64,000 bases of DNA, from positions 157,218 through 221,217 of the forward strand of contig CP006914.1 in NCBI GenBank assembly GCA_000503835.1, read 5' to 3'. The notes beneath the pieces were generated by a model, which saw nothing but the letters and a program-made list of their open reading frames with translations, had not been told where the DNA came from and did not search any database. Positions 1 through 64,000 of this stretch are shown one piece after another. Source of the DNA: a candidate division WWE3 bacterium RAAC2_WWE3_1. Lineage in GTDB: Bacteria > Patescibacteriota > WWE3 > UBA101185 > UBA10185. Made by a program: the position numbers and the translations under genes. Position 1 is the first letter of the stretch. The number at the start of each line of letters is the position of its first letter.

Positions 1-2631
1 CCTAACTGTGGTAGAGAAATTCAGAGACAGAGCTCTACCGAAATAGCGCAAACAATTATAAAAATTATTTCCGAGCTTAAGGATTTTAAATCAGAAAAGG
101 GTGTGAGATTTTTTCTTTTTTCTCCGATTGTGAAAGACAGAAAAGGAGAATATTCGGCCCTGTTTGATAATTTGAAAAAACAGGGAATAGTAAGAGCGCG
201 GGTTGACGGCGACATCATGAGTCTGAAAGAACGTTTCGATTTAATAAAAACAAACAAACATACAATCGACGGACTAATTTCCAGGCATTCGGTGAATCAC
301 AAAAAGGTTGGGGACTCCGCAGACGCTAAAAATACTTTTTCAGAAATTTTCGCTTCGGTCGAAACCGCTTTGCGCTTAAGCAACGGAACCGTAATTCTGA
401 CTGTAATAAAAGATGCGTCATTCGATTTTCCGGAAAATCCAAAGGACACAGAAGATCATTTATTATCCGAAAACTTTGCGTGCCCGGTTTGTAATATTTC
501 TTTACCAGAGATCGAGCCCAGAACTTTTTCCTTCAACTCACCGCACGGAGCGTGTCAGGCGTGTGACGGTCTCGGTATGCAGTTAAGGGTAAATGAGGAC
601 GCGGTTGTTAATCCCAGGTTGTCTATTTCCGAGGGCGGTATTTTACCATGGCAGAGATTATTTGAGCACCAGACCTGGACGCAGAACGTAGTTAAAAAAG
701 TTGCTCAGGTATACGACTTTTCTCTCGACACACCTATCAAAGACCTTTCGAAAGACGCGATGAAAATAATTATGTACGGTGTCGGAGACAAGAGATTTAA
801 AGTTACTTACCGCGGACAATCAGGTCATGAGCATACATATGAAGCCGGCTTTGAAGGTGTGATACCCAATCTAATAAGACGTCATAAAGAAACCGATTCC
901 GACTACATTAGAAATGAGATCGAAAAATTTATGATAGACGAAGAGTGTCCGGTTTGTAACGGCTCGAGACTTAAGAAAGAATCTTTATCGGTAGTTATTG
1001 ATTCGAAAAGCATTACGGAAATTACCGGCATGTCTATAAAAGCCGGCATAGAGTGGGTGAGAAAACTGGATGCTGTTTTAACCGAAAGAGAGCATAAAAT
1101 TTCCGACGCGATACTTAAGGAAATTAATTACAGACTGCACTTTTTGAGAGACGTTGGTTTGGATTATTTAACACTCGCCCGGTCTTCATCTCAGTTGTCA
1201 GGGGGAGAGGCGCAGCGAATCCGTTTGGCTTCGCAGATAGGCTCGGGATTATCAGGAGTTTTATACGTTCTGGACGAACCTTCAATCGGTCTGCACCAAA
1301 AAGACCAGGGAAAACTTATCCGCACACTCCATCAGCTTAGAGATCTCGGTAATACGGTATTAGTTGTTGAGCACGACGCCGAAACAATGATGGAAAGCGA
1401 TTACATTTTTGATTTCGGTCCCGGCGCAGGCTCTGAAGGCGGAAAGGTTGTAGCGGAAGGCACACCTACAGAAATAATAAAAAACTCAAATTCTCTGACG
1501 GGAAAATACCTATCAGGAAAAATAATAGTGGGCAAGAACGATAGTAAGGGAAAGATGAAAGGCGAAATGTTTATGGATTTAGATCCCCTTCCGAAAGTAA
1601 CGAAGTCCGTCGAGGACAAGAAATTAGTTTTAAAAGGGTCGACCGGCAGAAATTTGAAAAACGTGGATCTTTCCATTCCATTAGGAAAATTTGTGTGCAT
1701 AACAGGTGTTTCAGGTTCAGGAAAATCTACCTTAATCATGGATACTTTGTACCAGGGTTTGAGGCAAAACTTTGGAATGAAGATAGATCAAAAACCTGAA
1801 CCGTTTAGGTCTCTCGAGGGAGTAGAGAATTTAACGAACATAATTGCCATTGACCAAAGTCCTATAGGAAGAACTCCAAAATCTAATCCCGCAACTTATA
1901 CAAAAGTGTTCGACCATATCAGGGATCTTTTTTCACAGACTCAGGAAGCCAGAGTTAGAGGATACGGACCGGGGCGTTTCAGCTTCAACGTTAAAGGCGG
2001 AAGATGTGAGGCTTGCGGCGGCGAAGGCCAGATAAAGATAGAGATGCAATTTATGCCCGACGTTTATGTTAATTGCGAAGTGTGCCAGGGAAAAAGATAC
2101 AACAGAGAAGCTTTGGAAATTAATTACAAGGGTAAAAATATCGCAGACGTCTTAGATATGACCGTCGAAGAAGCCCTGACTTTTTTTGAAAACATTCCGC
2201 AGATTAGAAGAAGGGTTGAAACTTTGTTCGATGTCGGGTTGGGGTATATAAAACTGGGACAGCCTGCGCCGACTCTATCCGGGGGAGAAGCCCAAAGAGT
2301 TAAGTTGTCTTTAGAACTTTCTAAAAGAGCAACGGGAAGTACCTTCTATATTCTCGACGAACCTACCACAGGGCTTCACTTTGCTGACCTGGAGAATCTT
2401 ATAACTATATTCAAACGTCTTACCTCTCGGGGAAACACTGTTGTTGTAATCGAGCACAATCTGGACGTCATAGACAACTGTGACTACGTTGTCGATCTTG
2501 GCCCCGACGGTGGTGACGCGGGGGGAAAAGTAATCTTTTCCGGCCCGTTGAATGAACTTAAAGCACACAAAACTTCTTACACGGCCCTAGCGTTGAGAGA
2601 ATCGTATAAAGGTCGGGTGCAAAAGTCTTAG
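1..2631 (+). CDS. uvrA: Excinuclease ABC subunit A (UvrA), 5'-truncated by window edge
   Basis: Frame 1 is open from nt 1 (PNCGREIQRQ... zinc-finger CxxC). Two ABC ATPase modules are present: Walker A GVSGSGKST, signature LSGGEAQR twice, and the Cys-rich CEACGGEGQ / CEVCQGKRY zinc modules. Stops at 2631. Confidence 0.95.
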   Translation, partial: PNCGREIQRQSSTEIAQTIIKIISELKDFKSEKGVRFFLFSPIVKDRKGEYSALFDNLKKQGIVRARVDGDIMSLKERFDLIKTNKHTIDGLISRHSVNHKKVGDSADAKNTFSEIFASVETALRLSNGTVILTVIKDASFDFPENPKDTEDHLLSENFACPVCNISLPEIEPRTFSFNSPHGACQACDGLGMQLRVNEDAVVNPRLSISEGGILPWQRLFEHQTWTQNVVKKVAQVYDFSLDTPIKDLSKDAMKIIMYGVGDKRFKVTYRGQSGHEHTYEAGFEGVIPNLIRRHKETDSDYIRNEIEKFMIDEECPVCNGSRLKKESLSVVIDSKSITEITGMSIKAGIEWVRKLDAVLTEREHKISDAILKEINYRLHFLRDVGLDYLTLARSSSQLSGGEAQRIRLASQIGSGLSGVLYVLDEPSIGLHQKDQGKLIRTLHQLRDLGNTVLVVEHDAETMMESDYIFDFGPGAGSEGGKVVAEGTPTEIIKNSNSLTGKYLSGKIIVGKNDSKGKMKGEMFMDLDPLPKVTKSVEDKKLVLKGSTGRNLKNVDLSIPLGKFVCITGVSGSGKSTLIMDTLYQGLRQNFGMKIDQKPEPFRSLEGVENLTNIIAIDQSPIGRTPKSNPATYTKVFDHIRDLFSQTQEARVRGYGPGRFSFNVKGGRCEACGGEGQIKIEMQFMPDVYVNCEVCQGKRYNREALEINYKGKNIADVLDMTVEEALTFFENIPQIRRRVETLFDVGLGYIKLGQPAPTLSGGEAQRVKLSLELSKRATGSTFYILDEPTTGLHFADLENLITIFKRLTSRGNTVVVIEHNLDVIDNCDYVVDLGPDGGDAGGKVIFSGPLNELKAHKTSYTALALRESYKGRVQKS

Positions 2632-4349
2632 AGTATTTTTACAGAGTAACTTTTATTACGGAAATCCTTGATTGTGACGTTCTTTTCTCCGTTTTTCAAA
2701 AATATTGCTTTTTTCTGACCCGGCGCCAGAGTTTTACCCTGCACATCGTAAATGAAATATCCGCTCGTATTGTCGAGGACATACCTTTGGTAACCTTGCA
2801 AAAGTTTTAACGGATTAAAATTAATAGTTTTGGCAGCACTTAATACCGGATTGAATGCCTCATCTGAATTAGAGAATCCGGAAAAATCGACATCTACCAA
2901 TTTTTCATTATCAGAGAAACTGTATGCTCCCGCCGGGTAGGGATATTCCGAGCTTTTACCTTTTATAACGAATGCAAAATGATTGGTGTCTAATTTTGTA
3001 AAATAATCAGTACCCGACGTTGTCCCCCATGTAGGATCTATCTGAACCCATCCGTAGAAGGGGTCGTAAAATTCCGCCCATGCATGCAAAGTGTCCCCGC
3101 CTTTCAAGCTGATCGAAATAGGTTTTTCGACATTATCGTTAGTGAAAGCGTAACCGTTGATTTCCCGGGCAGGTATCCCCATTGCTCTTGCAGCTGCCAC
3201 AAAAAGATCTGTGAATTCCATACATGTAAATGAACCGCGCTGTGTTAATGCCGCGACCGCACCCTTTCTTGTTACCAGACTTTGGTTCGCCGCGGCCTGA
3301 TCATAGGTTAAATTTGAGGTTATGTAATCGTAGACGCGCTTGGCGTTTTGGGAAACATTCAGTTCAGGGTCAAAAAGCGAGGACGCAAAATTCTTGATCT
3401 CATCGTTATCGGTTTCCCAATACTTTTGTTTTTTCGTATACTCGCGGATTAGATCTTTAGGAAGGTCTGCTAACTTCCCCCCGAACTCAGGATTTATCTG
3501 CCTGCCTAAAATTTTTGCAGAACCCGTAAGTGTAATTTCCAAACGTTTTTTCGGCCCGACCCAAAATAGTGCCAAAGCGTTACCGTCTTTGTCCAGCCTT
3601 ATCTTTCTCGGTTTCGGGTCGATGGACGCGTATCTTACCTGCTGAATATTTTGAATATCCGGTGGAAGGGCGACCTCGTACACCGTTCCCAAGATTCTGT
3701 TATTTTCCAGCTGGTATTTAATGCGAAAATTAAGAGATTGGTATTTCCCGAACGCTGCTGTTACCCCCTTAGCAGAAAAACTTTCTTTAGCAAAATAGTA
3801 TGTATTCTTTCCGTTCTCAAATTTTTCCGTCACGGGTGCAGGTGAAACAAATATCTTCGGTCCCATAGAGGCGGGAATAGAGAGGACGATGTTGTAAACG
3901 GTCGTTGTTTCAGGAGTATCGATGCCCTGAATGTAAATGTTCCAGACATCTCCCATTCTTGAGGCGACCCCCTTTGTTTTGTACGTCATGGACACAACAT
4001 TTTGTTTGCCTTCGCCTATAGAATAGGTAGAGAAGGGAACAGTAATAACGGTTTCGTTTTTTCCGGGCATTTCTTTACGAGCCTCCGTTTTTTTTCCGTT
4101 GGTTTGTGCAACTATGTCGTAAATATCGAGGTACTTAGTTTTAAAGGAGTAAGTGGTTGGTACCACATCGTTCTTCAAACTGGTTATTGTAGTGTTTTGA
4201 GATACTAAAGTTTCACCGGAATCCTGAACATCGTACCTGATATCGTAGTTGATTATGAAATTTTCCTCGGTTTGCGCTCCTGTTACCGGAGATACTATTA
4301 TGGCTATTGCAACGACCAACCAGTATTTTGCCAAACCCTTTGCGGACAT
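2628..4349 (-). CDS. Secreted/anchored transglutaminase-like cysteine protease domain protein
   Basis: N-terminal signal/TM (WLVVAIAIIVSPVTGAQ). C-terminal transglutaminase-core Cys-His-Asp arrangement (GSFTCMEF ... LHAWAEF ... QIDPTW). Confidence 0.7.
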   Translation of the reverse strand: MSAKGLAKYWLVVAIAIIVSPVTGAQTEENFIINYDIRYDVQDSGETLVSQNTTITSLKNDVVPTTYSFKTKYLDIYDIVAQTNGKKTEARKEMPGKNETVITVPFSTYSIGEGKQNVVSMTYKTKGVASRMGDVWNIYIQGIDTPETTTVYNIVLSIPASMGPKIFVSPAPVTEKFENGKNTYYFAKESFSAKGVTAAFGKYQSLNFRIKYQLENNRILGTVYEVALPPDIQNIQQVRYASIDPKPRKIRLDKDGNALALFWVGPKKRLEITLTGSAKILGRQINPEFGGKLADLPKDLIREYTKKQKYWETDNDEIKNFASSLFDPELNVSQNAKRVYDYITSNLTYDQAAANQSLVTRKGAVAALTQRGSFTCMEFTDLFVAAARAMGIPAREINGYAFTNDNVEKPISISLKGGDTLHAWAEFYDPFYGWVQIDPTWGTTSGTDYFTKLDTNHFAFVIKGKSSEYPYPAGAYSFSDNEKLVDVDFSGFSNSDEAFNPVLSAAKTINFNPLKLLQGYQRYVLDNTSGYFIYDVQGKTLAPGQKKAIFLKNGEKNVTIKDFRNKSYSVKIL

Positions 4350-5727
4350 GGGTAAATGCTACAATAACTTCGTGGTTTCCTCAAATCTAAATGAAAAACT
4401 GAAGCGTATGCCTACGACGCCGGGCGTCTATATATATGAAGATGCCGAAGGAAAGATTATATACGTCGGTAAGGCTAAGAATCTAAGATCAAGGGTATCT
4501 TCCTATTTCCGCCTGACCCTGGACAGGTCATCCAAGACCTTCGCTTTGGTGGAAAAGATAAATAATATGCGTTTTATCGAGGTGGAAAGTGAACTGGAAG
4601 CACTGATACTTGAGGCAGAGCTCATAAAAAAACACATGCCGCAATTCAATATCAGTTTAAAGGACGACAAATCTTATCTGTACGTCGGCATAAAATCGGA
4701 AAAGATAAATGTTGACGGTAAACTTACAAATGTTCAGAAGATTGAAACTTTCAGAAAACCGGATACTCAAAAATACCGGTATTATTACGGTCCTTTTCCT
4801 GACGGAAGATCGGTAAGACAGTTGGTGAGAACCCTGCGCAAAATATTTCCGTTCAGGGACTGCAGTATTGCTAAATACGAAAAATATAAAAAATTGAAAG
4901 CGCCCTGCTTGTATGGTCATCTAAACCTGTGTCCCGCACCATGCGTTAACGGTTCCGGTGTCCTGGCTTTGTACCGCAGCAACATAAAGACCGTAAACAG
5001 CATATTGTCCGGAAAAACATCAAAACTTCTCAACACTCTTGAAAAACAAATGAAGGATTACTCTTCGGCTGAGAACTTTGAGAAAGCCGCCTCACTAAGG
5101 GATACGCTCCGAAAATTCCAATATGTTCGACAAAGCTTTCGTCTTCCCGGTGAATATATAGAGAATCCGTATCTGCTGGATGATATAGCAAAAACAGCTC
5201 TGGAAGATCTGGTCAGTACTGTGCCCGTGCTTAAGGAATTACCGACAAGAATAGAATGTTATGACATTTCAAACATCTCGGGTAGGGAGGCCGTGGGCTC
5301 TATGGTCGTCGCGCTCAACGGACGGATCGATAAACGGGAGTATAAGCGTTTTAAGATAAAAGCAAAAAGTACGCCGGACGACTTTTTCATGCTTTACGAA
5401 GTTTTATACAGAAGACTTTCACACGAGATTGATCCGAAGAAAAAAAGCTGGGGCCTTCCGTCGCTGATTGTTTTGGACGGGGGGAAAGGTCAGTTGTCTT
5501 CGGGGATGGAAGTTCTGACCAAGTTAAATTTAGATATACCGATGATAGGGCTCGCCAAGAGGGAAGAGACGGTTGTATATTACAATAACGGTTTTCACGA
5601 GACTTTGCCCGACACAGGCAGTCCCGGAATGCGGCTCCTGATAAATCTAAGAGATGAGAGTCACAGGTTTGCCCGGAAATATCACCACATACTTCGGAGC
5701 AGGAAAATCTTTGGTGCGGTGAAATAA
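4348..5727 (+). CDS. uvrC: Excinuclease ABC subunit C-like (GIY-YIG plus UvrC endonuclease domain, no C-terminal HhH)
   Basis: GIY-YIG motif PGVYIYEDAEGKIIYVGKAKNLRSRVSSYF. UvrC C-terminal RNaseH-like domain LDGGKGQLSSG...IGLAKREE. The ORF-track start at 4249 overlaps the upstream gene, so the ATG at 4348 is preferred; 4408 is also possible. Confidence 0.85.
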   Translation: MGKCYNNFVVSSNLNEKLKRMPTTPGVYIYEDAEGKIIYVGKAKNLRSRVSSYFRLTLDRSSKTFALVEKINNMRFIEVESELEALILEAELIKKHMPQFNISLKDDKSYLYVGIKSEKINVDGKLTNVQKIETFRKPDTQKYRYYYGPFPDGRSVRQLVRTLRKIFPFRDCSIAKYEKYKKLKAPCLYGHLNLCPAPCVNGSGVLALYRSNIKTVNSILSGKTSKLLNTLEKQMKDYSSAENFEKAASLRDTLRKFQYVRQSFRLPGEYIENPYLLDDIAKTALEDLVSTVPVLKELPTRIECYDISNISGREAVGSMVVALNGRIDKREYKRFKIKAKSTPDDFFMLYEVLYRRLSHEIDPKKKSWGLPSLIVLDGGKGQLSSGMEVLTKLNLDIPMIGLAKREETVVYYNNGFHETLPDTGSPGMRLLINLRDESHRFARKYHHILRSRKIFGAVK

Positions 5728-5746
5728 AAACGCTATAATTTAAGGC

Positions 5747-6157
5747 ATGAGGGGTATTCTAAGGACTTTAACTTTTGTGCTGATTTCGTTACTTTCGGCA
5801 AATTACGTTCTTTCTTCCCTGTTCTACGGCAGTGACAAAAAGACCTTTTTTATGGTGGCTCTGGCGCTTACGCTCTTGTTCTACCTCGGTAAACCCCTTT
5901 TAGCTACGTTTGGTTTGCCGACAAAAGGCGTAGGATTTTTGTTTATTGCGACGATACTATCTACACTGACCATCTATGTTCTCACGATTTTTTTACCTGA
6001 TTTCACCATAATGGAGACGACCCTGTCGGATTTGATTATTTTCGGCATTATGCTACCATCGAAAAGCCTGACAGCCTTTTGGTCTGTCTTATTTTCTGCC
6101 TTTATCATCTCTATGGTATATACTTTCTTCGAATGGCTGTGCTTGTCTAAAAAATAA
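5747..6157 (+). CDS. Hypothetical polytopic membrane protein
   Basis: 136 aa, about 4 hydrophobic helices, no recognisable motif. Confidence 0.45.
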   Translation: MRGILRTLTFVLISLLSANYVLSSLFYGSDKKTFFMVALALTLLFYLGKPLLATFGLPTKGVGFLFIATILSTLTIYVLTIFLPDFTIMETTLSDLIIFGIMLPSKSLTAFWSVLFSAFIISMVYTFFEWLCLSKK

Positions 6158-6158
6158 T

Positions 6159-6377
6159 ATGATAGCTTTATTTAAAACAATGCAAATTATAATTTCGGTA
6201 GTTCTGGTTTTGTTGATTCTTATCCAGACAAAGAACGCCGGGCTTTCGTCAGGCCTGAAAAACTCGTTTACAGCCTACAGGTCGCTGAGAGGCGTCGAAA
6301 AAGCAGTTTTCGTCTTAACCGCAGTACTGGGTGTTCTTCTTGTAGCAAATTCGTTTTTGCTAATTAAATTATCCTGA
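6159..6377 (+). CDS. secG: Preprotein translocase subunit SecG-like
   Basis: 72 aa, two TM helices, with ILIQTKNAGLSSGL resembling the SecG Gly-rich loop. It sits directly upstream of the dcw genes. Confidence 0.55.
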   Translation: MIALFKTMQIIISVVLVLLILIQTKNAGLSSGLKNSFTAYRSLRGVEKAVFVLTAVLGVLLVANSFLLIKLS

Positions 6378-6378
6378 T

Positions 6379-7704
6379 ATGAGTACCGTAATAATTGAAG
6401 GCGGTTCTCCGTTGCTCGGTACTGTTCAGGTTTCTGGTACCAGAAATTCCGCGCTTAAGTTGATGGCCGCCGCCATGTTCTCGAACGACGATGTTATCCT
6501 TCAAAATGTTCCCAAAATCGATGTTGTAGAAGACGACATAAAAATGATTAGGATTCTTGGGGGTAGAGCTGATTGGGCAGGGGCAGGCCGGGTTATTCTT
6601 AACGGTTCCGATATAACTTCCTACGAGGTGCCTTTGGAAACGGGTTCAAAGTACAGAACGTCTCTGCTTATGGCGCCCCCTCTACTTTTCCGATTCGGAA
6701 AAGCTTCCATACCGAAATATAAGACACGCCTTAGTGTTCCTAGACCGGTGAACAGAATACTGGAAGTGTGGAAGAGTCTTGGTATAACCATTGAAGAAGA
6801 TGAGGATTACTATTTTATATCCTCCGCTAATGCCTCCTCCGGCCATGTTAATTTTAAGATACCGAGCCACATGTCAACCGATGTTTTAATAATGACGGCA
6901 GCCTTTCTCCCCGGCGAAACCGAAATAAACAATGCTTCGGAAGAAAGTGAAATAGATGATCTTATAGATCTTATGAATGCGATGGGCGGGAACGTCGTAC
7001 GTTCGGAGCCGCGCCTAATAAAAGTGAACGGAGTAAATATATTTAAAGGCGCGTCCGTGGAAGTACAGCCGGATAAAACCGAAGCGGTCGTGTTTTCAAT
7101 AGCGGCTTTGATTACCAAAGGAAACGTTGTAATTAAGAATATAAACAGAAATATTATGGTTCCGCTGGTAAATTTTTTAACGAAAATCGGAGCCAGGTAT
7201 GAGTTCGAGCAAAATTCTATAAAGATTTGGCGGCACGATGAGGAACTTCAGGCTATGAACCTTACTATTGCGCCGACCCCGGGTTTTGTACCCGACTGGC
7301 AATCTGCCGCGACACTCCTTTTAACCCAATGCAACGGGACATCATATATTCACGATACTGTGTACACTGACCGGTTCGGGTACACTAAGGATCTGAACAG
7401 AATGGGTGCTAAGATAGAATTATTAAGGCCTTCCGAGGCCGGCATCTCTTATGTTATTAGTGACGACACCTATGATGTTGACAGATTGGGGGAGCCGTAT
7501 ACGGTAGCCAAAACGAACGGTCCTGTAAAATTAAAAGGTGAAAAGATGAATATTACGGATTTTAGATATGGTACCGTGCATGTTCTGGCCGCGCTGGCCG
7601 CCGAGGGTCGAAGTGAGATTGAGGGGAGCGACATTCTTGATTGTTACATAGAAAATTTTATGCTGAAACTTAAAAATTTAGGAGCGAAGATATGGGATCA
7701 ATAG
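6379..7704 (+). CDS. murA: UDP-N-acetylglucosamine 1-carboxyvinyltransferase
   Basis: EPSP-synthase-fold N-terminus GGSPLLGTVQVSGTRNSALKLMAAA typical of MurA. 441 aa. Confidence 0.88.
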   Translation: MSTVIIEGGSPLLGTVQVSGTRNSALKLMAAAMFSNDDVILQNVPKIDVVEDDIKMIRILGGRADWAGAGRVILNGSDITSYEVPLETGSKYRTSLLMAPPLLFRFGKASIPKYKTRLSVPRPVNRILEVWKSLGITIEEDEDYYFISSANASSGHVNFKIPSHMSTDVLIMTAAFLPGETEINNASEESEIDDLIDLMNAMGGNVVRSEPRLIKVNGVNIFKGASVEVQPDKTEAVVFSIAALITKGNVVIKNINRNIMVPLVNFLTKIGARYEFEQNSIKIWRHDEELQAMNLTIAPTPGFVPDWQSAATLLLTQCNGTSYIHDTVYTDRFGYTKDLNRMGAKIELLRPSEAGISYVISDDTYDVDRLGEPYTVAKTNGPVKLKGEKMNITDFRYGTVHVLAALAAEGRSEIEGSDILDCYIENFMLKLKNLGAKIWDQ

Positions 7705-8795
7705 GAATAATGGTGGATCTTTTATTTTTATTTGCTGCGGGATTACTTTCTTTTGTACTGTATCCCGTTTGGATAAATTTTGTTTATAAATTTCAGATGG
7801 GGGAAGAAGTACGTGAAGATGCGCCTAAGACACATTTACTGAAGATCGGTACCCCGACAATGGGTGGTCTGGTCCTGGTGTCGGTGGTTGCCGTTTTGAC
7901 TTTGCTGTTCAACCGCTCCCGAACCCAAACTCTGCTCCCTATATTTGTTGCTCTGATGGCCGGATTGCTGGGACTTTTTGAAGATTTTACCAAGGTATAC
8001 AGAAAATCCGGACTGCCGGGATTTTTTGAGTACCACTTCCGCGGAGTTTTTAAAAGAAAAAACGTACATCCGAAAGGAATTTTGGGTTTTATTTTAAAGC
8101 CGTGGCTGTATTTCAAGGAATTTTGGCGCATTGTGGGAAGTACTGATGCGAGCGGTATGCAGACGTACAAAAAATTTATAATCCAGGGTCTGATCGGAGG
8201 TTTTGTAGCTTACTGGGTGTATTTCAAACTGGGGTGGGACTATCTCTGGTTTCCATTGATAGGAGATGTACATATAGGTTTCTTTTATCCGATTGTTGTA
8301 TTTTTACTGTTTATAGTTATATTGAACGCCGTAGCTTTTACCGACGGCCTTGACGGTTTGGCCGGAGGGCTTTCGTTATTCGCATTCATATCCTTTTGGG
8401 CTGTGTCACGGGTGCTCGGGTACAATTCGATTGCGATATTTTGTGCCACTTTTGCAGGTGCCTTACTTCCCTTTTTGTATTTTAATGTTTATCCCGCGAG
8501 GATATTTATGGGAAATGTGGGGTCGCACGTTCTGGGCGGTACACTGGCGTTGCTGGCGGTTTTCCTGCATCGTGAGGTAGCCTTCCTTTTAATCGGCGCC
8601 GTATTTTTATTCGATGGGATAAGCAGTCCTCTCCAGCAGCTTTCGGTGAAGCTTACAAAAAAGAGGCTGTTCCGTTTTGCTCCCGTTCACCACCATTTCG
8701 AACTACTCGGCTGGCCCGAGACAAAAGTTACCCTGAGATTCTGGCTATTCGGCGCATTTTTCGCTTTCGCCGGAATTTTCATTGCCCTGATGTAA
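7692..8795 (+). CDS. mraY: Phospho-N-acetylmuramoyl-pentapeptide transferase
   Basis: NAVAFTDGLDGLAGG and HHHFELLGW motifs, polytopic membrane protein. Confidence 0.92.
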   Translation: MGSIGIMVDLLFLFAAGLLSFVLYPVWINFVYKFQMGEEVREDAPKTHLLKIGTPTMGGLVLVSVVAVLTLLFNRSRTQTLLPIFVALMAGLLGLFEDFTKVYRKSGLPGFFEYHFRGVFKRKNVHPKGILGFILKPWLYFKEFWRIVGSTDASGMQTYKKFIIQGLIGGFVAYWVYFKLGWDYLWFPLIGDVHIGFFYPIVVFLLFIVILNAVAFTDGLDGLAGGLSLFAFISFWAVSRVLGYNSIAIFCATFAGALLPFLYFNVYPARIFMGNVGSHVLGGTLALLAVFLHREVAFLLIGAVFLFDGISSPLQQLSVKLTKKRLFRFAPVHHHFELLGWPETKVTLRFWLFGAFFAFAGIFIALM

Positions 8796-8800
8796 GAATT

Positions 8801-9967
8801 ATGAAACCAAAAACTGTCCCTACAATGAGTAAAAAAGACAGATCCTTCGTGTTCCTGATACTGGGTTTTCTTCTCTTTGGAATAATTATTATTGCTGATT
8901 CCACAATTATTCACTCCGACAGTTTGTACAACGATCCATATAGATTTGTATTTCTTCAGGTTGGGTGGGTTCTCATGGGTTTGTTGGGGTTCTTTTTTTT
9001 CTATAAGCACGATTACAAAAAAATAGATAAAATTGCAGGGCTGATGTTCGGTGTGACCGTTATTTTTCTGTTGCTGTTGGCTTTCGTTGCGGTTCTTCCG
9101 TGCTCATCCGATATATTTTTCGCGCCCTGTATAAACGGTGCAAACCGGTGGTTTTACCTTAACGCCCCGCCCCTGCCGAAGTTGCCTTTACTTGGTGTTG
9201 TGGGATTTCAGCCGGGTGAGCTGGCCAAGCTCACATTAATAATGTATCTGGGAATAATGCTCCCAAAAAAAATACAGGAAAACAGAAACGTATTTAGTGT
9301 GTACGCGGTAGTAACGGGCCTCTTATTTTTACTCGTGATAGCACAGCCTAATATGTCTACAGCTGTCATGGTCGCGGCTATAGGAACTGTTGTATATTTT
9401 TCTTCCGGTGCTGCCGTCAAACCCCTGCTGGTTGTTGCCCCCGCAGCGCTCCTGTTGGGTGTTCTACTAATACTCAGTTCGCCGTACCGAAGAGAAAGGT
9501 GGCTTACCCAATTAAGAGGCTCCGGCAGTAACGACCGGGACGAGGGATATCACATAAAGCAGGTTCAGATCGCGCTTGGCTCGGGCGGCCTTTTCGGAGT
9601 GGGGTTCGGACAATCCCGCCAAAAGTATTATTACCTTCCCGAGGTTGCTTCAGACTCGATATTCGCGATAATAGGAGAGGAGTTCGGGTTTTTAGGTACT
9701 GCCTTGGTGATAGCGGCCTTTTCTTATTTAATTTATAGGGGATTCGAGATAGCCAAAAATGCAAAAACACTGAGAGGACGGTTGCTGGCGTCGGGTGTTA
9801 CTTCCTGGATAGGTCTCCAGTTTTTTGTGAACATCGGTGCCATGACACAACTTTTACCTTTGACCGGCGTCCCGATACCTTTGATATCTTATGGCGGGTC
9901 AAGCATGGTCTTCAGTTTGATGGGACTTGGCATCTTGGCTAATATTGGTAAGGAGACTTTAAAATGA
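8801..9967 (+). CDS. ftsW: SEDS-family peptidoglycan glycosyltransferase FtsW/RodA
   Basis: 10-TM profile and C-terminal PLISYGGSSMVFSLMGLGIL motif. Confidence 0.9.
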   Translation: MKPKTVPTMSKKDRSFVFLILGFLLFGIIIIADSTIIHSDSLYNDPYRFVFLQVGWVLMGLLGFFFFYKHDYKKIDKIAGLMFGVTVIFLLLLAFVAVLPCSSDIFFAPCINGANRWFYLNAPPLPKLPLLGVVGFQPGELAKLTLIMYLGIMLPKKIQENRNVFSVYAVVTGLLFLLVIAQPNMSTAVMVAAIGTVVYFSSGAAVKPLLVVAPAALLLGVLLILSSPYRRERWLTQLRGSGSNDRDEGYHIKQVQIALGSGGLFGVGFGQSRQKYYYLPEVASDSIFAIIGEEFGFLGTALVIAAFSYLIYRGFEIAKNAKTLRGRLLASGVTSWIGLQFFVNIGAMTQLLPLTGVPIPLISYGGSSMVFSLMGLGILANIGKETLK

Positions 9968-11079
9968 AAATCGTTATTACGGGAGGACATCATAGCTCGG
10001 CATTACCGGTTATCGACCAGTTCAGGTCGAAATATTCCGGTACGGAAATTTACTGGTTTGGGCACCGTCGTTCTTTGGCTAGCGATAAAAATGACACGCT
10101 GGAGTTTAAAGAAATTACAGCGCTGGGCATTCCTTTTTATAATCTGCAGGCAGGGAAAGTTTATAAAACATTTAATATAGTGCGTCTGCTCAAAGTTCCG
10201 TTCGGATTTATACAGGCTTTCAGGTGGTTGTTAAAAATAAAACCCGACGTTATTCTTTCGTTCGGTGGTTACCTGGCGGTTCCTACAGTAATTTCAGGAT
10301 GGTTTCTGGGTATCCCTTCCATTACTCACGAACAGACGGTTGTAGCGGGATACGCCAACATGCTTCTTTCCAAATTCGTAAAAAAAATATGTATCGGTTG
10401 GAAAGATTCGGAAAAGTTCTTTCCTATCGGAAAAATAATATATTCAGGTGTCCCCCTTAGAAAAGCAATATTTGAAATAGGATCCGATTCGTTCAGTTCT
10501 GCCAACAATCTCCCGACTATATATATAACAGCAGGTAAGACCGGTTCTCATACGATAAACGAAATCGTCAAGGAGGCGCTTCCGGAGCTCTTGTCCGTTT
10601 GTAATGTCATTCACCAGACCGGCGACCATTCCAAATATCATGATTATGAACAGTTGGAGTCGATATATAAAGAAGTCGATAGACTCGCGAACGGCAAATA
10701 CTATTTAAGAAAGTTCTTGCTGGACGAAGAGATCGGGGAAGCTTTCAACAGAGCGAGCTTGGTCGTATCCCGGGCAGGAGCGCACACCGTCACCGAGCTT
10801 TTGGCGCTGGAAAAGCCATGCGTTCTTATCCCAATACCTTGGGTGAGTCACGACGAACAAAAAGAAAATGCTCTAATACTTGAGAAATACGGACTCGCTG
10901 AGATTTTAGAGGAAAAAGATCTGAACGAAGATACCTTTTTTTCCCTGATACAAAAAGTGCTGGGCCACCTCCAGAACTATAAACTTGAGGACAGAGAGGC
11001 CGCGAAACTGGTGAATCTAAATGCCGCAGAAATAATTGCCGATGAAACATTTAAACTTACACAAAGAAACAACAAGTAG
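9964..11079 (+). CDS. murG: UDP-GlcNAc:lipid I N-acetylglucosaminyltransferase
   Basis: N-terminal ITGGHHSSALPV and C-terminal GAHTVTELLALEKPCVLIP...HDEQKENA (GT28 fold). Confidence 0.9.
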   Translation: MKIVITGGHHSSALPVIDQFRSKYSGTEIYWFGHRRSLASDKNDTLEFKEITALGIPFYNLQAGKVYKTFNIVRLLKVPFGFIQAFRWLLKIKPDVILSFGGYLAVPTVISGWFLGIPSITHEQTVVAGYANMLLSKFVKKICIGWKDSEKFFPIGKIIYSGVPLRKAIFEIGSDSFSSANNLPTIYITAGKTGSHTINEIVKEALPELLSVCNVIHQTGDHSKYHDYEQLESIYKEVDRLANGKYYLRKFLLDEEIGEAFNRASLVVSRAGAHTVTELLALEKPCVLIPIPWVSHDEQKENALILEKYGLAEILEEKDLNEDTFFSLIQKVLGHLQNYKLEDREAAKLVNLNAAEIIADETFKLTQRNNK

Positions 11080-11893
11080 ACATACACGTCCGGTACAGAC
11101 CAGCGGAAATCAAATTCTACTTAATAAAATAAGGAATCGGCGCAGAGGGATAAGGAACCCGCGTGTAATTGCGAGAAAGTATAGAATTTTCTTTAAAATT
11201 GGGGTCGTTTTGCTGGTCTTGGGATCTTTAGGTTACCTTTCCTACAAATATATCTATCTCAGCCCGAAGTTTTCTGTTAAGACCGTTTCCGTGGTGGGCG
11301 GGGGAAAGTTTGTTAATCTTCAGGACTTTAGAACTATTTCGGAACAGAAAACATTAGGACAAAGTATTTTTTCGGTCGATCCAAAGGAGCTGGAGAAGTC
11401 GCTTAAATCCAATTTCCTGGGTGCGAAAAATGTGGAAATGTCTTTGGACTATCCGGATAATCTGGTAATCAAGGTAGAGGAAAGATTACCTGTTGCTGTA
11501 GTAACCTCGGGAAAAAAGGACGCTGTACACTATTTGATAGATAACGAGGGGTATATTTTGGGCGAGGTGTCGGAAGAATTTATGAACCTTCCGAAGATAA
11601 TTTATGAAGGTGATATGAAAGTGGGTTCGTTCCTGGACGATAGAGTTGTTCCTGTAAGCATTGAAATACTTTCGGAAATAGAGAAAGCCGGTCTGAATGT
11701 GAGCAGTATCAGCTTTCGTGAGAGGTACTCAAAGCTGTACCTGGGCGCTACCGAGGTATATCTGAGCAACATGAAGGGCGTCGGGGAGTCTGTCCGAAAA
11801 CTCGAAAGACTGTATAAAAACCTGCTTCTTGAGGGAAAATCGGTAATAAAAATTGATTTACGATATGATAAAGTAATAGTATTATATGAGTAG
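11036..11893 (+). CDS. ftsQ: Cell division protein FtsQ/DivIB (POTRA)
   Basis: Basic cytoplasmic tail, single TM (IGVVLLVLGSLGYL), then a POTRA-like domain. Position between murG and ftsA supports the call. The true start may be slightly downstream. Confidence 0.7.
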   Translation: MPMKHLNLHKETTSRHTRPVQTSGNQILLNKIRNRRRGIRNPRVIARKYRIFFKIGVVLLVLGSLGYLSYKYIYLSPKFSVKTVSVVGGGKFVNLQDFRTISEQKTLGQSIFSVDPKELEKSLKSNFLGAKNVEMSLDYPDNLVIKVEERLPVAVVTSGKKDAVHYLIDNEGYILGEVSEEFMNLPKIIYEGDMKVGSFLDDRVVPVSIEILSEIEKAGLNVSSISFRERYSKLYLGATEVYLSNMKGVGESVRKLERLYKNLLLEGKSVIKIDLRYDKVIVLYE

Positions 11894-11907
11894 CTTTTAA
11901 CCACATT

Positions 11908-13164
11908 ATGCCCAAAGAAAAGATAATAACAGGAATAGACGTAGGTTCAACCAAAGTAGGTACGACTATAGCTTCGGTGTCCGAATCAAGAATTTCGGTA
12001 ATAGGTGTTTCCGGGGAAGTTCCATCTAAAGGCGTAAATAAAGGAAATGTGGTAGATATCGACAGCGCCGTCGAGGCGATAGCAGCCAGCATTGAAAAGG
12101 CGGAACGCATGGCCGGAGTTTCTGTTTCCAGCGCTTTTGTCACCATAAACGGCAGTCACGTTGAGACATTGAATTCTCACGGAGTTGTGGCAGTTTCCCC
12201 CAATCAGACGGATGAGATAAGCAAAGAAGATGTTTCCCGCGTCATAGAGGCCGCTCAGGCAGTGTCACTTCCTTCTACGCGCCAGGTTATTCACGTAATT
12301 CCCCGCGATTTTTCAATCGATTCCCAGGAAGGCATTAAAGACCCTGTCGGTATGTCGGGGGTACGTTTAGAAGTGGAAACCAACATAATACACGGTGCTT
12401 CAATTGCTTTGAGGAATATCGCGAGATGCGTAAATCAGGTGGGGGTGAACGTGGATGAGATGGTCTACGCCGGGCTTGCATCCGCCGAAGCTGTCCTGAC
12501 CGATACCGAAAAAGAACTCGGAACTTTACTGGTCGATATAGGCGGAGGGACTACATCAATGATTGCTTTCCTGGATGGCAGTCCGGTTCATTCCGCAGTT
12601 TTGCCGATCGGAGGAAAATTGATAACCAGCGATTTGGCGATAGGGCTAAGGTCGCGCCTGGAGGATGCGGAAAGAATAAAAATAAGGCTGAGCAATGAAG
12701 CTGTTCTCGCAAAAAATACCGATACCGTGAGGAAGGACGAGGACTTTGATGTTTCAGAGTTCGGGCTGGAAATAGACAGGTTGCCCCGCCAGATGCTTTA
12801 TAAAATATTAGACGCGCGCCTTGAAGAAATTTTCCGTCTCATTGCGCTGGAAGTAACAAAAGTTAATTTAAACGGCAAACTTCCTGCAGGAGTTGTTGTC
12901 ACGGGCGGCGGAGCTCTTACTGCCAATGTTGAGAGAAGCGCAAAAGTGAATTTGAAAATGCCCGTACGTCTGGGAATTCCCAGAGGGGTTACCGGATTAA
13001 TTGATGAAATTCAGGGTCCCTCATCTGCCGCGGGTGTCGGCGCTGTGCTTTACGGTGTAAAGCTTTTCAGAGGCAGTCAGCTGTTGTCATTTGATGACAG
13101 ACGGGGTAATATGAATAAAAGCTTTTCGAAGTTTGTTGACAAATTAAAATCTTTCCTGCCCTAA
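11908..13164 (+). CDS. ftsA: Cell division protein FtsA
   Basis: Actin-fold phosphate-1 motif ITGIDVGSTKVG, DIGGGTT, and GVVVTGGGAL. Confidence 0.9.
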   Translation: MPKEKIITGIDVGSTKVGTTIASVSESRISVIGVSGEVPSKGVNKGNVVDIDSAVEAIAASIEKAERMAGVSVSSAFVTINGSHVETLNSHGVVAVSPNQTDEISKEDVSRVIEAAQAVSLPSTRQVIHVIPRDFSIDSQEGIKDPVGMSGVRLEVETNIIHGASIALRNIARCVNQVGVNVDEMVYAGLASAEAVLTDTEKELGTLLVDIGGGTTSMIAFLDGSPVHSAVLPIGGKLITSDLAIGLRSRLEDAERIKIRLSNEAVLAKNTDTVRKDEDFDVSEFGLEIDRLPRQMLYKILDARLEEIFRLIALEVTKVNLNGKLPAGVVVTGGGALTANVERSAKVNLKMPVRLGIPRGVTGLIDEIQGPSSAAGVGAVLYGVKLFRGSQLLSFDDRRGNMNKSFSKFVDKLKSFLP

Positions 13165-13204
13165 AAAATTTAAATACCAAAAATAAATTTGGTATAGTGT
13201 TGCA

Positions 13205-14392
13205 ATGCAAGTTAAACCTGAGATAGAACGCTTTGCAAAAATTCGCGTTGTCGGAGTCGGAGGTGCCGGCGGTAATGTAATAAACTCCATGATCGATTCA
13301 AATCAGATCAGAGGTGTAGAATTTATCGCAATAAACACCGACGCTCAGGATCTCTCCATAAATAAAGCAGTAATAAAAATACCCATCGGTCAGGAACTTA
13401 CCCAGGGATTGGGTGCGGGTTCAAATCCCGAAATAGGCAAAAAAGCGGCTGAGGAATCCATAGATGTGATAAAAAGCAATCTCGAAGGAGCAAACATGGT
13501 GTTCATTACAGCCGGTCTTGGCGGTGGAACGGGCACGGGAGCCTCTCCTACAGTTGCAAGAATCGCCAAAGAGTCGGGCGCCCTTACTATTGGTGTAGTT
13601 ACTAAACCGTTCAATTTTGAGGGAATACAGAGAATGAGGGCCGCTGACAGAGGAATGATGGAGCTCAGAAAAGAAGTTGACGCATTAATCACCATACCCA
13701 ATCAAAAATTATTAGAAGTGGCCGACGAAGACATGTCTATTATCGAGGCATTCAGGTTGTCGGACAGTGTCCTGAACCAGGGTGTCCAGGGAATCTCGGA
13801 TCTCATCGTTATGCCGGGGTTAATCAATGTGGATTTCGCAGACGTAAAAACAATTATGAAGGACGCCGGAACTGCATTGATGGGAATAGGTATCGGCACG
13901 GGAGAGAACAGAGCGGAGGTAGCGGCTAAAGCTGCGGTATCGTCACCTTTGCTGGAACAATCGGTCGAGGGGGCTAAAGGCATACTATTTAACATCTCGG
14001 GCGGCCCTGACCTTACAATGAGAGAAGTGGATAGGGCGGCAAATATTATCAGAGGGATAGCCAGTGAGGAAGCAGATATAATATTCGGAACATCTATCGA
14101 CGATGAACTGACTGGACAGTTAAAGATAACGGTCATCGCAACAGGATTTGAAGTTCCGGAGGAAGATGATTCGATGGCCGGGTACGTCGAGAAACACTAT
14201 GGCCAGATCGCGAAAAAAGATAAACCCGAAATACCCTTTCAACAAAATGTTCATCGCGAACCAAAGACGGAAACTCCGCCTGAGGAGAAGAAACAGCCGA
14301 AACTTCCCTCCGAGATGTGGAAGCCCGAAGATGCTGAAGACGAAGACTACGGCACGGGTTTCGATATCCCTACTTTTTTGAGGCAGAAATAA
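13205..14392 (+). CDS. ftsZ: Cell division GTPase FtsZ
   Basis: Tubulin signature GVGGAGGNVIN, GGGTGTGASP, and NVDFADV (T7 loop). Confidence 0.95.
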   Translation: MQVKPEIERFAKIRVVGVGGAGGNVINSMIDSNQIRGVEFIAINTDAQDLSINKAVIKIPIGQELTQGLGAGSNPEIGKKAAEESIDVIKSNLEGANMVFITAGLGGGTGTGASPTVARIAKESGALTIGVVTKPFNFEGIQRMRAADRGMMELRKEVDALITIPNQKLLEVADEDMSIIEAFRLSDSVLNQGVQGISDLIVMPGLINVDFADVKTIMKDAGTALMGIGIGTGENRAEVAAKAAVSSPLLEQSVEGAKGILFNISGGPDLTMREVDRAANIIRGIASEEADIIFGTSIDDELTGQLKITVIATGFEVPEEDDSMAGYVEKHYGQIAKKDKPEIPFQQNVHREPKTETPPEEKKQPKLPSEMWKPEDAEDEDYGTGFDIPTFLRQK

Positions 14393-14594
14393 CGCGGCTA
14401 CAACAAACTGAAAGGTTGTCACTGCGTCAGACCGCCGTATTATTAAGATATTACAACGCACGTTTCCTTGTATCCGGACCGATTTTTTGATTTGATTTAA
14501 CTACGTTGTATTTATTTGAATAGGCTTCTCGTGTTTCGGCAATTTTTGGTCAAGGCAGTGAGAGATTGCCGGCTCGTGAGATAAAAATAAACTT

Positions 14595-17108
14595 ATGAGT
14601 AGTTTTCTCTATCGTGAGGATGAGTCGGTTTTTTCCAAGAACACGTCTATAGATTTTTCAGATAACGCAAGAAAGATTCTGGAGAAGAGATATCTTCGAA
14701 GGGATGACGCCGGTAATGTTTCGGAAACCCCCGAGCGGATGTTCGAGCGTATCGCAGACGTTATGGCTGCTCCGGATAGACCTTATACTGACTCTGAAAG
14801 GTCACGCACGGAATTTTATAATTTACTATCTTCGAAAAAATTCTTTCCGAATTCTCCAACTTTTACAGGAGCAGGAACTCCCCTTGGCCAGCTGGCCGCC
14901 TGTTTTGTATTACCTATATCGGACGATCTCGGTAAAGAAAAGGACGGAATTTTTTCCACACTTCGTGTTGCGTCCTTGATACAGCAGAGCGGGGGAGGAA
15001 ACGGATTTTCTTTTTCACGCTTAAGACCCAAGGGTTCAAGGGTCGCTGCAAGTAACGGAATTGCCACAGGACCGGTAGGTTTTTTAAAAGTATACGACGC
15101 GGCATTTGGTGAAATTGCTCAGGGTGGTGTCAGACGCGGTGCGAACATGGGAGTTTTGCGCATCGACCATCCGGATATAAGAGAATTCATTGAATGTAAA
15201 TCGAAAGAAGGAAGCGTCGCAAATTTCAATTTGTCTGTCGCAATCACAGATAAATTCATGGAGGCCGTAAAGAACGATACTGCCTACGATCTGATAGACC
15301 CCCACACATTAAAAGTTACTGAATCGCCGAAAGCTCGGGAAATATTCGACATGATCGTGGATTTTGCGCACAGAAACGGTGAACCCGGAGTTCTGTTCAT
15401 CGATACCGCAAACAAAGAAAATCCGGTGCCGCATCTGTATCAGCTGGAAGCCACAAACCCGTGCGGAGAACAGTGGTTGGGACCCTACGAGAACTGTTGT
15501 CTGGGTTCGATAAATCTGGCCGAGCATTTATCTATCGACGGAAAGCTGGATTGGGAAGAATTAAGAAAAAGTGTGGTTTCAGCAACGCGTTTTTTAGACA
15601 ATGTCGTAGAAGCCAACAGATATATTCCTGCGGTCCCTGAAATAAAGGAAGCGGCGATGGATGTCAGAAGGATCGGGTTAGGTTTTATGGCTTTAGCGGA
15701 CGCCATGTATTCCATGGGAATAAGGTATGGAAGTGAGGAAGGCCAGGAATTTGCAGCCCAGGTGTCGGAATTTATCAGATACTTTTCTATGAAAACATCG
15801 ATAGAACTGGCCAGAGAGAGGGGCCCTTTCAGAAAGATACACGGTAGTATCTACGACCCGGAAAATCTAAAATGGACACCGCCTAAGCCGATTAAAGAAT
15901 ACAAAAGGAATTTCGGCAGACCGTGGCTGGACTGGCAGTCTGTTGTAGAGGGCATAAAGACTTATGGCATCAGGAACGGTGCTCAGGCAACTATTGCCCC
16001 CACAGGAACGATTTCAACGGTCGCAGGTGTGGAGGGCTACGGATGCGAACCGGTCTTTGCCCTCGCATATTACAGAAATGTTTATCAGGCAGCCGGTAGT
16101 GAGGGAAAAATGACACTTGCGTATGTGAGCCCATTTTTCAAGAAGGCTCTAGACAGTCTGAATTTGTCGGAAGAAACCGGAAAATCCATAATCGAAAAAG
16201 TAATCGAGACCGGGACCTGCAAGAACATACTCGAACTGCCCGAAAACGTAAGAAATACATTTGTTGTTTCCGCTGAAGTTACGCCTGAAGAACACATTAT
16301 GACGCAGGCAGCTATTCAGGCTTTTGTTGACAACTCTATATCCAAGACCTGCAATTTTCCGGAAGGAGCGACCGAGGAGGATGTGGCCAAGGTTTACATG
16401 ATGGGATGGGAAACAGGATGCAAGGGTTTGACCGTGTACGTTACGGGAAGCAGACAGGAAGTTGTATTGGAAACAAAATCTACAAAAGACCAAAAGGAAG
16501 GCAAGGAGGTGGCCGAACCCGTTAATAAGGAGATACTTTTGACGGAAAAGGAAAGATCATCCGATGAAGTAACTATAAGACGCGGGTATAAATTGAGCGG
16601 GTCCACATATAAGATGATAACTCCCCAGGGCAAGGCGTTTATAACAATAAACAAAAACACCGATGGCAGACCGCTGGAGGTGTTCCTAAATGTGGGAAAG
16701 GCCGGGAGCGATGTGGCGGCTCTGGCCGAAGGTCTGGGAAGGCTGTTGTCCGGCTGGCTCCGGATGCCTCAGTACAGCCTTGAGGTAGTAAGGGAGATAA
16801 TCGTTCAACTGGCGGGAATCGGCGGCTCAAAGTCCATAGGTTTCGGCAAAAACAGGGTAAGTTCTTTACCGGACGCCGTGGCCAAGGTATTGGCCGAAGA
16901 ATTCGGCTTTACTGTAAAAGAAAACGGATTAAAAAACTCCGAGGAGAATCCGGAGTCAACGGAAGTAACGGAGACGAGGGGAGAGGAAAAACCCGCACTC
17001 CCCCACTCTTTTTCCAACACCGACATGTGTCCCGAATGCGGGAATTACACTCTTGTGCTGGAGGAGGGGTGCGCGAAGTGCTACCAGTGCGGATTTAGCA
17101 GGTGTTAG
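14595..17108 (+). CDS. nrdJ: Ribonucleoside-diphosphate/triphosphate reductase, class II (adenosylcobalamin-dependent)
   Basis: 837 aa with an RNR 10-strand barrel region and active-site region NPCGEQ. C-terminal Cys4 zinc ribbon CPECGN...CAKCYQC. Confidence 0.88.
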
Positions 17109-17123
17109 TGGTATCATCTTCTT

Positions 17124-17663
17124 ATGAAAGTTTATACAAAAGAAGGCGATTCCGGAACCTCTGCTTTGTTTGGTTCAACAAAACGCATGCCTAAATCAAG
17201 TACCGTGTTTGAGATCCTGGGTCTTGCCGACGAAGTAAATGCTACGCTGGGGTGTGCTTTGGCGTTTCTCAAAAGACCTTCTGAAACAGCACTTTTGACG
17301 TCGATTCAGGAAGATATATTTCTCATAGGTGCCTATATTGCCGGGCTGAAGTTCTCCTCCGCGGATAAGGCTGTATGGACGAAAAGAGTAACTGATCTGG
17401 AGGACAGAATAGATGCATACTCGGCAAAACTACCCATCCTGAAGGTTTTTATACTTCCGGGGGGCTCTGAGGCTTCTTCCCACATACATCTGGCGCGGGT
17501 GAAAGTAAGGGCATTAGAAAGAGATTTGGTGTCCTATAGCAGAAAAAAGTCGCTAAAATTCCTTTTGCCCTATATAAACCGACTTTCTGACCTATTGTTC
17601 GTTTTGGCACGTTATGTGAATATGGAACTTGGTAAGAAAGAAGAAATTTGGAAGAAAAAATAA
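17124..17663 (+). CDS. ATP:cob(I)alamin adenosyltransferase, PduO/MMAB type
   Basis: N-terminal KVYTKEGDSGTSALFGSTKRMPK...ILGLADEVNATLG matches the PduO-type signature (xIYTxxGDxGxT..G.R..K ... G..DE.N). Confidence 0.8.
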   Translation: MKVYTKEGDSGTSALFGSTKRMPKSSTVFEILGLADEVNATLGCALAFLKRPSETALLTSIQEDIFLIGAYIAGLKFSSADKAVWTKRVTDLEDRIDAYSAKLPILKVFILPGGSEASSHIHLARVKVRALERDLVSYSRKKSLKFLLPYINRLSDLLFVLARYVNMELGKKEEIWKKK

Positions 17664-17800
17664 TGAATAAGACCTACATATTTTTACTTATCATGCTAGT
17701 ACTTGTAATGACGGCTTTGGTCGGACTTTTAGTTTATAGGGCGCACGAAAACGATATATTTTTTTCGGGACAAGAATCTTTAGAAGTGATCAAAATCTGA
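17663..17800 (+). CDS. Possible 45-aa hydrophobic leader/mini-membrane peptide upstream of ileS
   Basis: ATG at 17663 overlaps the stop of the upstream gene. Encodes MNKTYIFLLIMLVLVMTALVGLLVYRAHEN..., below the ORF-track size cutoff. Confidence 0.2.
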   Translation: MNKTYIFLLIMLVLVMTALVGLLVYRAHENDIFFSGQESLEVIKI

Positions 17801-17817
17801 TAAAATTCTTTTGCTTT

Positions 17818-20691
17818 ATGGATAAAAAAGAGAACCCAAGTCAAAACATATCAATACCCCGGATGGAAGAAGATATCCTCCAGTACTGGCTGCAGAATAA
17901 GATTTTCGAAAAATCGGTAGAAAAGAATCCCAAAGAAAATCTATATGTGTTTTACGACGGACCTCCTTTCATCTCCGGTCTTCCGCATTATGGCCATCTC
18001 CTTGGTTCTATAGCCAAAGACATTGTACCCAGATACTGGACGATGAAAGGCAAAAGAGTAGAAAGGGTATGGGGTTGGGACGCTCACGGGTTGACTGTAG
18101 AAAATAAAGTACAGAAAAAGTTCGGGATTAAGAACAGACGTGACATCGAAAAATTCGGTTTGGAAAGATTTACGCAGGAATGTTATAACTACACACGCGA
18201 AACTTCGGCAGAGTGGGAGTGGTACGTAAATAAAATAGGAAGATGGGTTGATATCAAAAACGCATACCGAACGACAGATAAAAGTTATATGGAGACCGTA
18301 ATGTGGACCTTCAAGCAACTTTATGATGGAGGTTTGGTTTACGAAGGTATCCGCACATCTTTATACTGCACTAAATGCGGGACTCCGGTTTCGAATTTTG
18401 AAATAGCAATGGACAACTCGTACAAAGATGTCGAGGATCCCGCCATTACGGTTAAGTTTAAAATTATTACCGAAGGTCAGTTTAAGGACGCGTTCGCCCT
18501 GGCATGGACTACAACTCCCTGGACTATTCCCTCAAACCGCGCTTTGGTCGTAGATAAAGATGCGGATTACACACTTGTAGAAAGCAGCGGTACCCGCTAC
18601 ATTACTGCGGAAGCGCGCAATGACGGCGTTTTTTCAGACCGGGAATTTAAAGTAGTTAAAAAGATAAAAGGAAGTGAATTGATAGGTTTAAAATATGAAC
18701 CTCCGTTCAGATTTTATTCATCAAAAGAGGGTGAGTTCGAAATATATCATTATGACGGAATGGTGAGTATGGAAGAAGGTACCGGTATTGTTCACAGCGC
18801 GCCCGGTTTCGGAGAGATCGATTCGGAGATGGGGAAACACTTCGGTCTCACACTCATGCTGACAATAGACGATGAAGGTAAGTTTTTACCCGGAACTGAA
18901 AAAGAAAATCCTTACACGGGAGTTTTTTATAAGGACGCCGACGAGCCGCTAATACAAGACATGCTCACTGCCGGTCTTTTGTTTAAGAATGAAAAAATAG
19001 TCCACAGATTTCCTTACCACGACAGATGCGACACGCTTTTGATACAAAGAGCCCAACAGAGCTGGTTTATCGATGTGAGTTCATTAAAACCCAGAATGGC
19101 CGAGCTTAATGAGAAAATAAATTGGGTTCCTGAGCATCTGAAACACGGCAGATTCGGACAAAATATTCAGCAGCAGCCCGATTGGTGCATTTCCAGAAAC
19201 AGATATTGGGCGACACCCATGCCGGTCTGGGAAGCCGCAGACGGGGATAGAATTGTTGTTTCCTCGGTAAAAGAAATAGAAGAGCTGTCGGGTCAAAAAG
19301 TAGAAGACTTGCACCGTCCCTATATCGACAAGATAGTAATTAAAAAGAACGGCAAGGAATACAAACGCCGGCTGGAGGTTCTTGATTCCTGGCTCGAAGC
19401 CGGGTCAATGCCTTGGGCGCAAATACATTACCCCTTTGAGAACAAAGAAAAATTCGAGACCAACTATCCGGGTGACTATATCGTTGAGTACATCGCCCAG
19501 GTCAGAGCGTGGTTCAACGTAATGCACATACTTGCTACGGCGGTGTTCGACTCCAATTCTTTTAAAAATGTTATATCTACAGGCGTAATGGCCGGATCCG
19601 ACGGAAGAAAAATGAGCAAGACGTTTAACAATTACGCAGACCCCCGTCAGGTACTTCAGGATTATGGAGGAGACGCGCTCAGACTCTACTTAATGGGATC
19701 ACCTCTTATGGTTGGGGATAACGCGAACTTCGAAGAGTCGGAGTTAAGGACAAAACTTCGTAATGTTCTGAACCCTCTCTGGAATTCTTTGAAATACTTT
19801 CAGATGTACGCAGAGGTTTTTAAGTGGAACAAGTCGGAAATTACGAGGCCGGAGCATATTTTAGATATCTGGATAACTGCAAGACTGCACGAAGTAATCA
19901 GGACGGTCTCTACAGGTATTGAAGAGTATCGTGTTCCTGTTGCAGTAAGAGCTGTGGAAGAATTTATTGACGACCTTTCCAGATGGTACGTGAGAAGGTC
20001 GCGCGATAGGATATCCGCCGGAGATAAAAGTGCATTAAGTACTTTATATAAGGTTCTGCTTGGGTTTTCTAAGGCATCCGCTCCCGTTATTCCTTTTATG
20101 TCCGAAAATATTTATCAGATGCTTCGGGTATTTTCGGCAGGAGACACCGAAGAATCGGTTCACCTCGAAAATTTTCCCGGATACGACAGCGATTTTATAT
20201 TGTCAAACCAACGTTTACTGGAGGATATGAAAAGGGTCAGGGAGCTGGTTTCATACGGACTTTCGATAAGAAGCGATAGGAAAATTTCAGTACGCCAGCC
20301 GTTGGCCTCCGCCGTAGTTTCCGGAATAGAAACGCTGCCGCATGAACTTTCCGCACTTGTGCAGGACGAGCTTAACGTTAAGGATATTCAGTACGTTACA
20401 GAAGTGCCGGCGTCTTACGCTCCGGTGTCCTTCAACAATATTAATATAGGACTGGATATAAATATTACGGATGAGTTGAAATACGAAGGCTTGTCCAGAG
20501 ATTTTATAAGAAAAATACAGGAGATGAGAAAAGAAGCCGGGTTAAAGGTAGGCGAAGTCATTGAAATTACTTATCCTTCCGATTCGGACACACTGAAAGT
20601 TATCGAATTATACGGTGCCGAGATATCCAAAAAGATTCAAGCTTCAAATCTTATAGCCGGAGCGGATTTTACGGTCCGAAAAGTTAGCTAA
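17818..20691 (+). CDS. ileS: Isoleucyl-tRNA synthetase (type 2, archaeal/eukaryotic-like)
   Basis: Class I HIGH-type motif PPFISGLPHYGHLL, KMSKT at RKMSKTF, editing (CP1) domain. 957 aa. Confidence 0.9.
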   Translation: MDKKENPSQNISIPRMEEDILQYWLQNKIFEKSVEKNPKENLYVFYDGPPFISGLPHYGHLLGSIAKDIVPRYWTMKGKRVERVWGWDAHGLTVENKVQKKFGIKNRRDIEKFGLERFTQECYNYTRETSAEWEWYVNKIGRWVDIKNAYRTTDKSYMETVMWTFKQLYDGGLVYEGIRTSLYCTKCGTPVSNFEIAMDNSYKDVEDPAITVKFKIITEGQFKDAFALAWTTTPWTIPSNRALVVDKDADYTLVESSGTRYITAEARNDGVFSDREFKVVKKIKGSELIGLKYEPPFRFYSSKEGEFEIYHYDGMVSMEEGTGIVHSAPGFGEIDSEMGKHFGLTLMLTIDDEGKFLPGTEKENPYTGVFYKDADEPLIQDMLTAGLLFKNEKIVHRFPYHDRCDTLLIQRAQQSWFIDVSSLKPRMAELNEKINWVPEHLKHGRFGQNIQQQPDWCISRNRYWATPMPVWEAADGDRIVVSSVKEIEELSGQKVEDLHRPYIDKIVIKKNGKEYKRRLEVLDSWLEAGSMPWAQIHYPFENKEKFETNYPGDYIVEYIAQVRAWFNVMHILATAVFDSNSFKNVISTGVMAGSDGRKMSKTFNNYADPRQVLQDYGGDALRLYLMGSPLMVGDNANFEESELRTKLRNVLNPLWNSLKYFQMYAEVFKWNKSEITRPEHILDIWITARLHEVIRTVSTGIEEYRVPVAVRAVEEFIDDLSRWYVRRSRDRISAGDKSALSTLYKVLLGFSKASAPVIPFMSENIYQMLRVFSAGDTEESVHLENFPGYDSDFILSNQRLLEDMKRVRELVSYGLSIRSDRKISVRQPLASAVVSGIETLPHELSALVQDELNVKDIQYVTEVPASYAPVSFNNINIGLDINITDELKYEGLSRDFIRKIQEMRKEAGLKVGEVIEITYPSDSDTLKVIELYGAEISKKIQASNLIAGADFTVRKVS

Positions 20692-20710
20692 TTGTGTTAT
20701 AGTTATAGTT

Positions 20711-22045
20711 ATGCAAGACGTTTACCTGTCACTTAATAACAATATCCTCAGGCTCACATATATCGGTAAGGAAGGCTTAAAAACTTATTCCGCGCAGTTA
20801 GCCGAAGACATCGTTTCGGATACTAAAATATTGGACATTCAGCGCTATGCCGATGAAGTTACAAAGGGTATCGCTCAGTTAACAAAGATCTCTCTGGCGA
20901 AATTAGAACTTACCGTAATCACCGAACCGGAAGACACGATCCTGAGATTTATAATGGTTAACAAGCGCGACGGCGACAAAAACGAGCAGTTACTGAATGA
21001 TATGAAGTCCAAGATTACGGAAGCTTCTTTAGAGGATCTCTACTTCTCGTACCAGAAAATCGCTCCGTTCTTGTATCAGTTCATCGGTGTGAAAAAGCAG
21101 TATATGGACAACTTATTGGAACTGACGACCGCACTGGGTGTTTCTCTCAAAAATGTTGTTCCGTGGCTCATCTTAATGCCGAAATATGTGGGAACTAATG
21201 ACCCGGCGGTGTTTATATGCCGTGTGGACGGAAGTCACGCTATGGCTTTGTCCGAACTTAACGGAATATTTTACAGCGGGGTGAGTAATAAAGAGGTTAC
21301 AGCGGATCAGCTTGAAAGTTTCGTAGCCGATCTGTCGCTCTATAAGAAAAAGACGCCGGTCAAAAAAGTTTACACGCTGAACTACCGGGATTTTGACGTC
21401 AAAGGATTTGAAGTTTCCGAGATAGGACTTCCTCCGATAAACAACGAGTTCGATGATGAGTTCAAAGTCAATATGCTGGTGAACTATATGATGGATACCG
21501 AACCCGATATTACTTTTTGTCAGATGAACCTACTTAATCTAATGCCTTTGCCGTCGGTGGTAAAAAGTAACAAAAGTTTGGTCTACGCGGGTGCCGCCTC
21601 CATACTTGTTATTGCAGGAATCCTTTCCTTCTTTCTCTTTTTTAATAAGAGCGGAAAGAATGATAATTCCCAGGTTGCGTCAGCCGTTGACCAGAACGTG
21701 CTGAGCGAACAGACTTCTCAGAATGAACCTCAGCCCGTACAACCGGTTCCACTCAATAAAGCCGACCTTAAAATAATGGTACTGAACGGTTCCGGTATAA
21801 ACGGTTTAGCTGCAAGGACGAAGACCCTGCTGGAGGAAAAGGGCTACAAGATTGTGGATATAGATACTGCCAACGAAGCCCGGGAGGACACCCTGCTGAG
21901 GTTTAAAAAGGATAAACTTGCCTATAAAGAACTTATACAAGGAGATACCAAGGAGGCGTTCCCGCAGGTTGTAGTAGAGGACACTCTGGCGGACACCGAA
22001 GGGTACGACGTGCTCATAGTGGCCGGATCCACTGCCGAACTGTAG
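20711..22045 (+). CDS. Membrane protein with C-terminal LytR_C-type domain
   Basis: Central TM (VYAGAASILVIAGILSFFLFF). C-terminal DLKIMVLNGSGINGLAARTKTLLEEKGYKIVDIDTA...VLIVAGST resembles the LytR/CpsA/Psr C-terminal domain. The N-terminal 260 aa is unassigned. Confidence 0.55.
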   Translation: MQDVYLSLNNNILRLTYIGKEGLKTYSAQLAEDIVSDTKILDIQRYADEVTKGIAQLTKISLAKLELTVITEPEDTILRFIMVNKRDGDKNEQLLNDMKSKITEASLEDLYFSYQKIAPFLYQFIGVKKQYMDNLLELTTALGVSLKNVVPWLILMPKYVGTNDPAVFICRVDGSHAMALSELNGIFYSGVSNKEVTADQLESFVADLSLYKKKTPVKKVYTLNYRDFDVKGFEVSEIGLPPINNEFDDEFKVNMLVNYMMDTEPDITFCQMNLLNLMPLPSVVKSNKSLVYAGAASILVIAGILSFFLFFNKSGKNDNSQVASAVDQNVLSEQTSQNEPQPVQPVPLNKADLKIMVLNGSGINGLAARTKTLLEEKGYKIVDIDTANEAREDTLLRFKKDKLAYKELIQGDTKEAFPQVVVEDTLADTEGYDVLIVAGSTAEL

Positions 22046-22118
22046 GAAGCCGGCAGCGGAGGTTATGGCGGTTTGAAGGGAATTCTTGCCCAAACTTCAA
22101 AATTAGTGTAAGATTCCA

Positions 22119-22589
22119 ATGTTTTCTATGGATAAATACGCGATAATTAAAATAGGCTCTGCACAATATAAGGTACACGAGGGGGAAACCCTTACCGTGG
22201 ACAATCAAAACGGCGAAGTTAACGCCGAAGTGCTTCTTTTTTCGGACGGAAAAGAGACAGTTTTGGGTGCCCCGACAGTAAAAGGCGCTTACGTTAAACT
22301 TAAGATTACGGGTGCCAAAAGAGGCGACAAACTTCGTGTTTCCAGGTTCAAGTCTAAGTCAAGATACAGAAAGGTGAGGGGTTACAGAGACACCCTTTCC
22401 GAGCTATTGGTCGAGAAGATCGGTATCGGTGTAAAGCCCGCTGACGAAGAGAAAAAGACGGCCGAAGCTTCTAAAAAGATCGAAGTTAAGGCTGAGAAAC
22501 AGGGAAAGGCAGAAAAAAAGCCTGTTGTTAAAAAAGTTGCAAAAACGGCTGTTAAGGCTAAAAAGCCGGTCAAAAAGGAGATTAAATAA
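22119..22589 (+). CDS. rplU: 50S ribosomal protein L21 with Lys/Ala-rich C-terminal extension
   Basis: N-terminus YAIIKIGSAQYKVHEGETLTVD is L21-like. A K/A-rich tail follows. Confidence 0.88.
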   Translation: MFSMDKYAIIKIGSAQYKVHEGETLTVDNQNGEVNAEVLLFSDGKETVLGAPTVKGAYVKLKITGAKRGDKLRVSRFKSKSRYRKVRGYRDTLSELLVEKIGIGVKPADEEKKTAEASKKIEVKAEKQGKAEKKPVVKKVAKTAVKAKKPVKKEIK

Positions 22590-22592
22590 CAT

Positions 22593-22853
22593 ATGGCACA
22601 TAAAAAAGCCGGTGGATCAAAAGCGAGACAGGGCGGAAATGTATCGGGCAAAAGGCTTGGTGTCAAGGTATTCGGTGGATCTTCGGTAAAGGCCGGAGGA
22701 ATAATCATCAGACAGCGCGGAAGGACATTTGCTCCGGGTAAAAATACCGACATGGCAAAAGACTTTTCAATATTCAGCAAAGTAAACGGAATAGTAAAAT
22801 TTTCGTGGCTGACAAAAAAGAAAAAGAAGATCGAAGTTGTGAAATCTGAATAA
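22593..22853 (+). CDS. rpmA: 50S ribosomal protein L27
   Basis: MAHKKAGGSKARQGGNVSGKRLGVKVFGG is the L27 signature. Confidence 0.92.
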   Translation: MAHKKAGGSKARQGGNVSGKRLGVKVFGGSSVKAGGIIIRQRGRTFAPGKNTDMAKDFSIFSKVNGIVKFSWLTKKKKKIEVVKSE

Positions 22854-22858
22854 ATTTT

Positions 22859-23425
22859 TTATTTCGTTGCATTTTTCCCGCCGTTGAGTAATCTGATATT
22901 ATCGAGCGGATAAAACACCGCCAGCGCTCTTCCGATAATCGTCTCTTTTTGAATAGGCCCCCAGTATCTTGAATCCGTACTTTCGGCTCTGTTATCTCCC
23001 ATTACTATGTAATAATCCGTTCCGATTTTGTGCTCCTGACCCTCCGGTAAAAAATCTCCTGCTTTTGTAACAACATTATTTGACAGATAGGGTTCTTCAA
23101 GTTTACTGCCGTTTACGAAAACAAATCCGTTCTGTATTTTAATTATTTCTCCCGGGAGACCGATAACACGCTTTATAAGCAGATCAGACTTAGTTTTCGG
23201 GTGCCAGAAAATTATAACCTCTCCGCGTTTAATCGGATCGAATTTGATGGATAATTTTTCCGCGATAATTTGTTCCTTGTCAACCAGATAAGGATGCATA
23301 GAGCTTCCGGATACCTCCAGGAATTGTCCTACAAGTATGTAGACCAATAGAAAAACGGTTGTCCCTATCAGAAAAAGTTCTATTAAATCGACTACCGCAC
23401 TTTTGATACTGAATTTACGCGCCAT
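22859..23425 (-). CDS. lepB: Signal peptidase I
   Basis: N-terminal TM, Ser box GSSMHPYL, Lys box region, and VMGDNRAESTDSRYWGP. Confidence 0.88.
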   Translation of the reverse strand: MARKFSIKSAVVDLIELFLIGTTVFLLVYILVGQFLEVSGSSMHPYLVDKEQIIAEKLSIKFDPIKRGEVIIFWHPKTKSDLLIKRVIGLPGEIIKIQNGFVFVNGSKLEEPYLSNNVVTKAGDFLPEGQEHKIGTDYYIVMGDNRAESTDSRYWGPIQKETIIGRALAVFYPLDNIRLLNGGKNATK

Positions 23426-23504
23426 ATGGAAATTTTATAACAGTATGTAATAAATAACTAGGACGGAGATGAAAAATGCTGTAAAATAGGCCGGATAATG
23501 TAGC

Positions 23505-23577
23505 GGGTCCGTGGCTCAGTGGTTAGAGCGCTCGGTTCACATCCGAGAGGTCCCTGGTTCGATCCCAGGCGGGCCCA
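23505..23577 (+). tRNA. tRNA-Val (anticodon CAC)
   Basis: Hand-folded cloverleaf. Acceptor GGGTCCG/CGGGCCC, D-stem GCTC/GAGC, anticodon stem CTCGG/CCGAG with loop TTCACAT, T-arm CCTGG-TTCGATC-CCAGG, discriminator A. A genomically encoded CCA lies at 23578-23580. Confidence 0.85.
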
Positions 23578-23683
23578 CCATTTTTAGCAACGTTAACCCT
23601 CGCCGTCTTTATATGCTAATATCCCCCATACACAGTTAGTATATTTAGTATTGACTCTCACTAATTTTTAGCAAAGAATTATT

Positions 23684-25246
23684 ATGGGACAAAATATGGA
23701 TAATAGATCATACTCGGATTTTAATAACTCAGACAACGACCCTGGCGGCCTGCCAAATGATTCTGCTTTTCCTATCTCAATGCCCGATATAGATAATATG
23801 GAATTTTTCAGGACTCCCTCTACTAACGGCAGGAAGTCCAAAGCCTGGCATGAGAAAGAGATTCCCATTAGAATAAATTCTTTTAATAAACCGGAAGGAA
23901 TAGAGATAAATATTGAGTCGACACTAATAAAAGAACACAGGCTTGTAAAATACCCTGACGATATCTGGCAGGACTATCCGGAGGAAAACAAAGCTAAGTT
24001 AATAGATAATATAGCCTACATTTTTACAGCTCACTTGCCGATGCTGCTAAAGGGCAACATTAGGCTGGAATACAACACCGGGTATCCGCAGTGCTTTTCA
24101 TGGTCACAGCATTCTTTTATGAGGCATCTGCCCCTGTATTGGTATTACTACAGAAAAAGGGGCATAGGGGTGGTGCCGATGCTTAAAACACTCTTGAATT
24201 CAAGAGCGTATTTTTGTGACACCACGGACTCTCCTCCCGAGTTTCCTATAAGCACCGATGAGAATGTTATTCTTCCTTTTACTTTCGGTAAAGACAGTTT
24301 TTTAACTTATCAGGTTTGTCGTGAATTGAAACTTAATCCCATTTTGGTGTTTTTTAACGACCCTACATTTTGGGGTTTTGAGGGTTACCACAAAAAGATT
24401 TTGTTCGACGATTTTTTGAAAATTAATAAACACGAACATTATTTCCTGGAAAATCCCCTGGAAGGTTTAAGAGATAATGGGGACGGCTGGTTTGGGTGGG
24501 AATTGAGTCTCACCTCTTGGGCGTTAATGTGTTTACCTCTTGCGTACAAATATCAGGCAGGTTACATACTTTTCAGCAATGAAAAAAGCGTCAACGCATT
24601 TTATTATGACGACTCCGGTTTCAAAGTTGTCCCCGAGTATGAGCAGGCTTATCAGGCAACAGAAGAAATGTCCTTGCTCACGCAGGCTATGTCCGAAGGC
24701 GAGCTTTACACATCTACCTTTTTACAGGGATTAAACGATTTGGGAATAGTCGCAATTCTGAACGAAAATTACGCGAAAGAGACTTTTCCCTATCTTATGT
24801 CCTGTTGGGACGGTAGTGAAGAAAAGAGATGGTGTGGTACGTGCACCAAATGCGCAAGACTGTACCTTTATCTTTCGGCAATGGGCGTAAATCCATTGGA
24901 AGAGGCCGGTTTCGAGGACGATATGTTCAGTGAGGACAAGATAGATCTGTACAATGCCTTCGGAGAGAAGGCCTCAGGTCTGGGCTGGGATTCTTTCGGT
25001 TTGAACAAAGACGAGCAGGAACTGTCTTTTTACATCTGCGCAAAATCGGGTAATCAGGCACCGCTCGTGCAAATATTCAGGCAGTCAGAAGCGTATCTGA
25101 GAGTAGAACAGAACCTACCGGCGCTTGTAGATGAATATCTTGGTCTTCATGAGGAACATTCATCGCCGTTGATATGGAGAACACAAATAAATGAAATATT
25201 CGACAAAGCGCTGAAGAAGGTAAGAGAAAGAGTACTTAGTTTATAA
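23684..25246 (+). CDS. QueC-like PP-loop ATPase with zinc ribbon and ~200-aa N-terminal extension (function unknown)
   Basis: PP-loop-like FTFGKDS (cf. SGGxDS). C-terminal SCWDGSEEKRWCGTCTKCARL = C-x9-C-x2-C-x2-C, the QueC-type zinc motif (SCY...CGxCxxCxLR). 520 aa, far longer than QueC (~220 aa). Confidence 0.55.
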   Translation: MGQNMDNRSYSDFNNSDNDPGGLPNDSAFPISMPDIDNMEFFRTPSTNGRKSKAWHEKEIPIRINSFNKPEGIEINIESTLIKEHRLVKYPDDIWQDYPEENKAKLIDNIAYIFTAHLPMLLKGNIRLEYNTGYPQCFSWSQHSFMRHLPLYWYYYRKRGIGVVPMLKTLLNSRAYFCDTTDSPPEFPISTDENVILPFTFGKDSFLTYQVCRELKLNPILVFFNDPTFWGFEGYHKKILFDDFLKINKHEHYFLENPLEGLRDNGDGWFGWELSLTSWALMCLPLAYKYQAGYILFSNEKSVNAFYYDDSGFKVVPEYEQAYQATEEMSLLTQAMSEGELYTSTFLQGLNDLGIVAILNENYAKETFPYLMSCWDGSEEKRWCGTCTKCARLYLYLSAMGVNPLEEAGFEDDMFSEDKIDLYNAFGEKASGLGWDSFGLNKDEQELSFYICAKSGNQAPLVQIFRQSEAYLRVEQNLPALVDEYLGLHEEHSSPLIWRTQINEIFDKALKKVRERVLSL

Positions 25247-26471
25247 ACTCATCGTACAAAAGGTCCCAAAGCTCCGTGTAACCCCCATCGTAGCCTAATG
25301 CCCATATCCCCACGCCCATCAGGCTGTTGTTCTTAATGAGCTCATACTTAACAGCGAGCGACCTTTGGTTCTCGTAAAAAACCTGTCTCTGCTGTCCTGT
25401 TTCTTCGCTGATGTAACTAAAATAGGGCACCTGTCCCAGAGCATCCCACATGACTTTGGGCTTGATATTAATGAGCAAGTTCATGATAGTTTCATAAGAT
25501 TGGGATTGAGAAAAACCGATATTTTCGTTGCCGTCGATCCTCTCAGCGTATTTTTCAGGATTGCTCACGACCCAGTTATAGCCATAATACGGAACACCGA
25601 GCAACAGTTTATTCGGGGGCACTATAGCCAGATAGTCCCTTAGCATTGTCTCTATATCGTATTCGGAGTGAACATCTTTACCTCCGATGGGAGCAACGGG
25701 ACCCGCCGTGTCGGATGTCGGTCTGTGAAAGTCGTAGCCCATGATAAAAATGCCGTCACTATTTTTTGCCAGATTTTCAAGGTCTGAACTCACGCGTTCT
25801 TTGACAGGCGAATCGGCAAAAGCGGACACGACCACACCCGAGTTGCCGTATTTTTTGTCGAGTTTTTCATTTGTGTACTTGGTAAATTCAGAAAATTTTA
25901 CGGCCATTTCTTTTCCTGTATATTCAGCGTATTCAAAATTCAAATTGACGTCGGTAATACCTTTTTCATCAAGCTCGGTGTAAACATTTGTCAAAAAGGT
26001 GTCCCAGCATTCCCGGCAATTTAGAAAAGCATCGTTGTTTTCATCGCTGTGAGCTACCAATGTGAGAGCGAAATTCACCCCGAATTTTTTGCTGGCCTGA
26101 ATAAGCTGCGGAATCTTTTCGTTTTCCTTCCAATTCCGATATCCGGGTTCGGCAATCCATATTCCGTCTGCATCCTCAACGGTTTTTACAAAATTACCTT
26201 CGCCGTTTATGTAAATACCGAAATAGGCGATATCGGTCAACCTGTCCAACTCGATAAATTCCATATTTTCCAGATTCCAGTAGGGCAGATATCCGTAAAT
26301 ACGATAAGCCGGCTTTTTCCGTTCTTTAAATAGTGAAAGTATGTCGAATGAGCTTGAGTACGGTGTCAGAGGGTGATTTTTGTAATCCAATTTACTTATA
26401 TACAGGCTAAAACCGCCCAGTATCGTAACGACAAGGAATAGTACCAGAATTATTTTTATCTCGGATCTCAC
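25236..26471 (-). CDS. Membrane-anchored glycoside hydrolase family 18-like protein
   Basis: N-terminal TM. YGYLPYWN, DVNLNFEYAEY (cf. DxxDxDxE catalytic motif) and C-terminal GVGIWALGYDG are characteristic of GH18. Confidence 0.6.
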   Translation of the reverse strand: MRSEIKIILVLFLVVTILGGFSLYISKLDYKNHPLTPYSSSFDILSLFKERKKPAYRIYGYLPYWNLENMEFIELDRLTDIAYFGIYINGEGNFVKTVEDADGIWIAEPGYRNWKENEKIPQLIQASKKFGVNFALTLVAHSDENNDAFLNCRECWDTFLTNVYTELDEKGITDVNLNFEYAEYTGKEMAVKFSEFTKYTNEKLDKKYGNSGVVVSAFADSPVKERVSSDLENLAKNSDGIFIMGYDFHRPTSDTAGPVAPIGGKDVHSEYDIETMLRDYLAIVPPNKLLLGVPYYGYNWVVSNPEKYAERIDGNENIGFSQSQSYETIMNLLINIKPKVMWDALGQVPYFSYISEETGQQRQVFYENQRSLAVKYELIKNNSLMGVGIWALGYDGGYTELWDLLYDEFIN

Positions 26472-26551
26472 CTGATAATTTTAAGCGTAAATCTTCAATA
26501 AATACAGCCGTTGTTTTCGGTCTAATTACCCATAAATGATAGAATTGGTTT

Positions 26552-27772
26552 GTGGCTATTCTAAATATTCGTAGGTACAAATTTTGGATCATCCTGCTGT
26601 TCTTATTTTCAAGTACGGTGTTAGTTTCGGCACTTGTTTTTTTAAGAGATTACATAGAGTACCGTGCAGAAAAAAAGGCAATAGAAGCGGAACAAAGACA
26701 GGTATACGTTGATCGTTTAGGGACGGCGGGGTCTTCGGGCGACTGCGCCGAGGTACAGGAAGTCGAGTATTACACGTACTCAGGTGACGATTCTCTTTGG
26801 AAAGAAAACAATAAGTTCGGTATATATATTTATGCGGAAGTAGACGAATTTTTTGACCGAGCCGAAGAACTTGTCAATTCCGGTAAGGGCGATTGGGGTT
26901 ATGTACTAATCCCTTACAACGTAAAGGACAAAAGTTTCGAAAAATGGAATAACGTTTTTAAAAAACTTAACGACAAACACTTGATCCCGGTCTTTCAACT
27001 ACACGATATAGATCCGGATGACTACAAAGACCAGACCGAGGAGGCCGCCGCATTTCTGAACAGATTCGTCTGGCCCCTAAGATACAGGTACATTAGCGTT
27101 TACAACGAACCTAATGACCGTAAGTTTTGGTACGATAGGGTAGATCCCGAGGAATATGCGAAAATACTGGATTATACAATTGATGTTTTTAAAGAAGAAA
27201 ACCCGGATTTTTTTATGATGAACGGTGCCTTTAACGTAACAGCTCCGTCCGATGATAATCACATGGATTCTTTAGAGTACATGCGGCGCATGGAAGTTTC
27301 GGAGCCCGGTATTTTTAAAAAACTCGATGGTTGGGCTTCGCATTCGTATCCTCAACCTAACTTTTCGGGTGACCCGTACAACGAAGGAAGGTGGAGTATA
27401 AAAGCGTACGAAACTGAACTAAGTTATCTTAAGAAGGTACTTAAGATCGGCAAGGACCTGCCCGTCTTTATTACCGAGACAGGCTGGGCCCACGCGGAAG
27501 GCACGGATTACAACAGTAATTACCTGCCAGTCGCCACAATTTCGGAATATTTTGAAAAAGCATACGAAGATGTGTGGCTTAAGGATGGGCGCGTCAGGGC
27601 AGTGATGCCGTTCACGATAAGATATGATCCTCCTTTTGACCATTTTTCATGGCTTAACGCCGACAATGTTCCTTACGAACATTTTGATGTGATTAGGGAT
27701 ATGAAAAAGGTAGAGGGAAAACCTCCCGCACTTGTCGTAAATAAAATTAAGGTCGGGGGTTGCGGACAATGA
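26552..27772 (+). CDS. Membrane-anchored clan GH-A (GH5/GH39-like) glycoside hydrolase
   Basis: N-terminal TM. Acid/base-like YNEPN and nucleophile-like VFITETGW motifs spaced as in (beta/alpha)8 clan A hydrolases. Confidence 0.5.
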   Translation: MAILNIRRYKFWIILLFLFSSTVLVSALVFLRDYIEYRAEKKAIEAEQRQVYVDRLGTAGSSGDCAEVQEVEYYTYSGDDSLWKENNKFGIYIYAEVDEFFDRAEELVNSGKGDWGYVLIPYNVKDKSFEKWNNVFKKLNDKHLIPVFQLHDIDPDDYKDQTEEAAAFLNRFVWPLRYRYISVYNEPNDRKFWYDRVDPEEYAKILDYTIDVFKEENPDFFMMNGAFNVTAPSDDNHMDSLEYMRRMEVSEPGIFKKLDGWASHSYPQPNFSGDPYNEGRWSIKAYETELSYLKKVLKIGKDLPVFITETGWAHAEGTDYNSNYLPVATISEYFEKAYEDVWLKDGRVRAVMPFTIRYDPPFDHFSWLNADNVPYEHFDVIRDMKKVEGKPPALVVNKIKVGGCGQ

Positions 27773-29046
27773 GTCTTTCGGTAACGCACAAAAAGATAGC
27801 TGCCAACACAATCTACCAATTGATAGGAAAAGTTATAAGTCTATCCATAACGGTTTTAGCTACGGTCATTGTCACGAGAACTTACGGAAGAGAAATTTAC
27901 GGTCAGTTCAGTTTGATGCAGGCTTGGCCCGCGCTATTCTTTGTAATAGTAGATTTCGGGATTAATGCTATAGCTACCAGGGAAATTTCTAAGGATTGGA
28001 GTAAGGCAGGGAAGTATTTCGGGAACATATTGCTTATAAGGGTGATATTTTCTATTGTGCTAATGGCAGTTCTATTTGCGGCATCGAGACTTTTTCCTTA
28101 CTCGCAGGCCCTTAAGACAGGAATTACTCTGAGCTTGCTGCTTATACTTACCCAGGCTCTTTTTACGTCGACCAACATTATATTTCAGGCGAAATTAAGG
28201 TACGATCTCTCGACGATAGGTTATCTGGCCGGTTACGCTCTTATACTTGTGCTTATCTATTTTCTGTCACAGGCAAAAGTAGATGTGATGTGGATCAGTT
28301 TCAGTTATGTTGTCGGAGGATTTGTTACATTTGTCGTAAATTATTTTTTCGTCCGGTCTTTAGGTGTGAGACCGGAGTTCGTTATAGACAGGCATGTTTG
28401 GGCGTATTTGCTGACGAGTTCTCTTCCGCTTGGTTTGATGTTTGTTTTCAGCCAGATAAATTTTAAAGCTGACTCTTTGCTGCTCTCGGTACTGCCTGTC
28501 CCGTCTTTTTTAAATGCATCAAACAACGAGGCTGTAGGTTTATACGCACTTCCGTACAAGATATTTGAAGTTGCACTGGTAATGCCCACTTTTTTTATGA
28601 ATTCCGTATATCCGGTGATGGTAGTTAATATGTCCGAAGGCAAAGAAAAATTGAAAAAGACTTTAATACAGTCATTGAAATTTTTGGTTGCGGCCGCCTT
28701 AGTGTTCTCCGTGTTAGGCTATATATTCTCTCCCCTGGCAGTTAGCATTTTGGGCGGATCTGAGTTTGAGGCTTCAATACCGGTATTGAGAATACTATTA
28801 TCGGGGCTTGTCCTTTATAGTGTCACCCAGCCTTTGGCCTGGGTTATTGTAACGATGGGGTATCAGAAATATCTTCCCGGAATTTATCTGGTCAGTGGTG
28901 TCTTTAACGTGACAATGAATTATATTTTTATACCTGCTTATTCGTTTTATATGTCGGCTGTGATAACCCATCTCTCCGAGCTTTTGATTCTTATCCTTTT
29001 AATAATTACTGTCCGGAAAATATGGCGTAAGACCTATGCTGCTTAA
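27760..29046 (+). CDS. Polysaccharide/oligosaccharide flippase (Wzx/MOP superfamily)
   Basis: 428 aa, about 12-14 TM helices. The N-terminus (ANTIYQLIGKVISLSITVLATVIVTRTYG) is typical of Wzx-type transporters. Confidence 0.7.
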   Translation: MRTMSLSVTHKKIAANTIYQLIGKVISLSITVLATVIVTRTYGREIYGQFSLMQAWPALFFVIVDFGINAIATREISKDWSKAGKYFGNILLIRVIFSIVLMAVLFAASRLFPYSQALKTGITLSLLLILTQALFTSTNIIFQAKLRYDLSTIGYLAGYALILVLIYFLSQAKVDVMWISFSYVVGGFVTFVVNYFFVRSLGVRPEFVIDRHVWAYLLTSSLPLGLMFVFSQINFKADSLLLSVLPVPSFLNASNNEAVGLYALPYKIFEVALVMPTFFMNSVYPVMVVNMSEGKEKLKKTLIQSLKFLVAAALVFSVLGYIFSPLAVSILGGSEFEASIPVLRILLSGLVLYSVTQPLAWVIVTMGYQKYLPGIYLVSGVFNVTMNYIFIPAYSFYMSAVITHLSELLILILLIITVRKIWRKTYAA

Positions 29047-30202
29047 ATACTTATTCTATATGCTGCTTGGTTCTCTGTCGCTGGGGCAGTTCGCAAGGGT
29101 CGGAGATTACTATCTTTTCGATTTGGCCGCAGCAGCCTTTTCCTTTTACGGCACAGTATTCTTTCTGATTAAAAGAAACTTAAAGATCCCCCGCTACTCG
29201 ATTCTTTTTATTATTTTCTCCTTGTGGGCAGGGGCGTCTCTACTGTTGAATTTTTATCGCTACGACAATGAGGAAGGGATAACTGCGGCATTTTATCTGA
29301 TAAGATACGCGGTATATCTTTTGTCGGCTTTGGTTACTTATAACATGCTGAGTTCCGGAATTATTGACCGCGGACAGTTGGAGAAGTATCTGACTTTTTC
29401 GGCTATTTTTTTAAGTGCGGCGGGACTGGTTCAATTATGGTTACTACCGGATTTCACTATGCTGGACCCTGCACTGGGATGGGATCCTCACAAAAATAGG
29501 GTAGCATCGACATTTTTTGACCCCAACTTTCTTGGAGCTTATTTAGTAACGGTACTGACCTTGATCTTAGGAAGTATTTCCGAAGGAAAAAAAGACAAAT
29601 GCAGATTAGTTTCGGCAGGTGTATTGCTGATTTTCATATTCCTTACATTTTCGAGAAGTGCCTGGGCTATGCTGGCCGTCGTGATCTTTATATTCGGTTT
29701 ATTCAAACAGCGTAGACTGCTTCTTTTAGGCTTGTTATTGGCATTTTTGGCTTATTTTCTTGTACCCCGAGTGCAGACCAGGTTAGTAGGCATTACCGAT
29801 CCTGCAGACTCGGCAAGGTTTAGACTGGTTTCGTGGAAAAACGCTATACAGATTTCGCGGGATAATATGCTGACGGGTGTGGGGTTCAACGCCTATAGAT
29901 ATGCTCAAAAAGATTACAATTTTCTTACCGCGGATAATATTTCCTCACGCTCGGGCGCCGGCGCTGACTCAAGTCTCCTGTTTGTTCTGGCTACGACAGG
30001 AATATTCGGTGCTTTGACGTTCGTCTCCGCCCTCGCGTTTCCCTTTCTTGATAGTGTAGTTTTTAAAAGAAAGTACGGTCTTGTGATAGCGAGCCTACTA
30101 CCGGCGTTGATGCTGGAGTCCCTTTTTTTAAATTCGTTATTCTATCCTCAAATTATGTTCGTGTTCTACGCCGTTATTTTTAGCTCGTCTCCTGATATTT
30201 AA
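29036..30202 (+). CDS. O-antigen ligase/polymerase-like (Wzy_C/WaaL family) membrane protein
   Basis: Polytopic, with the FTFSRSAWAMLAVVIFIF motif region characteristic of O-antigen ligase domains. Confidence 0.65.
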   Translation: MLLKYLFYMLLGSLSLGQFARVGDYYLFDLAAAAFSFYGTVFFLIKRNLKIPRYSILFIIFSLWAGASLLLNFYRYDNEEGITAAFYLIRYAVYLLSALVTYNMLSSGIIDRGQLEKYLTFSAIFLSAAGLVQLWLLPDFTMLDPALGWDPHKNRVASTFFDPNFLGAYLVTVLTLILGSISEGKKDKCRLVSAGVLLIFIFLTFSRSAWAMLAVVIFIFGLFKQRRLLLLGLLLAFLAYFLVPRVQTRLVGITDPADSARFRLVSWKNAIQISRDNMLTGVGFNAYRYAQKDYNFLTADNISSRSGAGADSSLLFVLATTGIFGALTFVSALAFPFLDSVVFKRKYGLVIASLLPALMLESLFLNSLFYPQIMFVFYAVIFSSSPDI

Positions 30203-30911
30203 CGTGTATGATCTCTTCGTTCCTGTTTCCGGCCTCATCGGTGGCCTCGATCTTTATTTCCACGTCTCCCGGTTTAACCCCCAAAACGTACTCGAAGGAC
30301 AGATCCGGTTTTTGAATCACCATTCTGTCGTTTATCTTTAATGTGGCTTTTTCGTTCACCGTTCCTGTGATTGTGATTCTTTTGTCCAGATTTTTAACGG
30401 TAGAATCGTCTTTGGGGGAATTTACCTCGATTTTGGGTGCTTCTGTGTCGAGTACGATTGAGAAGGTTTCACCCGCGTCGCTTTCTTCATTTTTTGTGTT
30501 CACGGCTTTCGCGAAGATGGTATTCCTTCCTTTTATAAGTTCTATGGAAATAAAATTAAATATCCCGTCGGCCCCTGTGGTGGTCTGGGCAACTTCGGGA
30601 CCGTTCACGAAAAGCTTAATAATTTCGCCTTCGTTAGCATATCCGGCCAGGTTTATTTTTGTTTCTTTAGTAGCAGTGGGCACATTTGTAAGTGTTGGGG
30701 GCCTTATTCTTACTTTCACGGCTTCCTCAGTATCATTTCTGTTTTTTGACAGTAGTCCGAACGCCGAACCGAAAGTCGGGGCAAACACAAACAATGCCAG
30801 AATAACGAATACGACTAATCCTATAATTCCCAACATCGTACGTATAAGCTTTTTCGAAAGTTCTTCTTCGCCCATACCGTATTGTTTACTTCTGTACCTT
30901 CTTGTTGCCAT
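30180..30911 (-). CDS. Membrane-anchored protein with Ig-like (Big-type) beta-sandwich domains
   Basis: N-terminal TM (MLGIIGLVVFVILALFVFAP) followed by repeated beta-rich segments (ITITGTVNEKATLKIN..., VEIKIEATDEAGN). Confidence 0.45.
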   Translation of the reverse strand: MATRRYRSKQYGMGEEELSKKLIRTMLGIIGLVVFVILALFVFAPTFGSAFGLLSKNRNDTEEAVKVRIRPPTLTNVPTATKETKINLAGYANEGEIIKLFVNGPEVAQTTTGADGIFNFISIELIKGRNTIFAKAVNTKNEESDAGETFSIVLDTEAPKIEVNSPKDDSTVKNLDKRITITGTVNEKATLKINDRMVIQKPDLSFEYVLGVKPGDVEIKIEATDEAGNRNEEIIHVKYQETS

Positions 30912-30916
30912 TTTTG

Positions 30917-31807
30917 TTAAATTATCTCCTCTGTTATAAAGGTTTTAAGCTCGTCCCTCAGGTCGTCCCTCTGCATAGCGAATTTGAGAGTCGTTTTTAA
31001 GTATCTAAGGGGGTCGCCGGTCGTAAGCCATTCTCCTTCAATCGGCTGTGCAATAACGGTTTTTCCTGCCTCCGCTAATCCGTTGAGGATATCGATGAGC
31101 CAAAGTTCATCGTCCTTACCTGTGGAGGTGTTAAGTGCCGCCTCTATTACATCATAGGAGAAAACAAAGCGCCCGAACTGAACTTTATTCGATGGTGCCT
31201 GTTCCTTTGGAAGTTTTTCAAATCCTTTTTCCATGGTGTATTTGTAAGGGGCGTTTTCTTTGTATTTAATGGTTGCGTATCTGTCCACCTCCGACCACGG
31301 CACTTCCTGAACAGCGAGTACTGCCGAAGGACGTTGTTCGTGGTAAACATCTATGAGTTGTTTGGTAACCGGTACGTCGGAGAGGGTTAAGTCGTCGCCG
31401 AACATGTAAACAAAAGCTTCGTCGTTATCTATTAATTCTTTGACCGTAATTAACGGGGAGCCGTTACCGTACGGCAAGTGATTTTTCTGGCGGACATAGA
31501 CGAAGTTGGCCATTTGAGGAATTGACTGGACAATCTCCAGATATTTAAGCTTGCCGTCTTTTTCCAGGGAGTTCTCAAGATCAGACCTGTTATCAAAATA
31601 ATCTTCCATGATATGGTTCCCGGCTCTGGTGACCAGAATTATTTCTTCTATACCGGAATTAACTGCCTCTTCGACAAGGTAGTGAACAATGGGTTTATCT
31701 ATGATGGGTAGCATTTCTTTGGGTTGGTTTTTTGTTGCGGGAAGAAATCTTGTACCGTGCCCGGCCGCTGCAATTACGGCCTTAGTTACTTTGGAATATT
31801 GTTTCAT
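30917..31807 (-). CDS. galU: UTP--glucose-1-phosphate uridylyltransferase
   Basis: N-terminus KAVIAAAGHGTRFLPATKNQPKEMLPIIDKP is the GalU/sugar nucleotidyltransferase signature. 296 aa. Confidence 0.88.
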   Translation of the reverse strand: MKQYSKVTKAVIAAAGHGTRFLPATKNQPKEMLPIIDKPIVHYLVEEAVNSGIEEIILVTRAGNHIMEDYFDNRSDLENSLEKDGKLKYLEIVQSIPQMANFVYVRQKNHLPYGNGSPLITVKELIDNDEAFVYMFGDDLTLSDVPVTKQLIDVYHEQRPSAVLAVQEVPWSEVDRYATIKYKENAPYKYTMEKGFEKLPKEQAPSNKVQFGRFVFSYDVIEAALNTSTGKDDELWLIDILNGLAEAGKTVIAQPIEGEWLTTGDPLRYLKTTLKFAMQRDDLRDELKTFITEEII

Positions 31808-31885
31808 GGTTACTCAATTTTAGCATAAAAAAAGAGCAGACATTGTCCTACCGGGTGGTGGGTGTCTGCTCTCAACGGCTCGCGT

Positions 31886-32107
31886 TTACTTGCGTGGTTT
31901 ACGAGCCATGGTTGGGATGTTGGTTTTTTGTTCTTTTTTAGTCTGGCTCAAGAAACCAACGATTGCAATCAAAAAGGCTGCCCCCAGAATCACGACTGCT
32001 ACCAAACCGGCAGCGCTACCACCGGGGGAACTCATGAGCTGGTAGGCCTTTTCAATAACGAAAAAAGCGAACGTACCCATGAGCACAACAGTGAGAAAAC
32101 GAAACAT
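31886..32107 (-). CDS. Small membrane protein with basic C-terminal tail
   Basis: Start moved to MFRF (cat at 32105-32107 on +), which has an AGGAGG Shine-Dalgarno 8 nt upstream (cctcct at 32116-32121 on +). Two TM helices and a KKEQKTNIPTMARKPRK tail. Confidence 0.5.
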   Translation of the reverse strand: MFRFLTVVLMGTFAFFVIEKAYQLMSSPGGSAAGLVAVVILGAAFLIAIVGFLSQTKKEQKTNIPTMARKPRK

Positions 32108-32189
32108 TTTGATACCTCCTAAATTTGGATTAGAGGCTAATTGTACCCTATAGTACATATTTTGTCCAGTCTTAGGGATGTTTAAATGG

Positions 32190-32262
32190 AGCCGATAACA
32201 GGAGTCGAACCTGTGACCTTTCCCTTACGAAGGGACTGCTCTACCAACTGAGCTATACCGGC
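32190..32262 (-). tRNA. tRNA-Thr (anticodon CGU)
   Basis: Reverse-complement folds as GCCGGTA-TA-GCTC-AGTTGGTA-GAGC-A-GTCCC-TTCGTAA-GGGAA-AGGTC-ACAGG-TTCGACT-CCTGT-TATCGGC-T. Very close to canonical bacterial tRNA-Thr; one G·A mismatch at position 27-43. CCA is encoded at 32187-32189. Confidence 0.85.
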
Positions 32263-32370
32263 AATGCGTTAATAATACCATTACAGACGGCTCAAGCCTT
32301 AAAAATTATACTACTGGTAAGAAGGTTTAACGTAAAAATGATCGGATGACTCCCTGTTTTAGCCCGTTAA

Positions 32371-32408
32371 TTGACTTGCGTCAGGTCGGATACTACAATA
32401 CCTAGTAA
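32371..32408 (+). promoter_or_regulatory. Sigma70-like promoter (TTGACT-17-TACAAT) overlapped by inverted repeat TACTA-N7-TAGTA; near-leaderless start of blaI-like gene
   Basis: TTGACT at 32371-32376, a 17-nt spacer, and TACAAT at 32394-32399. Inverted repeat TACTA at 32391-32395 / TAGTA at 32403-32407. The ATG at 32410 has no Shine-Dalgarno. Confidence 0.5.
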
Positions 32409-32409
32409 C

Positions 32410-32808
32410 ATGAGCAATAAAAGGGTTACAGGCAAAGTATTGGGTAATCTGGAATCCGAGGTAATGGAAATTATCTGGAGTCTAAAAGGCGAGGCTTCGG
32501 TCAAATGTGTGGCCGAAATTTTAAGCAAAAAACGCAAAATCGCATATACAACCGTGATGACCGTCATGGCGAGACTAGCGAGTAAAGGTGTTCTGGTACG
32601 ACACATGAACGGGCCGAGCTATCTGTATAAACCCAAAGTTACAAAAGACCGATTTATAGCAAAAGCGGCCCACAGTATTTTTTCTTCGGCCGTTTCCAAC
32701 CTGGGTGATGAAGTGTTAGCTCATTTTATAAAAGAAATCCAAAAGATTAGTCCGAAGAAACGACAGGAGCTTTTGAAGATGCTGAACGAAGACCGAAAGG
32801 GTATTTGA
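32410..32808 (+). CDS. BlaI/MecI/CopY-family winged-helix transcriptional repressor
   Basis: EVMEIIWSLKGEASVKCVAEIL...IAYTTVMTVMARLASKGVL matches the penicillinase-repressor family N-terminal domain. No CopY-type C-terminal Cys motif. Confidence 0.8.
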   Translation: MSNKRVTGKVLGNLESEVMEIIWSLKGEASVKCVAEILSKKRKIAYTTVMTVMARLASKGVLVRHMNGPSYLYKPKVTKDRFIAKAAHSIFSSAVSNLGDEVLAHFIKEIQKISPKKRQELLKMLNEDRKGI

Positions 32809-32823
32809 CGCTTTTCTCGAATT

Positions 32824-33834
32824 ATGAAAAGAATTAATTTAAGTTTTTATGTATTACTTTTATCTTCGTTAAGTGTCGGTCTGGTTCTGACCGCCGTTTT
32901 ATATAAAGTTTCACCTTTCTTTACTTCAAGAACCCTTTTCCTTTGTCAAAAATTCGTTTCGGGCATGATGACGGAAATTCCCCGTCCGGTGTCTAACTTA
33001 CTCATTCTGGCTGTAGGGATAGTTGTAGGGACAGGGCTTTTATCTTTCCTAGTGCAACTTATCAAAACCCATATTTTCTTAAAAAAACTACTCGTAAAAA
33101 AGATTCCGGTATCCCGGGTGTTAGCAGGAGTCCTGGAAAAATTAAAACTTACAAAGAAAGTAGTTCTGGTTAAGGACGACAACCTGTTTTCTTTTTGTTG
33201 CGGTATCTTTTCCCCCTTTATAGTTGTGAGCACCGGTCTTGTGAGATCCCTGACAGTCAAAGAATTAGAGGCAGTTCTGTTACATGAACAATCTCATCTG
33301 ATAAGCAGGGATCCTGGTAAGGTCCTTCTGGGAAAAACATTTTCCTCTATGTTCTTCTTTCTGCCTATTTTTAGGGAGCTTCATAAAGATACGGAGGCAG
33401 TCAATGAACTGTTAGCGGATCAATGGGCGATCAGACACCAGGAAAATTCAACTTTTTTGCGCAGTGCCCTTAAAAAAATATTAGCGGCACCCGAAGTAAA
33501 TTTGGCAGCTGTTTCCAACGCATCCGGTCCGGACTATTTCGAGATAAGAATCCACCGTCTAGTGGACCCCGGCACAAAACACAAACTCAGGCCTTCACCG
33601 GTAAGCTTAGTGACGACCTTTTTGTTTATTTTGGTGGGGTGGTTCTCATTGCAAACTCCGGTCAATGCTTTTCATTCGGATACTATGAACAACAACGCTT
33701 ATCATTCGGATACTATTTTTTTATGTTCACACGATTGGGCCTGTTCCGAGGAGTGCAGGATTAACATTGAACAGCCCGTGAAATATATACCCGCCGACAT
33801 GCTCGTGCCCGAAAAGAAATGCGGAAACGATTAG
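32824..33834 (+). CDS. BlaR1/MecR1-like M56 zinc metalloprotease signal transducer lacking the penicillin-binding sensor domain, with Cys-rich C-terminal tail
   Basis: About 4 TM helices and an HExxH (LLHEQSHLISRD) zincin motif positioned as in the M56 family. Only 336 aa. C-terminus CSHDWACSEECRIN...KKCGND. Confidence 0.72.
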   Translation: MKRINLSFYVLLLSSLSVGLVLTAVLYKVSPFFTSRTLFLCQKFVSGMMTEIPRPVSNLLILAVGIVVGTGLLSFLVQLIKTHIFLKKLLVKKIPVSRVLAGVLEKLKLTKKVVLVKDDNLFSFCCGIFSPFIVVSTGLVRSLTVKELEAVLLHEQSHLISRDPGKVLLGKTFSSMFFFLPIFRELHKDTEAVNELLADQWAIRHQENSTFLRSALKKILAAPEVNLAAVSNASGPDYFEIRIHRLVDPGTKHKLRPSPVSLVTTFLFILVGWFSLQTPVNAFHSDTMNNNAYHSDTIFLCSHDWACSEECRINIEQPVKYIPADMLVPEKKCGND

Positions 33835-33938
33835 AATGTGTGCCGTTTTTCTATCCGGTTTCCTCTTATTTTCTTATTGACAAAACTCAGGTAGTTCTAC
33901 TACACTGAGTAGTAGTTCATTTAGAAAGGAGGTATCTT

Positions 33939-34202
33939 ATGACGGAAACTCAGAAATCAGAAACAAATACAACTCCCATTCAGGAAAGCACAGTAATCGT
34001 ACGTGTCCCCAAACCAAATCTACAGGTTGTGGTGCTGGGACTCATAGCTCTTATCACTCTTTTTCAAACTTTTCAACTGATGCGTATTAGTGCTAAAGCC
34101 AGTACGGTATCGGTAAAATCCGCTCCCGCCACTACCACTAATAGCGGAACCGGCACGGGAACCGATTCGGATGTACCGGAGTCAATGGTTGGAGGCTGCT
34201 AA
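33939..34202 (+). CDS. Small membrane protein (87 aa) ending in GGC
   Basis: Strong Shine-Dalgarno AAGGAGG at 33926-33932, one TM helix, Thr/Gly-rich tail. Confidence 0.45.
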   Translation: MTETQKSETNTTPIQESTVIVRVPKPNLQVVVLGLIALITLFQTFQLMRISAKASTVSVKSAPATTTNSGTGTGTDSDVPESMVGGC

Positions 34203-34226
34203 GTCGTTACACAGGATTGAAATACT

Positions 34227-35459
34227 ATGAACTGGAAAAGTGTTTTATCAGATGTTGGTTCCGGGGTGAGGAGTAAGAAAGAAGACTTAAATATCACGTG
34301 GCCAAAGATAATTTTGAGCATCGGATTTTTGGCCGCTGTTATCGGAGCCCTTGTTTCAACCGAAACCCTTGCAACCATCAATAAAAATATTGCCAAAGCG
34401 GAAGAAGAAGCCCGTCCTGCCGAGGTGGCGATAGTTAAGATAATTACCCCCGATTGCCGTTATTGTTTTAATGTCGACTTGGCAGTGAATGATTTTAAAA
34501 AGCAAAATGTTAAAGTAGTGGAAGAAAAAACTTTAATTTACGGTTCCCCGGAGGCCGAAGCCTCGATCAGGCAGTTTTCAATTCAAAGAATTCCTACTTA
34601 TATTGTTTCAGGAGAAATAACCAAAAGTAATATTGAGAGTTTTGTTAAAAGTACCGGAGAAGTTAGAGGAGCCGCCGAAGACACATCGACAAGCAATGCT
34701 TTTGTTTTTACCAAGGTCACACCTGTTTATATCGATACCGAAAGTAACCAGGAAATGGGCAAGGTAACGGCAACTATATTGAGCGACCCGTCGTGTACTC
34801 AGTGTTTGGACCCTAAATTGACGATAGAGGGTTTTAAAAAGTCCGGAATAAAAATAGTCGACGAAAAAGAGATAGTTTGGAACTCTTCCGAGGGTAGGAA
34901 AATTATTGATCAGTTCAAAATTACTAAATTACCCACCTTTATTCTTTCCCCTGAGATAGATATCTACGATAACGTTAGGTCAAACTGGGCTAATATCGGA
35001 ACAATAGAGCAGGATAAAACTTATGTGGCGAGAAATTTGTTCTTTCCATACAGAGACATAGAGAAGGGCGGAATATTGGGATTGGTCGATTTGGTGTATC
35101 TTGTCGATTCAAGCTGCGGCGATTGTTACAAGGTCGACACCGTCCAGAAACCCATTCTTGAACAGGGATATGGCGTTCGTTTTCGTTCTGAAAGGACAGT
35201 TGACGTTTTATCCGAAGAGGGACAACGTTTGACGAATAGATACAAAATTACTAAACTTCCCACAATACTGTTATCACCCGATGTAGCTCAGTACACAAAT
35301 CTGCAAAAAATCTGGAACGGTGTCGGAACGATTGAACAGGACGGTTGGTATGTATTCAGGGAGATGCAGCAATTGGGCGGAGCTGTTTACAAAGATTTGG
35401 CAACCAATCAGACGGTCGGAAAGACGCCTGCAGTATCCGGCACGGGGGGAGCACAATAA
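34227..35459 (+). CDS. Membrane-anchored protein with three tandem thioredoxin-fold (DsbA/Trx-like) repeats, each with a CxxC motif
   Basis: N-terminal TM, then three ~110-aa repeats carrying CRYC, CTQC and CGDC. Each is followed by a conserved ...KITKLPT(F/I)(I/L)LSP(E/D)... and ...GTIEQD..YV segment. Confidence 0.7.
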   Translation: MNWKSVLSDVGSGVRSKKEDLNITWPKIILSIGFLAAVIGALVSTETLATINKNIAKAEEEARPAEVAIVKIITPDCRYCFNVDLAVNDFKKQNVKVVEEKTLIYGSPEAEASIRQFSIQRIPTYIVSGEITKSNIESFVKSTGEVRGAAEDTSTSNAFVFTKVTPVYIDTESNQEMGKVTATILSDPSCTQCLDPKLTIEGFKKSGIKIVDEKEIVWNSSEGRKIIDQFKITKLPTFILSPEIDIYDNVRSNWANIGTIEQDKTYVARNLFFPYRDIEKGGILGLVDLVYLVDSSCGDCYKVDTVQKPILEQGYGVRFRSERTVDVLSEEGQRLTNRYKITKLPTILLSPDVAQYTNLQKIWNGVGTIEQDGWYVFREMQQLGGAVYKDLATNQTVGKTPAVSGTGGAQ

Positions 35460-35464
35460 TAATT

Positions 35465-36745
35465 ATGAACTCATTATTAGCACCATTAAAAATTATTTTC
35501 AGAGAGTCTTTTTACAGGCACGTAGCTTTCTTCACGATCCTGGCATTCGGTTACCTTTCCTATTGGCTATTTTACAAGAGCACAACTTTCGAAACCTACC
35601 TGTTAAATATGAAGACCGGGGATTTTGGAGAGTTCAGTGTTGCATACGGCGTTACTTACATATCTACAACAATTTTGACAATTATTTTATCCGGGATAAG
35701 CGTGGCTACAGTTTTTTGGCTTTACCGTCATTCCAAGTTGAGTCAGATCAGGAATATCGGCGCAAATCTTGGGGGGCTAATCGCAGCCTTTTTCGGTACA
35801 GGCTGTCCCGTATGCGGAGCGTTCTTATTGTCAGCGATCGGTGTAACAGGAGGACTGGCCGTATTTCCCTTACAAGGACTGGAACTTAAATTTTTAAGTT
35901 TGGGTCTTATCGCAGGGTCATTATTTTACGGTGTTAAGAAGGTACACGAAATGATTCACTGCGACGATTGTAATGATATCTCACACGACCGCAAAAGCCG
36001 CACAAGTGAAAAAAAAGGCCGCAGGTTTTTTATTTTGCCGCTAAGAGACACTCTTATATACACTCTGGCAGGACTTTTCCTTGTCAACCAATTTTTAATT
36101 GCGCAGGTTTCTGCGGCTATGGGTATGGTTGCTAATAAGGGATTAGTAGCCCAGCTTTTGGGCATACAAACCAGGTCTACCTACACCATAATTGCTCCCA
36201 AAATAAATCCCGACAAAAAGACCACTTCGCTTGCCGAATGGCCGACAATCACTGAAGTTCCGGCCAATCCGAATAGTGGAAACGCACTCGCCGATGCCAA
36301 GGTAGTAATGATTGCGACCGGTCAGCCTTTTTATGCCCCAGAAAATGTCTCGTTTGATGACCCGATTAATGCCCAAAAGAAATGGGGGGCATTTGAAAAA
36401 TCCATAAAACTGTCAACGGAACAGGAAGCAAGATACCAAAGACTTATCGGTACTATGATGACCTGCAGCTACTGTTGCGGCGGCCCTAAAAATGTAACTA
36501 TGAATAAAAACTGCGGATGTGCTCACGCAAAAGCCGTGAGAGGATTTTACCGCTACATGATCCAGAATTACGGCGACAAATACTCTGATGAACAATTGGT
36601 AGGCGAGTCACATCGATGGTACGCCTTGTGGTACCCGAAAGGAATGCTTGAAGATTATTTGCTGGCTACCGGTAACGAAAGTGCATTACCTCACACGTCA
36701 CACGGAGGTGCAGGTTCAGACGGAAGGCACGGAATCGCGAAATGA
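35465..36745 (+). CDS. Cys-rich polytopic membrane protein (TM CPVC, loop CDDC, C-terminal CSYCCGG/CGC cluster)
   Basis: Start reassigned to ATG at 35465 (MNSLLAPL...), immediately after the stop of the upstream gene. About 4 TM helices; GTGCPVCGAFLLSAIGVTGG lies in a TM segment. The alternative overlapping frames at 35320/35345 are rejected. Confidence 0.6.
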   Translation: MNSLLAPLKIIFRESFYRHVAFFTILAFGYLSYWLFYKSTTFETYLLNMKTGDFGEFSVAYGVTYISTTILTIILSGISVATVFWLYRHSKLSQIRNIGANLGGLIAAFFGTGCPVCGAFLLSAIGVTGGLAVFPLQGLELKFLSLGLIAGSLFYGVKKVHEMIHCDDCNDISHDRKSRTSEKKGRRFFILPLRDTLIYTLAGLFLVNQFLIAQVSAAMGMVANKGLVAQLLGIQTRSTYTIIAPKINPDKKTTSLAEWPTITEVPANPNSGNALADAKVVMIATGQPFYAPENVSFDDPINAQKKWGAFEKSIKLSTEQEARYQRLIGTMMTCSYCCGGPKNVTMNKNCGCAHAKAVRGFYRYMIQNYGDKYSDEQLVGESHRWYALWYPKGMLEDYLLATGNESALPHTSHGGAGSDGRHGIAK

Positions 36746-37089
36746 TCAATTTCATCGATTACCTCGATTTTTTCATATTTATAGGCGGAACTGTAATACT
36801 CGTAGGTATACTTTATTTTTTCTTCCGTGATTCCTTAAAGGATATTTTTATTTCGGAGGATGACATAGCGGAGCCTGAAATTTCAAAACGTTCGCCCGTT
36901 GTGGAAATATTATTTTCCGAAGACCGTAAAAATAATCCGTCATCGGCTTTGATTAAAAAGATAGGGGCGGTTTTTATAGCTATTATTATCGGCGGTTTTG
37001 TGCTGAACCAGTTCCTGATGTGGAAAATGACCTCTTCCGCTATTTCGGAAAGGCCTTTCGATATAAATATTAGTATTTCTAAAAAATGA
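36742..37089 (+). CDS. Small membrane protein
   Basis: 115 aa, two hydrophobic helices, translationally coupled to the upstream gene (4-nt overlap). Confidence 0.4.
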   Translation: MINFIDYLDFFIFIGGTVILVGILYFFFRDSLKDIFISEDDIAEPEISKRSPVVEILFSEDRKNNPSSALIKKIGAVFIAIIIGGFVLNQFLMWKMTSSAISERPFDINISISKK

Positions 37090-37096
37090 GAAAAAT

Positions 37097-37648
37097 ATGA
37101 CAACAGAAACCAAGGTTTTAATAAGTGTCGCGATAGTTACAGTCGCTCTCCTCGGAGGGGGTGTGTGGTTTATGAGTAATCAGACTGCCGGAGAACAGGC
37201 TAAACTAAGTCGACCGTTAATGGGCGAAACCACCCCGGATCAGGGAGCCGCGCACATACCGGAAGGTACAACGGCGGAATACAGCACGAATCCTCCGACA
37301 ACCGGTCCGCACTACGGAAAGTCCCAGTCCGCTGGTATTTACGATATGCCGATACCGGATGGAAACCTTTTACATAGCATGGAACATGGGGCGGTCATAA
37401 TTTGGTATAAAGCAGCCAATGGGTCAGAGGACGGAGGCTTATCCGGTCAGGATATTGAGCGGCTAAAACAGATTTTCAGCTCGGTTGCCGTTAATAAGAA
37501 AATCATGGTGCCGAGGGAAAACCTTGATGTTCCGGTAGCTCTAACCTCCTGGGGTAGATTACTTAAGCTTCAGACAATCGATGAAATCCAAATCAAAGCT
37601 TTTATGGAGACGAATGAAGACAGGGGTCTTGAAAAAGCGCCGCTCTAG
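37097..37648 (+). CDS. Membrane-anchored DUF3105-like protein
   Basis: N-terminal TM. PTTGPHY and HSMEHGAVIIWY match the conserved Gly-Pro-His and His-x-x-E-H-G segments of DUF3105. Confidence 0.6.
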   Translation: MTTETKVLISVAIVTVALLGGGVWFMSNQTAGEQAKLSRPLMGETTPDQGAAHIPEGTTAEYSTNPPTTGPHYGKSQSAGIYDMPIPDGNLLHSMEHGAVIIWYKAANGSEDGGLSGQDIERLKQIFSSVAVNKKIMVPRENLDVPVALTSWGRLLKLQTIDEIQIKAFMETNEDRGLEKAPL

Positions 37649-37790
37649 AATTTGGACCTTCTTTAATTCCGTTTCCATGAAAGAGCTGCAGCACTTTTAT
37701 GTGGGCAGTAAAGCTCCACAACATAAGGAATTTAGAAGTTTCAAACTTGTACTACACATTGTAGTATCTTTTGTGCTATAGTTAACTGAA

Positions 37791-38246
37791 ATGGGTGAAT
37801 TAATTGTAAGTAAAGACATTTTGAAGAAGGCGTCATTAAAAGGAGCCATTTCTTTTACCGTTCTCTTGTCGGTGTACTTCCTGATTCTAACGCTAGTTTC
37901 GGGATGGAACTTTGCCTGGGTGCAGTTTACGCAGTTTTGGTATTACATCCTGACTCTCGCTTTAGGATTTGGTATACAATTTACCCTTTACAGCTACCTT
38001 AGAGATGTTGTGAAACAAGCTTCTACAGGACAAGTTTTGGCTACAACAGGGGCAACGTCGACGGCAGCCATGATATCCTGCTGTGCTCACTACTTAACCA
38101 ACATCCTGCCCGTTTTGGGGGTAACAGGAATTATTACTTTTATTGGCCAGTACCAGGTTCAATTTTTCTGGGCCGGATTATTTTTTAATCTTCTTGGGAT
38201 ACTTTACATCGGAAATAAAGTTTTGAAAGTTTCGGGACGAATATGA
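37791..38246 (+). CDS. Polytopic membrane protein with MerT-like vicinal-Cys helix (MISCCAHYLTNILPVLG)
   Basis: 151 aa with about 4 TM helices. The CC motif sits within a helix followed by Pro/Gly, as in MerT TM1. Confidence 0.5.
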   Translation: MGELIVSKDILKKASLKGAISFTVLLSVYFLILTLVSGWNFAWVQFTQFWYYILTLALGFGIQFTLYSYLRDVVKQASTGQVLATTGATSTAAMISCCAHYLTNILPVLGVTGIITFIGQYQVQFFWAGLFFNLLGILYIGNKVLKVSGRI

Positions 38247-38722
38247 AGAAAACTACAGTTATTTTTATCGTTATATTAATAGTTATTTTGGTTATCGTGC
38301 TTAAAAATAGTCTTACCGTAAATATAGGCCCTAAAGATATAGGTACGCCTGCCGGCACAAACGGTTCTTTCCAAAACACAAATAGCAACAACGGCTTGGA
38401 AACAAAAGAAAGTAACGACGGTCCGGTATCCGTCACCGTTACGCCTCTTGATGTAGGGGATAACGCATCCCTATGGAGTTTTGACATCGCGCTAAACACT
38501 CATTCTGAGGAGATTGGAGAAGATCTGACTGTTGTGTCCGTGCTTATAGATGACGGAGGAAAGACATACAGACCTATATCGTGGGAAGGTTCAGCTCCGG
38601 GAGGCCACCATCGTAGCGGTGTTCTAAAATTTAGTGCTATATCACCCAGACCTAATACTCTGGAGTTAAAAATAAACAATGTCGGCGGAATTTCCGAAAG
38701 GAGCTTTAAGTGGGAGCTTTAA
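38243..38722 (+). CDS. Membrane-anchored beta-rich protein with His-rich patch (APGGHHRSG)
   Basis: N-terminal TM, then a predicted beta-sandwich-like extracytoplasmic domain. No family assigned. Confidence 0.45.
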   Translation: MKKTTVIFIVILIVILVIVLKNSLTVNIGPKDIGTPAGTNGSFQNTNSNNGLETKESNDGPVSVTVTPLDVGDNASLWSFDIALNTHSEEIGEDLTVVSVLIDDGGKTYRPISWEGSAPGGHHRSGVLKFSAISPRPNTLELKINNVGGISERSFKWEL

Positions 38723-38729
38723 AAAGTTT

Positions 38730-39323
38730 ATGAGTGAAAAGAAAGTCATTGTAATAGTTTCCGTAATCACGATAGCTTTGCTCATAGTGCCTACCTTTCT
38801 AATTGGCGGCAATAAAGGTGACAACTCTTCTAAAACTTCGACGGAGGCCGCATCTCTTAACGAGTTAGTTGGAAGATCTGCGGCTGATTTTACCCTGGAA
38901 AGTTATAATGGCGACAAAACAACTCTGAGTAGTCTTAAAGGTAAAAACGTAATCCTCTTTTTTAATGAAGGTCTCATGTGCTATCCGGCTTGTTGGGATC
39001 AGATTGCCGCTTTCGGGAAGGACACCGAATTTGCAGATAAAAATACGGTGGTATTAACTATTGTGACCGATTCAAAAAAAGATTGGGAAGGTGCAGTTGA
39101 AAAAATGCCGGAGCTTACCGGGGCAATTGTCTTACTCGATACTAACCGAAAGGTATCCGTTTCGTATAAAATGCTATCGCTTCCTTCCTCGATGCATAGA
39201 GGCCAGACTCCGGGGCATACTTATGTAGTTATTGATGCCGAGGGTATTGTTCGCTATGTTAAAGATGATGTTCAAATGGCTGTCAGAAATCAGGAGTTAC
39301 TGGCGGAGATAGGAAAACTATAA
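38730..39323 (+). CDS. Membrane-anchored thioredoxin-fold protein, Sco1/SenC- or redoxin-like (CxxxC)
   Basis: Start moved to ATG at 38730, after the upstream stop. TM anchor. GKNVILFFNEGLMCYPACW has C-x3-C in the Sco1-type position, with a conserved His about 85 aa downstream (SSMHRGQTPGH). Confidence 0.65.
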   Translation: MSEKKVIVIVSVITIALLIVPTFLIGGNKGDNSSKTSTEAASLNELVGRSAADFTLESYNGDKTTLSSLKGKNVILFFNEGLMCYPACWDQIAAFGKDTEFADKNTVVLTIVTDSKKDWEGAVEKMPELTGAIVLLDTNRKVSVSYKMLSLPSSMHRGQTPGHTYVVIDAEGIVRYVKDDVQMAVRNQELLAEIGKL

Positions 39324-39326
39324 TCT

Positions 39327-40193
39327 ATGGAACTTTTAATTAGTGCATCATTTATAGCATCGTTCTTTGCGGGAATCGCAGCACTTTTTGCCCCCTGCTG
39401 TATCACTGTTCTCCTGCCGACTTATTTCGCTTCCATTTTTAAGCAGAAATCTACCGTGTTTTTGATGACCTTTGTTTATTTTCTCGGTATCCTGTCGATC
39501 TTTCTTCCTATCGGTCTCGGAGTTTCATTTCTCACCCAGCTTTTCAGCCAATACCATGACACCATTTTCCTCATCGGCGGAATATTTTTGATATTTCTGG
39601 GGATGACTTTACTTCTCGGACAACAAATGTCTTTACCTTTCAGCGTCCACCCGAAATTAAAAGGGCAGGATTTTGTGTCGGTTTATGTCTTAGGTGTATT
39701 TTCAGCCGTCGCAACCACCTGCTGCGCCCCCGTACTAGCAGGAGTCCTGACTTTGTCGGCGCTTCCCGGATCGGTGTTCTTAGGCGGAGTTTATACTCTT
39801 GCTTATGTACTGGGCATGGTCCTGCCTCTTTTCATTATCGCCTTTACTTTAGACAAGGTCGATTTTACTCAGAAGTTCGTTGCCTTTAGAAAGAGAATCT
39901 CTTACTCTGTGCTCGGTCAAAAGGTAAGTCTGACTTTTGCTAATCTATTCTCCGGGCTAATGTTCCTGGTTCTGGGCATTGTTATAATTTACCTTGCCAA
40001 GACAAGCCAGCTGACATCCCACTCCTCATACCAGGTTTCGTTGAATATATACCTGACAAAATTTATTAACGGGATAGGACGGTTTACGCAGGTTATTCCC
40101 GAGGCAGGATGGGCTGCCATTTTCATCCTTGTCACACTGTTCGTTACTTTTACTGCCATCAGACAATTTATAAATTTAAAGAAAAGGAAGTGA
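39327..40193 (+). CDS. CcdA/DsbD_2-like transmembrane protein with two MerT-like vicinal-Cys helices
   Basis: 8 predicted TM helices. FAPCCITVLLP and ATTCCAPVLAGVL lie in separate helices. Confidence 0.6.
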   Translation: MELLISASFIASFFAGIAALFAPCCITVLLPTYFASIFKQKSTVFLMTFVYFLGILSIFLPIGLGVSFLTQLFSQYHDTIFLIGGIFLIFLGMTLLLGQQMSLPFSVHPKLKGQDFVSVYVLGVFSAVATTCCAPVLAGVLTLSALPGSVFLGGVYTLAYVLGMVLPLFIIAFTLDKVDFTQKFVAFRKRISYSVLGQKVSLTFANLFSGLMFLVLGIVIIYLAKTSQLTSHSSYQVSLNIYLTKFINGIGRFTQVIPEAGWAAIFILVTLFVTFTAIRQFINLKKRK

Positions 40194-40199
40194 TTTTGA

Positions 40200-40865
40200 A
40201 TGAATAAAAACGGACTTATTGCAACTTTGGGCACCGGGCTGATTTTGGGTTTAGTTATACTTATAAGCAATTTTAATATTCGGATAGATGTAAATAGTAA
40301 CGATGGCCGGGAGCCTATCGGCAGACAGATGACACCGCAGGCACAGGATGACTCTATGGCGGGTCATCACGGAGGTGGCACACCGGCCGACGCCACTCTT
40401 TTTAACGACTTGGTCGGTAAAACGGCGCCTGACTTTACGTTGGAAAGCTACGATGGAAAAAAGATAACTCTTAGTGAGCTGAAGGGTCAGAACGTCATTC
40501 TTTTCTTTAATGAGGGCCTCATGTGCTACCCGGCCTGCTGGAACCAGATTTCTGCTTTCGGCAAGGATACTGCATTGCAAAGTAAGGCTGTGGTACTAAA
40601 CATCACGGTCGACCCCAAAAATAACTGGAAACAGGCCGTAAATAAAATGCCTGAACTTGCCGGTGCCACGGTACTTTTTGACAGCAGTAGGGAAGTCTCT
40701 AAGAAATACGGAGTTTTAACTCTGCCGTCATCAATGCACAAAGGTCAATTTCCGGGGCACAGCTATGTAATAATAGACAAAGAAGGAACAGTTAAATTTA
40801 TCAGGGACGATGTTTCTATGGCGGTAAGAAATGATGAGCTATCTGCGGAACTGGACAAGTTGTAA
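40200..40865 (+). CDS. Sco1/SenC- or redoxin-like thioredoxin-fold protein, paralog of 38730-39323, with His/Met-rich N-terminal segment
   Basis: About 60% identical to the upstream paralog over the folded domain, with the same LMCYPACW and SSMHKGQFPGH motifs. N-terminal segment DSMAGHHGGG. Confidence 0.65.
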   Translation: MNKNGLIATLGTGLILGLVILISNFNIRIDVNSNDGREPIGRQMTPQAQDDSMAGHHGGGTPADATLFNDLVGKTAPDFTLESYDGKKITLSELKGQNVILFFNEGLMCYPACWNQISAFGKDTALQSKAVVLNITVDPKNNWKQAVNKMPELAGATVLFDSSREVSKKYGVLTLPSSMHKGQFPGHSYVIIDKEGTVKFIRDDVSMAVRNDELSAELDKL

Positions 40866-40884
40866 TTTATAAGGAGGTGAAACT

Positions 40885-41094
40885 ATGGGTATTTTTAATA
40901 ACGTACAAAGTATCTTTAAAAAGACCGGTAGTGCAGTAAACTACGTTAAAGACCCGATCTGCGGTATGAAGGTTAATCTGGATAAGGCAGAATTCAAAAG
41001 TACATATGAAGGCAAAGAATATGGTTTCTGTTCTGCAAGCTGTAAGGTTGAGTTTGACAGTAATCCCGACCAGTATGCGCTTGCAGGCCGTTAA
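40885..41094 (+). CDS. YHS/TRASH-domain metal-binding protein
   Basis: DPICGMKV...GKEYGFCSASCKVEFDSNPDQY fits the YHS domain pattern. Shine-Dalgarno AGGAGG at 40872-40877. Confidence 0.8.
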   Translation: MGIFNNVQSIFKKTGSAVNYVKDPICGMKVNLDKAEFKSTYEGKEYGFCSASCKVEFDSNPDQYALAGR

Positions 41095-41137
41095 ATATTT
41101 TCGACCGTACGGATTTTGTTAATTCCATATTTGTTTA

Positions 41138-41166
41138 TTGACAGTAGTTGTGCAGACTGATATATT
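41138..41166 (+). promoter_or_regulatory. Sigma70-like promoter TTGACA-17-TATATT upstream of arsR-like gene
   Basis: TTGACA at 41138-41143, a 17-nt spacer, and TATATT at 41161-41166. Short direct repeat TATTTC-GA-TATTTC downstream (41174-41187). Confidence 0.5.
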
Positions 41167-41195
41167 ATTGAAGTATTTCGATATTTCAATAAACT

Positions 41196-41468
41196 ATGTC
41201 AAAGAATACCTTAAAAGTTTTTAAAGCATTGGCAAACAGAACCAGGATAAAAATACTCAAAAAGCTGGTAGATGACGAGGAACTGTCCTGTCAGGAACTG
41301 ATGAAACATTTTCCATTATCACAGCCCACTCTTTCACACCACTTCGGCAAATTAATAGAAGGCGGAATTTTACGTGTAAAGAAGGACGGTGTCAGCCACT
41401 ATTATAGTGTCAATAAAACCTATCTTGCAGGCCTCGGCGTGGATATCGAAAAGATAACAAAGTTGTAA
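41196..41468 (+). CDS. ArsR/SmtB-family metalloregulatory transcriptional repressor
   Basis: LANRTRIKILKKL...ELSCQEL...LSQPTLSHHFGKLIEGGIL matches the ArsR HTH signature. Confidence 0.85.
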   Translation: MSKNTLKVFKALANRTRIKILKKLVDDEELSCQELMKHFPLSQPTLSHHFGKLIEGGILRVKKDGVSHYYSVNKTYLAGLGVDIEKITKL

Positions 41469-41488
41469 TTTAAATTGGAGGTAAAAAT

Positions 41489-42109
41489 ATGGAAAGTAAT
41501 AATGAATTTGGAAATTTAAGCGCGAACGACAGGCTAGAAAGAACAGTTGCGGCGTTGCAGCAGAGCGGATTTACGGTGGAGACAGTAGAGACAGGTAGTG
41601 AAGCGAAAGAAAAAGTTTTGAGTATTCTTCCCGAAAAAGCAGAGGTTTTTACCATGGCATCTCAAACACTGGAACAAGTAGGTTTATCGGATGCTATCAA
41701 CACTTCAGGCAAATATGATTCTGTCCGAAATAAGCTCAACGCGATGGACAGGAATACGGAAGGTCGGGAGATGGCCAGGCTGGGAGCTGCCCCGGACTGG
41801 GTAGTTTCTTCGGTGCACGCAGTTACGGAAGACGGTCACCTATTAATTGCTTCTAATACAGGTAGCCAACTTTCAGCAGAAGCTTACTCCGGCGGTAAAG
41901 TGATTTTTGTGGCAGGTACCCAAAAAATTGTTAAGGATAACGCCGAAGGTTTAAGGAGAATCTACGAATATGTTCTCCCGCTGGAAGATGTACGGGCTCA
42001 AAAAGCTTATGGCATGCATAGCAACGTATCAAAGATTTTGATTATAAATAAGGAAATAGTGCCGGAAAGAATAATTGTTATTTTGGTTAAGGAGAAGCTG
42101 GGGTTTTAA
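41489..42109 (+). CDS. LUD-domain (LutC/YkgG-like) protein
   Basis: About 200 aa with a VTEDGHLLIASNTGSQL segment resembling the LUD/DUF162 core. Shine-Dalgarno GGAGG at 41477-41481. Confidence 0.5.
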   Translation: MESNNEFGNLSANDRLERTVAALQQSGFTVETVETGSEAKEKVLSILPEKAEVFTMASQTLEQVGLSDAINTSGKYDSVRNKLNAMDRNTEGREMARLGAAPDWVVSSVHAVTEDGHLLIASNTGSQLSAEAYSGGKVIFVAGTQKIVKDNAEGLRRIYEYVLPLEDVRAQKAYGMHSNVSKILIINKEIVPERIIVILVKEKLGF

Positions 42110-42215
42110 CGGAACGCATTGTTTTTGTTTGCGATGTTTTTCGCTCCGCCATTCTCATCCCTTACACCCTATAAATTTGCCCACCAACCCTACGGGCTGT
42201 TGGTCAAATTTCTGG

Positions 42216-42287
42216 AGCGGGTGACGGGATTCGAACCCGCGACCTTTTCCTTGGGAAGGAAACGCCATACCACTAGGCCACACCCGC
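42216..42287 (-). tRNA. tRNA-Gly (anticodon CCC)
   Basis: Reverse-complement GCGGGTG-TG-GCCT-AGTGGTA-TGGC-G-TTTCC-TTCCCAA-GGAAA-AGGTC-GCGGG-TTCGAAT-CCCGT-CACCCGC-T, close to E. coli tRNA-Gly(CCC). CCA encoded at 42213-42215. Confidence 0.85.
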
Positions 42288-42315
42288 GTGTCAAAGAGAT
42301 TATAGCAACAGAGTG

Positions 42316-42347
42316 CGATAAAAAACACCCTCAGCTATAAGGGTGTT
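42316..42347 (-). terminator. Rho-independent terminator for the LysM gene (minus strand)
   Basis: AACACCCT (42324-42331) / AGGGTGTT (42340-42347) 8-bp stem. The A-run 42318-42325 on + gives a U-tract after the stem on the minus strand. Confidence 0.55.
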
Positions 42348-42370
42348 CTTAAATTCAGGAAGGTAAAAAA

Positions 42371-42871
42371 TTAGGGAAGAACCAAAACCTGCCCCGGAAT
42401 AATCAAAGCCTGTTGTCCGTTAAGCAAAAAACCTATATCCGATTCGTTCGCGTCCAGTATTTTCGTCCACTGAGTACCGTCGCCGTAAGCACCCTCAGCA
42501 ATTTCCCATAAAGTATCTCCCGATTTAACGGTGTAGGTCGCCCCCCGTATATCGCCTTCCCGGTAATCTGTGGCAACCCACTCGGCTTTAATAAGGCCCT
42601 CGGCACCGCTCTTGGAAATAGTCCCTGCGACCGTGGGAGGTAAATTTTTGTCTGACGCTCCGCTCCCGTTCAGATCACCTTCAGTTTCTTCGCCTTCTGT
42701 ATCTACACCTTCGTTTTGAAAAACAATCTCTTCCTGAGTCTTACTTATCTCTTGAGAGCTTTTGCTGAAATAATTATAAGCTGCGAAAACCAATGCCACG
42801 ATAAACAAACCCCCTATAATCAATGCTAATCCGTCTCTTTCGCCGGTATTTTCCTTCGTGTTTGCTGACAT
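42371..42871 (-). CDS. Membrane-anchored LysM-domain protein
   Basis: N-terminal TM. C-terminal YTVKSGDTLWEIAEGAYGDGTQWTKILDAN is the LysM consensus. Confidence 0.75.
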   Translation of the reverse strand: MSANTKENTGERDGLALIIGGLFIVALVFAAYNYFSKSSQEISKTQEEIVFQNEGVDTEGEETEGDLNGSGASDKNLPPTVAGTISKSGAEGLIKAEWVATDYREGDIRGATYTVKSGDTLWEIAEGAYGDGTQWTKILDANESDIGFLLNGQQALIIPGQVLVLP

Positions 42872-42918
42872 TTATGAACCTCCTTCATACGGGGGCAGAA
42901 AATATATCTATACAATGG

Positions 42919-42992
42919 CGGGATCGACGGGACTCGAACCCGCGGCCTCCGCAGTGACAGTGCGGCGCTCTAACCGACTGAGCTACGACCCC
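42919..42992 (-). tRNA. tRNA-Asp (anticodon GUC)
   Basis: Reverse-complement GGGGTCG-TA-GCTC-AGTCGGTTA-GAGC-G-CCGCA-CTGTCAC-TGCGG-AGGCC-GCGGG-TTCGAGT-CCCGT-CGATCCC-G. The T-arm is identical to E. coli tRNA-Asp. CCA encoded at 42916-42918. Confidence 0.85.
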
Positions 42993-43127
42993 ATAATGCT
43001 GGTGTTATACTAGCAATTTGTTGTTATATGGTCAATAAAATGCCTTTTTAAAGGACGGTTTGTGTTTTTGTTAAAATGCCGACTTAGTGCTAGAATTGTC
43101 GAAAATCTTATGTCGAGGAGGGATACT

Positions 43128-43388
43128 ATGCCTAAAGTTACACTGAAGGAATTTGTTCGTCAGATGCGTGCGCAGAGCATACGGCAGATTAGCGTAGAAA
43201 GCTGTTCGGACACGCCCGGCGGTATTCACACACCCTCACGGGTCGAGGAGTATTCAATCGAGGACGATTCAATCAAAAATCTATCCTCGGAAATGATGGA
43301 AGAGATTTATGAGGGTATGCGGTTTCGCCGCTCTCAGGTTAGTCTTGTCCGTCAGGTCGGTGGCACCCTCGAAGTAAAGGTGGGATAA
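43128..43388 (+). CDS. Small hypothetical cytoplasmic protein
   Basis: ATG at 43128 is preceded by GAGGAGGG. The longer ORF-track start lacks a ribosome-binding site. Confidence 0.4.
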   Translation: MPKVTLKEFVRQMRAQSIRQISVESCSDTPGGIHTPSRVEEYSIEDDSIKNLSSEMMEEIYEGMRFRRSQVSLVRQVGGTLEVKVG

Positions 43389-43494
43389 TCTGAATCCGAT
43401 TCTCCCCGCTTAAGCGGCTCTCTGTTGTTTTTTATAGAACAATAACGGGAGCCGCTTTTTTACCTCCTTCACGGAACTTTGCTATTATTTACAT

Positions 43495-45252
43495 ATGAAC
43501 GCCAACCGCATTTCCAATAAAGAAGTCGTTTCAATGATGAAGGAAGTGTTGGCGGCAATGGATGTTAAGAATTTCAACGTTTTCAGAGTGAGAGCTTATC
43601 AAAACGCCATCGCAATCCTCGATAATCTGACGGTCTCAATTTACGACTTATGGGAAAACGGCAGGTTGAAGGAAATTCCGGGGGTAGGTGTAAGCATCTA
43701 CGCCCATTTAAATGAACTATTTTCAACAGGAAAAGTTAAAGAATTCGAGGCAATCAAAAAAGATCTTCCCGAGGGAATGTTTGCTCTTATCGGCATCCGC
43801 GGAATCGGTGCAAGAAAAGCATTTAAACTTGCTACCGCTTTCAAAATAAAAACGCGTGAGAGGGCGGTTGAAAGAATTAAAGAACACGCAGAAAAAGGCG
43901 AGGTACGAGAGCTTGAGGGTTTCGGCGAAAAATCAGAAAAGGACATACTCGAATCTATCGGTCAGTTCAAGATGACCAAGAACGAGAAACAGCGCGTACT
44001 CTACTCAAAAGCCGAAGAAACCGTGGGAAGAATTTACGATTATATGAAGGAACTGGACACCACCGGTCACATTGAGGCGGCAGGCTCTTTCCGCAGGAAG
44101 AACGCCACAATCGGGGATCTGGATATTCCCGTTGCTACCGTCGATCCCGACAAAACGATAAAGCACTTTTTACAGTTTCCTGAAATAGCGGAGACTTTGG
44201 TAAAAGGCGACAAAAAATGCAGTGTCGTCCTTAAAAATGATTTGCAGGTAGACCTAAGAGTTTCTACTCCCGAGGCGTACGGTGCTATGTTGCAGTACTT
44301 CACAGGTTCCAAACAGCACAACATCCTCCTACGCAACTTTGCCCTTTCCAAAAATATGTCTTTGTCCGAATACGGGATAAAAAAGGGAAGTGACACCCAT
44401 GAGTTTCCCGATGAACCATCCTTTTATAAATTTTTAGGACTGCCTTATATCGAACCCGAGCTTAGGAACGGTTCCAACGAGATCGAGGCTGCGATAGAAG
44501 ATAAACTTCCCGAACTTATCACACTAAAAGACATTAAAGGAGAAGTACACACACATACGACTGATTCGGACGGAGTGAGTACTTTGGAAGAGATGGTTGA
44601 GGCAGCTATCGCATTAGGTTATGAGTATCTGGGAATTTCCGATCACGCTCCCAGTGTTACATCGCGCGGATACAAAGAAGTATCGGACATTATAAAAAAG
44701 AAGCGGGCGGCGATAAATAAAATAAACGAAAAACAGAATTTTATTAAAATCTTTTTCGGGTACGAAGTTAATATTCTGGCCGACGCAACGTTGGGACTGC
44801 CCGACGATGTGTTATCGGAATTGGACTATGTTGTTGCATCTATCCACACTTCTTTTAACCAGGATCGGGAGCAGGTAACCGACAGACTTCTAGCGGCAAT
44901 AGAAAATCCGTACGTGAATATTATTGGTCACCCCTCGGGAAGGTTGCTAAACCAACGAGATCCGGTAGATCCTGCCTGGGACAAAGTGTTTTTAGCCGCC
45001 CGTGACAACAATAAAATACTCGAAATAAATTCACAGCCCGACCGTTTAGATCTTACCGACGACCTGGTAAAGGAGGCAATAAGCTGGAAGGTAAAGATGG
45101 TTATAAGCAGCGATGCCCACGCAACAGACCAGTTTTCGTACATGAGATATGGGATATTTAACGCCCGCCGGGGCTGGGCCGAAAAGAAAAATATTATGAA
45201 TACGCTCGGTTTTACTGACTTTATACGGGAAGCAGGAATACGTTTGAAGTGA
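43495..45252 (+). CDS. polX: DNA polymerase X family protein with C-terminal PHP phosphoesterase domain
   Basis: Helix-hairpin-helix motifs (IPGVGVSIYAHL, IRGIGARKAFKL), Pol beta-type nucleotidyltransferase GSFRRKNATIGDLDI, and PHP His motif VHTHTTDSDG. Confidence 0.88.
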   Translation: MNANRISNKEVVSMMKEVLAAMDVKNFNVFRVRAYQNAIAILDNLTVSIYDLWENGRLKEIPGVGVSIYAHLNELFSTGKVKEFEAIKKDLPEGMFALIGIRGIGARKAFKLATAFKIKTRERAVERIKEHAEKGEVRELEGFGEKSEKDILESIGQFKMTKNEKQRVLYSKAEETVGRIYDYMKELDTTGHIEAAGSFRRKNATIGDLDIPVATVDPDKTIKHFLQFPEIAETLVKGDKKCSVVLKNDLQVDLRVSTPEAYGAMLQYFTGSKQHNILLRNFALSKNMSLSEYGIKKGSDTHEFPDEPSFYKFLGLPYIEPELRNGSNEIEAAIEDKLPELITLKDIKGEVHTHTTDSDGVSTLEEMVEAAIALGYEYLGISDHAPSVTSRGYKEVSDIIKKKRAAINKINEKQNFIKIFFGYEVNILADATLGLPDDVLSELDYVVASIHTSFNQDREQVTDRLLAAIENPYVNIIGHPSGRLLNQRDPVDPAWDKVFLAARDNNKILEINSQPDRLDLTDDLVKEAISWKVKMVISSDAHATDQFSYMRYGIFNARRGWAEKKNIMNTLGFTDFIREAGIRLK

Positions 45253-45311
45253 ATTCCTTGGAAAAAGATATATAATAGCTTTAGTAATTTTGTTACCTAA
45301 GGAGGTGCACC

Positions 45312-45854
45312 ATGGAGATACTATTAGTTATCGTTGCGTTAGCCGCAATATTTTTAATCTCGATCTATAACTCTCTTGTAACATTGAAAGTTAAGATTAA
45401 GGAAGCCTGGAGCCAGATAGACGTACAGCTTAAAAGAAGGATCGACCTTATACCTAATTTGGTAGAGTCGGTTAAAGGTTACGCCGCTCACGAAAAAGAA
45501 GTGTTCGAAAATGTTACCAAAGCCCGCGCGGCCTTGATGACAGCAGGAGACGCGAAGGCTGCCGGAGAAGCTGATATGCAGTTAACTTCAGCTTTGAAAA
45601 GCCTTTTTGCCGTTGCTGAAGCCTATCCGGAACTAAAAGCCCAGGAAGGTTTTATAAACTTGCAGAAGGAACTTTCCGATACAGAAGATAAGGTCGCTTA
45701 CTCCAGACAATTCTTTAACAGTGTCGTAAGACAATACAACGAGAAGATTGTTGCCTTCCCTTCAAACCTGATCGCCGGAATGTTCGGATTCAAGCAAGAA
45801 GCGTTCTTTGAAGCAGAAGCGCAGGACAGAGAACCGGTTAAAGTTCAGTTCTAA
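45312..45854 (+). CDS. lemA: LemA-family protein
   Basis: N-terminal TM plus the conserved LemA core ([34 protein letters not shown]). Shine-Dalgarno GGAGG at 45301-45305. Confidence 0.85.
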
Positions 45855-46321
45855 TGGACAAGCACTCGTTAAAGATAAAGATTGCCGTTCTGGCTTATTT
45901 CGAAAAAGACGGCAAGGTTCTTTTACAGAAACGAAAGAACACCGGCTGGCGGGATGGTTGGTATGGGTTAGTAGCAGGGCATGTCGATGAAGGCGAACCT
46001 TACAAATTTGCACTGTGCCGCGAAATTAAAGAGGAAGCCGGGGTTGATGTTCTGGAAGCCGATTTGGAGTTCGGGCACTTTTTATCAATTCCGTCCAAGA
46101 TCTCTGACTGCGACCGGCAGTTTTTCTACTTCATAGTTAAAAAGTGGAAAGGCACGCCGACAAATACAGAACCCGAAAAATGTGACGGGATCGAGTGGTT
46201 CGATAAGAATTCATTACCGGAAAATTTGATACCTGTAGTGAAATACGGAATGGACAAAATGCTTACCGGAGAAAAATACAGCGAGTTTGGTTGGGAAGAA
46301 GGATACACAGAACGATCATGA
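45854..46321 (+). CDS. Nudix hydrolase
   Basis: Nudix box GHVDEGEPYKFALCREIKEEAGV (Gx5Ex7REuxEExGu). Confidence 0.85.
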   Translation: MDKHSLKIKIAVLAYFEKDGKVLLQKRKNTGWRDGWYGLVAGHVDEGEPYKFALCREIKEEAGVDVLEADLEFGHFLSIPSKISDCDRQFFYFIVKKWKGTPTNTEPEKCDGIEWFDKNSLPENLIPVVKYGMDKMLTGEKYSEFGWEEGYTERS

Positions 46322-47217
46322 ACATGTATCAGCATATAAATCAAAATAAGAGGGACACAGTCATTATTGTTGCCCTGTTTATTACCGTAGTTACGGCCAT
46401 AGGATGGTTTGTGGGCGAATATTTTTATGAAGGGTCCGGCGTGACATTTTTAGGCGGCGCTCTTATTTTCTCGGGAATTTCCGGACTTATTTCTTATTAC
46501 AATTCAGACAAAATAGTTTTGGGGATTTCCGGTGCCAAAGAAGTTATGTTTGAAGACAGTCCGGATCTTCACAAACTGGTAGAAAACATGAGTATAGCTT
46601 CAGGTATTCCCAAGCCAAGAATTTATATCATTCAGGACTCGTCTATGAACGCATTTGCAACCGGACGCGATCCCGAACATTCCGTCATTTGTTTTACAAC
46701 CGGAATTGTTCAGCGGCTTGAAAAAAGAGAACTCGAGGGGGTAATCGCACACGAAATGTCCCACATCGGAAATTATGATATACGACTTATGTCTATCGTG
46801 AGTATTTTAGTCGGAACCGTCATGCTTTTGTCTGATTGGTTCACAAGAGGGGTATTTTACGGAGGTTCGAGGAAAAGAAGTTCCGACTCGAACTCGGGCG
46901 GCAGTCTATTTTTCGTGATAGGTATGGTTTTACTTATATTAAGTCCGATAATTGCCACCTTGATAAAACTTGCTATTAGCAGGAACAGGGAATTTTTAGC
47001 TGACGCCACAGCTGTTTCTATCACCCGACATCCGAAAGGGCTGGCGGATGCTCTTATGAAGCTGGGCGCCGATCAGGAAGTTTTAGAAGCAGCGAACGGT
47101 GCTACAGCCCATCTTTACATCGTAAGTCCGGTGAAAACTTTGGGAAAAGCAGTGGAAGGTCTTTTTTCCACGCACCCGCCTATCGAAGAACGCATAAACC
47201 GTCTCCTGCAGATGTAA
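46318..47217 (+). CDS. htpX: HtpX-like M48 membrane zinc metalloprotease
   Basis: TM helices and HEMSH (HExxH). The start at 46318 forms an ATGA overlap with the Nudix stop. Confidence 0.85.
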   Translation: MNMYQHINQNKRDTVIIVALFITVVTAIGWFVGEYFYEGSGVTFLGGALIFSGISGLISYYNSDKIVLGISGAKEVMFEDSPDLHKLVENMSIASGIPKPRIYIIQDSSMNAFATGRDPEHSVICFTTGIVQRLEKRELEGVIAHEMSHIGNYDIRLMSIVSILVGTVMLLSDWFTRGVFYGGSRKRSSDSNSGGSLFFVIGMVLLILSPIIATLIKLAISRNREFLADATAVSITRHPKGLADALMKLGADQEVLEAANGATAHLYIVSPVKTLGKAVEGLFSTHPPIEERINRLLQM

Positions 47218-47266
47218 ACGCCCAAAAACCTTTTAATATCCACGAAAATGCTTTAATATAAACAAT

Positions 47267-47566
47267 ATGGACAGCAGGAAAATAACAATCGAAGAGGTCA
47301 AAAAAATCGCTCAAATGTCTAAACTTAATATTGAAGGCGATGAAGAAAAGTTTTCACAACTGTTATCACAAACCCTGGATTACATAAAAATATTAGACGA
47401 ACTTGATACTTCCGAAGTTAGTGAGACATTCCAAGTTACGGGTTTAACAAATGTTTATCAGGACGGTTCACAAAAAGTAACACTTTCGCGCGAAGACGCA
47501 CTAAAAAATGTAAAGGAAACGGCACGAAATCTCGTGGTTACCAAAGGAGTTTTCGATCGTGAGTAA
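47267..47566 (+). CDS. gatC: Asp/Glu-tRNA amidotransferase subunit C
   Basis: About 99 aa. ITIEEVKKIAQMSKLNI...LDYI..L.E.DTS matches the GatC pattern. Immediately upstream of gatA with a 8-nt overlap. Confidence 0.85.
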   Translation: MDSRKITIEEVKKIAQMSKLNIEGDEEKFSQLLSQTLDYIKILDELDTSEVSETFQVTGLTNVYQDGSQKVTLSREDALKNVKETARNLVVTKGVFDRE

Positions 47567-48998
47567 ACTTAATGAACTTACAGTTTTAGAAGCGCTCGAA
47601 GGTTTGAAAAAGAAAGAATTTACTTCCGTAGAATTGGTAAAGGCCTGTTTATCCCAAATTGAAAAATACGATTCTAAAATTAAGGCCTTTTTGAGAGTTA
47701 CCCCTGAGATTGCATTAAAAAGAGCCGAAGAAGCCGACAAAGAGATTTCTACCAAAGGTGTCGAGGCCTTTATAAACAAACCTTTGTTAGGTATTCCGTA
47801 TGCGGCGAAAGATAATTATTCAACAAAAGGTGTGGAAACTACCGCGTCCTCAAAAGTTTTGGAAGGTTATGTTCCTCCGTTTGACGCTACGGCCATTAAA
47901 AGGCTGGACGAGGCAGGAGCGATTTTGCTGGGAAAAACTAACTTGGATGCTTTTGCCCACGGATCTTCTACTGAAACTTCGGACTTCGGAACGACCTTTA
48001 ATCCGTGGGACCTGACTAAGGTTCCGGGCGGCTCCTCAGGGGGCTCAGCGGCCGCTGTAGCGTCTCACATGGTGTTATTTGCAACCGGAAGTGAGACAGG
48101 GGGAAGTACAAGAGGTCCCGCGTCCTGGTGCGGTGTTACGGGCGTAAAACCCTCTTACGGCAGGGTGAGCAGGTATGGAATTGTAGCCATGGCTTCTTCT
48201 ACCGATTCTCCTGGTCCGTTAACTAAAACAGCCGAAGATGCCGCGGTAGTTTTAAGAGTTATGGCGGGAAAAGATCCGCTTGACGCAACATCCTTACAAA
48301 CAGAAGTGCCCGATTATTTAGCCGAAGGGAAGTCTTTTAGCATGAAGGGAATAAAAATCGGAAGGCCGGTGTCCTACTTTGAAATGGAGCTTGAAGAGGG
48401 AACAAGGAAAAAAGTTGATGAGGCGGTTGAGGTTTTCAGAAGTTTGGGAGCCGAGATTATTGATGTCGACATGCTGAGTCCGAAATATTCTATTGCCGTT
48501 TACACAATTCTGCAAAGATCCGAAGTTTCTTCTAATTTGGCTAGACTCGACGGAATAAGATACGGAAACGACCGCAACTCTTTCGGATTTGAAGCTAAGA
48601 AAAGAATTATGCTGGGTGCTTACACTTTAAGCTCGGGATACTACGATGCTTACTACGCGAAAGCACAAAAAGTACGGACATTAATTAAGCAAAGTTTTGA
48701 TGCTGCGTTTGAAAAAGTCGATTTGCTGGTTGCTCCTTCCATGCCGTGTGTCGCTTTGAATGTAGGCGAAAGCTCTAACTCTCCGATGTTCGGAGAAATG
48801 ATGGATGTTTTGAACGAGCCAAGCTGTATTGCGGGAGTACCGGGAATTAGCGTGCCGTGCGGGTTATACAACGGTTTACCCGTCGGTGTCCAAATAATGA
48901 GCAAAATTAACGAAGAGTCGAAAATATTCGGGGCGCTATTTAATTATCAGGGGGCGACGGGCTTTCATCTGGAAAAACCGGCGTTAATCAAGGAATAA
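47559..48998 (+). CDS. gatA: Asp/Glu-tRNA amidotransferase subunit A (amidase signature)
   Basis: Amidase signature GGSSGGSAAAVAS and KTNLDAFA. Confidence 0.92.
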   Translation: MSKLNELTVLEALEGLKKKEFTSVELVKACLSQIEKYDSKIKAFLRVTPEIALKRAEEADKEISTKGVEAFINKPLLGIPYAAKDNYSTKGVETTASSKVLEGYVPPFDATAIKRLDEAGAILLGKTNLDAFAHGSSTETSDFGTTFNPWDLTKVPGGSSGGSAAAVASHMVLFATGSETGGSTRGPASWCGVTGVKPSYGRVSRYGIVAMASSTDSPGPLTKTAEDAAVVLRVMAGKDPLDATSLQTEVPDYLAEGKSFSMKGIKIGRPVSYFEMELEEGTRKKVDEAVEVFRSLGAEIIDVDMLSPKYSIAVYTILQRSEVSSNLARLDGIRYGNDRNSFGFEAKKRIMLGAYTLSSGYYDAYYAKAQKVRTLIKQSFDAAFEKVDLLVAPSMPCVALNVGESSNSPMFGEMMDVLNEPSCIAGVPGISVPCGLYNGLPVGVQIMSKINEESKIFGALFNYQGATGFHLEKPALIKE

Positions 48999-48999
48999 T

Positions 49000-49392
49000 A
49001 TGGGATTTTTTGATTTTATATTCGGTTCAGGAACAGGATCAGCCTACGGAAGCGTGAGCCAGGAAACCGTGAGAAAAATAACATCTGACTGGGAAAACGT
49101 AAGTGTGTTACTTAAACAAAAAGGTCCTTCGCAGTTAAAACAGGCATTAATCACAGCTGATAAATCTTTGGACGCTGTTTTAAAAGAAATAGTTCCCGGA
49201 GAGACAATGGGGGAACGTCTGAAAAACGCCGTTGAGAAATTTGACAGGCCTACTTACAACAGAATTTGGGAGGCCCATAAATTAAGAAATAGCTTGGTAC
49301 ACGAGGCAGGGTTCGAGCCGGCATATTTTATGATTACCGAAGCAGTCGCTAATTTAAAAGAGGCTTTATACAAATTGGGAGTTAATGTTTAA
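49000..49392 (+). CDS. Small HEPN-like (DUF4145-type) protein inserted between gatA and gatB
   Basis: 130 aa and helical. C-terminal KLRNSLVHEAG fits the HEPN Rx4-6H motif as found in the DUF4145 family. Tightly packed with 1-3 nt gaps to both neighbours. Confidence 0.45.
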   Translation: MGFFDFIFGSGTGSAYGSVSQETVRKITSDWENVSVLLKQKGPSQLKQALITADKSLDAVLKEIVPGETMGERLKNAVEKFDRPTYNRIWEAHKLRNSLVHEAGFEPAYFMITEAVANLKEALYKLGVNV

Positions 49393-49395
49393 AAA

Positions 49396-50718
49396 ATGAA
49401 CGAAGAATTATTAGGAAAATACAAACTTGTCGTGGGGATGGAAGTTCACATCCAACCTAAAACGGGACAGAAAATGTTTTGCGGATGTGACGCTAATATA
49501 TGGGGCGCCGAGCCTAATACCCGCACCTGTCCTACATGCCTGGGATTACCGGGCGCCTTACCCGTTCCTAATTTAGAAGGAGTTAAAAAGGCGCAACTAC
49601 TGGGTTTAGCCTTAAACTGCAACTTAAACACCGATTCGAGATTTGACAGAAAACACTATTTTTACCCCGACCTTCCGAAAGGTTACCAAATTAGTCAGTA
49701 CAAACAACCTTTGTGCGAAAACGGCTCGCTTCTTTTGGAAAGCGGCAATACAGCTGATATAGAAAGAGTTCATCTCGAAGAGGACGTTGCTAAGTCTTTT
49801 CACGAAGGCGGTAAAACACTGGTGGATTTTAATAAGTCCGGACTTCCTTTAATAGAAGTAGTGACGAGACCGTGTTTCCGCTCCATTGAAGACGCTGTCG
49901 ATTACTGTAAAAAACTGCAGGTAATTTGCAGGTACTTAGGAATAAGCGAAGCCGACATGGAAAAAGGACAGATGAGACTCGAAGCCAATATTTCACTTCG
50001 TACAGCCGAGATGGAAGCAAAAAACGAACTGTCCCCTTACAAAGTAGAAGTCAAGAATATAAACTCGTTCAAATACATGGAAAAAGCTGTTCGAGCAGAG
50101 ATTGTGAGACAGCGCGAAATTTTGGAAAAAGGCGAAATGCCGAAACAGGAAAACAGGGGATACGACGAATTCAAAAATATTACTGTCGCGCAACGAGATA
50201 AAGAAGAAGCTTCGGATTACAGATACTTTCCCGAACCCGATATTCCGCCGATGGTTTTTGATGAGAAATATATTACTGAGTTGAGGGCGGTTGAAGGCAG
50301 TTTGCCTCAGATACTACGAAAAGAAATGGAAGATAAGGGCGTCACAAAAGAGCAGAGCAGGATTTTGGTGGAAGTGATGGGGTTTCCGGCTGTGGAAAAA
50401 TTTGAAAAGCTTGTAGACGGGGGTTTGGGTGCTTCTAAAGCGGCTACAGTTTTGATTAATAGAAAAGATCTTTTTGAACTGGACGCCGGAGAAATTTTAG
50501 AAAAATTAAAGGGCGAGAGTGACAAAGTTTCAGATACGGGGGAAATAAAAAAGGTTGTCGAAGCAGTTTTGGAAAAGAACCCATCCGCTGTTTCGGATTT
50601 TAAAAACGGAAAAGAAAGCGCCGTACAGTTTTTGTTAGGCAACGTTATGAAGGAAATGAGGGGTAAGGCAGATCCGGTTATTGCATCGGATTTGATAAAA
50701 GAATTCCTTACAAGGTGA
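49396..50718 (+). CDS. gatB: Asp/Glu-tRNA amidotransferase subunit B
   Basis: N-terminus GMEVHIQ..T..KMFCGC......EPNT..CP.CLGLPGALPV is GatB-specific, including the Cys cluster. Confidence 0.92.
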   Translation: MNEELLGKYKLVVGMEVHIQPKTGQKMFCGCDANIWGAEPNTRTCPTCLGLPGALPVPNLEGVKKAQLLGLALNCNLNTDSRFDRKHYFYPDLPKGYQISQYKQPLCENGSLLLESGNTADIERVHLEEDVAKSFHEGGKTLVDFNKSGLPLIEVVTRPCFRSIEDAVDYCKKLQVICRYLGISEADMEKGQMRLEANISLRTAEMEAKNELSPYKVEVKNINSFKYMEKAVRAEIVRQREILEKGEMPKQENRGYDEFKNITVAQRDKEEASDYRYFPEPDIPPMVFDEKYITELRAVEGSLPQILRKEMEDKGVTKEQSRILVEVMGFPAVEKFEKLVDGGLGASKAATVLINRKDLFELDAGEILEKLKGESDKVSDTGEIKKVVEAVLEKNPSAVSDFKNGKESAVQFLLGNVMKEMRGKADPVIASDLIKEFLTR

Positions 50719-50788
50719 TAAACATTTCGGCGGTTACCCAAAAAAGAGGCCGCACTGTTGGAATAGTCCCAATAATGCGGCCACGCGA

Positions 50789-51037
50789 CTAGTTAACAAT
50801 CAAATCTCTTGCGATGGAAAACGCGAGTACAAAGGAAACGACCGAAACGCTGAAATCAAGAAGGTTTCTGCCGTTTTTGAGCCGTTCAGTTCCAATCGCA
50901 GCCAGAATCCCGATGATTACTAACGAAACGTACCGCAGCGTTATCTCATCGAAAATAACGCGTTTTACTAAAAGCAACGCTCCCCATGCCAACAGAATTA
51001 GCACCCCAAGAGCTTTTAGCCAGTGCTTCTCAATCAT
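50789..51037 (-). CDS. Small membrane protein (hypothetical)
   Basis: 82 aa with two hydrophobic helices, divergent from polA. No further support. Confidence 0.3.
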   Translation of the reverse strand: MIEKHWLKALGVLILLAWGALLLVKRVIFDEITLRYVSLVIIGILAAIGTERLKNGRNLLDFSVSVVSFVLAFSIARDLIVN

Positions 51038-51142
51038 TTTCTCCTCCTTTTGAATGCCAGCATCTTATCACACTATGGGTCCTGGGACAACATTGAAATA
51101 TCACTCAATTATAGTGTTTCTTCAAGTGGTATCATATACGGG

Positions 51143-52990
51143 ATGGAACTAAAATTTGACCCGGCAAACCCTACATACGACTACATCACAAAAACTGATC
51201 AGGCAAACGAGGCTCTCGAAATTTTGGAAAAAGTAAAAGTGGTCGGAGTAGACATTGAAAGCACGGGTCTTGATCCTTACACCTCAACTTTGCTGCTTGT
51301 ACAAATCGGTACCGAAGATAAAAGTTATATTTTCGACGCACGAGCTCTTGAACTAAAAAATTTCACACGTTTTAAAGAATTTCTGGAAAATCCAAAGATA
51401 CTTAAAATTTTCCACAACGGTAAGTTCGACTACAAACACATCAAAATTCACATTGGTGCTGCGCCCACAAATTTATACGACACAATGCTTGCAGAAGTCA
51501 TTTTAAACGCAGGGCTCGGGCGTGGTTACTATTCCTTAAAAGACCTTACCAAAAAATATACCGGGCTGGATTTGAAAAAGGATGTGCGGGAAACGTTTGA
51601 AGGCGTGACGAATAAAACAAAAATTAATGTTGAACAATTGAAATACTCCGCATTGGACACCTTGATATTATTTCCGGTTTTCAATGAGCAGCTTGTCAAA
51701 ATAAAAAGCGAAAATCTATTAAATGTCGCCAAACTTGAGTTTGCTGCAACCCGCGCTGTAGGCGAAATGGAGCTGAAAGGCATTTATATTGATGAGAAAA
51801 AGTGGCGGGACATTATGGTGCATCTATCTGAGAGAAGAAACGCTTTAGCTAAAGAATTTCAGGAGGCCATAAGGCCTTATTACTCCAACAACATGATTGA
51901 TCTTTTCGGAAATCACGCAGATACAATAAATATAAACAGCCAGCAGCAGTTGATGGACCTGTTCAATAACAAGTTGAATTTAAATCTGCCGTCCACGGGC
52001 GATGCGTTGCTTGCTTTGCATAATGAACCTATTGTTAAGCTACTAAGAAATTACAGAGGCTACGAAAAACTATTGTCGGCGTTCGGGGACTCGCTGTTAT
52101 CAAAAATAAATCCCGTTACAAAAAGACTTCACCCGGAATTCAACCAGCTCGGTACAGCAACAGGAAGGTTCTCCTGTAATAATCCTAATCTCCAGCAAAT
52201 TCCGAGAAACTCAGAAGAAGCTCCTTTTAGAACCTGTTTCAATCCTGAGCCCGGTTATAAATTAGTTACGGCGGATTACTCTTCATTTGAAATGAGAATT
52301 CTTGCAGAGCTTTCCGGAGACGCGAAAATGATTAAAGCGTTAAACGACGGTCTGGATATTCACTCTTACACCGCATCACTTATGTTTAACGTTCCTTACA
52401 GTGATGATTTTAAAAAGAAATATCCCAGCTATAGGCAAATCGCCAAACCTATAGGTTTCGGGTTGATGTACGGAATGGGATCAATGGGATTAGCGGCCAG
52501 AATAGAAAACGAAACCGGAACACCCGTATCCAGAGAACAGGGAGAAGATTATATGAACAGGTACTTCGCGAGCTATCCAAGCGTCAAGGACTATCTTAAT
52601 AAAACGGCAAGAAAAGCTGTGAAGGACGGTTTTAGTACAACGCCCCTCGGAAGAAAACGCTGGTACGATAAACCATTAAAAGACGATCCCGATTTCAGGA
52701 AAAAGGAATCGCGTATTGAGAGGGAAGCAAAAAACCACCCAATTCAGGGAACAAACGCTGATGCGGTCAAGTACGCTTTAATATTTTTAAACGACAGGAT
52801 GAAAAAAGAGGGAATAGACGGCGGTCTTACCCTCACCGTTCACGATGAAATAGTGTCGGAGATTAGAGACGACCAGGCGGAGTATTGGGCAAAAGTGCAG
52901 TCAGACGAGATGGTAAGAGCTGCCGCACTTTTTATAAAAAAAGTGAAGATTCAAAGCGACCCGTTTGTGGGTGATGTTTGGGAACATTAA
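51143..52990 (+). CDS. polA: DNA polymerase I, Klenow-like (3'-5' exonuclease plus polymerase domains; no 5' nuclease domain)
   Basis: Start moved to ATG at 51143 (MELKFDP...). DEDD exonuclease motif VVGVDIESTGL. Family A motif B RQIAKPIGFGLMYGMG and motif C LTVHDEIV. Confidence 0.88.
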   Translation: MELKFDPANPTYDYITKTDQANEALEILEKVKVVGVDIESTGLDPYTSTLLLVQIGTEDKSYIFDARALELKNFTRFKEFLENPKILKIFHNGKFDYKHIKIHIGAAPTNLYDTMLAEVILNAGLGRGYYSLKDLTKKYTGLDLKKDVRETFEGVTNKTKINVEQLKYSALDTLILFPVFNEQLVKIKSENLLNVAKLEFAATRAVGEMELKGIYIDEKKWRDIMVHLSERRNALAKEFQEAIRPYYSNNMIDLFGNHADTININSQQQLMDLFNNKLNLNLPSTGDALLALHNEPIVKLLRNYRGYEKLLSAFGDSLLSKINPVTKRLHPEFNQLGTATGRFSCNNPNLQQIPRNSEEAPFRTCFNPEPGYKLVTADYSSFEMRILAELSGDAKMIKALNDGLDIHSYTASLMFNVPYSDDFKKKYPSYRQIAKPIGFGLMYGMGSMGLAARIENETGTPVSREQGEDYMNRYFASYPSVKDYLNKTARKAVKDGFSTTPLGRKRWYDKPLKDDPDFRKKESRIEREAKNHPIQGTNADAVKYALIFLNDRMKKEGIDGGLTLTVHDEIVSEIRDDQAEYWAKVQSDEMVRAAALFIKKVKIQSDPFVGDVWEH

Positions 52991-52999
52991 ATTTTAGGA

Positions 53000-53047
53000 A
53001 TAAAAAAGGCGACCTTGTAAGCTTGTTAAGCTGTACGAAAGTCGCCT
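53000..53047. terminator. Hairpin terminator between convergent polA and 53058-53801 genes
   Basis: AGGCGAC (53007-53013) / GTCGCCT (53041-53047) stem with an inner AAGCTTGTTAAGCT sub-palindrome. The A-run 53001-53006 on + provides a U-tract for the minus-strand transcript. Confidence 0.5.
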
Positions 53048-53057
53048 AAGAAGTGTC

Positions 53058-53801
53058 TCAGAACCTCTTTGTTGCTTCGCGGTCATCCCAAGTTCCGCTC
53101 AGAAGCTCTTTTCCATCCCATACGTAGTACATGTCGATATCTTTGTTGCTTCCGGACGGGTTGTGAAAATAAACCCTAAATATGTTGTTAATAGGTATTT
53201 CCGCAATCGCTTCCTTGATGCACTCGTCTTCGCCGATGCACATGAGGACTGTGCCGGGAAACTCCAGAAAAGCACTCGCCGGAACGAAGTCCGTATTGTC
53301 AAAGGCGTACCCTTTTTTTAGCAACTCAACTTCTTTGGGCGAAAGAAATTCCATGGGATTGAATTCCAATCGCTTTGTTCCGAAAGTTGATTGAAGTCGC
53401 TTGGTAACGGTCTTCAAGGACTCCTCCCTTAACATAAACTCCTTTGGGAATTCAATCAGGTCGCCGGTCAGGTGGATACAAGAGCTATCGTTGTCTGCTC
53501 TAAAAATCACAATGATTTCCGAGTTGTCGAACTCGGGTTCCACCTCTCTGGAGTACAAGGACATATTTCCGTCCTTGAAGGTGCGAAGATTTGCTCTTTG
53601 GATGACAACGTTTCCGGTTTCTAACCACTCTACGTGTTGTTTGAGGGTAAGCTTAATCTGTAGTACTCCTGAATGCAGGCGGGAAGCCCCGATAAATATA
53701 ACGGGATTTGTCTTATCCCCCGTCTGCACAAGATTCCTTACTGCCATGCCCTTAACAACACCTCTTGACCATATTTCAAAAAGCTGCACGCTCTCTTCCA
53801 T
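53058..53801 (-). CDS. Hypothetical protein (247 aa), no recognisable domain
   Basis: Intact ORF standing alone on the minus strand between polA and clpC-like, with a plausible terminator downstream. Confidence 0.45.
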   Translation of the reverse strand: MEESVQLFEIWSRGVVKGMAVRNLVQTGDKTNPVIFIGASRLHSGVLQIKLTLKQHVEWLETGNVVIQRANLRTFKDGNMSLYSREVEPEFDNSEIIVIFRADNDSSCIHLTGDLIEFPKEFMLREESLKTVTKRLQSTFGTKRLEFNPMEFLSPKEVELLKKGYAFDNTDFVPASAFLEFPGTVLMCIGEDECIKEAIAEIPINNIFRVYFHNPSGSNKDIDMYYVWDGKELLSGTWDDREATKRF

Positions 53802-53953
53802 GTCGTCCCTCCTTTTGTCATTTCTGATATGATTTTATCGTATAGTAGTACGATATAGTCGGTAGCGGATATTCTAGCACACAAAACCAGGTGGTCAATC
53901 TAACACGTTCTATTCTGCCACGCAACTATCTAAAACCCTTGCACTCTTAAGCT

Positions 53954-56086
53954 ATGAGTGCTAATATCTCACTCATGGTACTCTGCCACCGATGCGGACA
54001 GCGTCCTGCAAAATATCCAATAAATCAGATAGTTGACGGCAAGCAAGTCTACATGGCTCTCTGTGAAGTATGTTACGAGGAAGTTGTGAAAGAAACGTCC
54101 CAATCCGCTTCAAAACTGGATAAATACGGCCGCGATCTTACCCAACTAGCCCGTGAAGGTAAACTTGACCCCGTTATCGGCCGAAAAAACGAAATCGAAC
54201 GCGTTATTCATATACTTTCAAGAAGAACAAAAAATAACCCTGTTTTAATAGGCGACCCCGGTGTCGGTAAAACAGCTATAGTTGAGGGTTTGGCCCAAAA
54301 AATCGTTAACGGACAGGTTCCTGAGCCTTTAAGAGGTAAACGTGTGTTTATGCTGGATTTGGCTTCAATAATCGCAGGAACTTCCCATAGAGGAATGTTC
54401 GAGGGACGCCTGAAAGACATAATAACCGAGGTCATTTCGGCGAGTGGTCAGATAATCCTTTTTGTAGACGAGCTTCATACCGTTATCGGAGCCGGTAGTG
54501 CAGAAGGATCGATGGATGCCGCAAATATACTCAAACCGGCCCTTTCAAGAGGTGAATTACAAATGGTAGGTGCTACTACAATAGATGAGTATAGAAAATA
54601 TGTTGAAAGGGACGCCGCACTTGAGCGCCGCTTCCAGCCTATTATGGTAAATGAACCGACATCAGAAGATACCGTCGAAATTCTCAGAGGATTGAGAGAG
54701 CGCTACGAATCCCATCACAACGTAAAAATAACGGACGACGCGATAGTTGCTGCCGTTAAAATGAGCGATCGCTATGTTTCTGACCGCTTTTTGCCCGATA
54801 AGGCGATTGACTTGATTGACGAGGCTTGTGCGATGGTCCGCCTGTCCCAGGTAAAAGAGCCTGAAAATTTAAGAACTGTGGAAGAAGAAATTTCAAAATT
54901 AAAAACTGACGCGAGAAAAAATAAGATCAGCGATGAGGAAAAAGAACAGATAAAGAAAAGAACAGAAGAATTGGAGAAAATAAAATCGGAACTTGTTGAA
55001 ATCTGGACAAAAACTAAATTGGAGGAAATTCCCGATGTTACTGAAGACGCCGTTATAAAAGTTGTTTCCCGTGCAACCGGTATACCGCTTGAGAAATTAA
55101 ATGTTGTTGAACGCGAAAGACTTTTAAATCTCGAAAAAACAATAAAAAACAGAGTTGTTGGTCAGGATAAGGCAGTTGGTGTTTTGTCCGAAGCTATCAG
55201 GAGAGCGAGGGCGGGTCTGAAAGACCCGAAAAGACCAATCGGCTCCTTTTTGTTCCTCGGTCCTACAGGTGTTGGTAAAACTGAATTGGCAAAGACTTTA
55301 GCCGAGGCTTTGTACGGTGATGAAGACATGATTGTCCGCCTGGATATGAGCGAGTATATGGAAAAGCATTCGGTGAGTAAATTGATAGGCGCGCCCCCGG
55401 GATATGTTGGATACGAACAAGGTGGTCAGCTTACCGACATTGTGAGAAGGAAACCCTTTTCCGTAATATTGCTGGATGAAATAGAGAAAGCTCACCCTGA
55501 TACATTTAATGCCTTATTGCAAATAATGGAGGATGGGCGTTTGACTGACAGCAAGGGCAGAACAGTAGACTTTAAAAACACTATCTTAATACTTACGTCC
55601 AATGTTGGTTCGGAGCTATTAAGACGAAAAGACATAGGCTTTATCGAAGACAAGAAGAAGTCCCACGACGAGGTAGCTATAGCCGCCGACAGAAGAATAT
55701 TCGGTATATTAAAAGATTCGTTTAAACCCGAATTCCTGAACAGAATTGATGAAATTGTAGTATTTACCAGCCTGGGAAAAGAGGATATTAGGGAAATAAC
55801 CCTGAGAATGCTTGATAAAACCAGGAAAATGCTGGCTGAACAACAGCTCACGCTTGAGGTTTCTGATGGGGCAGTAGACTATCTGGTAGAAAACGGATAC
55901 AGCGAGGAATACGGGGCAAGGCCTCTCAGAAGACTAATCCAGAACGAGGTAGAAAACGCCATATCAAGCAAAATAATAGCGGGTGAAACATCCGGGGGAG
56001 ACCTTGTAGAGATTGATATTTCATCGCAAGGCGGTTTGACGGTGGAGGTTAAAAAGCCGGCGAGGGTGTCCTCGAAAAAGAAATAA
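53954..56086 (+). CDS. clpC: ClpC/ClpA-type AAA+ ATPase chaperone with N-terminal Cys4 zinc ribbon in place of Clp_N repeats
   Basis: Two AAA+ modules (GDPGVGKTA; GPTGVGKTE), a UVR-like coiled-coil linker, and a ClpP-docking IGF loop ([10 protein letters not shown]). N-terminus CHRCGQ...CEVCYEE. Confidence 0.85.
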
Positions 56087-56125
56087 TTGAAATTGCGGGT
56101 TTAATTTGCTATCCTAGCACAGTCT

Positions 56126-56659
56126 ATGGCCGATAAAGATCAAGATACAACTAAACAGGACGACACAGCTCAGCAGGATGAGCCTGTAGATGAAAGCATT
56201 GTCGAAGCGTCTGCGCAGGAAGAGGAAGCAGCCGAGGCTCCTGCAGTAGAAACCGAGGAAGAAAAGCTTGTGGAAGTCATTGAGGAAAAGGCCGAGGAAG
56301 AGTCCAAAGCCGCTGAAGAAGAACTGAAGAAGGTTTCGGAAGAAGAACCTAAAATTCCCGAATTCAGAGTCGGCGACACCATCAGAGTTTTCTACAAAAT
56401 AATCGAGGGTGAAAAGATGAGGATTCAGCCCTTTGAAGGTATCGTAATTTCATTTAGGGGTTCAGGTGTTTCAAAAACCTTCACCGTGAGAAGAATAGGG
56501 GCAGATCAGGTCGGTGTCGAAAGAATATTACCTTTGTTTTCCCCCAACATAGAAAAAATAAAAGTTGTTAAACACGGAAACGTGAGAAGAGCCAAGCTGT
56601 TCTACTTAAGAAATAAAGTCGGTAGAGAAGCAATGAGAGTAAGAGAAGCGAAGAAATAA
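56126..56659 (+). CDS. rplS: 50S ribosomal protein L19 with ~75-aa acidic N-terminal extension
   Basis: C-terminal 100 aa [30 protein letters not shown]...RRAKLFYLR is canonical L19. The N-terminus is D/E/A-rich. Confidence 0.9.
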
Positions 56660-56670
56660 ATTCCCCCCCC

Positions 56671-56714
56671 CCAACTTTAATTTAAATAAAGATTAGTTTA
56701 AGTTGGTATTTTTT
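56671..56714 (+). terminator. Rho-independent terminator after rplS, preceded by a C10 homopolymer
   Basis: CCAACTT (56671-56677) / AAGTTGG (56700-56706) stem followed by TATTTTTT. Ten consecutive C at 56663-56672. Confidence 0.55.
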
Positions 56715-56777
56715 GAGCGTTCGTTCTATAAAAAAATCGGCGCTCTCAGTTTAAAACCTGATTACGCCGATGCGTTT

Positions 56778-57128
56778 TTAACACGACCCTTTTCTTATGG
56801 GGGTGGTCGCTAAAACTTCTTTGATGGCCTTAAGTATCTTGGGTTGGATCATCGGCCAGTAAAACCCCTGTTTCCTAACGATGGTTACAGCACACGGATC
56901 CAGCGCGATTATCTTAATGCCGTCAACCTTGTTGAGCTCTTTTATAAGGCGGGCTGCAACCGGTCCGGCGATGTCTTCGGGAATGTTTTCGTTGCCCGGA
57001 GACGGGATGGGAAAGAAAAGATTTCGTGAAGACGACATAGATAGAAGTCGCTTAGTACGGTAAGTTCTAAGCTCTGTCGTTGTCGAGAGCTTTTCTATAC
57101 GGATATCTGAGATGCCTATTACAGCCAT
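56778..57128 (-). CDS. Hypothetical protein (possible degenerate CoA-binding/maturation-protease-like fragment)
   Basis: 116-aa ORF. Weak resemblance in MAVIGISD and GNENIPEDIAGPVAARL to small Rossmann-like families, no convincing motif. Confidence 0.3.
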   Translation of the reverse strand: MAVIGISDIRIEKLSTTTELRTYRTKRLLSMSSSRNLFFPIPSPGNENIPEDIAGPVAARLIKELNKVDGIKIIALDPCAVTIVRKQGFYWPMIQPKILKAIKEVLATTPIRKGSC

Positions 57129-57302
57129 ATCTTTCTCCTTTTGTTTATTATTTTTCCCGGCTTAATTTTAGACGGGGCAGTATTTAGTACTGAGATTTTA
57201 ACACAGTAGTAAAGAAGTCTCTTTGTGACGCAAAAAGGGAGACTTGGTTTTTGGCCTTGTCTCCCCCTGATTCAGTGCTTGGTCATTTGGTTTAAATTGT
57301 GT

Positions 57303-57941
57303 TTAGTGCTCTACGAATTGTCCCAGGCCGGGATCCGTAAGGACCGTCACGCCATGAAAACCGCCCGCAGGGTCGTTATAAACTTCTTCGAAGATATCAA
57401 ATTCATTCCAGAGTGGCCCGCCCGCACCAACCCAGCCGATTTTTACAAAGTATGTGTAGTGCTGGGACACCCCACTGGCATCGATGTAATCTCCGTTGAC
57501 GTGGTTTGTTAACCATCCCCTACTGAGACCGGTGGAAGTACCGTTAGCCAGGCCTCGGTCAAGCTTGCCATCACCATCACAATCGACATTCGACAGCCAT
57601 TCGTCGGACCACTTCATTTGAAGCGCGTCATCGGCGTAATCGGCGGTACTGCCCCAGTATTTTCCGTCTGCTACCCGATCTGACGTGTCATATGTCCCGA
57701 CGAAAAGGTGCGCCTGGTAGTTATAACCGAACTCATCAAAACCCACAGTAAGCGGGTTCCCGGCCGAATCCACAATGGTGCCGTCCTGAATTTTGGCGCA
57801 CCCGGTGTTCGACCATGCGGTTTCCGCGCCGGTGACAGGATCAAACCCGACAGGTTTGTCCGCTAAAACAGGCGAAACCACCATCATGACCATCACAACA
57901 GCGAGTACTGCCGAAAGAATACCTTTGGCTTTCATTTTCAC
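57303..57941 (-). CDS. Secreted hypothetical protein
   Basis: Signal peptide MKMKAKGILSAVLAVVMVMMVVSPVLA. Gly/Asp/Trp-rich mature region. Locally GC-richer DNA. Confidence 0.5.
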   Translation of the reverse strand: MKMKAKGILSAVLAVVMVMMVVSPVLADKPVGFDPVTGAETAWSNTGCAKIQDGTIVDSAGNPLTVGFDEFGYNYQAHLFVGTYDTSDRVADGKYWGSTADYADDALQMKWSDEWLSNVDCDGDGKLDRGLANGTSTGLSRGWLTNHVNGDYIDASGVSQHYTYFVKIGWVGAGGPLWNEFDIFEEVYNDPAGGFHGVTVLTDPGLGQFVEH

Positions 57942-58110
57942 TCTCCTTTTAAGAGTTTGGTTGATTTATGCGACCAAGCAGGGGATACTATAACATTTAA
58001 ATGCCTATACTAGCAAGTCGGGCATCTATAAATCACCGGGAAAAGAAAAAGCTCCATAGGATTTTTAATTATTCCTACAGAGCTTATTTTGTTATAACGA
58101 AGTTGCAAAG

Positions 58111-58422
58111 CTATATGTCAAAGGCGGGCGACCCGTTTGATTTAAGGTACTCTACGAGCTCCCGCATTTTCCCTTTCGTTACTTCTCCGCTTTTGTTATA
58201 GGCGGTTCGCAGCAAATCTTCGTGCGCCGTTTTAATTAGTGGAAAGATACCGGAAGTATGCAGGAAATTGTTCCCTTCGGTCGCCTCAGTGCGCTTGCTA
58301 AATTTTGCAAGTTCGAGGGCGAAAAAGGTGAAACAGCCCCGTTCTTCCAGAGGAACCGCGTATCTTAGGATTGTAACTTTCTCTCTGTAGTCGGATCCGG
58401 AAAACACTTTGTTAACGCCCAT
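58111..58422 (-). CDS. Hypothetical small protein
   Basis: 103-aa ORF with no motif recognised. Confidence 0.3.
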   Translation of the reverse strand: MGVNKVFSGSDYREKVTILRYAVPLEERGCFTFFALELAKFSKRTEATEGNNFLHTSGIFPLIKTAHEDLLRTAYNKSGEVTKGKMRELVEYLKSNGSPAFDI

Positions 58423-58577
58423 CTCTCCTCCTTTATTTAGTACACTCAGTGCGGAAAGTATAACTTACTATAAGGTATTTAGCAATAAATGCGGTATTTC
58501 AACTGTAAATAAAAAAGGGTAACCCTGAGACCGAAAATTCGGTTTCAAGATTACCCTTGCGGAGCAATTAATTTTCC

Positions 58578-59372
58578 TCAGCGGTTGTAATATTTTTTTG
58601 CTCCCGCGTAGAGGATTAACGTAAACAGTATTCCCATTCCGATGCCGACGAATATCTCGAAGGTGTAAGTTCTCACAACAATAACTGAGAGCTTATCTCC
58701 AAAACCACTTGTCGGTACCGGAGGAGCCGTTCGGCTTGGCTGCGGAGGCCCCGGTGTCGCGGTGTTCGGCGGTAACGGAGTATTAGTTGGGGTCGGTGGA
58801 ACCTCTGTGGGTGGTATTTCCGTCGGAGGCACCTCGGTTTGCGTCGGTGTGGGAGGCACATCAGTTGGAGGTGTAGTTCCTGTGGGAGTTGAGGTCGGGG
58901 TGTCAGTAGATGTGCTCGTGGGTGTGTCCGTCGGTGTAGACGTTGCTGTGTTCGTAGGTGTCGGTGTATTTGTCGAAGTTGATGTTGGCGTGTTGGTCGA
59001 CGTTGAAGTGCTTGTTTTTGTAGGCGTAGGTTCCGGGGTTTCCAGCACGTCGTACGGGATTAAACCTTGGTAGTCATCACCGCACCAAAATTTGTTCTCG
59101 CCCGGAATAAAACTGCACCACGTACCTATCGGTGGGTTCGGCTTACCGGGGTCCATGCAATAAGCTTGGATAATGTAACCTCCGGCTCCGCTGATCTCAA
59201 ACCGTTGATATGTACCTGATATTCCGGAGACTGCGCCGGCACCGAGATCGGCAGTAATGCGCCAACCTTGTTCCGGTAGATCCATTCCGGCGCTTACCGT
59301 TGTGACCATTACCAGCGTGGCGAAACCTGCCAGCACCGCGAAGAAAGCCAGTATAACCATAAGCTTTTTCAT
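58578..59372 (-). CDS. Secreted, C-terminally membrane-anchored protein with long Thr/Pro-rich low-complexity linker
   Basis: Signal peptide, Cys-containing N-terminal domain, ~110-aa TPTSTSTNTPT.../PPTEVPPT repeat region, and a C-terminal TM helix plus basic tail (ILYAGAKKYYNR). Confidence 0.6.
   Translation of the reverse strand: MKKLMVILAFFAVLAGFATLVMVTTVSAGMDLPEQGWRITADLGAGAVSGISGTYQRFEISGAGGYIIQAYCMDPGKPNPPIGTWCSFIPGENKFWCGDDYQGLIPYDVLETPEPTPTKTSTSTSTNTPTSTSTNTPTPTNTATSTPTDTPTSTSTDTPTSTPTGTTPPTDVPPTPTQTEVPPTEIPPTEVPPTPTNTPLPPNTATPGPPQPSRTAPPVPTSGFGDKLSVIVVRTYTFEIFVGIGMGILFTLILYAGAKKYYNR
58706..59042. repeat. Low-complexity tandem repeat DNA encoding the Thr/Pro linker (minus strand)
   Basis: Degenerate short-period repeats (ggtgt/cggtg/gtcgg on the + strand), GC-rich relative to flanks. 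Confidence 0.6.
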
Positions 59373-59375
59373 TTC

Positions 59376-60221
59376 TTAACCTCCTTGTTTGAGGACTATT
59401 ATCAGGCGCTCCGCCGAATACCAGGGGTCGCGGAACAAATTTCGGCCGCTGGTAATAATGACGATGCTTCTGTCATCCGGGTAGATGCCTATAAGTTGGG
59501 ATAGTTCTGTTGGGTTCAGTGTTTTTACTAAACCGAGGTTCTCGTAGCTGACTATTCCCGCCCCGGCCACAACGAGCTCTATAGACACTTCCTTTTGAGA
59601 GATTACTACCGGCGTGTCTTCGAGTTCCCCGATAGCCGTGCTCATCCGGCTGTCGGAAAGGTCTGTCAGCACATCGCCGCATGTTCTTCCCCCCTCAAAG
59701 TGACGTCTCAGGTACTCACCTTCAAGCTCTGTCCAAACGTATTCCTTTGTGTACCTAAAACACCCTGAGTGGGGATTTATTGTTACATTCCCGGAGTCAT
59801 CTGCCCATACACCCGCTTTGCCGGCTCCCGGCTTATATACATCGGGGCCGTTCACGGGAATGACCGGAGCAAACGTCACAGGAAACGATCCGCCTGAAGT
59901 CGGGTAGAAAACTATTGAGATGGTATCCGCGCCGTCAAACCTTATTCCTTCGAAATCGTAGGGGTTCTCCGGTAAGGACGGTTCGGGTATTATTTTAGGT
60001 ATTGGGGTCGGCAAAGACAGCATAGGTTGGGGAGTAGTCCAAACCGGTTGAAACGGAGTGGGTGTTGCTGTGTCGCCCGGTGCCATTGCCGATACGGACT
60101 GTTCTCTTGACATGGGTGTCCCATAAAAAAATTCCGAAGCTATGGGAATAACCAACTTAACGTCAAGGAATACTAAAACGATAAAAATACACAGTAGCGG
60201 AAAAATCCTCGCATTCTTCAA
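59376..60221 (-). CDS. Secreted hypothetical protein with Pro-rich N-terminal region
   Basis: N-terminal signal/TM (IFPLLCIFIVLVFL), a Pro-rich segment, and a globular C-terminal domain with two Cys. 4-nt gap to the downstream gene, so likely co-transcribed. Confidence 0.5.
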   Translation of the reverse strand: MKNARIFPLLCIFIVLVFLDVKLVIPIASEFFYGTPMSREQSVSAMAPGDTATPTPFQPVWTTPQPMLSLPTPIPKIIPEPSLPENPYDFEGIRFDGADTISIVFYPTSGGSFPVTFAPVIPVNGPDVYKPGAGKAGVWADDSGNVTINPHSGCFRYTKEYVWTELEGEYLRRHFEGGRTCGDVLTDLSDSRMSTAIGELEDTPVVISQKEVSIELVVAGAGIVSYENLGLVKTLNPTELSQLIGIYPDDRSIVIITSGRNLFRDPWYSAERLIIVLKQGG

Positions 60222-60319
60222 GTTACCTCCTTTGTTGTCAAAGTTCTGATTCTGCCCTTATTGGGTCGGAATGGCGCTAATTTTACCACCAAGCTATAGG
60301 GTTGGGAAATTGGAATATA

Positions 60320-60362
60320 CAAAAAAATCCCGTTCATTTGCTTTTAAGGCGTAGAACGGGAT
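60320..60362 (-). terminator. Rho-independent terminator for small-membrane-peptide operon (minus strand)
   Basis: ATCCCGTTC (60327-60335) / GAACGGGAT (60354-60362) 9-bp stem. The A7 run on + (60321-60327) gives a U-tract on the minus strand. Confidence 0.5.
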
Positions 60363-60371
60363 ATGACGTTA

Positions 60372-60491
60372 CTAGGGAATCGGTTTTAATAGAATACCAA
60401 CGCCGAAGACCGTCATGACGGCGAACATCACGATGATGATGGCCACAAATACATACCTGCCGATTGCTTTGAGTGTGTTTTTGTATTTCAT
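60372..60491 (-). CDS. Unannotated 39-aa single-TM peptide (MKYKNTLKAIGRYVFVAIIIVMFAVMTVFGVGILLKPIP)
   Basis: Below the ORF-track size cutoff. GGAGGGGAGA Shine-Dalgarno immediately upstream (tctcccctcc on +, 60491-60500). A terminator follows. Confidence 0.35.
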   Translation of the reverse strand: MKYKNTLKAIGRYVFVAIIIVMFAVMTVFGVGILLKPIP

Positions 60492-60499
60492 CTCCCCTC

Positions 60500-60703
60500 C
60501 TAGAAGACGTAAGATATGACGGATGACCAAAATATCAGCGCCGCTATAACAGCTGCGAGATATACGAGCACAGTTTGTGACGACAGCCTATTCCGTTGTA
60601 CCTCCATTCGCAAAAGCATCAACCCCCGGAGAAGGAAATAAACGGTCATACAGAATCCCCAAATAACGTAAATTTGGGCAAAAAATCTTCCTGTTGTCTC
60701 CAT
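60500..60703 (-). CDS. Small membrane protein (67 aa)
   Basis: Two TM helices. GGAGG Shine-Dalgarno upstream (cctcc on + at 60711-60715). Forms a two-gene operon with the 39-aa peptide. Confidence 0.4.
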   Translation of the reverse strand: METTGRFFAQIYVIWGFCMTVYFLLRGLMLLRMEVQRNRLSSQTVLVYLAAVIAALIFWSSVISYVF

Positions 60704-60814
60704 CTTTACCCTCCTCCTTCACTCTTTCTTTCGATTTTCCCCATATTACGGCTCGTTTTAATAGTAGTCAAGGCAAATGGTGGCGGAACGACCGAAACTT
60801 GCTAAACTAAGAAG

Positions 60815-61675
60815 ATGGTCGACCTTACAATATCTCAAAATTTTCTTAAAGATCCGGAGCTGGTACGAAGGCTGGTAAGTAAAGTCGGAATATCGAAAGG
60901 GGACACCGTTCTTGATATTGGAGCAGGGGAGGGGATTATTTCCGAGGTGCTTCTGGAAACGGGAGCGAGTGTTATAGCCGTGGAGCCCGACGGAAGCCTT
61001 TTTTTAAAATTAAAGCAAAGATTTTCAGGCAGACCTGACATCCAACTAGTTGACAAAGACTTTCTAAATTACCCTCTGCCTTCAGGACCGTACAAGGTTT
61101 TCTCAAACATTCCTTTTAGTGTTACTTCGGCGATAGTTAATAAGTTGTTGTTCGTGGGCAATCCTCCCAGGGAATCCTTTCTGGTTATCCAGCAGGAGGC
61201 GGCTAACAGATTTATGGGTAAGGGTGAAGGATATCTGTTTTCGTTACTAACTAGACCTTTTTTTGACACGAGCGTTTTATATAAATTTAAAAGGGATGAT
61301 TTTATTCCCAAGCCTTCGGTCGATTCGGTGATGCTCGGGGTAAGGAAAAGGAGTCAGCCTCTAATAAAACACGATCTGCGTACTATGTATGAAGACTTCA
61401 TTTGTTATGTTGTAGGACAGCAAAAACCTACTTTAAAACTCAGACTTAAAAAAATTTTTACGGCCGTTCAGTATTATAGGATTTCGGAAGATTTAGGATT
61501 CTCTACAGAAGCTACGGTAAAAAATCTTACATTCACACAATGGCTCATGTTGTTCGAAAAGTATATAAGTTTAGTCGACGCATCAAAAAAGAGCGAAACC
61601 GTCGGATCTTACGAAAATTACAGGAAAAATATTCTGCGGACAGGGAAAATCAGTAAGACTAAAATACACAGGTAA
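60815..61675 (+). CDS. rRNA adenine N6-dimethyltransferase family protein (Erm/KsgA-like)
   Basis: SQNFLKD, SAM-binding VLDIGAGEGIIS, and NIPFSVTSAIVNKL (cf. N(I/L)PYxI(T/S)). 286 aa with a divergent C-terminal domain. Confidence 0.72.
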   Translation: MVDLTISQNFLKDPELVRRLVSKVGISKGDTVLDIGAGEGIISEVLLETGASVIAVEPDGSLFLKLKQRFSGRPDIQLVDKDFLNYPLPSGPYKVFSNIPFSVTSAIVNKLLFVGNPPRESFLVIQQEAANRFMGKGEGYLFSLLTRPFFDTSVLYKFKRDDFIPKPSVDSVMLGVRKRSQPLIKHDLRTMYEDFICYVVGQQKPTLKLRLKKIFTAVQYYRISEDLGFSTEATVKNLTFTQWLMLFEKYISLVDASKKSETVGSYENYRKNILRTGKISKTKIHR

Positions 61676-61680
61676 AAAGT

Positions 61681-63144
61681 TTATCTTTTACTTGGTTGTT
61701 CAATAACAAGAGCAACACTGATTTCTGTTGTGTCATCTTCTAAACGCAAACCTTCCGGTATTACCAGTTTAACGGGTGCTACAGTAGACTCCGTTTTATC
61801 GCTTATATCCAACGGTTCGGTGGTGATTTCCTTCGGAGCTTCGATTCCCTCAGGTACCCATAACCTCAGCTTATTTGGTTCGGCTTCTATCGATTTCAAA
61901 ACAAGCCTATTTTTTAGGACGCCGACCGTTTTTACAGATACGGGAATTTCTGCAAGATAATACTTTTGGGCAGTGAGAAGAATGATATTAGGCTCGAATG
62001 ATACGATAGAAAAATTGGACGGTATCGTAATAATTTCTTTACTCACCGTCAGCTTATTTACTCCGTTTTGCAGGGTGGTGTAGTCAAGATCGATTTTAAA
62101 GTCGTTGATTGAGACCTCTCTGAAGGCATCTTCTCCCCGGGCGCTGATTTTAACCTTCACCTCTTTTGGACTGTACTCCTGTATAAGCAGACTACCCGAT
62201 GTTTTTGAAGCATTAAGCGGAATTTTATAGGTCTTTTCAACGATGCCCGTCTGAAAAGCAGCGAAGAACCATATTATCCCCGCGATGAGCAAAGCACCCA
62301 AACGGATCATAAAATCCTGTCTGATGATCTTAGCTAGCCTATTTTCCTTAGTACTTTTGGAAAACTTTGATCTTGTATATTTTTCCAGTTCCTTTTCCAG
62401 TTCCGTAAATTCCTGCAAGGTTTTCAATTTACCATCCCTGGTGACGGAGATTTTTCCGTTTTCTTCGGACACAACAATGGTAAAGGCGTCGGTCACTTCT
62501 GTTATGCCGACCGCAGCGCTATGGCGCGTTCCGTGTTTTCCTATTTCTTTAAAGTTCGTGGAAAGGGGGAGATGGACCGCGAATTTTGCAACCTTGTTGT
62601 TATTAATTAAAACCGCCCCGTCATGACCGTAAGAGTGGGGCTCGAAGATGCTGGATAACAACTCTTCAGAGATTGCTCCGTCCAGCATAATGCCCCCGTC
62701 CGTAAATTGATCAAGGCCGACCTTACCTTGTATGACTATAAGCGCCCCGATCTTTGCCTGTGCCATCCTCACGCATGCCTGAATAATCTCTGATGTTGAC
62801 GGTGACCTTGAAGTTAGGGGCAGCACCTTAATTTGTCTCGACCCGATCAGACCTAAGAATTCAAAGTATTTTCTTATTTCACTCTGAAAAATTATGACAA
62901 AAATCAGTACGGCCACACCGACAAAATATTTCAGGGCCATAAGCGTAACATATAAATTGAAGCTCTTTGCGATAAGATAAAGTCCAACGGCAAAAGCCAG
63001 TCCCAGGAATGCCATTAGGGTTCTGGTGTTGCGAAGGAATAAAAAGAGGGTGTATATCAGAAGAGCAATTATAAGGATGTCCAGAAAATCGGTTAGATAT
63101 AAATTTTCTTTTAATCGGACAAGATTGTTTATCTGATTAAACAT
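61681..63144 (-). CDS. cdaA: Diadenylate cyclase CdaA fused to YbbR/CdaR-like C-terminal domains
   Basis: 3 N-terminal TM helices. DAC-domain motifs DGAVLINNNKV, HLPLS and GTRHSAAVGITEVTDAFTIVVSEENGKIS. An additional TM and ~200 aa of YbbR-like beta repeats follow. 487 aa. Confidence 0.8.
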   Translation of the reverse strand: MFNQINNLVRLKENLYLTDFLDILIIALLIYTLFLFLRNTRTLMAFLGLAFAVGLYLIAKSFNLYVTLMALKYFVGVAVLIFVIIFQSEIRKYFEFLGLIGSRQIKVLPLTSRSPSTSEIIQACVRMAQAKIGALIVIQGKVGLDQFTDGGIMLDGAISEELLSSIFEPHSYGHDGAVLINNNKVAKFAVHLPLSTNFKEIGKHGTRHSAAVGITEVTDAFTIVVSEENGKISVTRDGKLKTLQEFTELEKELEKYTRSKFSKSTKENRLAKIIRQDFMIRLGALLIAGIIWFFAAFQTGIVEKTYKIPLNASKTSGSLLIQEYSPKEVKVKISARGEDAFREVSINDFKIDLDYTTLQNGVNKLTVSKEIITIPSNFSIVSFEPNIILLTAQKYYLAEIPVSVKTVGVLKNRLVLKSIEAEPNKLRLWVPEGIEAPKEITTEPLDISDKTESTVAPVKLVIPEGLRLEDDTTEISVALVIEQPSKR

Positions 63145-63258
63145 CTGTCACCATTGTATGAGAAAAAAGCTGTATAGTACAACAGTTTGGACAAAGATTC
63201 CTGATTTGACAGCACGGTGTTTACTTGACGACAGCCCGCTGTCGTATAACATTTAATA

Positions 63259-63516
63259 ATGCCTGAAACATTCGAAGCCTCGGACGGTACTAAGGGGTGG
63301 TTACATGTTCCTACTGAAGAAGACTTGAAGAATGAGAAAATTAAGCAGGAAGAAGCTAACAAAAACATGGAAAATCAGATACGAAAGAGGTTGGAAGAAG
63401 TAAAAAGCAGCCAGCTCCCGACCCGGGATTTAATCACGGACTTAAGAGGATTATTTGAGGGTAAAGGTTCTGACAAAGATGAGACGGTACCGAACCAGGA
63501 TGAAGTTGCCGGGTGA
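63259..63516 (+). CDS. Hypothetical small charged protein
   Basis: 85 aa, highly charged/coiled-coil-like, no motif. Confidence 0.3.
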   Translation: MPETFEASDGTKGWLHVPTEEDLKNEKIKQEEANKNMENQIRKRLEEVKSSQLPTRDLITDLRGLFEGKGSDKDETVPNQDEVAG

Positions 63517-63693
63517 CGGTTTTCAGGATGGGAAGTATCTAAAACGATTTTAGTTTTTCTTGAACTTGGTGGGATAAAAGTTCTTACACCGAATATAATT
63601 ATAAGGAAAGGTACCCGGTAGTGTCACTTGCGTGGGATTAGATAAGGATATTAGGTGTATTGGTGACGACCTATACAGCCTCTGACATGCATT

Positions 63694-63993
63694 TTAGCTA
63701 AATAAGGCTTGTACTTCAGTCTCTGTAACGTTTCCAACAGCATAAAAAAACATTTTGTCTGTTGTTAAGTACCTACTAATGACGCTGTCAACCCCTGGTT
63801 TATCAATTAAAGCAATATCATTTAAGAAATCCGTGTAGCAATAATTGTTGTCTCTTACCAGTAATTCCCGGTAGAAATGAGTATCTGTCCAGAATTGTAC
63901 TGTTTGTGTTGAAATAATTCCTGTGTTGAGTATTTTGTTTTTTATGCTGTTCAAGGATTCTTGGGGAACTCCGTCTTTTTCCAATGTTTCCAA
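63694..63993 (-). CDS. Hypothetical protein (may continue past window end)
   Basis: 99-aa ORF on the minus strand reaching within 7 nt of the window end. The true start may lie beyond nt 64000. Confidence 0.3.
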   Translation of the reverse strand: METLEKDGVPQESLNSIKNKILNTGIISTQTVQFWTDTHFYRELLVRDNNYCYTDFLNDIALIDKPGVDSVISRYLTTDKMFFYAVGNVTETEVQALFS

Positions 63994-64000
63994 TGCAGCC

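Follow-up and report, generated by a model that had tools for sequence, protein, structure and literature searches.

MurL is a peptide epimerase powered by ATP, and to our knowledge no other enzyme of this type has been characterized. The enzyme depends on ATP and Mg2+, releases AMP and works unidirectionally, converting only L to D, on the C-terminal residue of its substrate (PMC5808125). It has been reported to lack recognizable domains, and adenylation of the alpha-carboxylate of Glu has been proposed for it (PMC5808125, PMC8788868); its hosts belong to the Xanthomonadales, Actinobacteria and Alphaproteobacteria (PMC8788868). QueC and Cap9 also act via carboxylate adenylation, with the adenylate being resolved by a nitrogen nucleophile (PMC13329287). 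Canonical QueC is defined by three CDG-binding motifs, YxQxHxxE, VPxRN and YPDC (PMC13329287). Zinc sites have been described in both QueC and QatC (PMC13329287, PMC13279940), and QatC has a three-part architecture (PMC13279940). We found no paper in the searchable literature that names MurL and QueC together, and a 2026 survey of the QueC superfamily makes no mention of MurL, CPR or ATP-grasp partners.

Here, we analyze a gene in a 64-kb stretch of a candidate division WWE3 genome (the window), which an earlier note had described as a long QueC-like enzyme beside a tRNA gene and as a candidate modifier of tRNA, DNA or protein. As judged from sequence comparisons and a predicted structure, its product appears to be a distant relative of MurL that consists of three domains, has a QueC-type PP-loop core with a Cys4 site predicted to bind zinc and belongs to a family as yet without a name.

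Gene and domain architecture

The open reading frame occupies positions 23684..25246 of the + strand (stop codon included) and encodes 520 aa. We confirmed it as a real gene, its many homologs and well-predicted structure going far beyond chance. Both motifs that the earlier note had picked out in it lie where they were placed and are conserved across 37 homologs, the most distant of which shares 28% identity. A metagenome protein that is 100% identical to it begins at M5 and is 516 aa long. Because of this identical database protein and a promoter-like match upstream, the true start is probably the ATG at 23696, which would give a product of 516 aa. The promoter-like match stops 5 bases before the first ATG, and matches of this kind are no more numerous here than expected from shuffled sequence. 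Upstream, 104 bp separate the open reading frame from a tRNA gene.

23505..23580, + strand: tRNA-Val(cac), an adjacent gene judged to be outside the system
23651..23679, + strand: sigma-70-like promoter match TTGACT-17-AAGAAT (consensus match alone; weak evidence)

Alignments and an AF2 model of the protein (pLDDT 86.7, pTM 0.85) divide it into the following parts.

23684..23848, + strand: N-terminal tail (aa 1-55), variable, low-complexity and predicted to be disordered (pLDDT <50 for residues 1-49; unconserved in the 37-homolog alignment)
23852..24253, + strand: conserved N-terminal alpha/beta domain (aa 57-190, ~135 aa)
24254..24883, + strand: QueC-type PP-loop ATP-pyrophosphatase core (aa 191-400)
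24275..24298, + strand: PP-loop variant PFTFGKDS (aa 198-205), from alignments and a PP-loop profile match
24572..24580, + strand: S-N-E (aa 297-299), part of an F-S-N-E segment (aa 296-300), from alignments
24803..24853, + strand: Cys4 motif CWDGSEEKRWCGTCTKC (C374-x9-C384-x2-C387-x2-C390), from alignments
24884..25243, + strand: conserved C-terminal helical domain (aa 401-520, ~120 aa), from the alignment, the AF2 model, the structure match and Pfam MurL labels

The N-terminal extension of ~200 aa noted previously is confirmed and consists of ~55 variable, low-confidence residues followed by the conserved ~135-aa domain, in which Y90, P91, W95, T115 and P135 are invariant and H117 is nearly so. 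This domain matches in position both Pfam MurL_N and the N-terminal extension of QatC. The QueC-like Cys motif had been placed at the C terminus; the motif is indeed present, but it closes the QueC-like core and is followed by the helical domain of ~120 aa. Pfam MurL_epimerase_C and the C-terminal extension of QatC are the counterparts of this helical domain, in which E444 and F465 are invariant and Q445 is nearly invariant (>=90%).

In structure comparisons, the core fold is nearest to QueC and Cap9, and the best solved match over nearly the full length is QatC (9y02_B; Foldseek E 2e-6, 468 columns), which shares the same plan of an N-terminal extension, a QueC core and a C-terminal helical extension; the Foldseek TM-scores to QatC are just 0.39-0.46. 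The protein contains no RNA-binding domain.

Conserved motifs of the core

We compared motif conservation in two alignments, one of 37 homologs from the clade (28-84% identity) and one of 106 sequences from the superfamily. Among the 37 homologs, P198, F199, F201, G202, K203 and S205 of the PP-loop are invariant, while T200 and D204 are nearly so (>=90%). The loop reads T-F-G-K-D-S where the canonical form is SGGxDS, the second Gly being replaced by Phe, and the canonical SGGxDS occurs in 0/106 superfamily sequences. With a profile built from the superfamily alignment, PFTFGKDS aligns exactly with SGGKDS, the PP-loop of the solved enzymes MJ0690, TtuA and MnmA. Searching the PDB with the single protein sequence gave no match, and the superfamily profile gave marginal PP-loop matches only. 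As in the PP-loop ATP pyrophosphatase superfamily, an SGGxDS-type loop sits at the end of strand 1 in a Rossmann-like alpha/beta fold. PFTFGKDS is predicted, from these alignments, to be the binding site for the alpha- and beta-phosphates of ATP.

The Cys4 motif is embedded in S-C...R-W-C-x-x-C-x-K-C-x-R, and C374, R382, W383, C384, C387, C390 and R392 are invariant in the 37-homolog alignment. The pattern C-x(5-16)-C-x2-C-x2-C, with a variable first spacing, is found in 105/106 relatives. Conservation of the Cys residues extends across the 106 sequences: C374, C384 and C387 are invariant, as is G202, and C390 is conserved at >=90%, together with K203, S205, E300, Q321, S373 and W383. By analogy to QueC, Cap9 and QatC, the motif is predicted to form a structural Zn site.

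Within the clade, neither N299 nor E300 of the F-S-N-E segment varies, and conservation of E300 extends to the superfamily (>=90%). This segment may hold the place of the QueC VPxRN loop, an equivalence of position, and is a candidate for supplying a catalytic or Mg2+-binding residue.

Comparison with QueC, QatC and Cap9

The protein resembles QueC in having a zinc-type Cys4 motif that closes the core, C(x)8CxxCxxC in QueC versus C-x9-C-x2-C-x2-C here. It differs from QueC in length, being 2.4 times longer (the earlier note had estimated more than twice), with added N- and C-terminal domains. The search against the Pfam QueC model (PF06508) that the earlier note proposed gave a score of 11.4 bits (E 0.23) against a cut-off of 22, and the match covers the Cys-motif region only. 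None of the NCBIfam QueC models matched any of the 37 clade members, and the QueC substrate motifs YxQxHxxE, VPxRN and YPDC are present in 0/37 and 0/106 sequences. The QueC-like identity given to the protein thus stands for the fold and fails for the family. A weak Pfam match to DUF6395, again to the Cys-motif region only, was uninformative. The annotated ORFs of the window include no queuosine or archaeosine genes (queD, queE, queF, tgt), as noted previously, and no dpd genes; no such genes recur across 84 related loci either.

The earlier note had also raised recruitment to defense in the manner of QatC. D(x)4R(x)7WxR, one of the motifs specific to QatC, occurs in 0/106 sequences, PADLOC gave no match for 10 family members, and no QatA/B/D, CD-NTase, Cap10 or CBASS genes lie beside the gene in the window or in related loci. 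Cap9 of type IV CBASS is a minimal QueC-like protein of ~185 aa that keeps the QueC catalytic motifs and is encoded with a CD-NTase and Cap10, none of which is seen here. We therefore rejected membership in the QueC, QatC or Cap9 families, with profiles below cut-off and motifs absent, and, from the PADLOC result, a defense role. A mobile-element origin was rejected as well, because tblastn against phages and plasmids found no copies of the family.

Sequence relationship to MurL

By sequence, the nearest named family appears to be MurL, the peptidoglycan peptide epimerase. The query scores 18.4 bits (E 6e-4) against the NCBIfam MurL model NF041275, which also matches 32/37 clade members (best E 1.3e-11), 8/10 distant relatives and 6/6 proteins in a further set of relatives. 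The matches are collinear and sub-threshold, reaching profile positions 101-442 of 447, with MurL compared as a profile only. Scores among the relatives are at most ~40 bits, and the trusted equivalog cut-off is 700 bits. Because scores of 18-40 bits fall so far below 700, the family is not orthologous to MurL and would be a remote relative. Precomputed Pfam annotation contains weak matches to MurL_epimerase_C (PF26298) and MurL_N (PF26299) on 8 members; neither matches the query itself.

A further likeness to MurL lies in size (~447 aa, versus 445-520 aa in the family), and the use of ATP and Mg2+ by MurL, with release of AMP, fits a PP-loop adenylating enzyme. A QueC-type PP-loop core also fits the adenylation proposed for MurL, since QueC and Cap9 work through an adenylated carboxylate. 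Finally, MurL pairs with MurD2, a Mur ligase that adds L-Glu, and the family is likewise typically encoded beside an amino-acid ligase. The differences lie in partners, hosts and substrate. The partner here is a Ddl-like ATP-grasp ligase, with or without KamA, and not a Mur ligase: no Mur-ligase P-loop ORF, MurD2-type included, was found within 10 kb in 84 loci, and the precomputed neighbor lists contain no Mur_ligase Pfam. The family is carried by CPR bacteria and DPANN archaea, in contrast to the Xanthomonadales, Actinobacteria and Alphaproteobacteria that host MurL. The MurL substrate, UDP-MurNAc-dipeptide, is not possible for the archaeal carriers.

Distribution of the family

An indexed protein search returned 104-105 homologs or clusters, all labeled hypothetical. 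Exhaustive HMM searching retrieved 1436 representatives at E<=1e-3, mostly 440-470 aa long and spanning the whole profile, of which 164 remained at E<=1e-30; a scan of one genome per species yielded 158 loci. The closest relatives (86% identity) are from candidate division WWE3, and other CPR carriers include Gottesman-, Woese-, Roizman-, Shapiro-, Peregrini- and Magasanikbacteria and further CPR lineages. There are also many carriers among MAGs labeled Woesearchaeota, Aenigmarchaeota, Nanoarchaeota, Micrarchaeota, Iainarchaeum, Altiarchaeales and Bathyarchaeia. The family is confined to CPR bacteria and to MAGs of DPANN and other archaea. Archaea should lack murein. As many of the carriers are archaeal MAGs that are expected to be without it, the substrate cannot, in general, be that of MurL.

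Gene neighborhoods across relatives

The comparison of neighborhoods suggested in the earlier note revealed partners in other genomes: ATP-grasp ligases, KamA and second family paralogs. For this comparison, ORFs were called in 84 non-redundant loci and their neighbors clustered, with ATP-grasp and KamA proteins separated by seed searches. A Ddl-superfamily ATP-grasp ligase is encoded within 300 bp of the family gene in 27/84 loci and within 3 kb in 34/84, against a background of 3/514 ORFs located >5 kb away. The gap between the two genes is often 0-7 bp, or they overlap, and at times there are 2-3 tandem ligase copies. Nine of the 84 loci carry a KamA-family radical-SAM 2,3-aminomutase within 3 kb, and two (L065, L070) contain KamA-ATP-grasp fusions. 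PGM1/BesA-like ATP-grasp ligases lie 5' of the family gene in L001 and L024 and 3' of it in L027. In 23/84 loci, a second family paralog is adjacent. Counting ATP-grasp, KamA and second paralogs together, 53/84 loci contain one or more such partners within 3 kb. The clade of the window protein comprises 24 proteins, mostly from CPR (39-86% identity), with a ligase adjacent in 10/24 and KamA also present in 3 of these 10. We found no description in the searchable literature of a cassette of Ddl-like ATP-grasp and KamA, or of an aminomutase with an ATP-grasp protein in DPANN.

The ATP-grasp partners are members of the D-Ala-D-Ala ligase superfamily that match solved Ddl enzymes at ~94 bits, and they score 163-200 bits where the Ddl cut-off is 243. 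The N-terminal D-Ala1 motif of Ddl, GGxSxExxVS, is present in 0/48 of them; the partners of the window protein's clade have a conserved (A/E)(D/E)FD in its place. Because of these sub-cut-off scores and the absence of GGxSxExxVS, we take the partners to be ligases other than the cell-wall Ddl. We also considered whether the partner might be the cell's true D-Ala-D-Ala ligase, with the family enzyme supplying its D-Ala, and judged this unlikely on account of the scores, the missing motif and the tandem copies in archaeal MAGs. The KamA-family partners score 441 bits against the lysine 2,3-aminomutase model, and the aminomutases fall just under the cut-offs for lysine and glutamate 2,3-aminomutases.

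Local context in WWE3

In the window and in the three closest WWE3 relatives (L007-L009), the gene is solitary, with neither a ligase nor an aminomutase as neighbor, and the 64-kb window contains no ATP-grasp or KamA homolog anywhere. Synteny in these four genomes runs from LepB through tRNA-Val and the gene to a convergent GH18 gene, a glycosidase-like protein, a Wzx-like protein and Wzy_C, and a nucleotidyl transferase is also part of the local context.

26552-27772: conserved secreted glycosidase-like protein, function unassigned, beyond GH18

The window also holds a division and cell-wall cluster (MurA, MraY, FtsW, MurG, FtsQ, FtsA, FtsZ), and we therefore conclude that the host makes peptidoglycan.

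The tRNA gene had been read as a hint at function. Its adjacency is kept only in the WWE3 relatives L007 and L008 and is absent or different in at least 30 other loci, most loci having no tRNA nearby. In some other CPR loci, tRNA-Ile and tRNA-Val(tac) lie past the downstream ligase. As the adjacency is specific to the WWE3 lineage, the neighbor appears coincidental, and we rejected a functional tie to tRNA-Val.

Proposed function and alternatives

Our preferred reading, held tentatively and at slightly less than even chances, is that the protein is a MurL-like carboxylate-adenylating enzyme with a QueC fold that acts on an amino-acid or peptide product. The substrate would be an amino acid or short peptide, and not tRNA, DNA or a 7-deazaguanine base, because MurL is the nearest family and ATP-grasp and KamA genes are the neighbors elsewhere. 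From the gene context, we infer that the carboxylate to be activated is that of an amino acid or short peptide, produced by the ATP-grasp ligases and in some cases containing a beta-amino acid. In such a scheme, ATP would bind at the T-F-G-K-D-S PP-loop, and the carboxylate would be adenylated with release of PPi, a step suggested by the chemistry of QueC, Cap9 and MurL. The substrate would be one that is made or used by the non-canonical Ddl-superfamily ATP-grasp ligase, and in some lineages the KamA-type 2,3-aminomutase would supply a beta-amino acid. If the acyl-adenylate were resolved in the fashion of MurL, the alpha-proton would be lost and re-added, inverting the activated C-terminal residue from L to D, and hydrolysis to AMP would follow the epimerization. 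Resolution by C-alpha epimerization and hydrolysis is drawn from the MurL analogy; it is speculative and, although it is the outcome we favor, we regard it as possible but doubtful.

The main rival to this route keeps the adenylation step but ends in amide formation, in the manner of QueC and Cap9, with ammonia or an amine attacking the acyl-adenylate. The protein would then act as an amidase or ligase of carboxylates and might, for instance, amidate or extend the peptide from the ATP-grasp ligases. QueC and Cap9, the nearest to the core in fold, both use a nitrogen nucleophile (PMC13329287), and ligase-rich loci would suit a peptide-building pathway with another bond-forming step. Nevertheless, sequence profiles put the family closer to MurL than to QueC, neither a glutaminase nor an amidotransferase is a recurrent partner in the 84 neighborhoods and the QueC substrate motifs are missing, so we consider amide formation somewhat unlikely. 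For the WWE3 lineage, where the gene lies in the setting described above (GH18, the glycosidase-like protein at 26552-27772, a Wzx-like flippase, Wzy_C and a nucleotidyl transferase in the window and L007-L009), the protein might instead be a sugar-carboxylate amidotransferase or modifier that works like the PP-loop enzymes WbpG/WbuX and has as its target a uronic acid within a surface polysaccharide. One family member weakly matches WbuX (E 9e-4); no match to the WbpG/WbuX N-acetyl-sugar amidotransferase model reached the TIGR03573 cut-off with an LPS/O-antigen context. We hold this reading to be improbable.

Two further alternatives stay closer to the known roles of QueC-type proteins. A QueC paralog could make or transfer a 7-deazaguanine derivative, or another base modification, on tRNA or DNA, as the earlier note had proposed. 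The QueC-type fold and Cys4 site would fit this, as would the tRNA gene 104 bp upstream and the tRNA-Val genes near the cassette in L001, L010 and L024. The proposal is probably wrong given MurL as the nearest family, the amino-acid-ligase neighbors and the absent QueC motifs, and we rate it very improbable. An anti-phage role in which the protein, as QatC and Cap9 do, attaches a nucleobase to the N terminus of a partner would agree with QatC being the best solved near-full-length structural match and having the same three-part plan. This is extremely improbable in light of the negative PADLOC result, the absent QatC motifs, the lack of QatA/B/D or CBASS genes nearby and of phage or plasmid copies, the housekeeping synteny in small symbiont genomes and TM-scores that reach only 0.46.

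Returning to the MurL-like enzyme, its partners would fit a small-peptide pathway of CPR and DPANN in which Ddl-like ligases join L-amino acids, with or without a beta-amino acid from KamA, and the MurL-like enzyme uses ATP to invert or modify the C-terminal residue. We consider a pathway of this extent unlikely as a whole.

Implications

The family as such is unannotated and has a partner set unlike that of MurL, while still being a PP-loop enzyme akin to known adenylating ones. It would constitute a large unannotated sister family of MurL, with 1436 representative clusters, that is tied to amino-acid ligases in both radiations of ultra-small symbionts, CPR and DPANN, and family genes should no longer be called QueC or queuosine genes. 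The QueC-type PP-loop core with its predicted Cys4 zinc site offers a structural rationale for the adenylation mechanism proposed for MurL, and the small-peptide pathway, if real, would establish MurL-type epimerases as adenylating enzymes with a QueC fold. The pathway of ligase and epimerase, if it exists, would be a racemase-independent route to peptides containing D-residues and would explain D- and beta-amino-acid peptides in organisms with minimal metabolism and without classical racemases. Its product could feed the stem peptides of CPR cell walls, and in archaea that lack murein and a wall to build from it, it would be a new, uncharacterized peptide.

Ligase partners and fusions

The family gene (the MurL-like QueC-fold gene at 23684-25246 of the window, or its homologs in other loci, designated L001 and so on) recurrently neighbors, outside the window, genes for a Ddl-like ATP-grasp ligase and in some loci a KamA-type 2,3-aminomutase, and at two loci these are joined in one protein:

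L065 5750-7876 (-), KamA-type 2,3-aminomutase plus Ddl-like ATP-grasp ligase, 708 aa
L070 6518-8575 (+), the same combination, 685 aa

These fusions imply that the product of the aminomutase is used by the ligase. ATP-grasp proteins of about 765 aa, in which the ATP-grasp is confined to the C-terminal third and preceded by an N-terminal region of about 450 aa, are the directly upstream neighbors of the family gene at three further loci, and L001 carries ligases on both sides, with a Ddl-like ligase downstream and a PGM1/BesA-like pair upstream that has relatives in L024 and L027:

L044 3539-5845 (-), L049 7531-9837 (-) and L051 7540-9837 (-), ~765-aa ATP-grasp proteins
L001 7179-9966, tandem pair of PGM1/BesA-like (pre-ATP-grasp) ligase paralogs that directly precedes the family gene

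Other genes of the window

Adjoining the family gene is a convergent GH18 gene, whose 3' end shares 11 bases (25236-25246) with that of the family gene. The 406-aa protein encoded beyond it has no match in Pfam or NCBIfam, and its homologs lie near the family gene at 10 loci, including the distant Gottesmanbacteria-type L041, L045, L050 and L051.

6379-14392, MurA, MraY, FtsW, MurG, FtsQ, FtsA and FtsZ, in that order
25236-26471 (-), GH18 gene
26552-27772 (+), 406-aa protein with glycoside-hydrolase-like NEP and TETGW motifs

In the division and cell-wall cluster, the interval from murG to ftsQ contains none of murC/D/E/F, murB and ddl; this genome must therefore encode its Mur ligases and Ddl at other sites. 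Separately, 38679-40865 encodes a CcdA-type thiol-disulfide transporter between two paralogous membrane-anchored peroxiredoxin/thioredoxin-like proteins.

tRNA genes

Two separate contexts place a tRNA-Val gene close to the family gene: the WWE3 lineage with tRNA-Val(cac), and other CPR loci with tRNA-Val(tac). In the CPR loci of the first two lines below, the tRNA genes directly follow a cassette of the family gene and ATP-grasp, with or without KamA.

L001 12633-12802, L010 12518-12674 and L024 13554-13738, tRNA-Ile(gat)/tRNA-Val(tac) pair
L023 8024-8098, tRNA-Ile without tRNA-Val
L045 8519-8592 (Gottesmanbacteria contig), CUA-anticodon tRNA reported by ARAGORN as tRNA-Pyl

We treat the proximity of tRNA-Val in both contexts as coincidence, in small genomes dense in tRNA genes. 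The L045 tRNA, judging by its anticodon, is a possible amber suppressor.

Gottesmanbacteria-type loci and paired paralogs

In the Gottesmanbacteria-type clade, a ~213-aa spermidine-synthase-like methyltransferase-fold protein and SecA are among the conserved neighbors, observed at the position just before the family gene in L028, L029, L030, L032, L034, L036, L037, L039, L042, L047 and L048. On the 1.2-Mb Gottesmanbacteria contig of L005, a separate, true QueC-domain gene lies ~10 kb from the family gene, adjoining a pyridoxal-dependent decarboxylase and a methyltransferase:

L005 1-508 (-), QueC-domain (PF06508) gene
L005 11444-12817 (-), adjacent paralog pair of the family

Such pairs occur at 22 further loci (for example, L030, L032, L056, L058, L070, L073 and L086); the two genes converge in loci of the Gottesmanbacteria type, and archaeal loci have them in tandem. 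This pairing suggests that the paralogs form heteromers or catalyze two successive steps.

What the first reader, a model, noticed from the sequence alone, without database searches (positions are those of the whole stretch)
32190..42287. tRNA-bounded ~10 kb island encoding a putative thiol/metal (copper-like) sensing and detoxification system
The block lies between tRNA-Thr (32190-32262) and tRNA-Gly (42216-42287) and is all same-strand and tightly packed. It contains a BlaI-like repressor and a sensor-less BlaR1-like M56 protease, a triple-CxxC thioredoxin-repeat protein, and a Cys-rich membrane protein. It also has DUF3105, a MerT-like CC-helix membrane protein, a His-patch beta protein, Sco-like CxxxC redoxin copy 1, a CcdA/DsbD_2-like transporter with two CC helices, Sco-like copy 2 with an MxGHH tail, a YHS/TRASH protein, an ArsR/SmtB regulator and a LUD-domain protein. 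Each piece has precedent in Cu/Hg handling or extracytoplasmic thiol redox. Their combination under a BlaI/BlaR1-type proteolytic switch plus an ArsR regulator is not a described operon architecture. tRNA flanks are classic insertion points for acquired islands, although no integrase is present.
Basis: partly seen in the sequence, partly recalled or inferred. Interest (0 to 1): 0.8.

Follow-up and report, generated by a model that had tools for sequence, protein, structure and literature searches.

The report
Copper-linked BlaI/M56 envelope thiol regulon
This 10-kb block in a tiny groundwater bacterium (Candidate Phyla Radiation) is a conserved set of membrane-anchored cysteine-rich proteins switched on by a protease-and-repressor pair, most likely to cope with copper outside the cell. 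It is built largely from protein families nobody has described.

Summary
The gene content is real. Fifteen same-strand genes lie between tRNA-Thr and tRNA-Gly in a Ca. Daviesbacteria (CPR) genome, and most family calls hold.

The "acquired island" reading is not supported. Composition is ordinary, there is no integrase or att repeat, and only the closest relatives share the tRNA flanks.

The new result is a BlaI-type operator, TACTAC-N5-GTAGTA. In the window it sits on three promoters: blaI-M56, sm87-Trx3-CysMem-sm115-DUF3105, and CCmem151-Hisβ-Rdx1-DsbD_TM-Rdx2-YHS. It recurs at the same positions in 38 related loci, with 48 sites, all intergenic.

The core cassette (BlaI, M56, small protein, triple-CxxC protein, Cys-rich membrane protein) is conserved across CPR bacteria and DPANN archaea.

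In relatives, the operator or the neighbourhood adds multicopper oxidase, cupredoxin, CsoR, a P1B-ATPase, DUF2933, ICMT and Met-rich proteins. Copper is therefore the best-supported signal.

The Cys-rich protein founds an unannotated family (about 1,320 clusters). It has a CcmH-like domain and an invariant C-terminal …MVGGC hook, which in this lineage is split off as the 87-aa protein.

ArsR-LUD is a separate, non-conserved unit. The nearest precedents are cyanobacterial PetR/PetP (the switch) and Scs or CcdA-redoxin modules (the output).

Verdict: a new variant of a known kind, moderately to highly interesting, resting on computational evidence only.

The parts
32187..32262 (-). tRNA-Thr(cgt); left boundary, not part of the system
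   Evidence: ARAGORN. The same flank occurs only in the closest relative L002.
32371..32407 (+). blaI promoter (TTGACT-17-TACAAT) with operator O1, TACTACAATACCTAGTA (1 mismatch), at 32391-32407
   Evidence: Equivalent sites lie 0-30 nt upstream of blaI in 11 related loci.
32410..32808 (+). BlaI/MecI/CopY-family winged-helix repressor (132 aa). It has no CopY-type C-terminal Cys motif.
   Evidence: PF03965 at 2e-27. The CopY_TcrY score of 64 is below the 122 cut-off. The gene call is on the source contig.
32824..33834 (+). Sensor-less BlaR1-like M56/M48 membrane zinc protease (336 aa). Its extracytoplasmic loop (27-58) and tail (277-336) carry conserved Cys/His.
   Evidence: HExxH is conserved and loop/tail conservation is shown. 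Topology estimate.
33877..33914 (+). Promoter (TTGACA-18-TACACT) overlapped by the perfect operator O2, TACTACACTGAGTAGTA (33898-33914)
   Evidence: Equivalent sites precede the sm87 ortholog in 19 related loci.
33939..34202 (+). sm87: an N-in single-TM protein with a low-complexity tether and an invariant C-terminal …P-x-S-M-V-G-G-C-COOH hook
   Evidence: The same terminal motif is fused to CysMem-family proteins in 66 of 149 representatives.
34227..35459 (+). Trx3: a membrane-anchored protein with three thioredoxin-like repeats, each with a CxxC (C77/80, C190/193, C297/300) and a (K/R)(I/L)PT cis-Pro-type motif
   Evidence: Sub-threshold Trx hits. An internal repeat is spaced 327 nt apart. 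The CxxC motifs are conserved in 37 orthologs.
35465..36745 (+). CysMem, a new family. The N-terminal polytopic domain has an intramembrane CPVCG and a C166xxC169. The extracytoplasmic C-domain carries CSYCCG…CGCxH and a His-rich tail.
36742..37089 (+). sm115: a two-TM protein of unknown function that travels with DUF3105
37097..37648 (+). Membrane-anchored DUF3105 protein with invariant H53, H72, H93, M95 and H97
   Evidence: PF11303 at 2e-27. Conservation.
37750..37782 (+). Perfect operator O3, TACTACACATTGTAGTA (37750-37766), overlapping the -35 of a promoter-like site (…TATAGT)
   Evidence: Perfect sites precede CCmem151 orthologs in 8 related loci and in L050.
37791..38246 (+). CCmem151: a polytopic membrane protein with an invariant AM-x-S-C-C-x-H helix
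   Evidence: It has no family hit. In L051 its ortholog lies between CsoR and a P1B-ATPase.
38243..38722 (+). Hisβ159: a membrane-anchored Ig-like β-sandwich with invariant H87, H122 and H123
38679..39323 (+). Rdx1: a membrane-anchored Prx/TlpA-fold redoxin with M-C-x3-C plus SSMH…PGH
   Evidence: AhpC-TSA at 2e-16. Conservation. It is a paralog of Rdx2.
39327..40193 (+). CcdA/DsbD-type membrane protein with two invariant vicinal Cys pairs (APCC, TTCCAP)
   Evidence: PF02683 at 2e-10. Conservation. Homologs in cultured bacteria sit in CueR, P-type ATPase and DUF2933 contexts.
40200..40865 (+). Rdx2: the second membrane-anchored CxxxC redoxin, with an MAGHH stretch in its linker
   Evidence: AhpC-TSA at 1e-19. 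PDB neighbours are Bcp-like proteins and ResA, with no Sco. The Prx PxxxTxxC motif is lost.
40885..41094 (+). Cytoplasmic stand-alone YHS-domain protein (C26, M28, C49, C53 conserved)
   Evidence: PF04945 at 6e-19. Conservation.
41138..42109 (+). Separate unit: a strong promoter (11/12 match, no BlaI operator), ArsR/SmtB-family HTH (41196-41468) and a LUD-domain protein (41489-42109). It is adjacent to, but probably not part of, the conserved system.
   Evidence: The unit is present only in L001, L002 and L050.
42213..42287 (-). tRNA-Gly(ccc); right boundary, not part of the system

Best explanation
The block is a vertically inherited regulon, not a recently acquired island. It is controlled by a BlaI-family repressor and a sensor-less M56 membrane protease, and it equips the cell surface to handle copper and copper-driven thiol damage.

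**Proposed sequence of events**

1. *Repression (shown computationally).* BlaI binds TACTAC-N5-GTAGTA operators that overlap the core elements of three promoters.
2. *Sensing (inferred by analogy with PetP/BlaR1).* Copper, or copper-oxidised thiols, is sensed by conserved Cys/His in the two extracytoplasmic segments of M56. The cytoplasmic zinc-protease domain then cleaves BlaI and the promoters are derepressed.
3. *Transcription unit 2 (inferred).* This unit builds a membrane-tethered relay.
   - sm87 carries a Met…Cys-COOH hook on a flexible tether.
   - CysMem carries a Cys-rich CcmH-like ectodomain.
   - Trx3 carries three CxxC thioredoxin-like modules.
   - Together they bind Cu(I) and/or reduce or isomerise surface cysteines.
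   - CysMem's membrane domain (an intramembrane CPVC plus a cytoplasm-side CxxC) may couple this relay to the cytoplasm.
4. *Transcription unit 3 (inferred).*
   - A CcdA-type protein carries reducing equivalents outward to two membrane-anchored CxxxC redoxins.
   - A CC-helix membrane protein and a His-bearing β-sandwich handle Cu(I) at the membrane.
   - A cytoplasmic YHS protein buffers metal.

ArsR-LUD is an independent neighbouring unit.
For: **Operator**
- In the window there are 2 perfect sites and 1 one-mismatch site, all on promoters of island operons. The only other site with <=2 mismatches in 64 kb is a single 2-mismatch hit.
- In the 38 related genome loci (551 kb) there are 48 sites with <=1 mismatch, all intergenic. 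19 lie before sm87, 11 before blaI, 8 before CCmem151 and 1 before CysMem.

**Synteny**
- The sm87-Trx3-CysMem triad is present in essentially all loci, including DPANN archaea.
- BlaI-M56 is adjacent in most loci.

**Copper links**
- Other operator-preceded genes in relatives:
  - Met/His-rich SHOCT proteins;
  - ICMT;
  - DUF2933;
  - a DsbA / CysMem-N-domain / cupredoxin / multicopper oxidase operon.
- Neighbourhood counts in the 38 loci: CsoR-family in 7, MCO in 3, ICMT in 7, DUF2933 in 7, Met-rich SHOCT in 8.
- L051 has the operon CsoR-CCmem151-Hisβ-P1B heavy-metal ATPase.
- L046 has a cupredoxin translationally coupled to CysMem.
- The DsbD_TM-redoxin pair in cultured bacteria sits next to cueR, DUF2933, ICMT and a P-type ATPase.
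- DUF2933-ICMT clusters are copper-induced in Alteromonas (PMC8478169).

**Ligand-type residues (Cys, His, Met)** are invariant in every effector.

**Precedent**: PetR/PetP is a BlaI/M56 pair in which the repressor is degraded in a copper- and protease-dependent way.

**Topology** estimates place the reactive domains outside the cell.
Against: - There is no experimental evidence at all. The metal identity is inferred from neighbours in other genomes.
- The window itself has no multicopper oxidase, cupredoxin, CsoR, DUF2933, ICMT or P-type ATPase.
- The Hisβ fold match to CrdA/PCuAC is no better than its match to generic Ig-like lipoproteins.
- About ten loci carry the triad without an adjacent BlaI/M56.
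- Cys-rich surface systems could equally answer to oxidants or to other thiophilic metals.
- A 469-aa pyridine-nucleotide disulfide oxidoreductase follows module 2 in one relative. It could be MerA-like and was not examined.
Confidence: 0.6

Rival explanations
1. This is a copper-availability switch for cuproprotein maturation rather than detoxification. As with PetRP, copper derepresses genes needed to use copper. The CcdA-redoxin, PCuAC-like β-sandwich, CcmH-like and Trx modules keep cupredoxin or MCO cysteine ligands reduced and deliver Cu, analogous to TlpA/Sco/PCuAC in CuA assembly.
For: - A cupredoxin lies directly upstream of CysMem in L046.
- A DsbA / CysMem-N / cupredoxin / MCO operon sits behind a BlaI operator in L009.
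- PetRP controls a cupredoxin.
- The redoxins carry a CxxxC+His pattern.
- A PCuAC domain appears among the Hisβ fold hits.
Against: - Cupredoxin or MCO neighbours are rare (3-4 of about 45 loci), and none is in the window.
- Efflux and repressor markers of copper excess are more frequent: CsoR, a P1B-ATPase and Met-rich proteins.
- Many genomes have the cassette standing alone among housekeeping genes.
Confidence: 0.15
2. This is a general extracytoplasmic thiol/disulfide-stress (oxidant) response with no specific metal role. M56 senses oxidation of its own surface cysteines, and the regulon is a Dsb-like repair or isomerase system.
For: - Most effectors are thioredoxin-fold or CxxC proteins, and DsbA-like genes join the regulon in relatives.
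- The M56 sensor segments conserve Cys.
- CcmH-like fold.
- A rhodanese fusion and a cytochrome c fusion occur in the family.
Against: It does not explain several recurrent features: the linkage to CsoR, a P1B-ATPase, MCO, cupredoxin, YHS and Met/His-rich proteins, the conserved Met and His next to the Cys motifs, or the copper context of homologs in cultured bacteria.
Confidence: 0.13
3. This is detoxification of another thiophilic metal (Hg, Ag, Cd) in a mer-like manner. The CC-helix membrane proteins would import the metal for cytoplasmic reduction or sequestration.
For: - Vicinal Cys pairs in TM helices resemble MerT/MerF (from my own knowledge; the motifs are shown).
- A pyridine-nucleotide disulfide oxidoreductase follows module 2 in one relative.
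- An ArsR-family regulator is adjacent.
Against: - There is no MerT, MerP or MerA family hit in the window.
- ArsR has its own promoter, is not conserved with the system, and lacks canonical metal sites.
- All informative neighbours are copper-specific families.
Confidence: 0.05
4. This is a horizontally acquired genomic island integrated at a tRNA gene.
For: - tRNA genes flank the block.
- The cassette occurs in different genomic contexts in different lineages and in both CPR and DPANN, implying transfer at some evolutionary depth.
Against: - GC and tetranucleotide composition are indistinguishable from the rest of the window.
- There is no integrase and no att-like repeat.
- Both tRNAs are on the opposite strand to the genes.
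- Close relatives share the same flanking housekeeping genes.
Confidence: 0.05

Closest known systems
PetR/PetP of Synechocystis sp. PCC 6803 (BlaI/CopY-family regulator plus sensor-less M48/M56 protease; copper-dependent degradation of PetR)
   Same: - The same two protein families sit in the same adjacent, co-oriented arrangement.
- The protease lacks the β-lactam sensor domain.
- The operator is an inverted repeat with a 5-nt spacer (GAC-N5-GTC versus TAC-N5-GTA at the core here).
- Copper is the proposed signal, sensed through an extracytoplasmic segment of the protease.
   Different: - The PetRP regulon is only petE, petJ, slr0601 and slr0602. Here it comprises at least 13 genes for envelope thiol/metal proteins.
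- The proposed ligands are Met in PetP and Cys/His here.
- The system here has no experiments.
BlaI/BlaR1 and MecI/MecR1 of staphylococci and Bacillus
   Same: PF03965 repressor, M56 protease with HExxH, a TACA/TGTA-type palindromic operator, and autoregulation.
   Different: There is no C-terminal penicillin-binding sensor domain, no β-lactamase or PBP2a target gene, and NCBIfam scores are far below the BlaI/BlaR1 cut-offs.
CopY/TcrY copper repressors of Firmicutes
   Same: Same repressor family. CopY_TcrY is the best NCBIfam hit (1.5e-17). The output is copper-related.
   Different: - The score of 64 is below the 122 cut-off.
- The C-terminal CxCx4CxC metal site is absent.
- The cop-box TACAnnTGTA is absent from the window.
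- A partner protease is present.
- No CopA/CopZ operon is present.
Scs (suppressor of copper sensitivity) system ScsABCD, and CcdA-ResA/TlpA-Sco reducing pathways
   Same: These are copper-induced envelope thiol-redox modules: a DsbD/CcdA-type membrane electron transporter feeding thioredoxin-fold partners, some of which bind Cu(I) (PMC10907172, PMC8900818).
   Different: - There is no ScsB-type N-terminal domain and no ScsC/DsbG homolog.
- The membrane protein has vicinal CC pairs.
- The partners are Prx-fold CxxxC proteins.
- The regulation differs.
- The host is monoderm-like and all partners are membrane-anchored.
CcmH (System I cytochrome c maturation thiol-disulfide oxidoreductase)
   Different: - There is no sequence-level match to CcmH.
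- The motif is CSYCC…CGCxH rather than LRCxxC.
- There is an extra β-hairpin and an N-terminal β-domain.
- The hosts are thought to lack c-type cytochrome respiration.
merR/cueR-copA-cupredoxin-DUF2933-ICMT clusters of Proteobacteria
   Same: DUF2933, ICMT, cupredoxin and CcdA-redoxin genes co-occur with this cassette in relatives and with copper regulators in cultured bacteria.
   Different: The window itself lacks DUF2933, ICMT and cupredoxin. The regulator type differs (MerR/CueR versus BlaI/M56).

Membership tests
BlaI/MecI/CopY repressor family (PF03965) | Winged-helix Penicillinase_R domain scoring above the Pfam threshold | tested here: met
   96.2 bits against a 22.6 cut-off, covering model positions 1-114 of 115.
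BlaI/MecI/CopY repressor family (PF03965) | Palindromic TAC…GTA-type operator in its own promoter and in target promoters | tested here: met
   TACTAC-N5-GTAGTA sits at three island promoters. Sites are conserved in relatives.
CopY/TcrY copper repressors (TIGR02698) | Equivalog score, plus a C-terminal CxCx4CxC Zn/Cu site | tested here: not met
   64 bits against a 121.95 cut-off. The C-terminus is …LKMLNEDRKGI with no Cys.
BlaR1/MecR1 β-lactam sensor-transducers | M56 protease domain with HExxH | tested here: met
   PF05569 at 46.7 bits against a cut-off of 31. HEQSH is at 154-158 and conserved in 96% of orthologs.
BlaR1/MecR1 β-lactam sensor-transducers | C-terminal extracellular penicillin-binding (transpeptidase-like) sensor domain | tested here: not met
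   The protein is 336 aa against a model of about 585 aa. Only positions 99-239 of blaR1_generic are matched, and the score is 32 against a cut-off of 400.
PetR/PetP-type copper switch | Adjacent BlaI-family gene and sensor-less M56 gene | tested here: met
   The stop-to-start gap is 15 nt.
PetR/PetP-type copper switch | Copper- and protease-dependent degradation of the repressor | not testable with these tools
   This needs biochemistry. Only contextual copper links are available.
Sco1/SenC copper chaperones (PF02630) | Profile match to SCO1-SenC | tested here: not met
   No SCO1-SenC hit at E<=0.01. The hits are AhpC-TSA and Redoxin. No Sco protein is among the 28 PDB sequence hits.
Sco1/SenC copper chaperones (PF02630) | CxxxC plus a distal His on a thioredoxin fold | tested here: met
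   C109-x3-C113, H180 and H187 are invariant in Rdx2 orthologs. This is a resemblance, not membership.
Peroxiredoxins (AhpC/TSA, Bcp) | Active-site PxxxT/SxxC with a peroxidatic Cys | tested here: not met
   In the alignment to Bcp-like 2ywn, Pro is replaced by Glu and Thr by Cys109, with a 1-residue insertion. The Pfam domain match itself is above threshold.
CcdA/DsbD transmembrane electron transporters (PF02683) | Profile match, plus one essential Cys in each of the two pseudo-symmetric halves | tested here: met
   40.7 bits against a cut-off of 27.1. C24/C25 and C132/C133 are invariant. Here they occur as vicinal pairs, which is atypical.
MerT/MerF mercury transporters | Profile match to the MerT family | tested here: not met
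   CCmem151 has no Pfam hit at E<=10, no NCBIfam hit, and no plasmid homolog.
ArsR/SmtB metal sensors | HTH_5/HTH_20 domain | tested here: met
   NF033788 at 73 bits against a cut-off of 55.
ArsR/SmtB metal sensors | Canonical α3 (CxC) or α5 (DxH…H..E) metal site | tested here: not met
   By inspection, α3 reads ELSCQEL (one Cys) and there is no α5 His/Asp cluster. This rests on my own knowledge of the motifs.
CcmH/NrfF thiol-disulfide oxidoreductases | Sequence family membership and the LRCxxC motif | tested here: not met
tRNA-integrated genomic island | Integrase, att direct repeat of the tRNA 3' end, and deviant composition | tested here: not met
   The tRNA adjacency itself is met.

The most novel reading that the evidence does not exclude
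The sm87 / Trx3 / CysMem cassette, with DsbA-like partners, is the missing disulfide-bond-generating machinery of CPR bacteria and DPANN archaea. These organisms lack quinones and electron-transport chains and so cannot run DsbB or VKOR.

In this reading, electrons taken from substrate cysteines pass in the following order:
1. from Trx3/DsbA to the CcmH-like ectodomain and the MVGGC arm of CysMem;
2. from there to copper proteins (cupredoxin, multicopper oxidase) or to copper itself;
3. finally to O2.

The BlaI/M56 switch would then be a PetRP-like 'copper is available' signal that turns on a copper-dependent oxidative-folding pathway.
Probability: 0.12. Interest if true: 0.85.

Novelty: new variant of a known kind. 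Interest (0 to 1): 0.62.

Why it matters
- **Breadth of the switch.** It would extend the protease-mediated BlaI/M56 copper switch, known experimentally only from cyanobacteria where it controls four genes, to a large envelope-protection regulon shared by the two major groups of ultra-small prokaryotes.
- **Testable pieces.** It defines an operator, a regulon and at least three protein families with no annotation. One of these has about 1,320 sequence clusters and an invariant C-terminal Met…Cys-COOH hook, which gives concrete targets for metal-binding and redox biochemistry.
- **CPR/DPANN biology.** It bears on how cells without respiratory chains or quinones manage surface cysteines and toxic metals. 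That matters for their ecology in metal-bearing aquifers.
- **Annotation.** It warns against annotating these BlaI/BlaR1-like pairs as antibiotic-resistance genes.

Tried and rejected
1. **CopY cop-box.** TACAnnTGTA has 0 matches in the window, so it was replaced by the N5-spaced motif.
2. **CCmem151 and the CysMem N-domain as homologs.** The Cys helices look similar by eye, but hhalign gives a probability of 0.1%. Rejected.
3. **CysMem as a member of a known family.**
   - Pfam at E<=10, NCBIfam and a PDB sequence profile gave nothing.
   - My recollection of a PCYCGC-like motif was not supported by any hit.
4. **Domain fusions as functional clues.**
   - Of 20 long family members scanned, only two had a Pfam partner: cytochrome c (P0236) and rhodanese (P0186).
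   - That is suggestive of redox or sulfur chemistry but too sparse to use.
5. **Plasmid homologs of CCmem151.** None found.
6. **AFDB fold search of CysMem.** The library was unavailable.
7. **MerA-like check.**
   - No complete pyridine-nucleotide oxidoreductase ORF was present in the loci I held.
   - The one in L040 is cut by the locus end.
8. **Literature.**
   - Searches for DUF3105, the MVGGC motif, CPR + copper and CPR + BlaI returned nothing relevant.
   - The apparent BlaI hits in CPR papers were the author names Blainey and Blair.
9. **PDB sequence searches.** DUF3105 and Hisβ gave no significant hits.

Full report
**1. Observation**

ARAGORN finds tRNA-Thr(cgt) at 32187-32262 and tRNA-Gly(ccc) at 42213-42287, both on the minus strand. 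Fifteen closely spaced + strand ORFs lie between them. These ORFs coincide with the gene calls on the public source contig, a Candidatus Daviesbacteria / 'ACD' CPR genome (GCA_003516475.1).

Pfam and NCBIfam results:

| Protein | Result |
|---|---|
| BlaI | BlaI-family repressor |
| M56 | 336-aa M56/M48 protease, HExxH present, no penicillin-binding sensor domain |
| DUF3105 | DUF3105 |
| Rdx1, Rdx2 | AhpC-TSA/Redoxin-fold proteins |
| DsbD-like | DsbD_TM |
| YHS | Stand-alone YHS domain |
| ArsR | ArsR/SmtB HTH |
| LUD | LUD domain |
| Trx3 | Sub-threshold thioredoxin hits only |

Five proteins have no family at all, even at E<=10: sm87, CysMem, sm115, CCmem151 and Hisβ159. Two family labels need correcting: the redoxins are not SCO1/SenC members, and the membrane protein is DsbD_TM rather than DsbD_2.

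**2. Not an acquired island**

- GC is flat at 0.42-0.43 across the block and its flanks.
- The block's tetranucleotide distance from the rest of the window is 0.128. Other 10-kb segments range from 0.09 to 0.14.
- No tRNA-derived direct repeat bounds the block. The only sizeable repeat is the Rdx1/Rdx2 paralogy.
- There is no integrase.
- Of the 12 relatives scanned for tRNAs, only L002 has the tRNA-Thr and tRNA-Gly/Asp flanks.
- L050, another close relative, has the same housekeeping genes on both sides as the window: NTP-transferase upstream, LysM and Pol X downstream.

This pattern fits vertical inheritance within the clade.

**3. Synteny**

I aligned homologs of CysMem and used the alignment to fetch 38 genome loci. 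They come from Daviesbacteria, WWE3, Levy-, Roizman-, Woese-, Pace-, Uhr- and Kerfeldbacteria, and from DPANN archaea (Woesearchaeota, Aenigmatarchaeota).

Mapping the window's 15 proteins onto these loci shows three modules:

- **Core.** sm87-Trx3-CysMem is present in essentially all loci. BlaI-M56 lies immediately upstream in most CPR loci and is divergently oriented in the archaeal ones. In an Uhrbacteria genome these five genes stand alone among housekeeping genes. A distant archaeal-type contig has the same logic.
- **Module 2.** CCmem151-Hisβ-(DUF2933)-Rdx1-DsbD_TM-Rdx2-YHS changes position relative to the core.
- **Module 3.** sm115-DUF3105, followed in relatives by a second CcdA-like 225-aa protein (hhalign 97.6% to DsbD_TM).

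ArsR and LUD occur only in the nearest relatives (L001, L002, L050).

**4. The regulatory link (main new result)**

The intergenic regions contain the palindrome TACTAC-N5-GTAGTA:

| Site | Coordinates | Match | Position |
|---|---|---|---|
| O1 | 32391-32407 | 1 mismatch | 3 nt before the blaI ATG |
| O2 | 33898-33914 | perfect | 25 nt before the sm87 ATG |
| O3 | 37750-37766 | perfect | 25 nt before the CCmem151 ATG |

- The only other site with <=2 mismatches in the 64-kb window is a single 2-mismatch hit at 48639.
- The consensus promoter scan places O1 and O2 over the -10 elements and O3 over the -35 element of promoter-like sites. ArsR has its own 11/12 promoter with no operator.
- In the 38 related loci (551 kb) there are 48 sites with <=1 mismatch, all of them intergenic. 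19 precede sm87, 11 precede blaI, 8 precede CCmem151 and 1 precedes CysMem. L050 repeats the pattern.

This phylogenetic footprint shows computationally that the BlaI-family protein controls both effector operons and itself.

**5. Which signal?**

The eight remaining operator sites precede these genes:

- Met/His-rich SHOCT proteins (…MGQMMGSSHEAMNNMMIQMMG…);
- ICMT-family methyltransferases;
- a small CC-membrane protein;
- DUF2933;
- DsbA-like proteins;
- in L009, an operon of DsbA, a stand-alone CysMem N-domain, a cupredoxin and a multicopper oxidase.

Further copper links:

- Within about 10 kb of the cassette, CsoR-family repressors occur in 7 loci, multicopper oxidases in 3, ICMT in 7, DUF2933 in 7 and Met-rich SHOCT proteins in 8, including archaeal loci.
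- In L051 the CCmem151-Hisβ pair lies between a CsoR gene and a P1B-type heavy-metal ATPase that has an HMBD domain and a His-rich N-terminus.
- In L046 a cupredoxin is translationally coupled to CysMem.
- The closest DsbD_TM homologs in cultured bacteria (31-37% identity) sit in two contexts:
  - cueR-DUF2933-CcdA-peroxiredoxin-family-glutaredoxin-ICMT;
  - Grx-CcdA-redoxin-DUF305.
  - In both, a heavy-metal P-type ATPase gene lies a few kb away.
- merR-copA-cupredoxin-DUF2933-ICMT clusters are copper-induced in Alteromonas (PMC8478169).

Copper is therefore the best-supported signal. The window itself contains none of these marker genes and no P-type ATPase.

**6. The effectors**

*CysMem (426 aa)*

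- Invariant residues: C114/C117 (CPVCG), C166, C334/C337/C338 (CSYCCG), C350/C352/H354 (CGCxH) and a C-terminal LPHxTHGGAGxDGxHG tail. C169 is conserved in at least 90% of sequences.
- AlphaFold2 gives pLDDT 80, and above 90 for the ectodomain.
- An exhaustive profile search finds 1,320 representative clusters. The N- and C-domains also occur separately.

*The MVGGC hook*

- sm87 ends in an invariant …P-x-[SG]-M-V-G-G-C-COOH in every locus.
- 66 of 149 family representatives carry the same terminal motif fused to the CcmH-like domain itself, including the archaeal copies.
- This Rosetta-stone relation ties sm87 to CysMem. It suggests a flexible Met/Cys arm (His-rich in this lineage's CysMem) that works with the Cys cluster.

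*Trx3*

- It has three repeats, each with a conserved CxxC and a cis-Pro-type motif.

*Rdx1 and Rdx2*

- They keep M-C-x3-C plus SSMH…PGH.
- Their nearest solved relatives are Bcp-like peroxiredoxins and ResA, not Sco.
- The peroxidatic PxxxTxxC motif is destroyed. They are neither Sco members nor ordinary peroxidases.

*Other effectors*

- DsbD_TM has two invariant vicinal Cys pairs.
- CCmem151 has an invariant AM-x-SCC-x-H helix.
- DUF3105 has an invariant H/H/HSMEH set.

*Topology (hydrophobicity plus the positive-inside rule)*

- sm87, Trx3, DUF3105, Hisβ, Rdx1 and Rdx2 each have a single N-terminal anchor with the domain outside the cell.
- The M56 loop (27-58) and tail (277-336) are outside.
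- The CysMem ectodomain is outside.
- BlaI, YHS, ArsR and LUD are cytoplasmic.

**7. Mechanism**

*Shown computationally:* the operator-promoter architecture, the regulon composition, the conservation, and the domain folds.

*Inferred:*

- M56 senses copper, or copper-oxidised thiols, through its conserved extracytoplasmic Cys/His. Loop 1 carries '[YF]FCQ[KQ]' or 'VCGC', and the tail carries 'QTPVxAFH…FLCSxDxxCxxxCH'. M56 then cleaves BlaI, as PetP does to PetR in a copper-dependent way.
- Unit 2 forms a tethered Cu(I)/thiol relay.
- Unit 3 exports reducing equivalents through the CcdA-type protein to the CxxxC redoxins and handles Cu(I) at the membrane.
- YHS buffers metal in the cytoplasm.

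I put 0.6 on this copper-tolerance reading and about 0.85 on the narrower claim that this is a BlaI/M56-controlled regulon. The rivals are listed separately with tests:

| Rival | Confidence |
|---|---|
| Cuproprotein maturation | 0.15 |
| Generic thiol stress | 0.13 |
| Other thiophilic metals | 0.05 |
| Acquired island | 0.05 |

**8. Comparison and novelty**

- The switch resembles PetR/PetP most closely. The output resembles the Scs system and the CcdA-ResA/TlpA-Sco pathways.
- Membership tests fail for CopY (score, Cys hook), BlaR1 proper (sensor domain), Sco, Prx (active site), MerT, CcmH (sequence) and metal-sensing ArsR.
- I found no publication describing this cassette, its operator or the MVGGC family.
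- I classify it as a new variant of a known kind that is built from several undescribed families.

The most novel reading not excluded is a quinone-independent, copper-linked disulfide-forming pathway for CPR/DPANN. These organisms are reported to lack electron-transport chains (title of PMC7507113, seen; the paper was not read).

Noticed in passing
window 33663-33716 (inside the M56 gene): There is an in-frame 30-nt tandem duplication (92% identical copies). It doubles the 'AFHSDT / AYHSDT' His-containing motif in the extracytoplasmic sensor tail. The close relative L002 has a single copy.
   Followed up: partly
window 41138-41195: ArsR-LUD has the strongest promoter match in the region (TTGACA-17-TATATT with an extended TG). 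It is followed by an imperfect inverted repeat, TTGAA-N12-TTCAA, which may be an ArsR autoregulatory site. There is no BlaI operator.
   Followed up: no
L040/L041 21268 onward (sister Daviesbacteria, MFDN01000001 / DPCX01000013): A 469-aa pyridine-nucleotide disulfide oxidoreductase (Pyr_redox_2 / Pyr_redox_dim) directly follows the YHS gene of module 2. It could be MerA-like or Lpd/TrxR-like. The locus end cuts it off.
   Followed up: no
L005 6961-7596, L025 13802-14446, L003 16731-17381 and four other loci: ICMT-family methyltransferases sit behind BlaI operators in relatives. In eukaryotes this family methylates a C-terminal cysteine carboxylate. The same regulon encodes proteins ending in an invariant C-terminal Cys (…MVGGC). 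A substrate relationship is speculative.
   Followed up: partly
L036-L039, L048 (DPANN-type loci): The archaeal cassettes are accompanied by glutaredoxin-like 80-83-aa proteins (CPWC), DsbA-like proteins, a thioredoxin-reductase-like gene and recurrent small secreted Cys-rich proteins (…CSGCM…HFC…) of unknown family.
   Followed up: no
window 38839-39031 vs 40384-40576: Rdx1 and Rdx2 are tandem paralogs flanking the DsbD_TM gene (73% nucleotide identity over 193 nt). Some relatives, such as L006 and L007, have only one copy.
   Followed up: partly
P0236 and P0186 (family representatives, not in the window): One CysMem N-domain is fused to a c-type cytochrome domain, and one C-domain is fused to a rhodanese domain. 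About nine N-domain proteins of roughly 500 aa carry a second, unannotated half.
   Followed up: partly
window 48639-48655: This is the only operator-like site outside the island (TACTACGATGCTTACTA, 2 mismatches). It is probably chance, since 1.3 sites are expected at <=2 mismatches.
   Followed up: no
several 'genome contigs' records (e.g. L005, L008, L009, L011): MAGs titled 'uncultured Gammaproteobacteria bacterium' or 'Candidatus Saccharibacteria' carry cassettes 55-74% identical to the Daviesbacteria one. The record titles look like mis-assigned taxonomy for CPR bins.
   Followed up: no

Follow-up and report, generated by a model that had tools for sequence, protein, structure and literature searches.

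A BlaI/BlaR1-type repressor-protease pair without a beta-lactam sensor and its predicted thiol/metal regulon in a candidate division WWE3 bacterium

Judging from its sequence, a gene pair of candidate division WWE3 bacterium RAAC2_WWE3_1 is a BlaI/BlaR1-type repressor-protease module that lacks the beta-lactam sensor. Repressor/membrane-protease pairs of this kind govern penicillin resistance in staphylococci. The pair lies in a window of 64,000 nt (the whole stretch that was analysed; GCA_000503835.1, CP006914.1 157,218-221,217, forward strand), which we compared with 16 related loci from candidate-phyla-radiation (CPR) bacteria. The host is an uncultured groundwater bacterium of the Patescibacteriota / WWE3 lineage. 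A first-pass annotation had proposed a BlaI/BlaR1-like pair without a penicillin-binding sensor, and both the Pfam matches and the absent transpeptidase domain bear this out. We think it fairly probable that the whole switch works by regulated proteolysis of the BlaI/BlaR1 type, belongs to the non-beta-lactam class, senses its signal through cysteines and drives operons 2 and 3 (Table 1).

The protease obtains 46.7 bits against Peptidase_M56 (PF05569, cut-off 31). It also matches M48 (PF01435) with 37.8 bits at a cut-off of 20.3, for residues 107-180 only, i.e. about 75 residues around HExxH. M56 and M48 are related peptidase families, and in keeping with this their models cross-match throughout the homologs of the protease. 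The HtpX models of NCBIfam score 16-24 bits, where the cut-offs are 245-422. In a profile search of the PDB, BlaR1 is found with an E-value of 3.5e-12 and HtpX with 4.2e-5; HtpX and Ste24 rank beneath BlaR1 there and in Foldseek, where the top six hits are BlaR1 cryo-EM chains (structures 8EXP, 8EXS, 8EXQ, 8EXT, 8EXR). The first-pass annotation had staked its reading on M56 rather than M48/HtpX, and BlaR1 is the better fit. Membership of M48 (HtpX/Ste24) was therefore rejected. The family profile aligns to residues 106-347 of S. aureus BlaR1. Together with the AlphaFold model (core pLDDT >90) and with hydropathy and charge bias, this predicts the fold and topology of the BlaR1 N-terminal domain, with a cytoplasmic protease and a last helix leading out of the cell. 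In an alignment of 89 homologs, H154, E155, H158, E195 and D199 are invariant, and they align with His201, Glu202, His205, Glu242 and Asp246 of BlaR1 (PMC9834060).

Neither a transpeptidase domain nor any other domain in its place was found in the protease with Pfam, PF00905 included, and the protein ends 60 residues past the last helix. The 120 homologs listed are all at most 375 aa long, the complete ones about 280-375 aa. Given the missing penicillin-binding domain of ~250 residues and a blaR1_generic (NCBIfam) score of 32 bits, far below the cut-off of 400, we rejected a bona fide BlaR1/MecR1 beta-lactam sensor-transducer. According to Kurtz et al. 2026 (PMC13492132), only ~6% of roughly 15,000 M56 'BlaR' proteins contain the beta-lactam sensor and ~94% are without it, the activating signal has been identified for none of the latter, and a BlaI-like gene accompanies ~96% of M56 proteins. 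The absence of the sensor is thus the commonest M56 architecture and no oddity.

The repressor matches Penicillinase_R (PF03965) over profile positions 1-114 of 115 (96.6 bits, cut-off 22.6, E 1.5e-27), in agreement with its first assignment to the BlaI family. Among solved structures, that of M. tuberculosis BlaI (2G9W, E 1.5e-11) is closest to it. His105-Phe106 aligns with the scissile bond of BlaI/MecI, Asn101-Phe102 in their C-terminal dimerisation helix, and is the predicted scissile bond here. Among 19 related repressors the Phe at this position is invariant, while P1 is His in most and Tyr or Ser in three; M. tuberculosis BlaI also has His-Phe. Of the NCBIfam models, TIGR02698 (CopY/TcrY) fits the repressor best, but the score of 64.4 bits is far below the cut-off of 121.95. 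The CxCx4CxC metal motif of CopY is absent from the repressor, whose single Cys is not at the C-terminus. Membership of the CopY/TcrY subfamily was rejected on both counts.

In each of the 16 orthologous loci the repressor and protease genes adjoin or overlap; in the window the repressor is upstream, with a gap of 15 nt. According to synteny across the orthologous loci, the two genes are kept together with operons 2 and 3 in WWE3, Daviesbacteria, Roizmanbacteria and Levybacteria.

Table 1. Features of the repressor-protease locus and of the two downstream operons, in window coordinates.
Feature	Position	Strand	Basis or remark
Promoter P1 of the repressor-protease operon, TTGACT-17-TACAAT	32371..32399	+	Consensus scan, 10 of 12
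Operator O1, TACTACAATACCTAGTA	32391..32407	.	Overlaps P1 -10 hexamer; ATG 2 nt past its end
BlaI/MecI/CopY-family winged-helix repressor, 132 aa	32410..32808	+	Pfam PF03965
M56 (BlaR1-type) membrane zinc protease, 336 aa, without penicillin-binding domain	32824..33834	+	PF05569, 46.7 bits
Cys41 codon, first extracytoplasmic loop, F-x-C-Q-K-F	32944..32946	+	Homolog alignment
HEQSH codons (His154, Glu155, His158), catalytic zinc motif	33283..33297	+	Alignment to BlaR1
Third zinc ligand, Glu195 codon	33406-33408	+	Alignment to BlaR1
Lineage-specific direct repeat, 15-nt in-frame duplication, +5 residues (HSDTI)	33663..33716	+	Alignment with L001, L002
Tail motif C301-x5-C307-x3-C311, predicted extracytoplasmic, in place of BlaR1 sensor domain	33724..33756	+	Homolog alignment, profile search
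Promoter P2 (TTGACA, 18 nt, TACACT) with operator O2 TACTACACTGAGTAGTA (33898-33914) over the -10	33877..33914	+	Motif and promoter scans
Operon 2, five genes	33939..37648	+	Spacing 24, 5, -4, 7 nt; synteny in orthologous loci
Operon 2: 87-aa single-pass protein ending SMVGGC	from 33939	+	
Operon 2: membrane-anchored protein, three thioredoxin-like CxxC domains	34227-35459	+	
Operon 2: 426-aa Cys-rich membrane protein	35465-36745	+	
Operon 2: 115-aa membrane protein	within 33939..37648	+	
Operon 2: DUF3105 protein	within 33939..37648	+	Pfam
Operator O3, perfect palindrome TACTACA-CAT-TGTAGTA (37750-37766) at the -35, then extended -10 (TGcTATAGT)	37750..37782	+	Motif scans
Operon 3, six genes	37791..41094	+	Pfam, synteny, alignments, motifs, spacing
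Operon 3: 151-aa membrane protein, invariant SCCAHY motif	from 37791	+	
Operon 3: 159-aa anchored beta-sandwich protein, invariant GGHH motif	within 37791..41094	+	
Operon 3: AhpC/TSA-like redoxin (CYPAC)	38679-39323	+	AhpC/TSA and Redoxin matches
Operon 3: CcdA/DsbD-type membrane protein	39327-40193	+	PF02683, E 2.1e-10
Operon 3: second redoxin	40200-40865	+	AhpC/TSA and Redoxin matches
Operon 3: YHS-domain protein	within 37791..41094	+	Pfam

The TACTA-N7-TAGTA inverted repeat reported earlier before the repressor gene is exact, and allowing one mismatch there are five matches in the window where 1.56 are expected. It is better written TACTACA-N3-TGTAGTA. In the 64 kb this refined operator has exactly three copies, before the repressor, 33939 and 37791; the first-pass annotation had also named 34227 as a place to look, and upstream of it there is none. 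With up to two mismatches, the 14-base motif has 48 sites in 323 kb (the window and the 16 orthologous loci), while shuffled sequences have 0-5 (mean about 1.9). Of the 16 orthologous loci, 12 have a match right before the repressor gene, all have kept the P2/O2 arrangement, which is also seen in L021, and 10 have conserved O3. The recurrence of the motif in the downstream cluster, on which the first reading had depended, is thus found, and the operator positions relative to the -35, the -10 and the ATG are conserved across the orthologous loci. The half-sites match the TACA/TGTA half-sites of the published BlaI/MecI operator core, TACANNTGTA (PMC1935004), with a spacing one base apart (N3 here, TACA-N2-TGTA there). 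TACTACA-N3-TGTAGTA is a real operator, and we infer that the repressor binds it.

The TTGACT-17-TACAAT promoter is present where it was first annotated, and its geometry recurs in most of the orthologous loci. As a class, promoter-like matches in the region hardly exceed expectation (23 against 22.4), so the consensus match of P1 is by itself weak proof. The ATG of the repressor is 10 nt past the -10 hexamer without a Shine-Dalgarno sequence; this geometry, noted before as leaderless, is conserved in the orthologous loci, and the repressor mRNA is probably leaderless or nearly so. At 37791 the ATG is 8 nt past the -10, so the mRNA of operon 3 is probably leaderless as well. At operon 2 a Shine-Dalgarno sequence, GAAAGGAGG, comes after P2/O2.

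The operator at three promoters, conserved in related loci, defines a regulon of two operons. Control of the downstream genes, as first suggested, is thereby backed by the operators at the 33939 and 37791 promoters; the word "island" used for these genes is not, as the composition of the cluster gives no sign of acquisition. According to motif and hydropathy inspection, the regulon consists almost wholly of membrane-anchored thiol-redox and Cys/His-motif proteins, and each of its members has Cys motifs and a membrane anchor. It includes an envelope reductive set of the DsbD/CcdA type, a DsbD_TM-type protein with anchored thioredoxin-fold CxxC partners, for which electron transfer is predicted. 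The 34227-35459 product has three CxxC motifs, with thioredoxin Pfam matches below threshold. No gene for a beta-lactamase or penicillin-binding protein is found in the regulon or adjoining it, and no copper exporter in the regulon within the window. In one orthologous locus (L002) the gene just before that for the 151-aa membrane protein is of the CsoR family. The operator also occurs in an actinomycete locus, as a perfect copy ahead of an operon of DUF2933, redoxin, CcdA and CopC/CopD, with a copper-type P-type ATPase adjoining.

The C-terminus of the protease reads ...FLCSHDWACSEECRIN...KKCGND, as first reported. The tail is acidic and 60 residues long, and it is preceded by a helix that aligns with the last helix of BlaR1; this alignment, hydropathy and charge bias together predict that it is outside the cell. 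The C-x5-C-x3-C motif is invariant in one homolog alignment (A2) and is found in 94 of the 120 homologs listed. When 1.84 billion representative proteins were searched with a profile, the motif turned up in M56 proteins alone, and among these only in the present subfamily. Cys41, in the loop formed by residues 27-58 between TM1 and TM2, is kept in at least 90% of the homologs, and together with the three tail cysteines it makes up the most conserved extracytoplasmic residues. The final Cys (KKCGND), stressed in the first-pass annotation, is conserved in nearer relatives only. In several natural homologs the C-x5-C-x3-C motif is cleanly lost and the protease kept; one such locus (L003) retains operators before operons 2 and 3 and has no recognisable one at the repressor promoter. 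The tail is predicted to be disordered (AlphaFold pLDDT <50), so the geometry of a metal site or disulfide is not visible in the model.

A direct repeat in the DNA ahead of the motif does exist, with copies of 24 nt at 33663-33686 and 33693-33716 (92% identity) and not of 16 bp as first described. Alignment with two orthologous loci shows that it arose as an exact 15-nt in-frame insertion (TCATTCGGATACTAT) with its source 30 nt upstream. The insertion is restricted to the host lineage and one 97%-identical relative and is missing in L001, L002 and nearly all homologs. The AFHSDT/AYHSDT peptide repeat is a private duplication without a conserved role.

In the mechanism we propose, the dimeric 132-aa repressor would bind TACTACA-N3-TGTAGTA over core promoter elements at its own promoter and at those of operons 2 and 3. 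The M56 protease would be embedded in the membrane, the zinc site facing the cytoplasm, and would expose on the outside nothing but the Cys41 loop and the tail. Oxidation of the cysteines or binding of a thiophilic metal, with copper as the leading candidate, would switch the protease on. It would then cut the repressor at His105-Phe106, and both operons would be induced. The thioredoxin-like proteins, redoxins, CcdA conduit and Cys/His-rich proteins of the regulon may restore a reduced, metal-free envelope and sensor, which would close a feedback loop. A defined cysteine module coupled to a thiol/metal regulon makes the input signal predictable, and it is most likely thiol-reactive envelope stress from copper or oxidants. 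Copper leads on context, i.e. the YHS protein in operon 3, the CsoR gene and the actinomycete operator copy by copper genes.

The same switch and regulon could exist with cysteines that are only structural, as a disulfide-stapled stalk or a zinc knuckle, and with a signal that comes from the 87-aa SMVGGC protein or another partner, a cell-wall fragment or a membrane perturbation. Homologs without the Cys motif still exist. The nearest studied analogue, the CenIR system of C. difficile, has a similarly short and unstructured tail with no signal identified, and its most strongly regulated gene encodes a small exported protein just downstream (PMC13492132), resembling the 87-aa gene. However, the conservation of the three tail cysteines and the loop cysteine above all other extracytoplasmic residues speaks against purely structural cysteines, and it would be strange for a switch whose input has nothing to do with thiols to control a thiol-redox and Cys/His regulon. 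We consider this alternative rather unlikely.

It is improbable that the protease is a constitutive quality-control or turnover enzyme of the HtpX/M48 type, co-transcribed by chance, and that the repressor is inactivated by a cytoplasmic ligand or metal as in CopY. The protease does pass the Pfam M48 threshold, with weak HtpX matches, and CopY/TcrY is the top NCBIfam model for the repressor, but the M48 match is short, BlaR1 is better by Pfam, PDB profile and fold, and the CopY score (64 against 122 bits) and the missing C-terminal CxCx4CxC argue against a CopY-like repressor. Chance co-transcription is also difficult to reconcile with a gene pair that stays together in every orthologous locus and with the general linkage of M56 proteins to BlaI (PMC13492132). 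A separate penicillin-binding partner that let the switch still respond to beta-lactams or cell-wall damage would fit the historical function of the family, and indirect sensing of this sort exists elsewhere, e.g. PbpP with sigma-P. Here the protease has no transpeptidase domain, neither a beta-lactamase nor a penicillin-binding protein gene is in or beside the regulon, and the regulon content points elsewhere, which makes such a response very improbable.

The preferred reading, a cysteine-sensed proteolytic switch, can be compared with known systems. In S. aureus BlaI/BlaR1 and MecI/MecR1, as here, the gene of a winged-helix repressor comes before that of an M56 gluzincin protease of the membrane, and the proteases have the HExxH...E zinc site and an aligned last transmembrane helix in common. 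The repressor cleavage site, here predicted, is at the equivalent position with Phe at P1', although P1 is His here and Asn there. Palindromic TACA/TGTA operators over the core promoter, spaced N3 here and N2 there, and autoregulation are found in both. The 60-residue Cys tail replaces a penicillin-binding domain of 250 residues, two transmembrane helices instead of three are ahead of the protease domain, and the regulon contains thiol-redox/metal proteins rather than beta-lactamase or PBP2a.

CenIR and the M56 class without an identifiable C-terminal domain (Kurtz et al. 2026, PMC13492132) also have no transpeptidase domain and a short tail predicted to be unstructured, and CenIR has a tightly controlled gene for a small exported/membrane protein directly downstream and an envelope-related regulon. 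However, the tails are not homologous, no Cys motif is reported for the CenR tail, and the CenIR regulon has peptidoglycan enzymes in place of thiol-redox genes; a candidate signal is suggested here by tail motif and regulon, while none is identified for CenIR. In M. tuberculosis, BlaI (Rv1846c) is the nearest solved repressor relative, sharing His-Phe at the cleavage position, and BlaR (Rv1845c) is also without a beta-lactam-binding domain (PMC13492132). The regulon differs; in the literature it is connected with ATP synthase, cell division and beta-lactamase.

The CopY/TcrY repressors of Firmicutes share the repressor family and a link to metal homeostasis. CopY operators are TACA-type 'cop boxes', an operator logic like that seen here. 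CopY, however, senses copper(I) in the cytoplasm through its C-terminal CxCx4CxC and has no protease, whereas the candidate metal/thiol site here would be outside, on the partner protease. The Scs and CcdA/DsbD-TlpA pathways have, like this regulon, a DsbD-type conduit and anchored thioredoxin-fold proteins. In Scs systems these proteins shield the envelope from copper-driven thiol damage. Scs is controlled by two-component or other regulators and not by a BlaI/BlaR pair, and the regulon here includes proteins of no described family (426-aa Cys-rich, 151-aa CC, 87-aa ...GGC).

More tentatively, and with the odds somewhat against it, this could be the first BlaR-type receptor with a nameable non-beta-lactam input. 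Cys41 and C-x5-C-x3-C would form a four-cysteine switch that reads thiol damage by copper or oxidants, proteolyses a BlaI-like repressor and is reset by the induced reductases. Shedding of the tail by signal peptidase at a conserved QTPVxA|F site may also play a part. It would be a minimal transmembrane redox/metal sensor in ultra-small, regulator-poor CPR bacteria with leaderless transcripts.

M56 proteins without the sensor were already known; new is a defined cysteine module coupled to a thiol/metal regulon. The subfamily is unusually readable, with a tiny invariant Cys motif predicted to be extracellular, a defined operator and a compact, conserved thiol/metal regulon, and what BlaR proteins outside the beta-lactam class respond to thereby becomes a hypothesis open to direct testing. 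Its parts are small enough to be synthesised and reconstituted in a model host. Several uncharacterised Cys/His-motif membrane families are flagged as likely envelope redox or copper-handling factors. Transcriptional regulation in CPR bacteria is, moreover, seldom seen as it is at this locus, where there are an operator that could be mapped, three promoters and mRNAs that are probably leaderless.

The switch consists of a BlaI-family repressor gene and, after a gap of 15 bases, the gene for an M56 membrane protease, see the table. The Penicillinase_R match of the repressor spans essentially the whole Pfam profile, and among solved structures M. tuberculosis BlaI (2G9W, E 1.5e-11) is the nearest, with S. 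aureus BlaI and MecI next. The aligned N-termini of related repressors (MNKKRVTGKVLG...) back the ATG at 32410, and one public annotation gives an identical 132-aa product. BlaR1 cuts BlaI directly, between Asn101 and Phe102 (PMC9834060). This site aligns with His105-Phe106 of the repressor. Among 19 related repressors compared at the putative cleavage site the Phe is invariant and the P1 residue is mostly His, three having Tyr or Ser; the pair in M. tuberculosis BlaI is likewise His-Phe. The top NCBIfam model for the repressor is CopY/TcrY, at 64 bits and below the 122-bit cut-off. Since the CxCx4CxC site is absent from the sequence and the whole protein contains one Cys, the repressor is not a CopY-type protein that senses copper directly.

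The first-pass annotation had placed the protease in M56 and not in M48/HtpX, and both profile and structure comparisons agree. The Pfam match to the related M48 family is weaker than that to M56 and covers only about 75 residues. A profile built from 27 homologs matches the S. aureus BlaR1 cryo-EM chains with E 3.5e-12 (BlaR1 residues 106-347), compared with 4.2e-5 for an HtpX fragment. In an AlphaFold model built on 89 homologs the core has a pLDDT above 90, and a Foldseek search against the PDB returns BlaR1 for all six best hits, followed by Ste24, ZMPSTE24 and HtpX. His154, Glu155 and His158 of the HEQSH motif (residues 154-158), together with Glu195 and Asp199, do not vary in the 89-sequence alignment and align with the zinc-ligand and catalytic residues His201, Glu202, His205, Glu242 and Asp246 of BlaR1.

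Neither a transpeptidase nor any other C-terminal domain was found in the protease, which ends in ...FLCSHDWACSEECRIN...KKCGND, so that the description of a repressor-protease pair without a penicillin-binding sensor stands. The missing sensor, pointed out earlier as notable, is however no rarity. A transpeptidase domain is present in only about 6% of about 15,000 M56 proteins. Most frequently the M56 domain is followed by a short tail in which no domain is recognisable, and a BlaI-like gene is linked in 96% of the proteins (PMC13492132).

According to hydropathy, the protease has helices at 8-26, 59-77 and 258-276. The segment 78-257 is rich in lysine and arginine and holds the protease domain, while 277-336 forms an acidic tail (4 K/R, 9 D/E) that is disordered in the AlphaFold model. 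In the alignment the last helix pairs with the final helix of BlaR1, from which the chain continues into the extracellular sensor domain. The tail should therefore be extracytoplasmic, in the place where the penicillin sensor would sit. Besides the tail, the loop 27-58 is the sole external segment in the predicted topology.

More than 200 relatives of the protease were found. All 120 that were listed have at most 375 residues (about 280-375 when complete), and every named source is a bacterium of the candidate phyla radiation (CPR), i.e. Daviesbacteria, WWE3 or Patescibacteria. All 89 aligned sequences have Cys301, Cys307 and Cys311, and the motif Y-F-[LVM]-C-S-x-[DE]-[NQ]-x-C-x2-[EQ]-C-[HQN] is found in 94 of the 120 listed homologs. 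Cys41 of the external loop (F-x-C-Q-K-F) is kept in at least 90% of the homologs, giving four conserved cysteines on the predicted outside face. The Cys-rich tail noted earlier holds for Cys301, Cys307 and Cys311; the final Cys333, in KKCGND, is kept among nearer relatives only. In a search of 1.84 billion representative proteins the tail profile was found only in M56 proteins or fragments of them, and in a few lineages the motif is cleanly deleted. At the exit of the last helix a nearly invariant QTPVxA↓F looks like a type I signal-peptidase site. The tandem repeat reported in this linker is real, but it is not conserved. According to the alignment with two orthologous loci, it is an exact in-frame duplication of 15 nt that adds five residues, common to one 97%-identical relative only, and in another homolog five residues were inserted independently at this position. 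Judged from these alignments, the linker is tolerant and the repeat arose there by recent slippage; it is not part of what is conserved.

Features of the switch, the proposed regulon and the flanking genes (window positions)
Feature	Position	Strand	Remark
tRNA-Thr(CGU)	32187-32262	-	just upstream of repressor gene
Putative operator O1	32391		in predicted promoter P1
BlaI-family repressor, 132 aa	32410-32808	+	Penicillinase_R PF03965, E 1.5e-27
M56 membrane protease, 336 aa	32824-33834	+	Peptidase_M56 46.7 bits, cut-off 31
QTPVxA↓F	33655-33675		protease residues 278-284
Direct repeat	33663-33686 / 33693-33716		24 nt, 92% identity
Putative operator O2	33898		in predicted promoter P2
87-aa single-pass membrane protein	33939-34202		C-terminus DVPxSMVGGC-COOH, invariant across 16 loci
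Triple thioredoxin-like protein	34227-35459		three CxxC modules
426-aa Cys-rich membrane protein	35465-36745		CPVC, CDDC, CSYCC, CGC
Putative operator O3	37750		in predicted promoter P3
AhpC/TSA-like redoxins, paralogous, membrane-anchored	38679-39323, 40200-40865		flank CcdA gene
ArsR-family regulator	41196-41468		beyond regulon
LUD-domain protein	41489-42109		beyond regulon
tRNA-Gly(CCC)	42213-42287	-	

The inverted repeat noted at the repressor promoter, TACTA-N7-TAGTA, recurs: the 64 kb contain three exact copies, all of which fit TACTACA-N3-TGTAGTA, and O3 is a perfect 7+3+7 palindrome. Compared with the known BlaI/MecI operators, TACANNTGTA (PMC1935004), the half-site is the same and the spacer one base longer. 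Of 30 related loci that we fetched, 16 (L001-L016) are clearly orthologous; they come from WWE3, Daviesbacteria, Roizmanbacteria, Levybacteria and other bins. In these 16 the motif is found at the same three places. Allowing up to two mismatches, there are 48 sites in 323 kb, and 0-5 in shuffles. Six of the bins (L003, L004, L005, L011, L014, L016) are labelled 'uncultured Gammaproteobacteria', labels that look wrong given the CPR-like gene content and closest relatives.

The sites fall into three classes. Class 1 lies in the repressor's own promoter (TTGACT-17-TACAAT), with the -10 within the left arm and the ATG 1-4 nt past the operator. Class 2, between the protease gene and the next gene, is on TTGACA-18-TACACT and is followed by a strong GAAAGGAGG ribosome-binding site. 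Class 3 occupies the -35 position of a promoter whose -10 is of the extended type (TGcTAnAcT), with the ATG 7-10 nt past the -10. Promoter-like matches as a class are not enriched in the region, and the operator argument rests on the cross-species conservation of position, not on these matches. O2 (33897-33915) also resembles a terminator hairpin, a 7-bp stem followed by TTCATTT, and could reduce the transcription that runs on into operon 2 from the repressor-protease operon. Extra copies of the operator (L001 8830, L002 8802, L004 6749, L013 16614, L016 6369 and 11644) precede genes missing from the window, so the regulon is larger in some relatives.

The proposal of a leaderless repressor mRNA fits this geometry. 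The -10 of P1 ends at 32399, ahead of the ATG at 32410, and that of P3 ends at 37782, ahead of the ATG at 37791; no Shine-Dalgarno sequence precedes either ATG. Good ones are present for genes within the operons and for the first gene after P2. Given the short distances, leaderless or near-leaderless mRNAs are likely at P1 and P3, as judged from promoter prediction.

Synteny is kept across the orthologous loci from the repressor through the YHS protein. The conserved order is repressor, protease, operator, 87-aa, triple thioredoxin-like, 426-aa Cys-rich membrane, 115-aa and DUF3105 proteins, then operator, 151-aa membrane, 159-aa, redoxin, CcdA, second redoxin and YHS proteins. Genes within a block are spaced by -44 to 24 nt, and the gaps between blocks, 104 and 142 nt, both hold operators. 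Nearly all products are membrane-bound, polytopic or with a single N-terminal helix, the YHS-domain protein alone having no predicted TM segment, and Cys or His motifs occur in almost every one. No described family includes the 87-aa protein; in position, its gene is reminiscent of the main target of C. difficile CenIR, a small exported protein. The 426-aa protein has no match in Pfam or NCBIfam and more than 400 relatives, those with a named source being hypothetical proteins of uncultured or CPR bacteria. The 151-aa protein has an invariant SCCAHY within a helix, the 159-aa beta-sandwich protein a GGHH motif and the DsbD_TM/CcdA protein two CC pairs. Both redoxins carry LMCYPACW (CYPAC, CxxxC), not the usual CxxC. 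The Ccd, Dsb and Scs systems are the established basis for comparison, and by analogy the regulon looks like an envelope reductive or thiol-protecting system.

In L002 (Daviesbacteria) the gene for a CsoR-family repressor (PF02583) is directly upstream of the operator-controlled 151-aa gene. It is one of several extra genes between the operons (14949-20381); the others encode an OmpR-type two-component system, an ICMT-like methyltransferase, a His-rich CC membrane protein, a YHS protein and a second CcdA-thioredoxin pair. L023, from an Actinomycetota bin, has a distantly related repressor-protease pair a few kb from a perfect TACTACAcgcTGTAGTA at 14875-14891. It precedes an operon for DUF2933, redoxin, CcdA and CopC/CopD proteins, and this operon adjoins the gene of a copper-type P-type ATPase that has HMA, cupredoxin and YHS domains. 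Both the operator and the link to copper and thiols thus reach beyond CPR bacteria. A second nearby site in L023 is TACGACACTGTGTCGTA.

The downstream genes had been called an island. An Rfam scan of the region matched tRNAs only. The whole cluster lies between the two tRNA genes, and the flat G+C content across its boundaries gives no sign of recent acquisition. Beyond the regulon, within 41138-42109, the best promoter match in the region (TTGACA-17-TATATT, upstream TG, 11/12) precedes the ArsR-family and LUD-domain genes, with which no operator motif is associated.

We infer the following mechanism by analogy with BlaR1. A repressor dimer on the three operators would block RNA polymerase, until a change of state at the external face of the protease leads to cleavage of the repressor at His105-Phe106. 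The external loop EL1 of BlaR1 is docked into the sensor domain, and acylation expels it (PMC9834060). Here the EL1-equivalent loop carries Cys41 and a three-cysteine tail replaces the sensor domain, so the simplest analogue of EL1 docking would be a tether between loop and tail that forms or breaks through disulfide chemistry or through a thiophilic metal ion bound by both. SpsB cleaves the equivalent linker of BlaR1 (Gly331-Gln332), so shedding of the tail by type I signal peptidase at QTPVxA↓F may be a further step. The induced reductases would then reset the sensor.

Among sensor-less pairs, C. difficile CenIR, a mycobacterial BlaIR pair and a P. aeruginosa pair have been studied, and no signal is known for any. 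Our literature searches found no paper joining BlaR1 with the candidate phyla radiation and, for BlaR1, copper and CopY, none on a copper- or thiol-sensing BlaR. With the sensor-less class already recognised, the novelty is therefore that of a variant within it: it has a conserved cysteine input module and a putative thiol/metal regulon, both distinct, and comparative genomics defines the operator and the promoters. Conservation lends strong support to the regulatory architecture, and a reasonable candidate for the signal is stress on envelope thiols by copper or oxidants. The system offers a tractable test case for the input of non-beta-lactam BlaR proteins, and a mapped regulon in a CPR bacterium.
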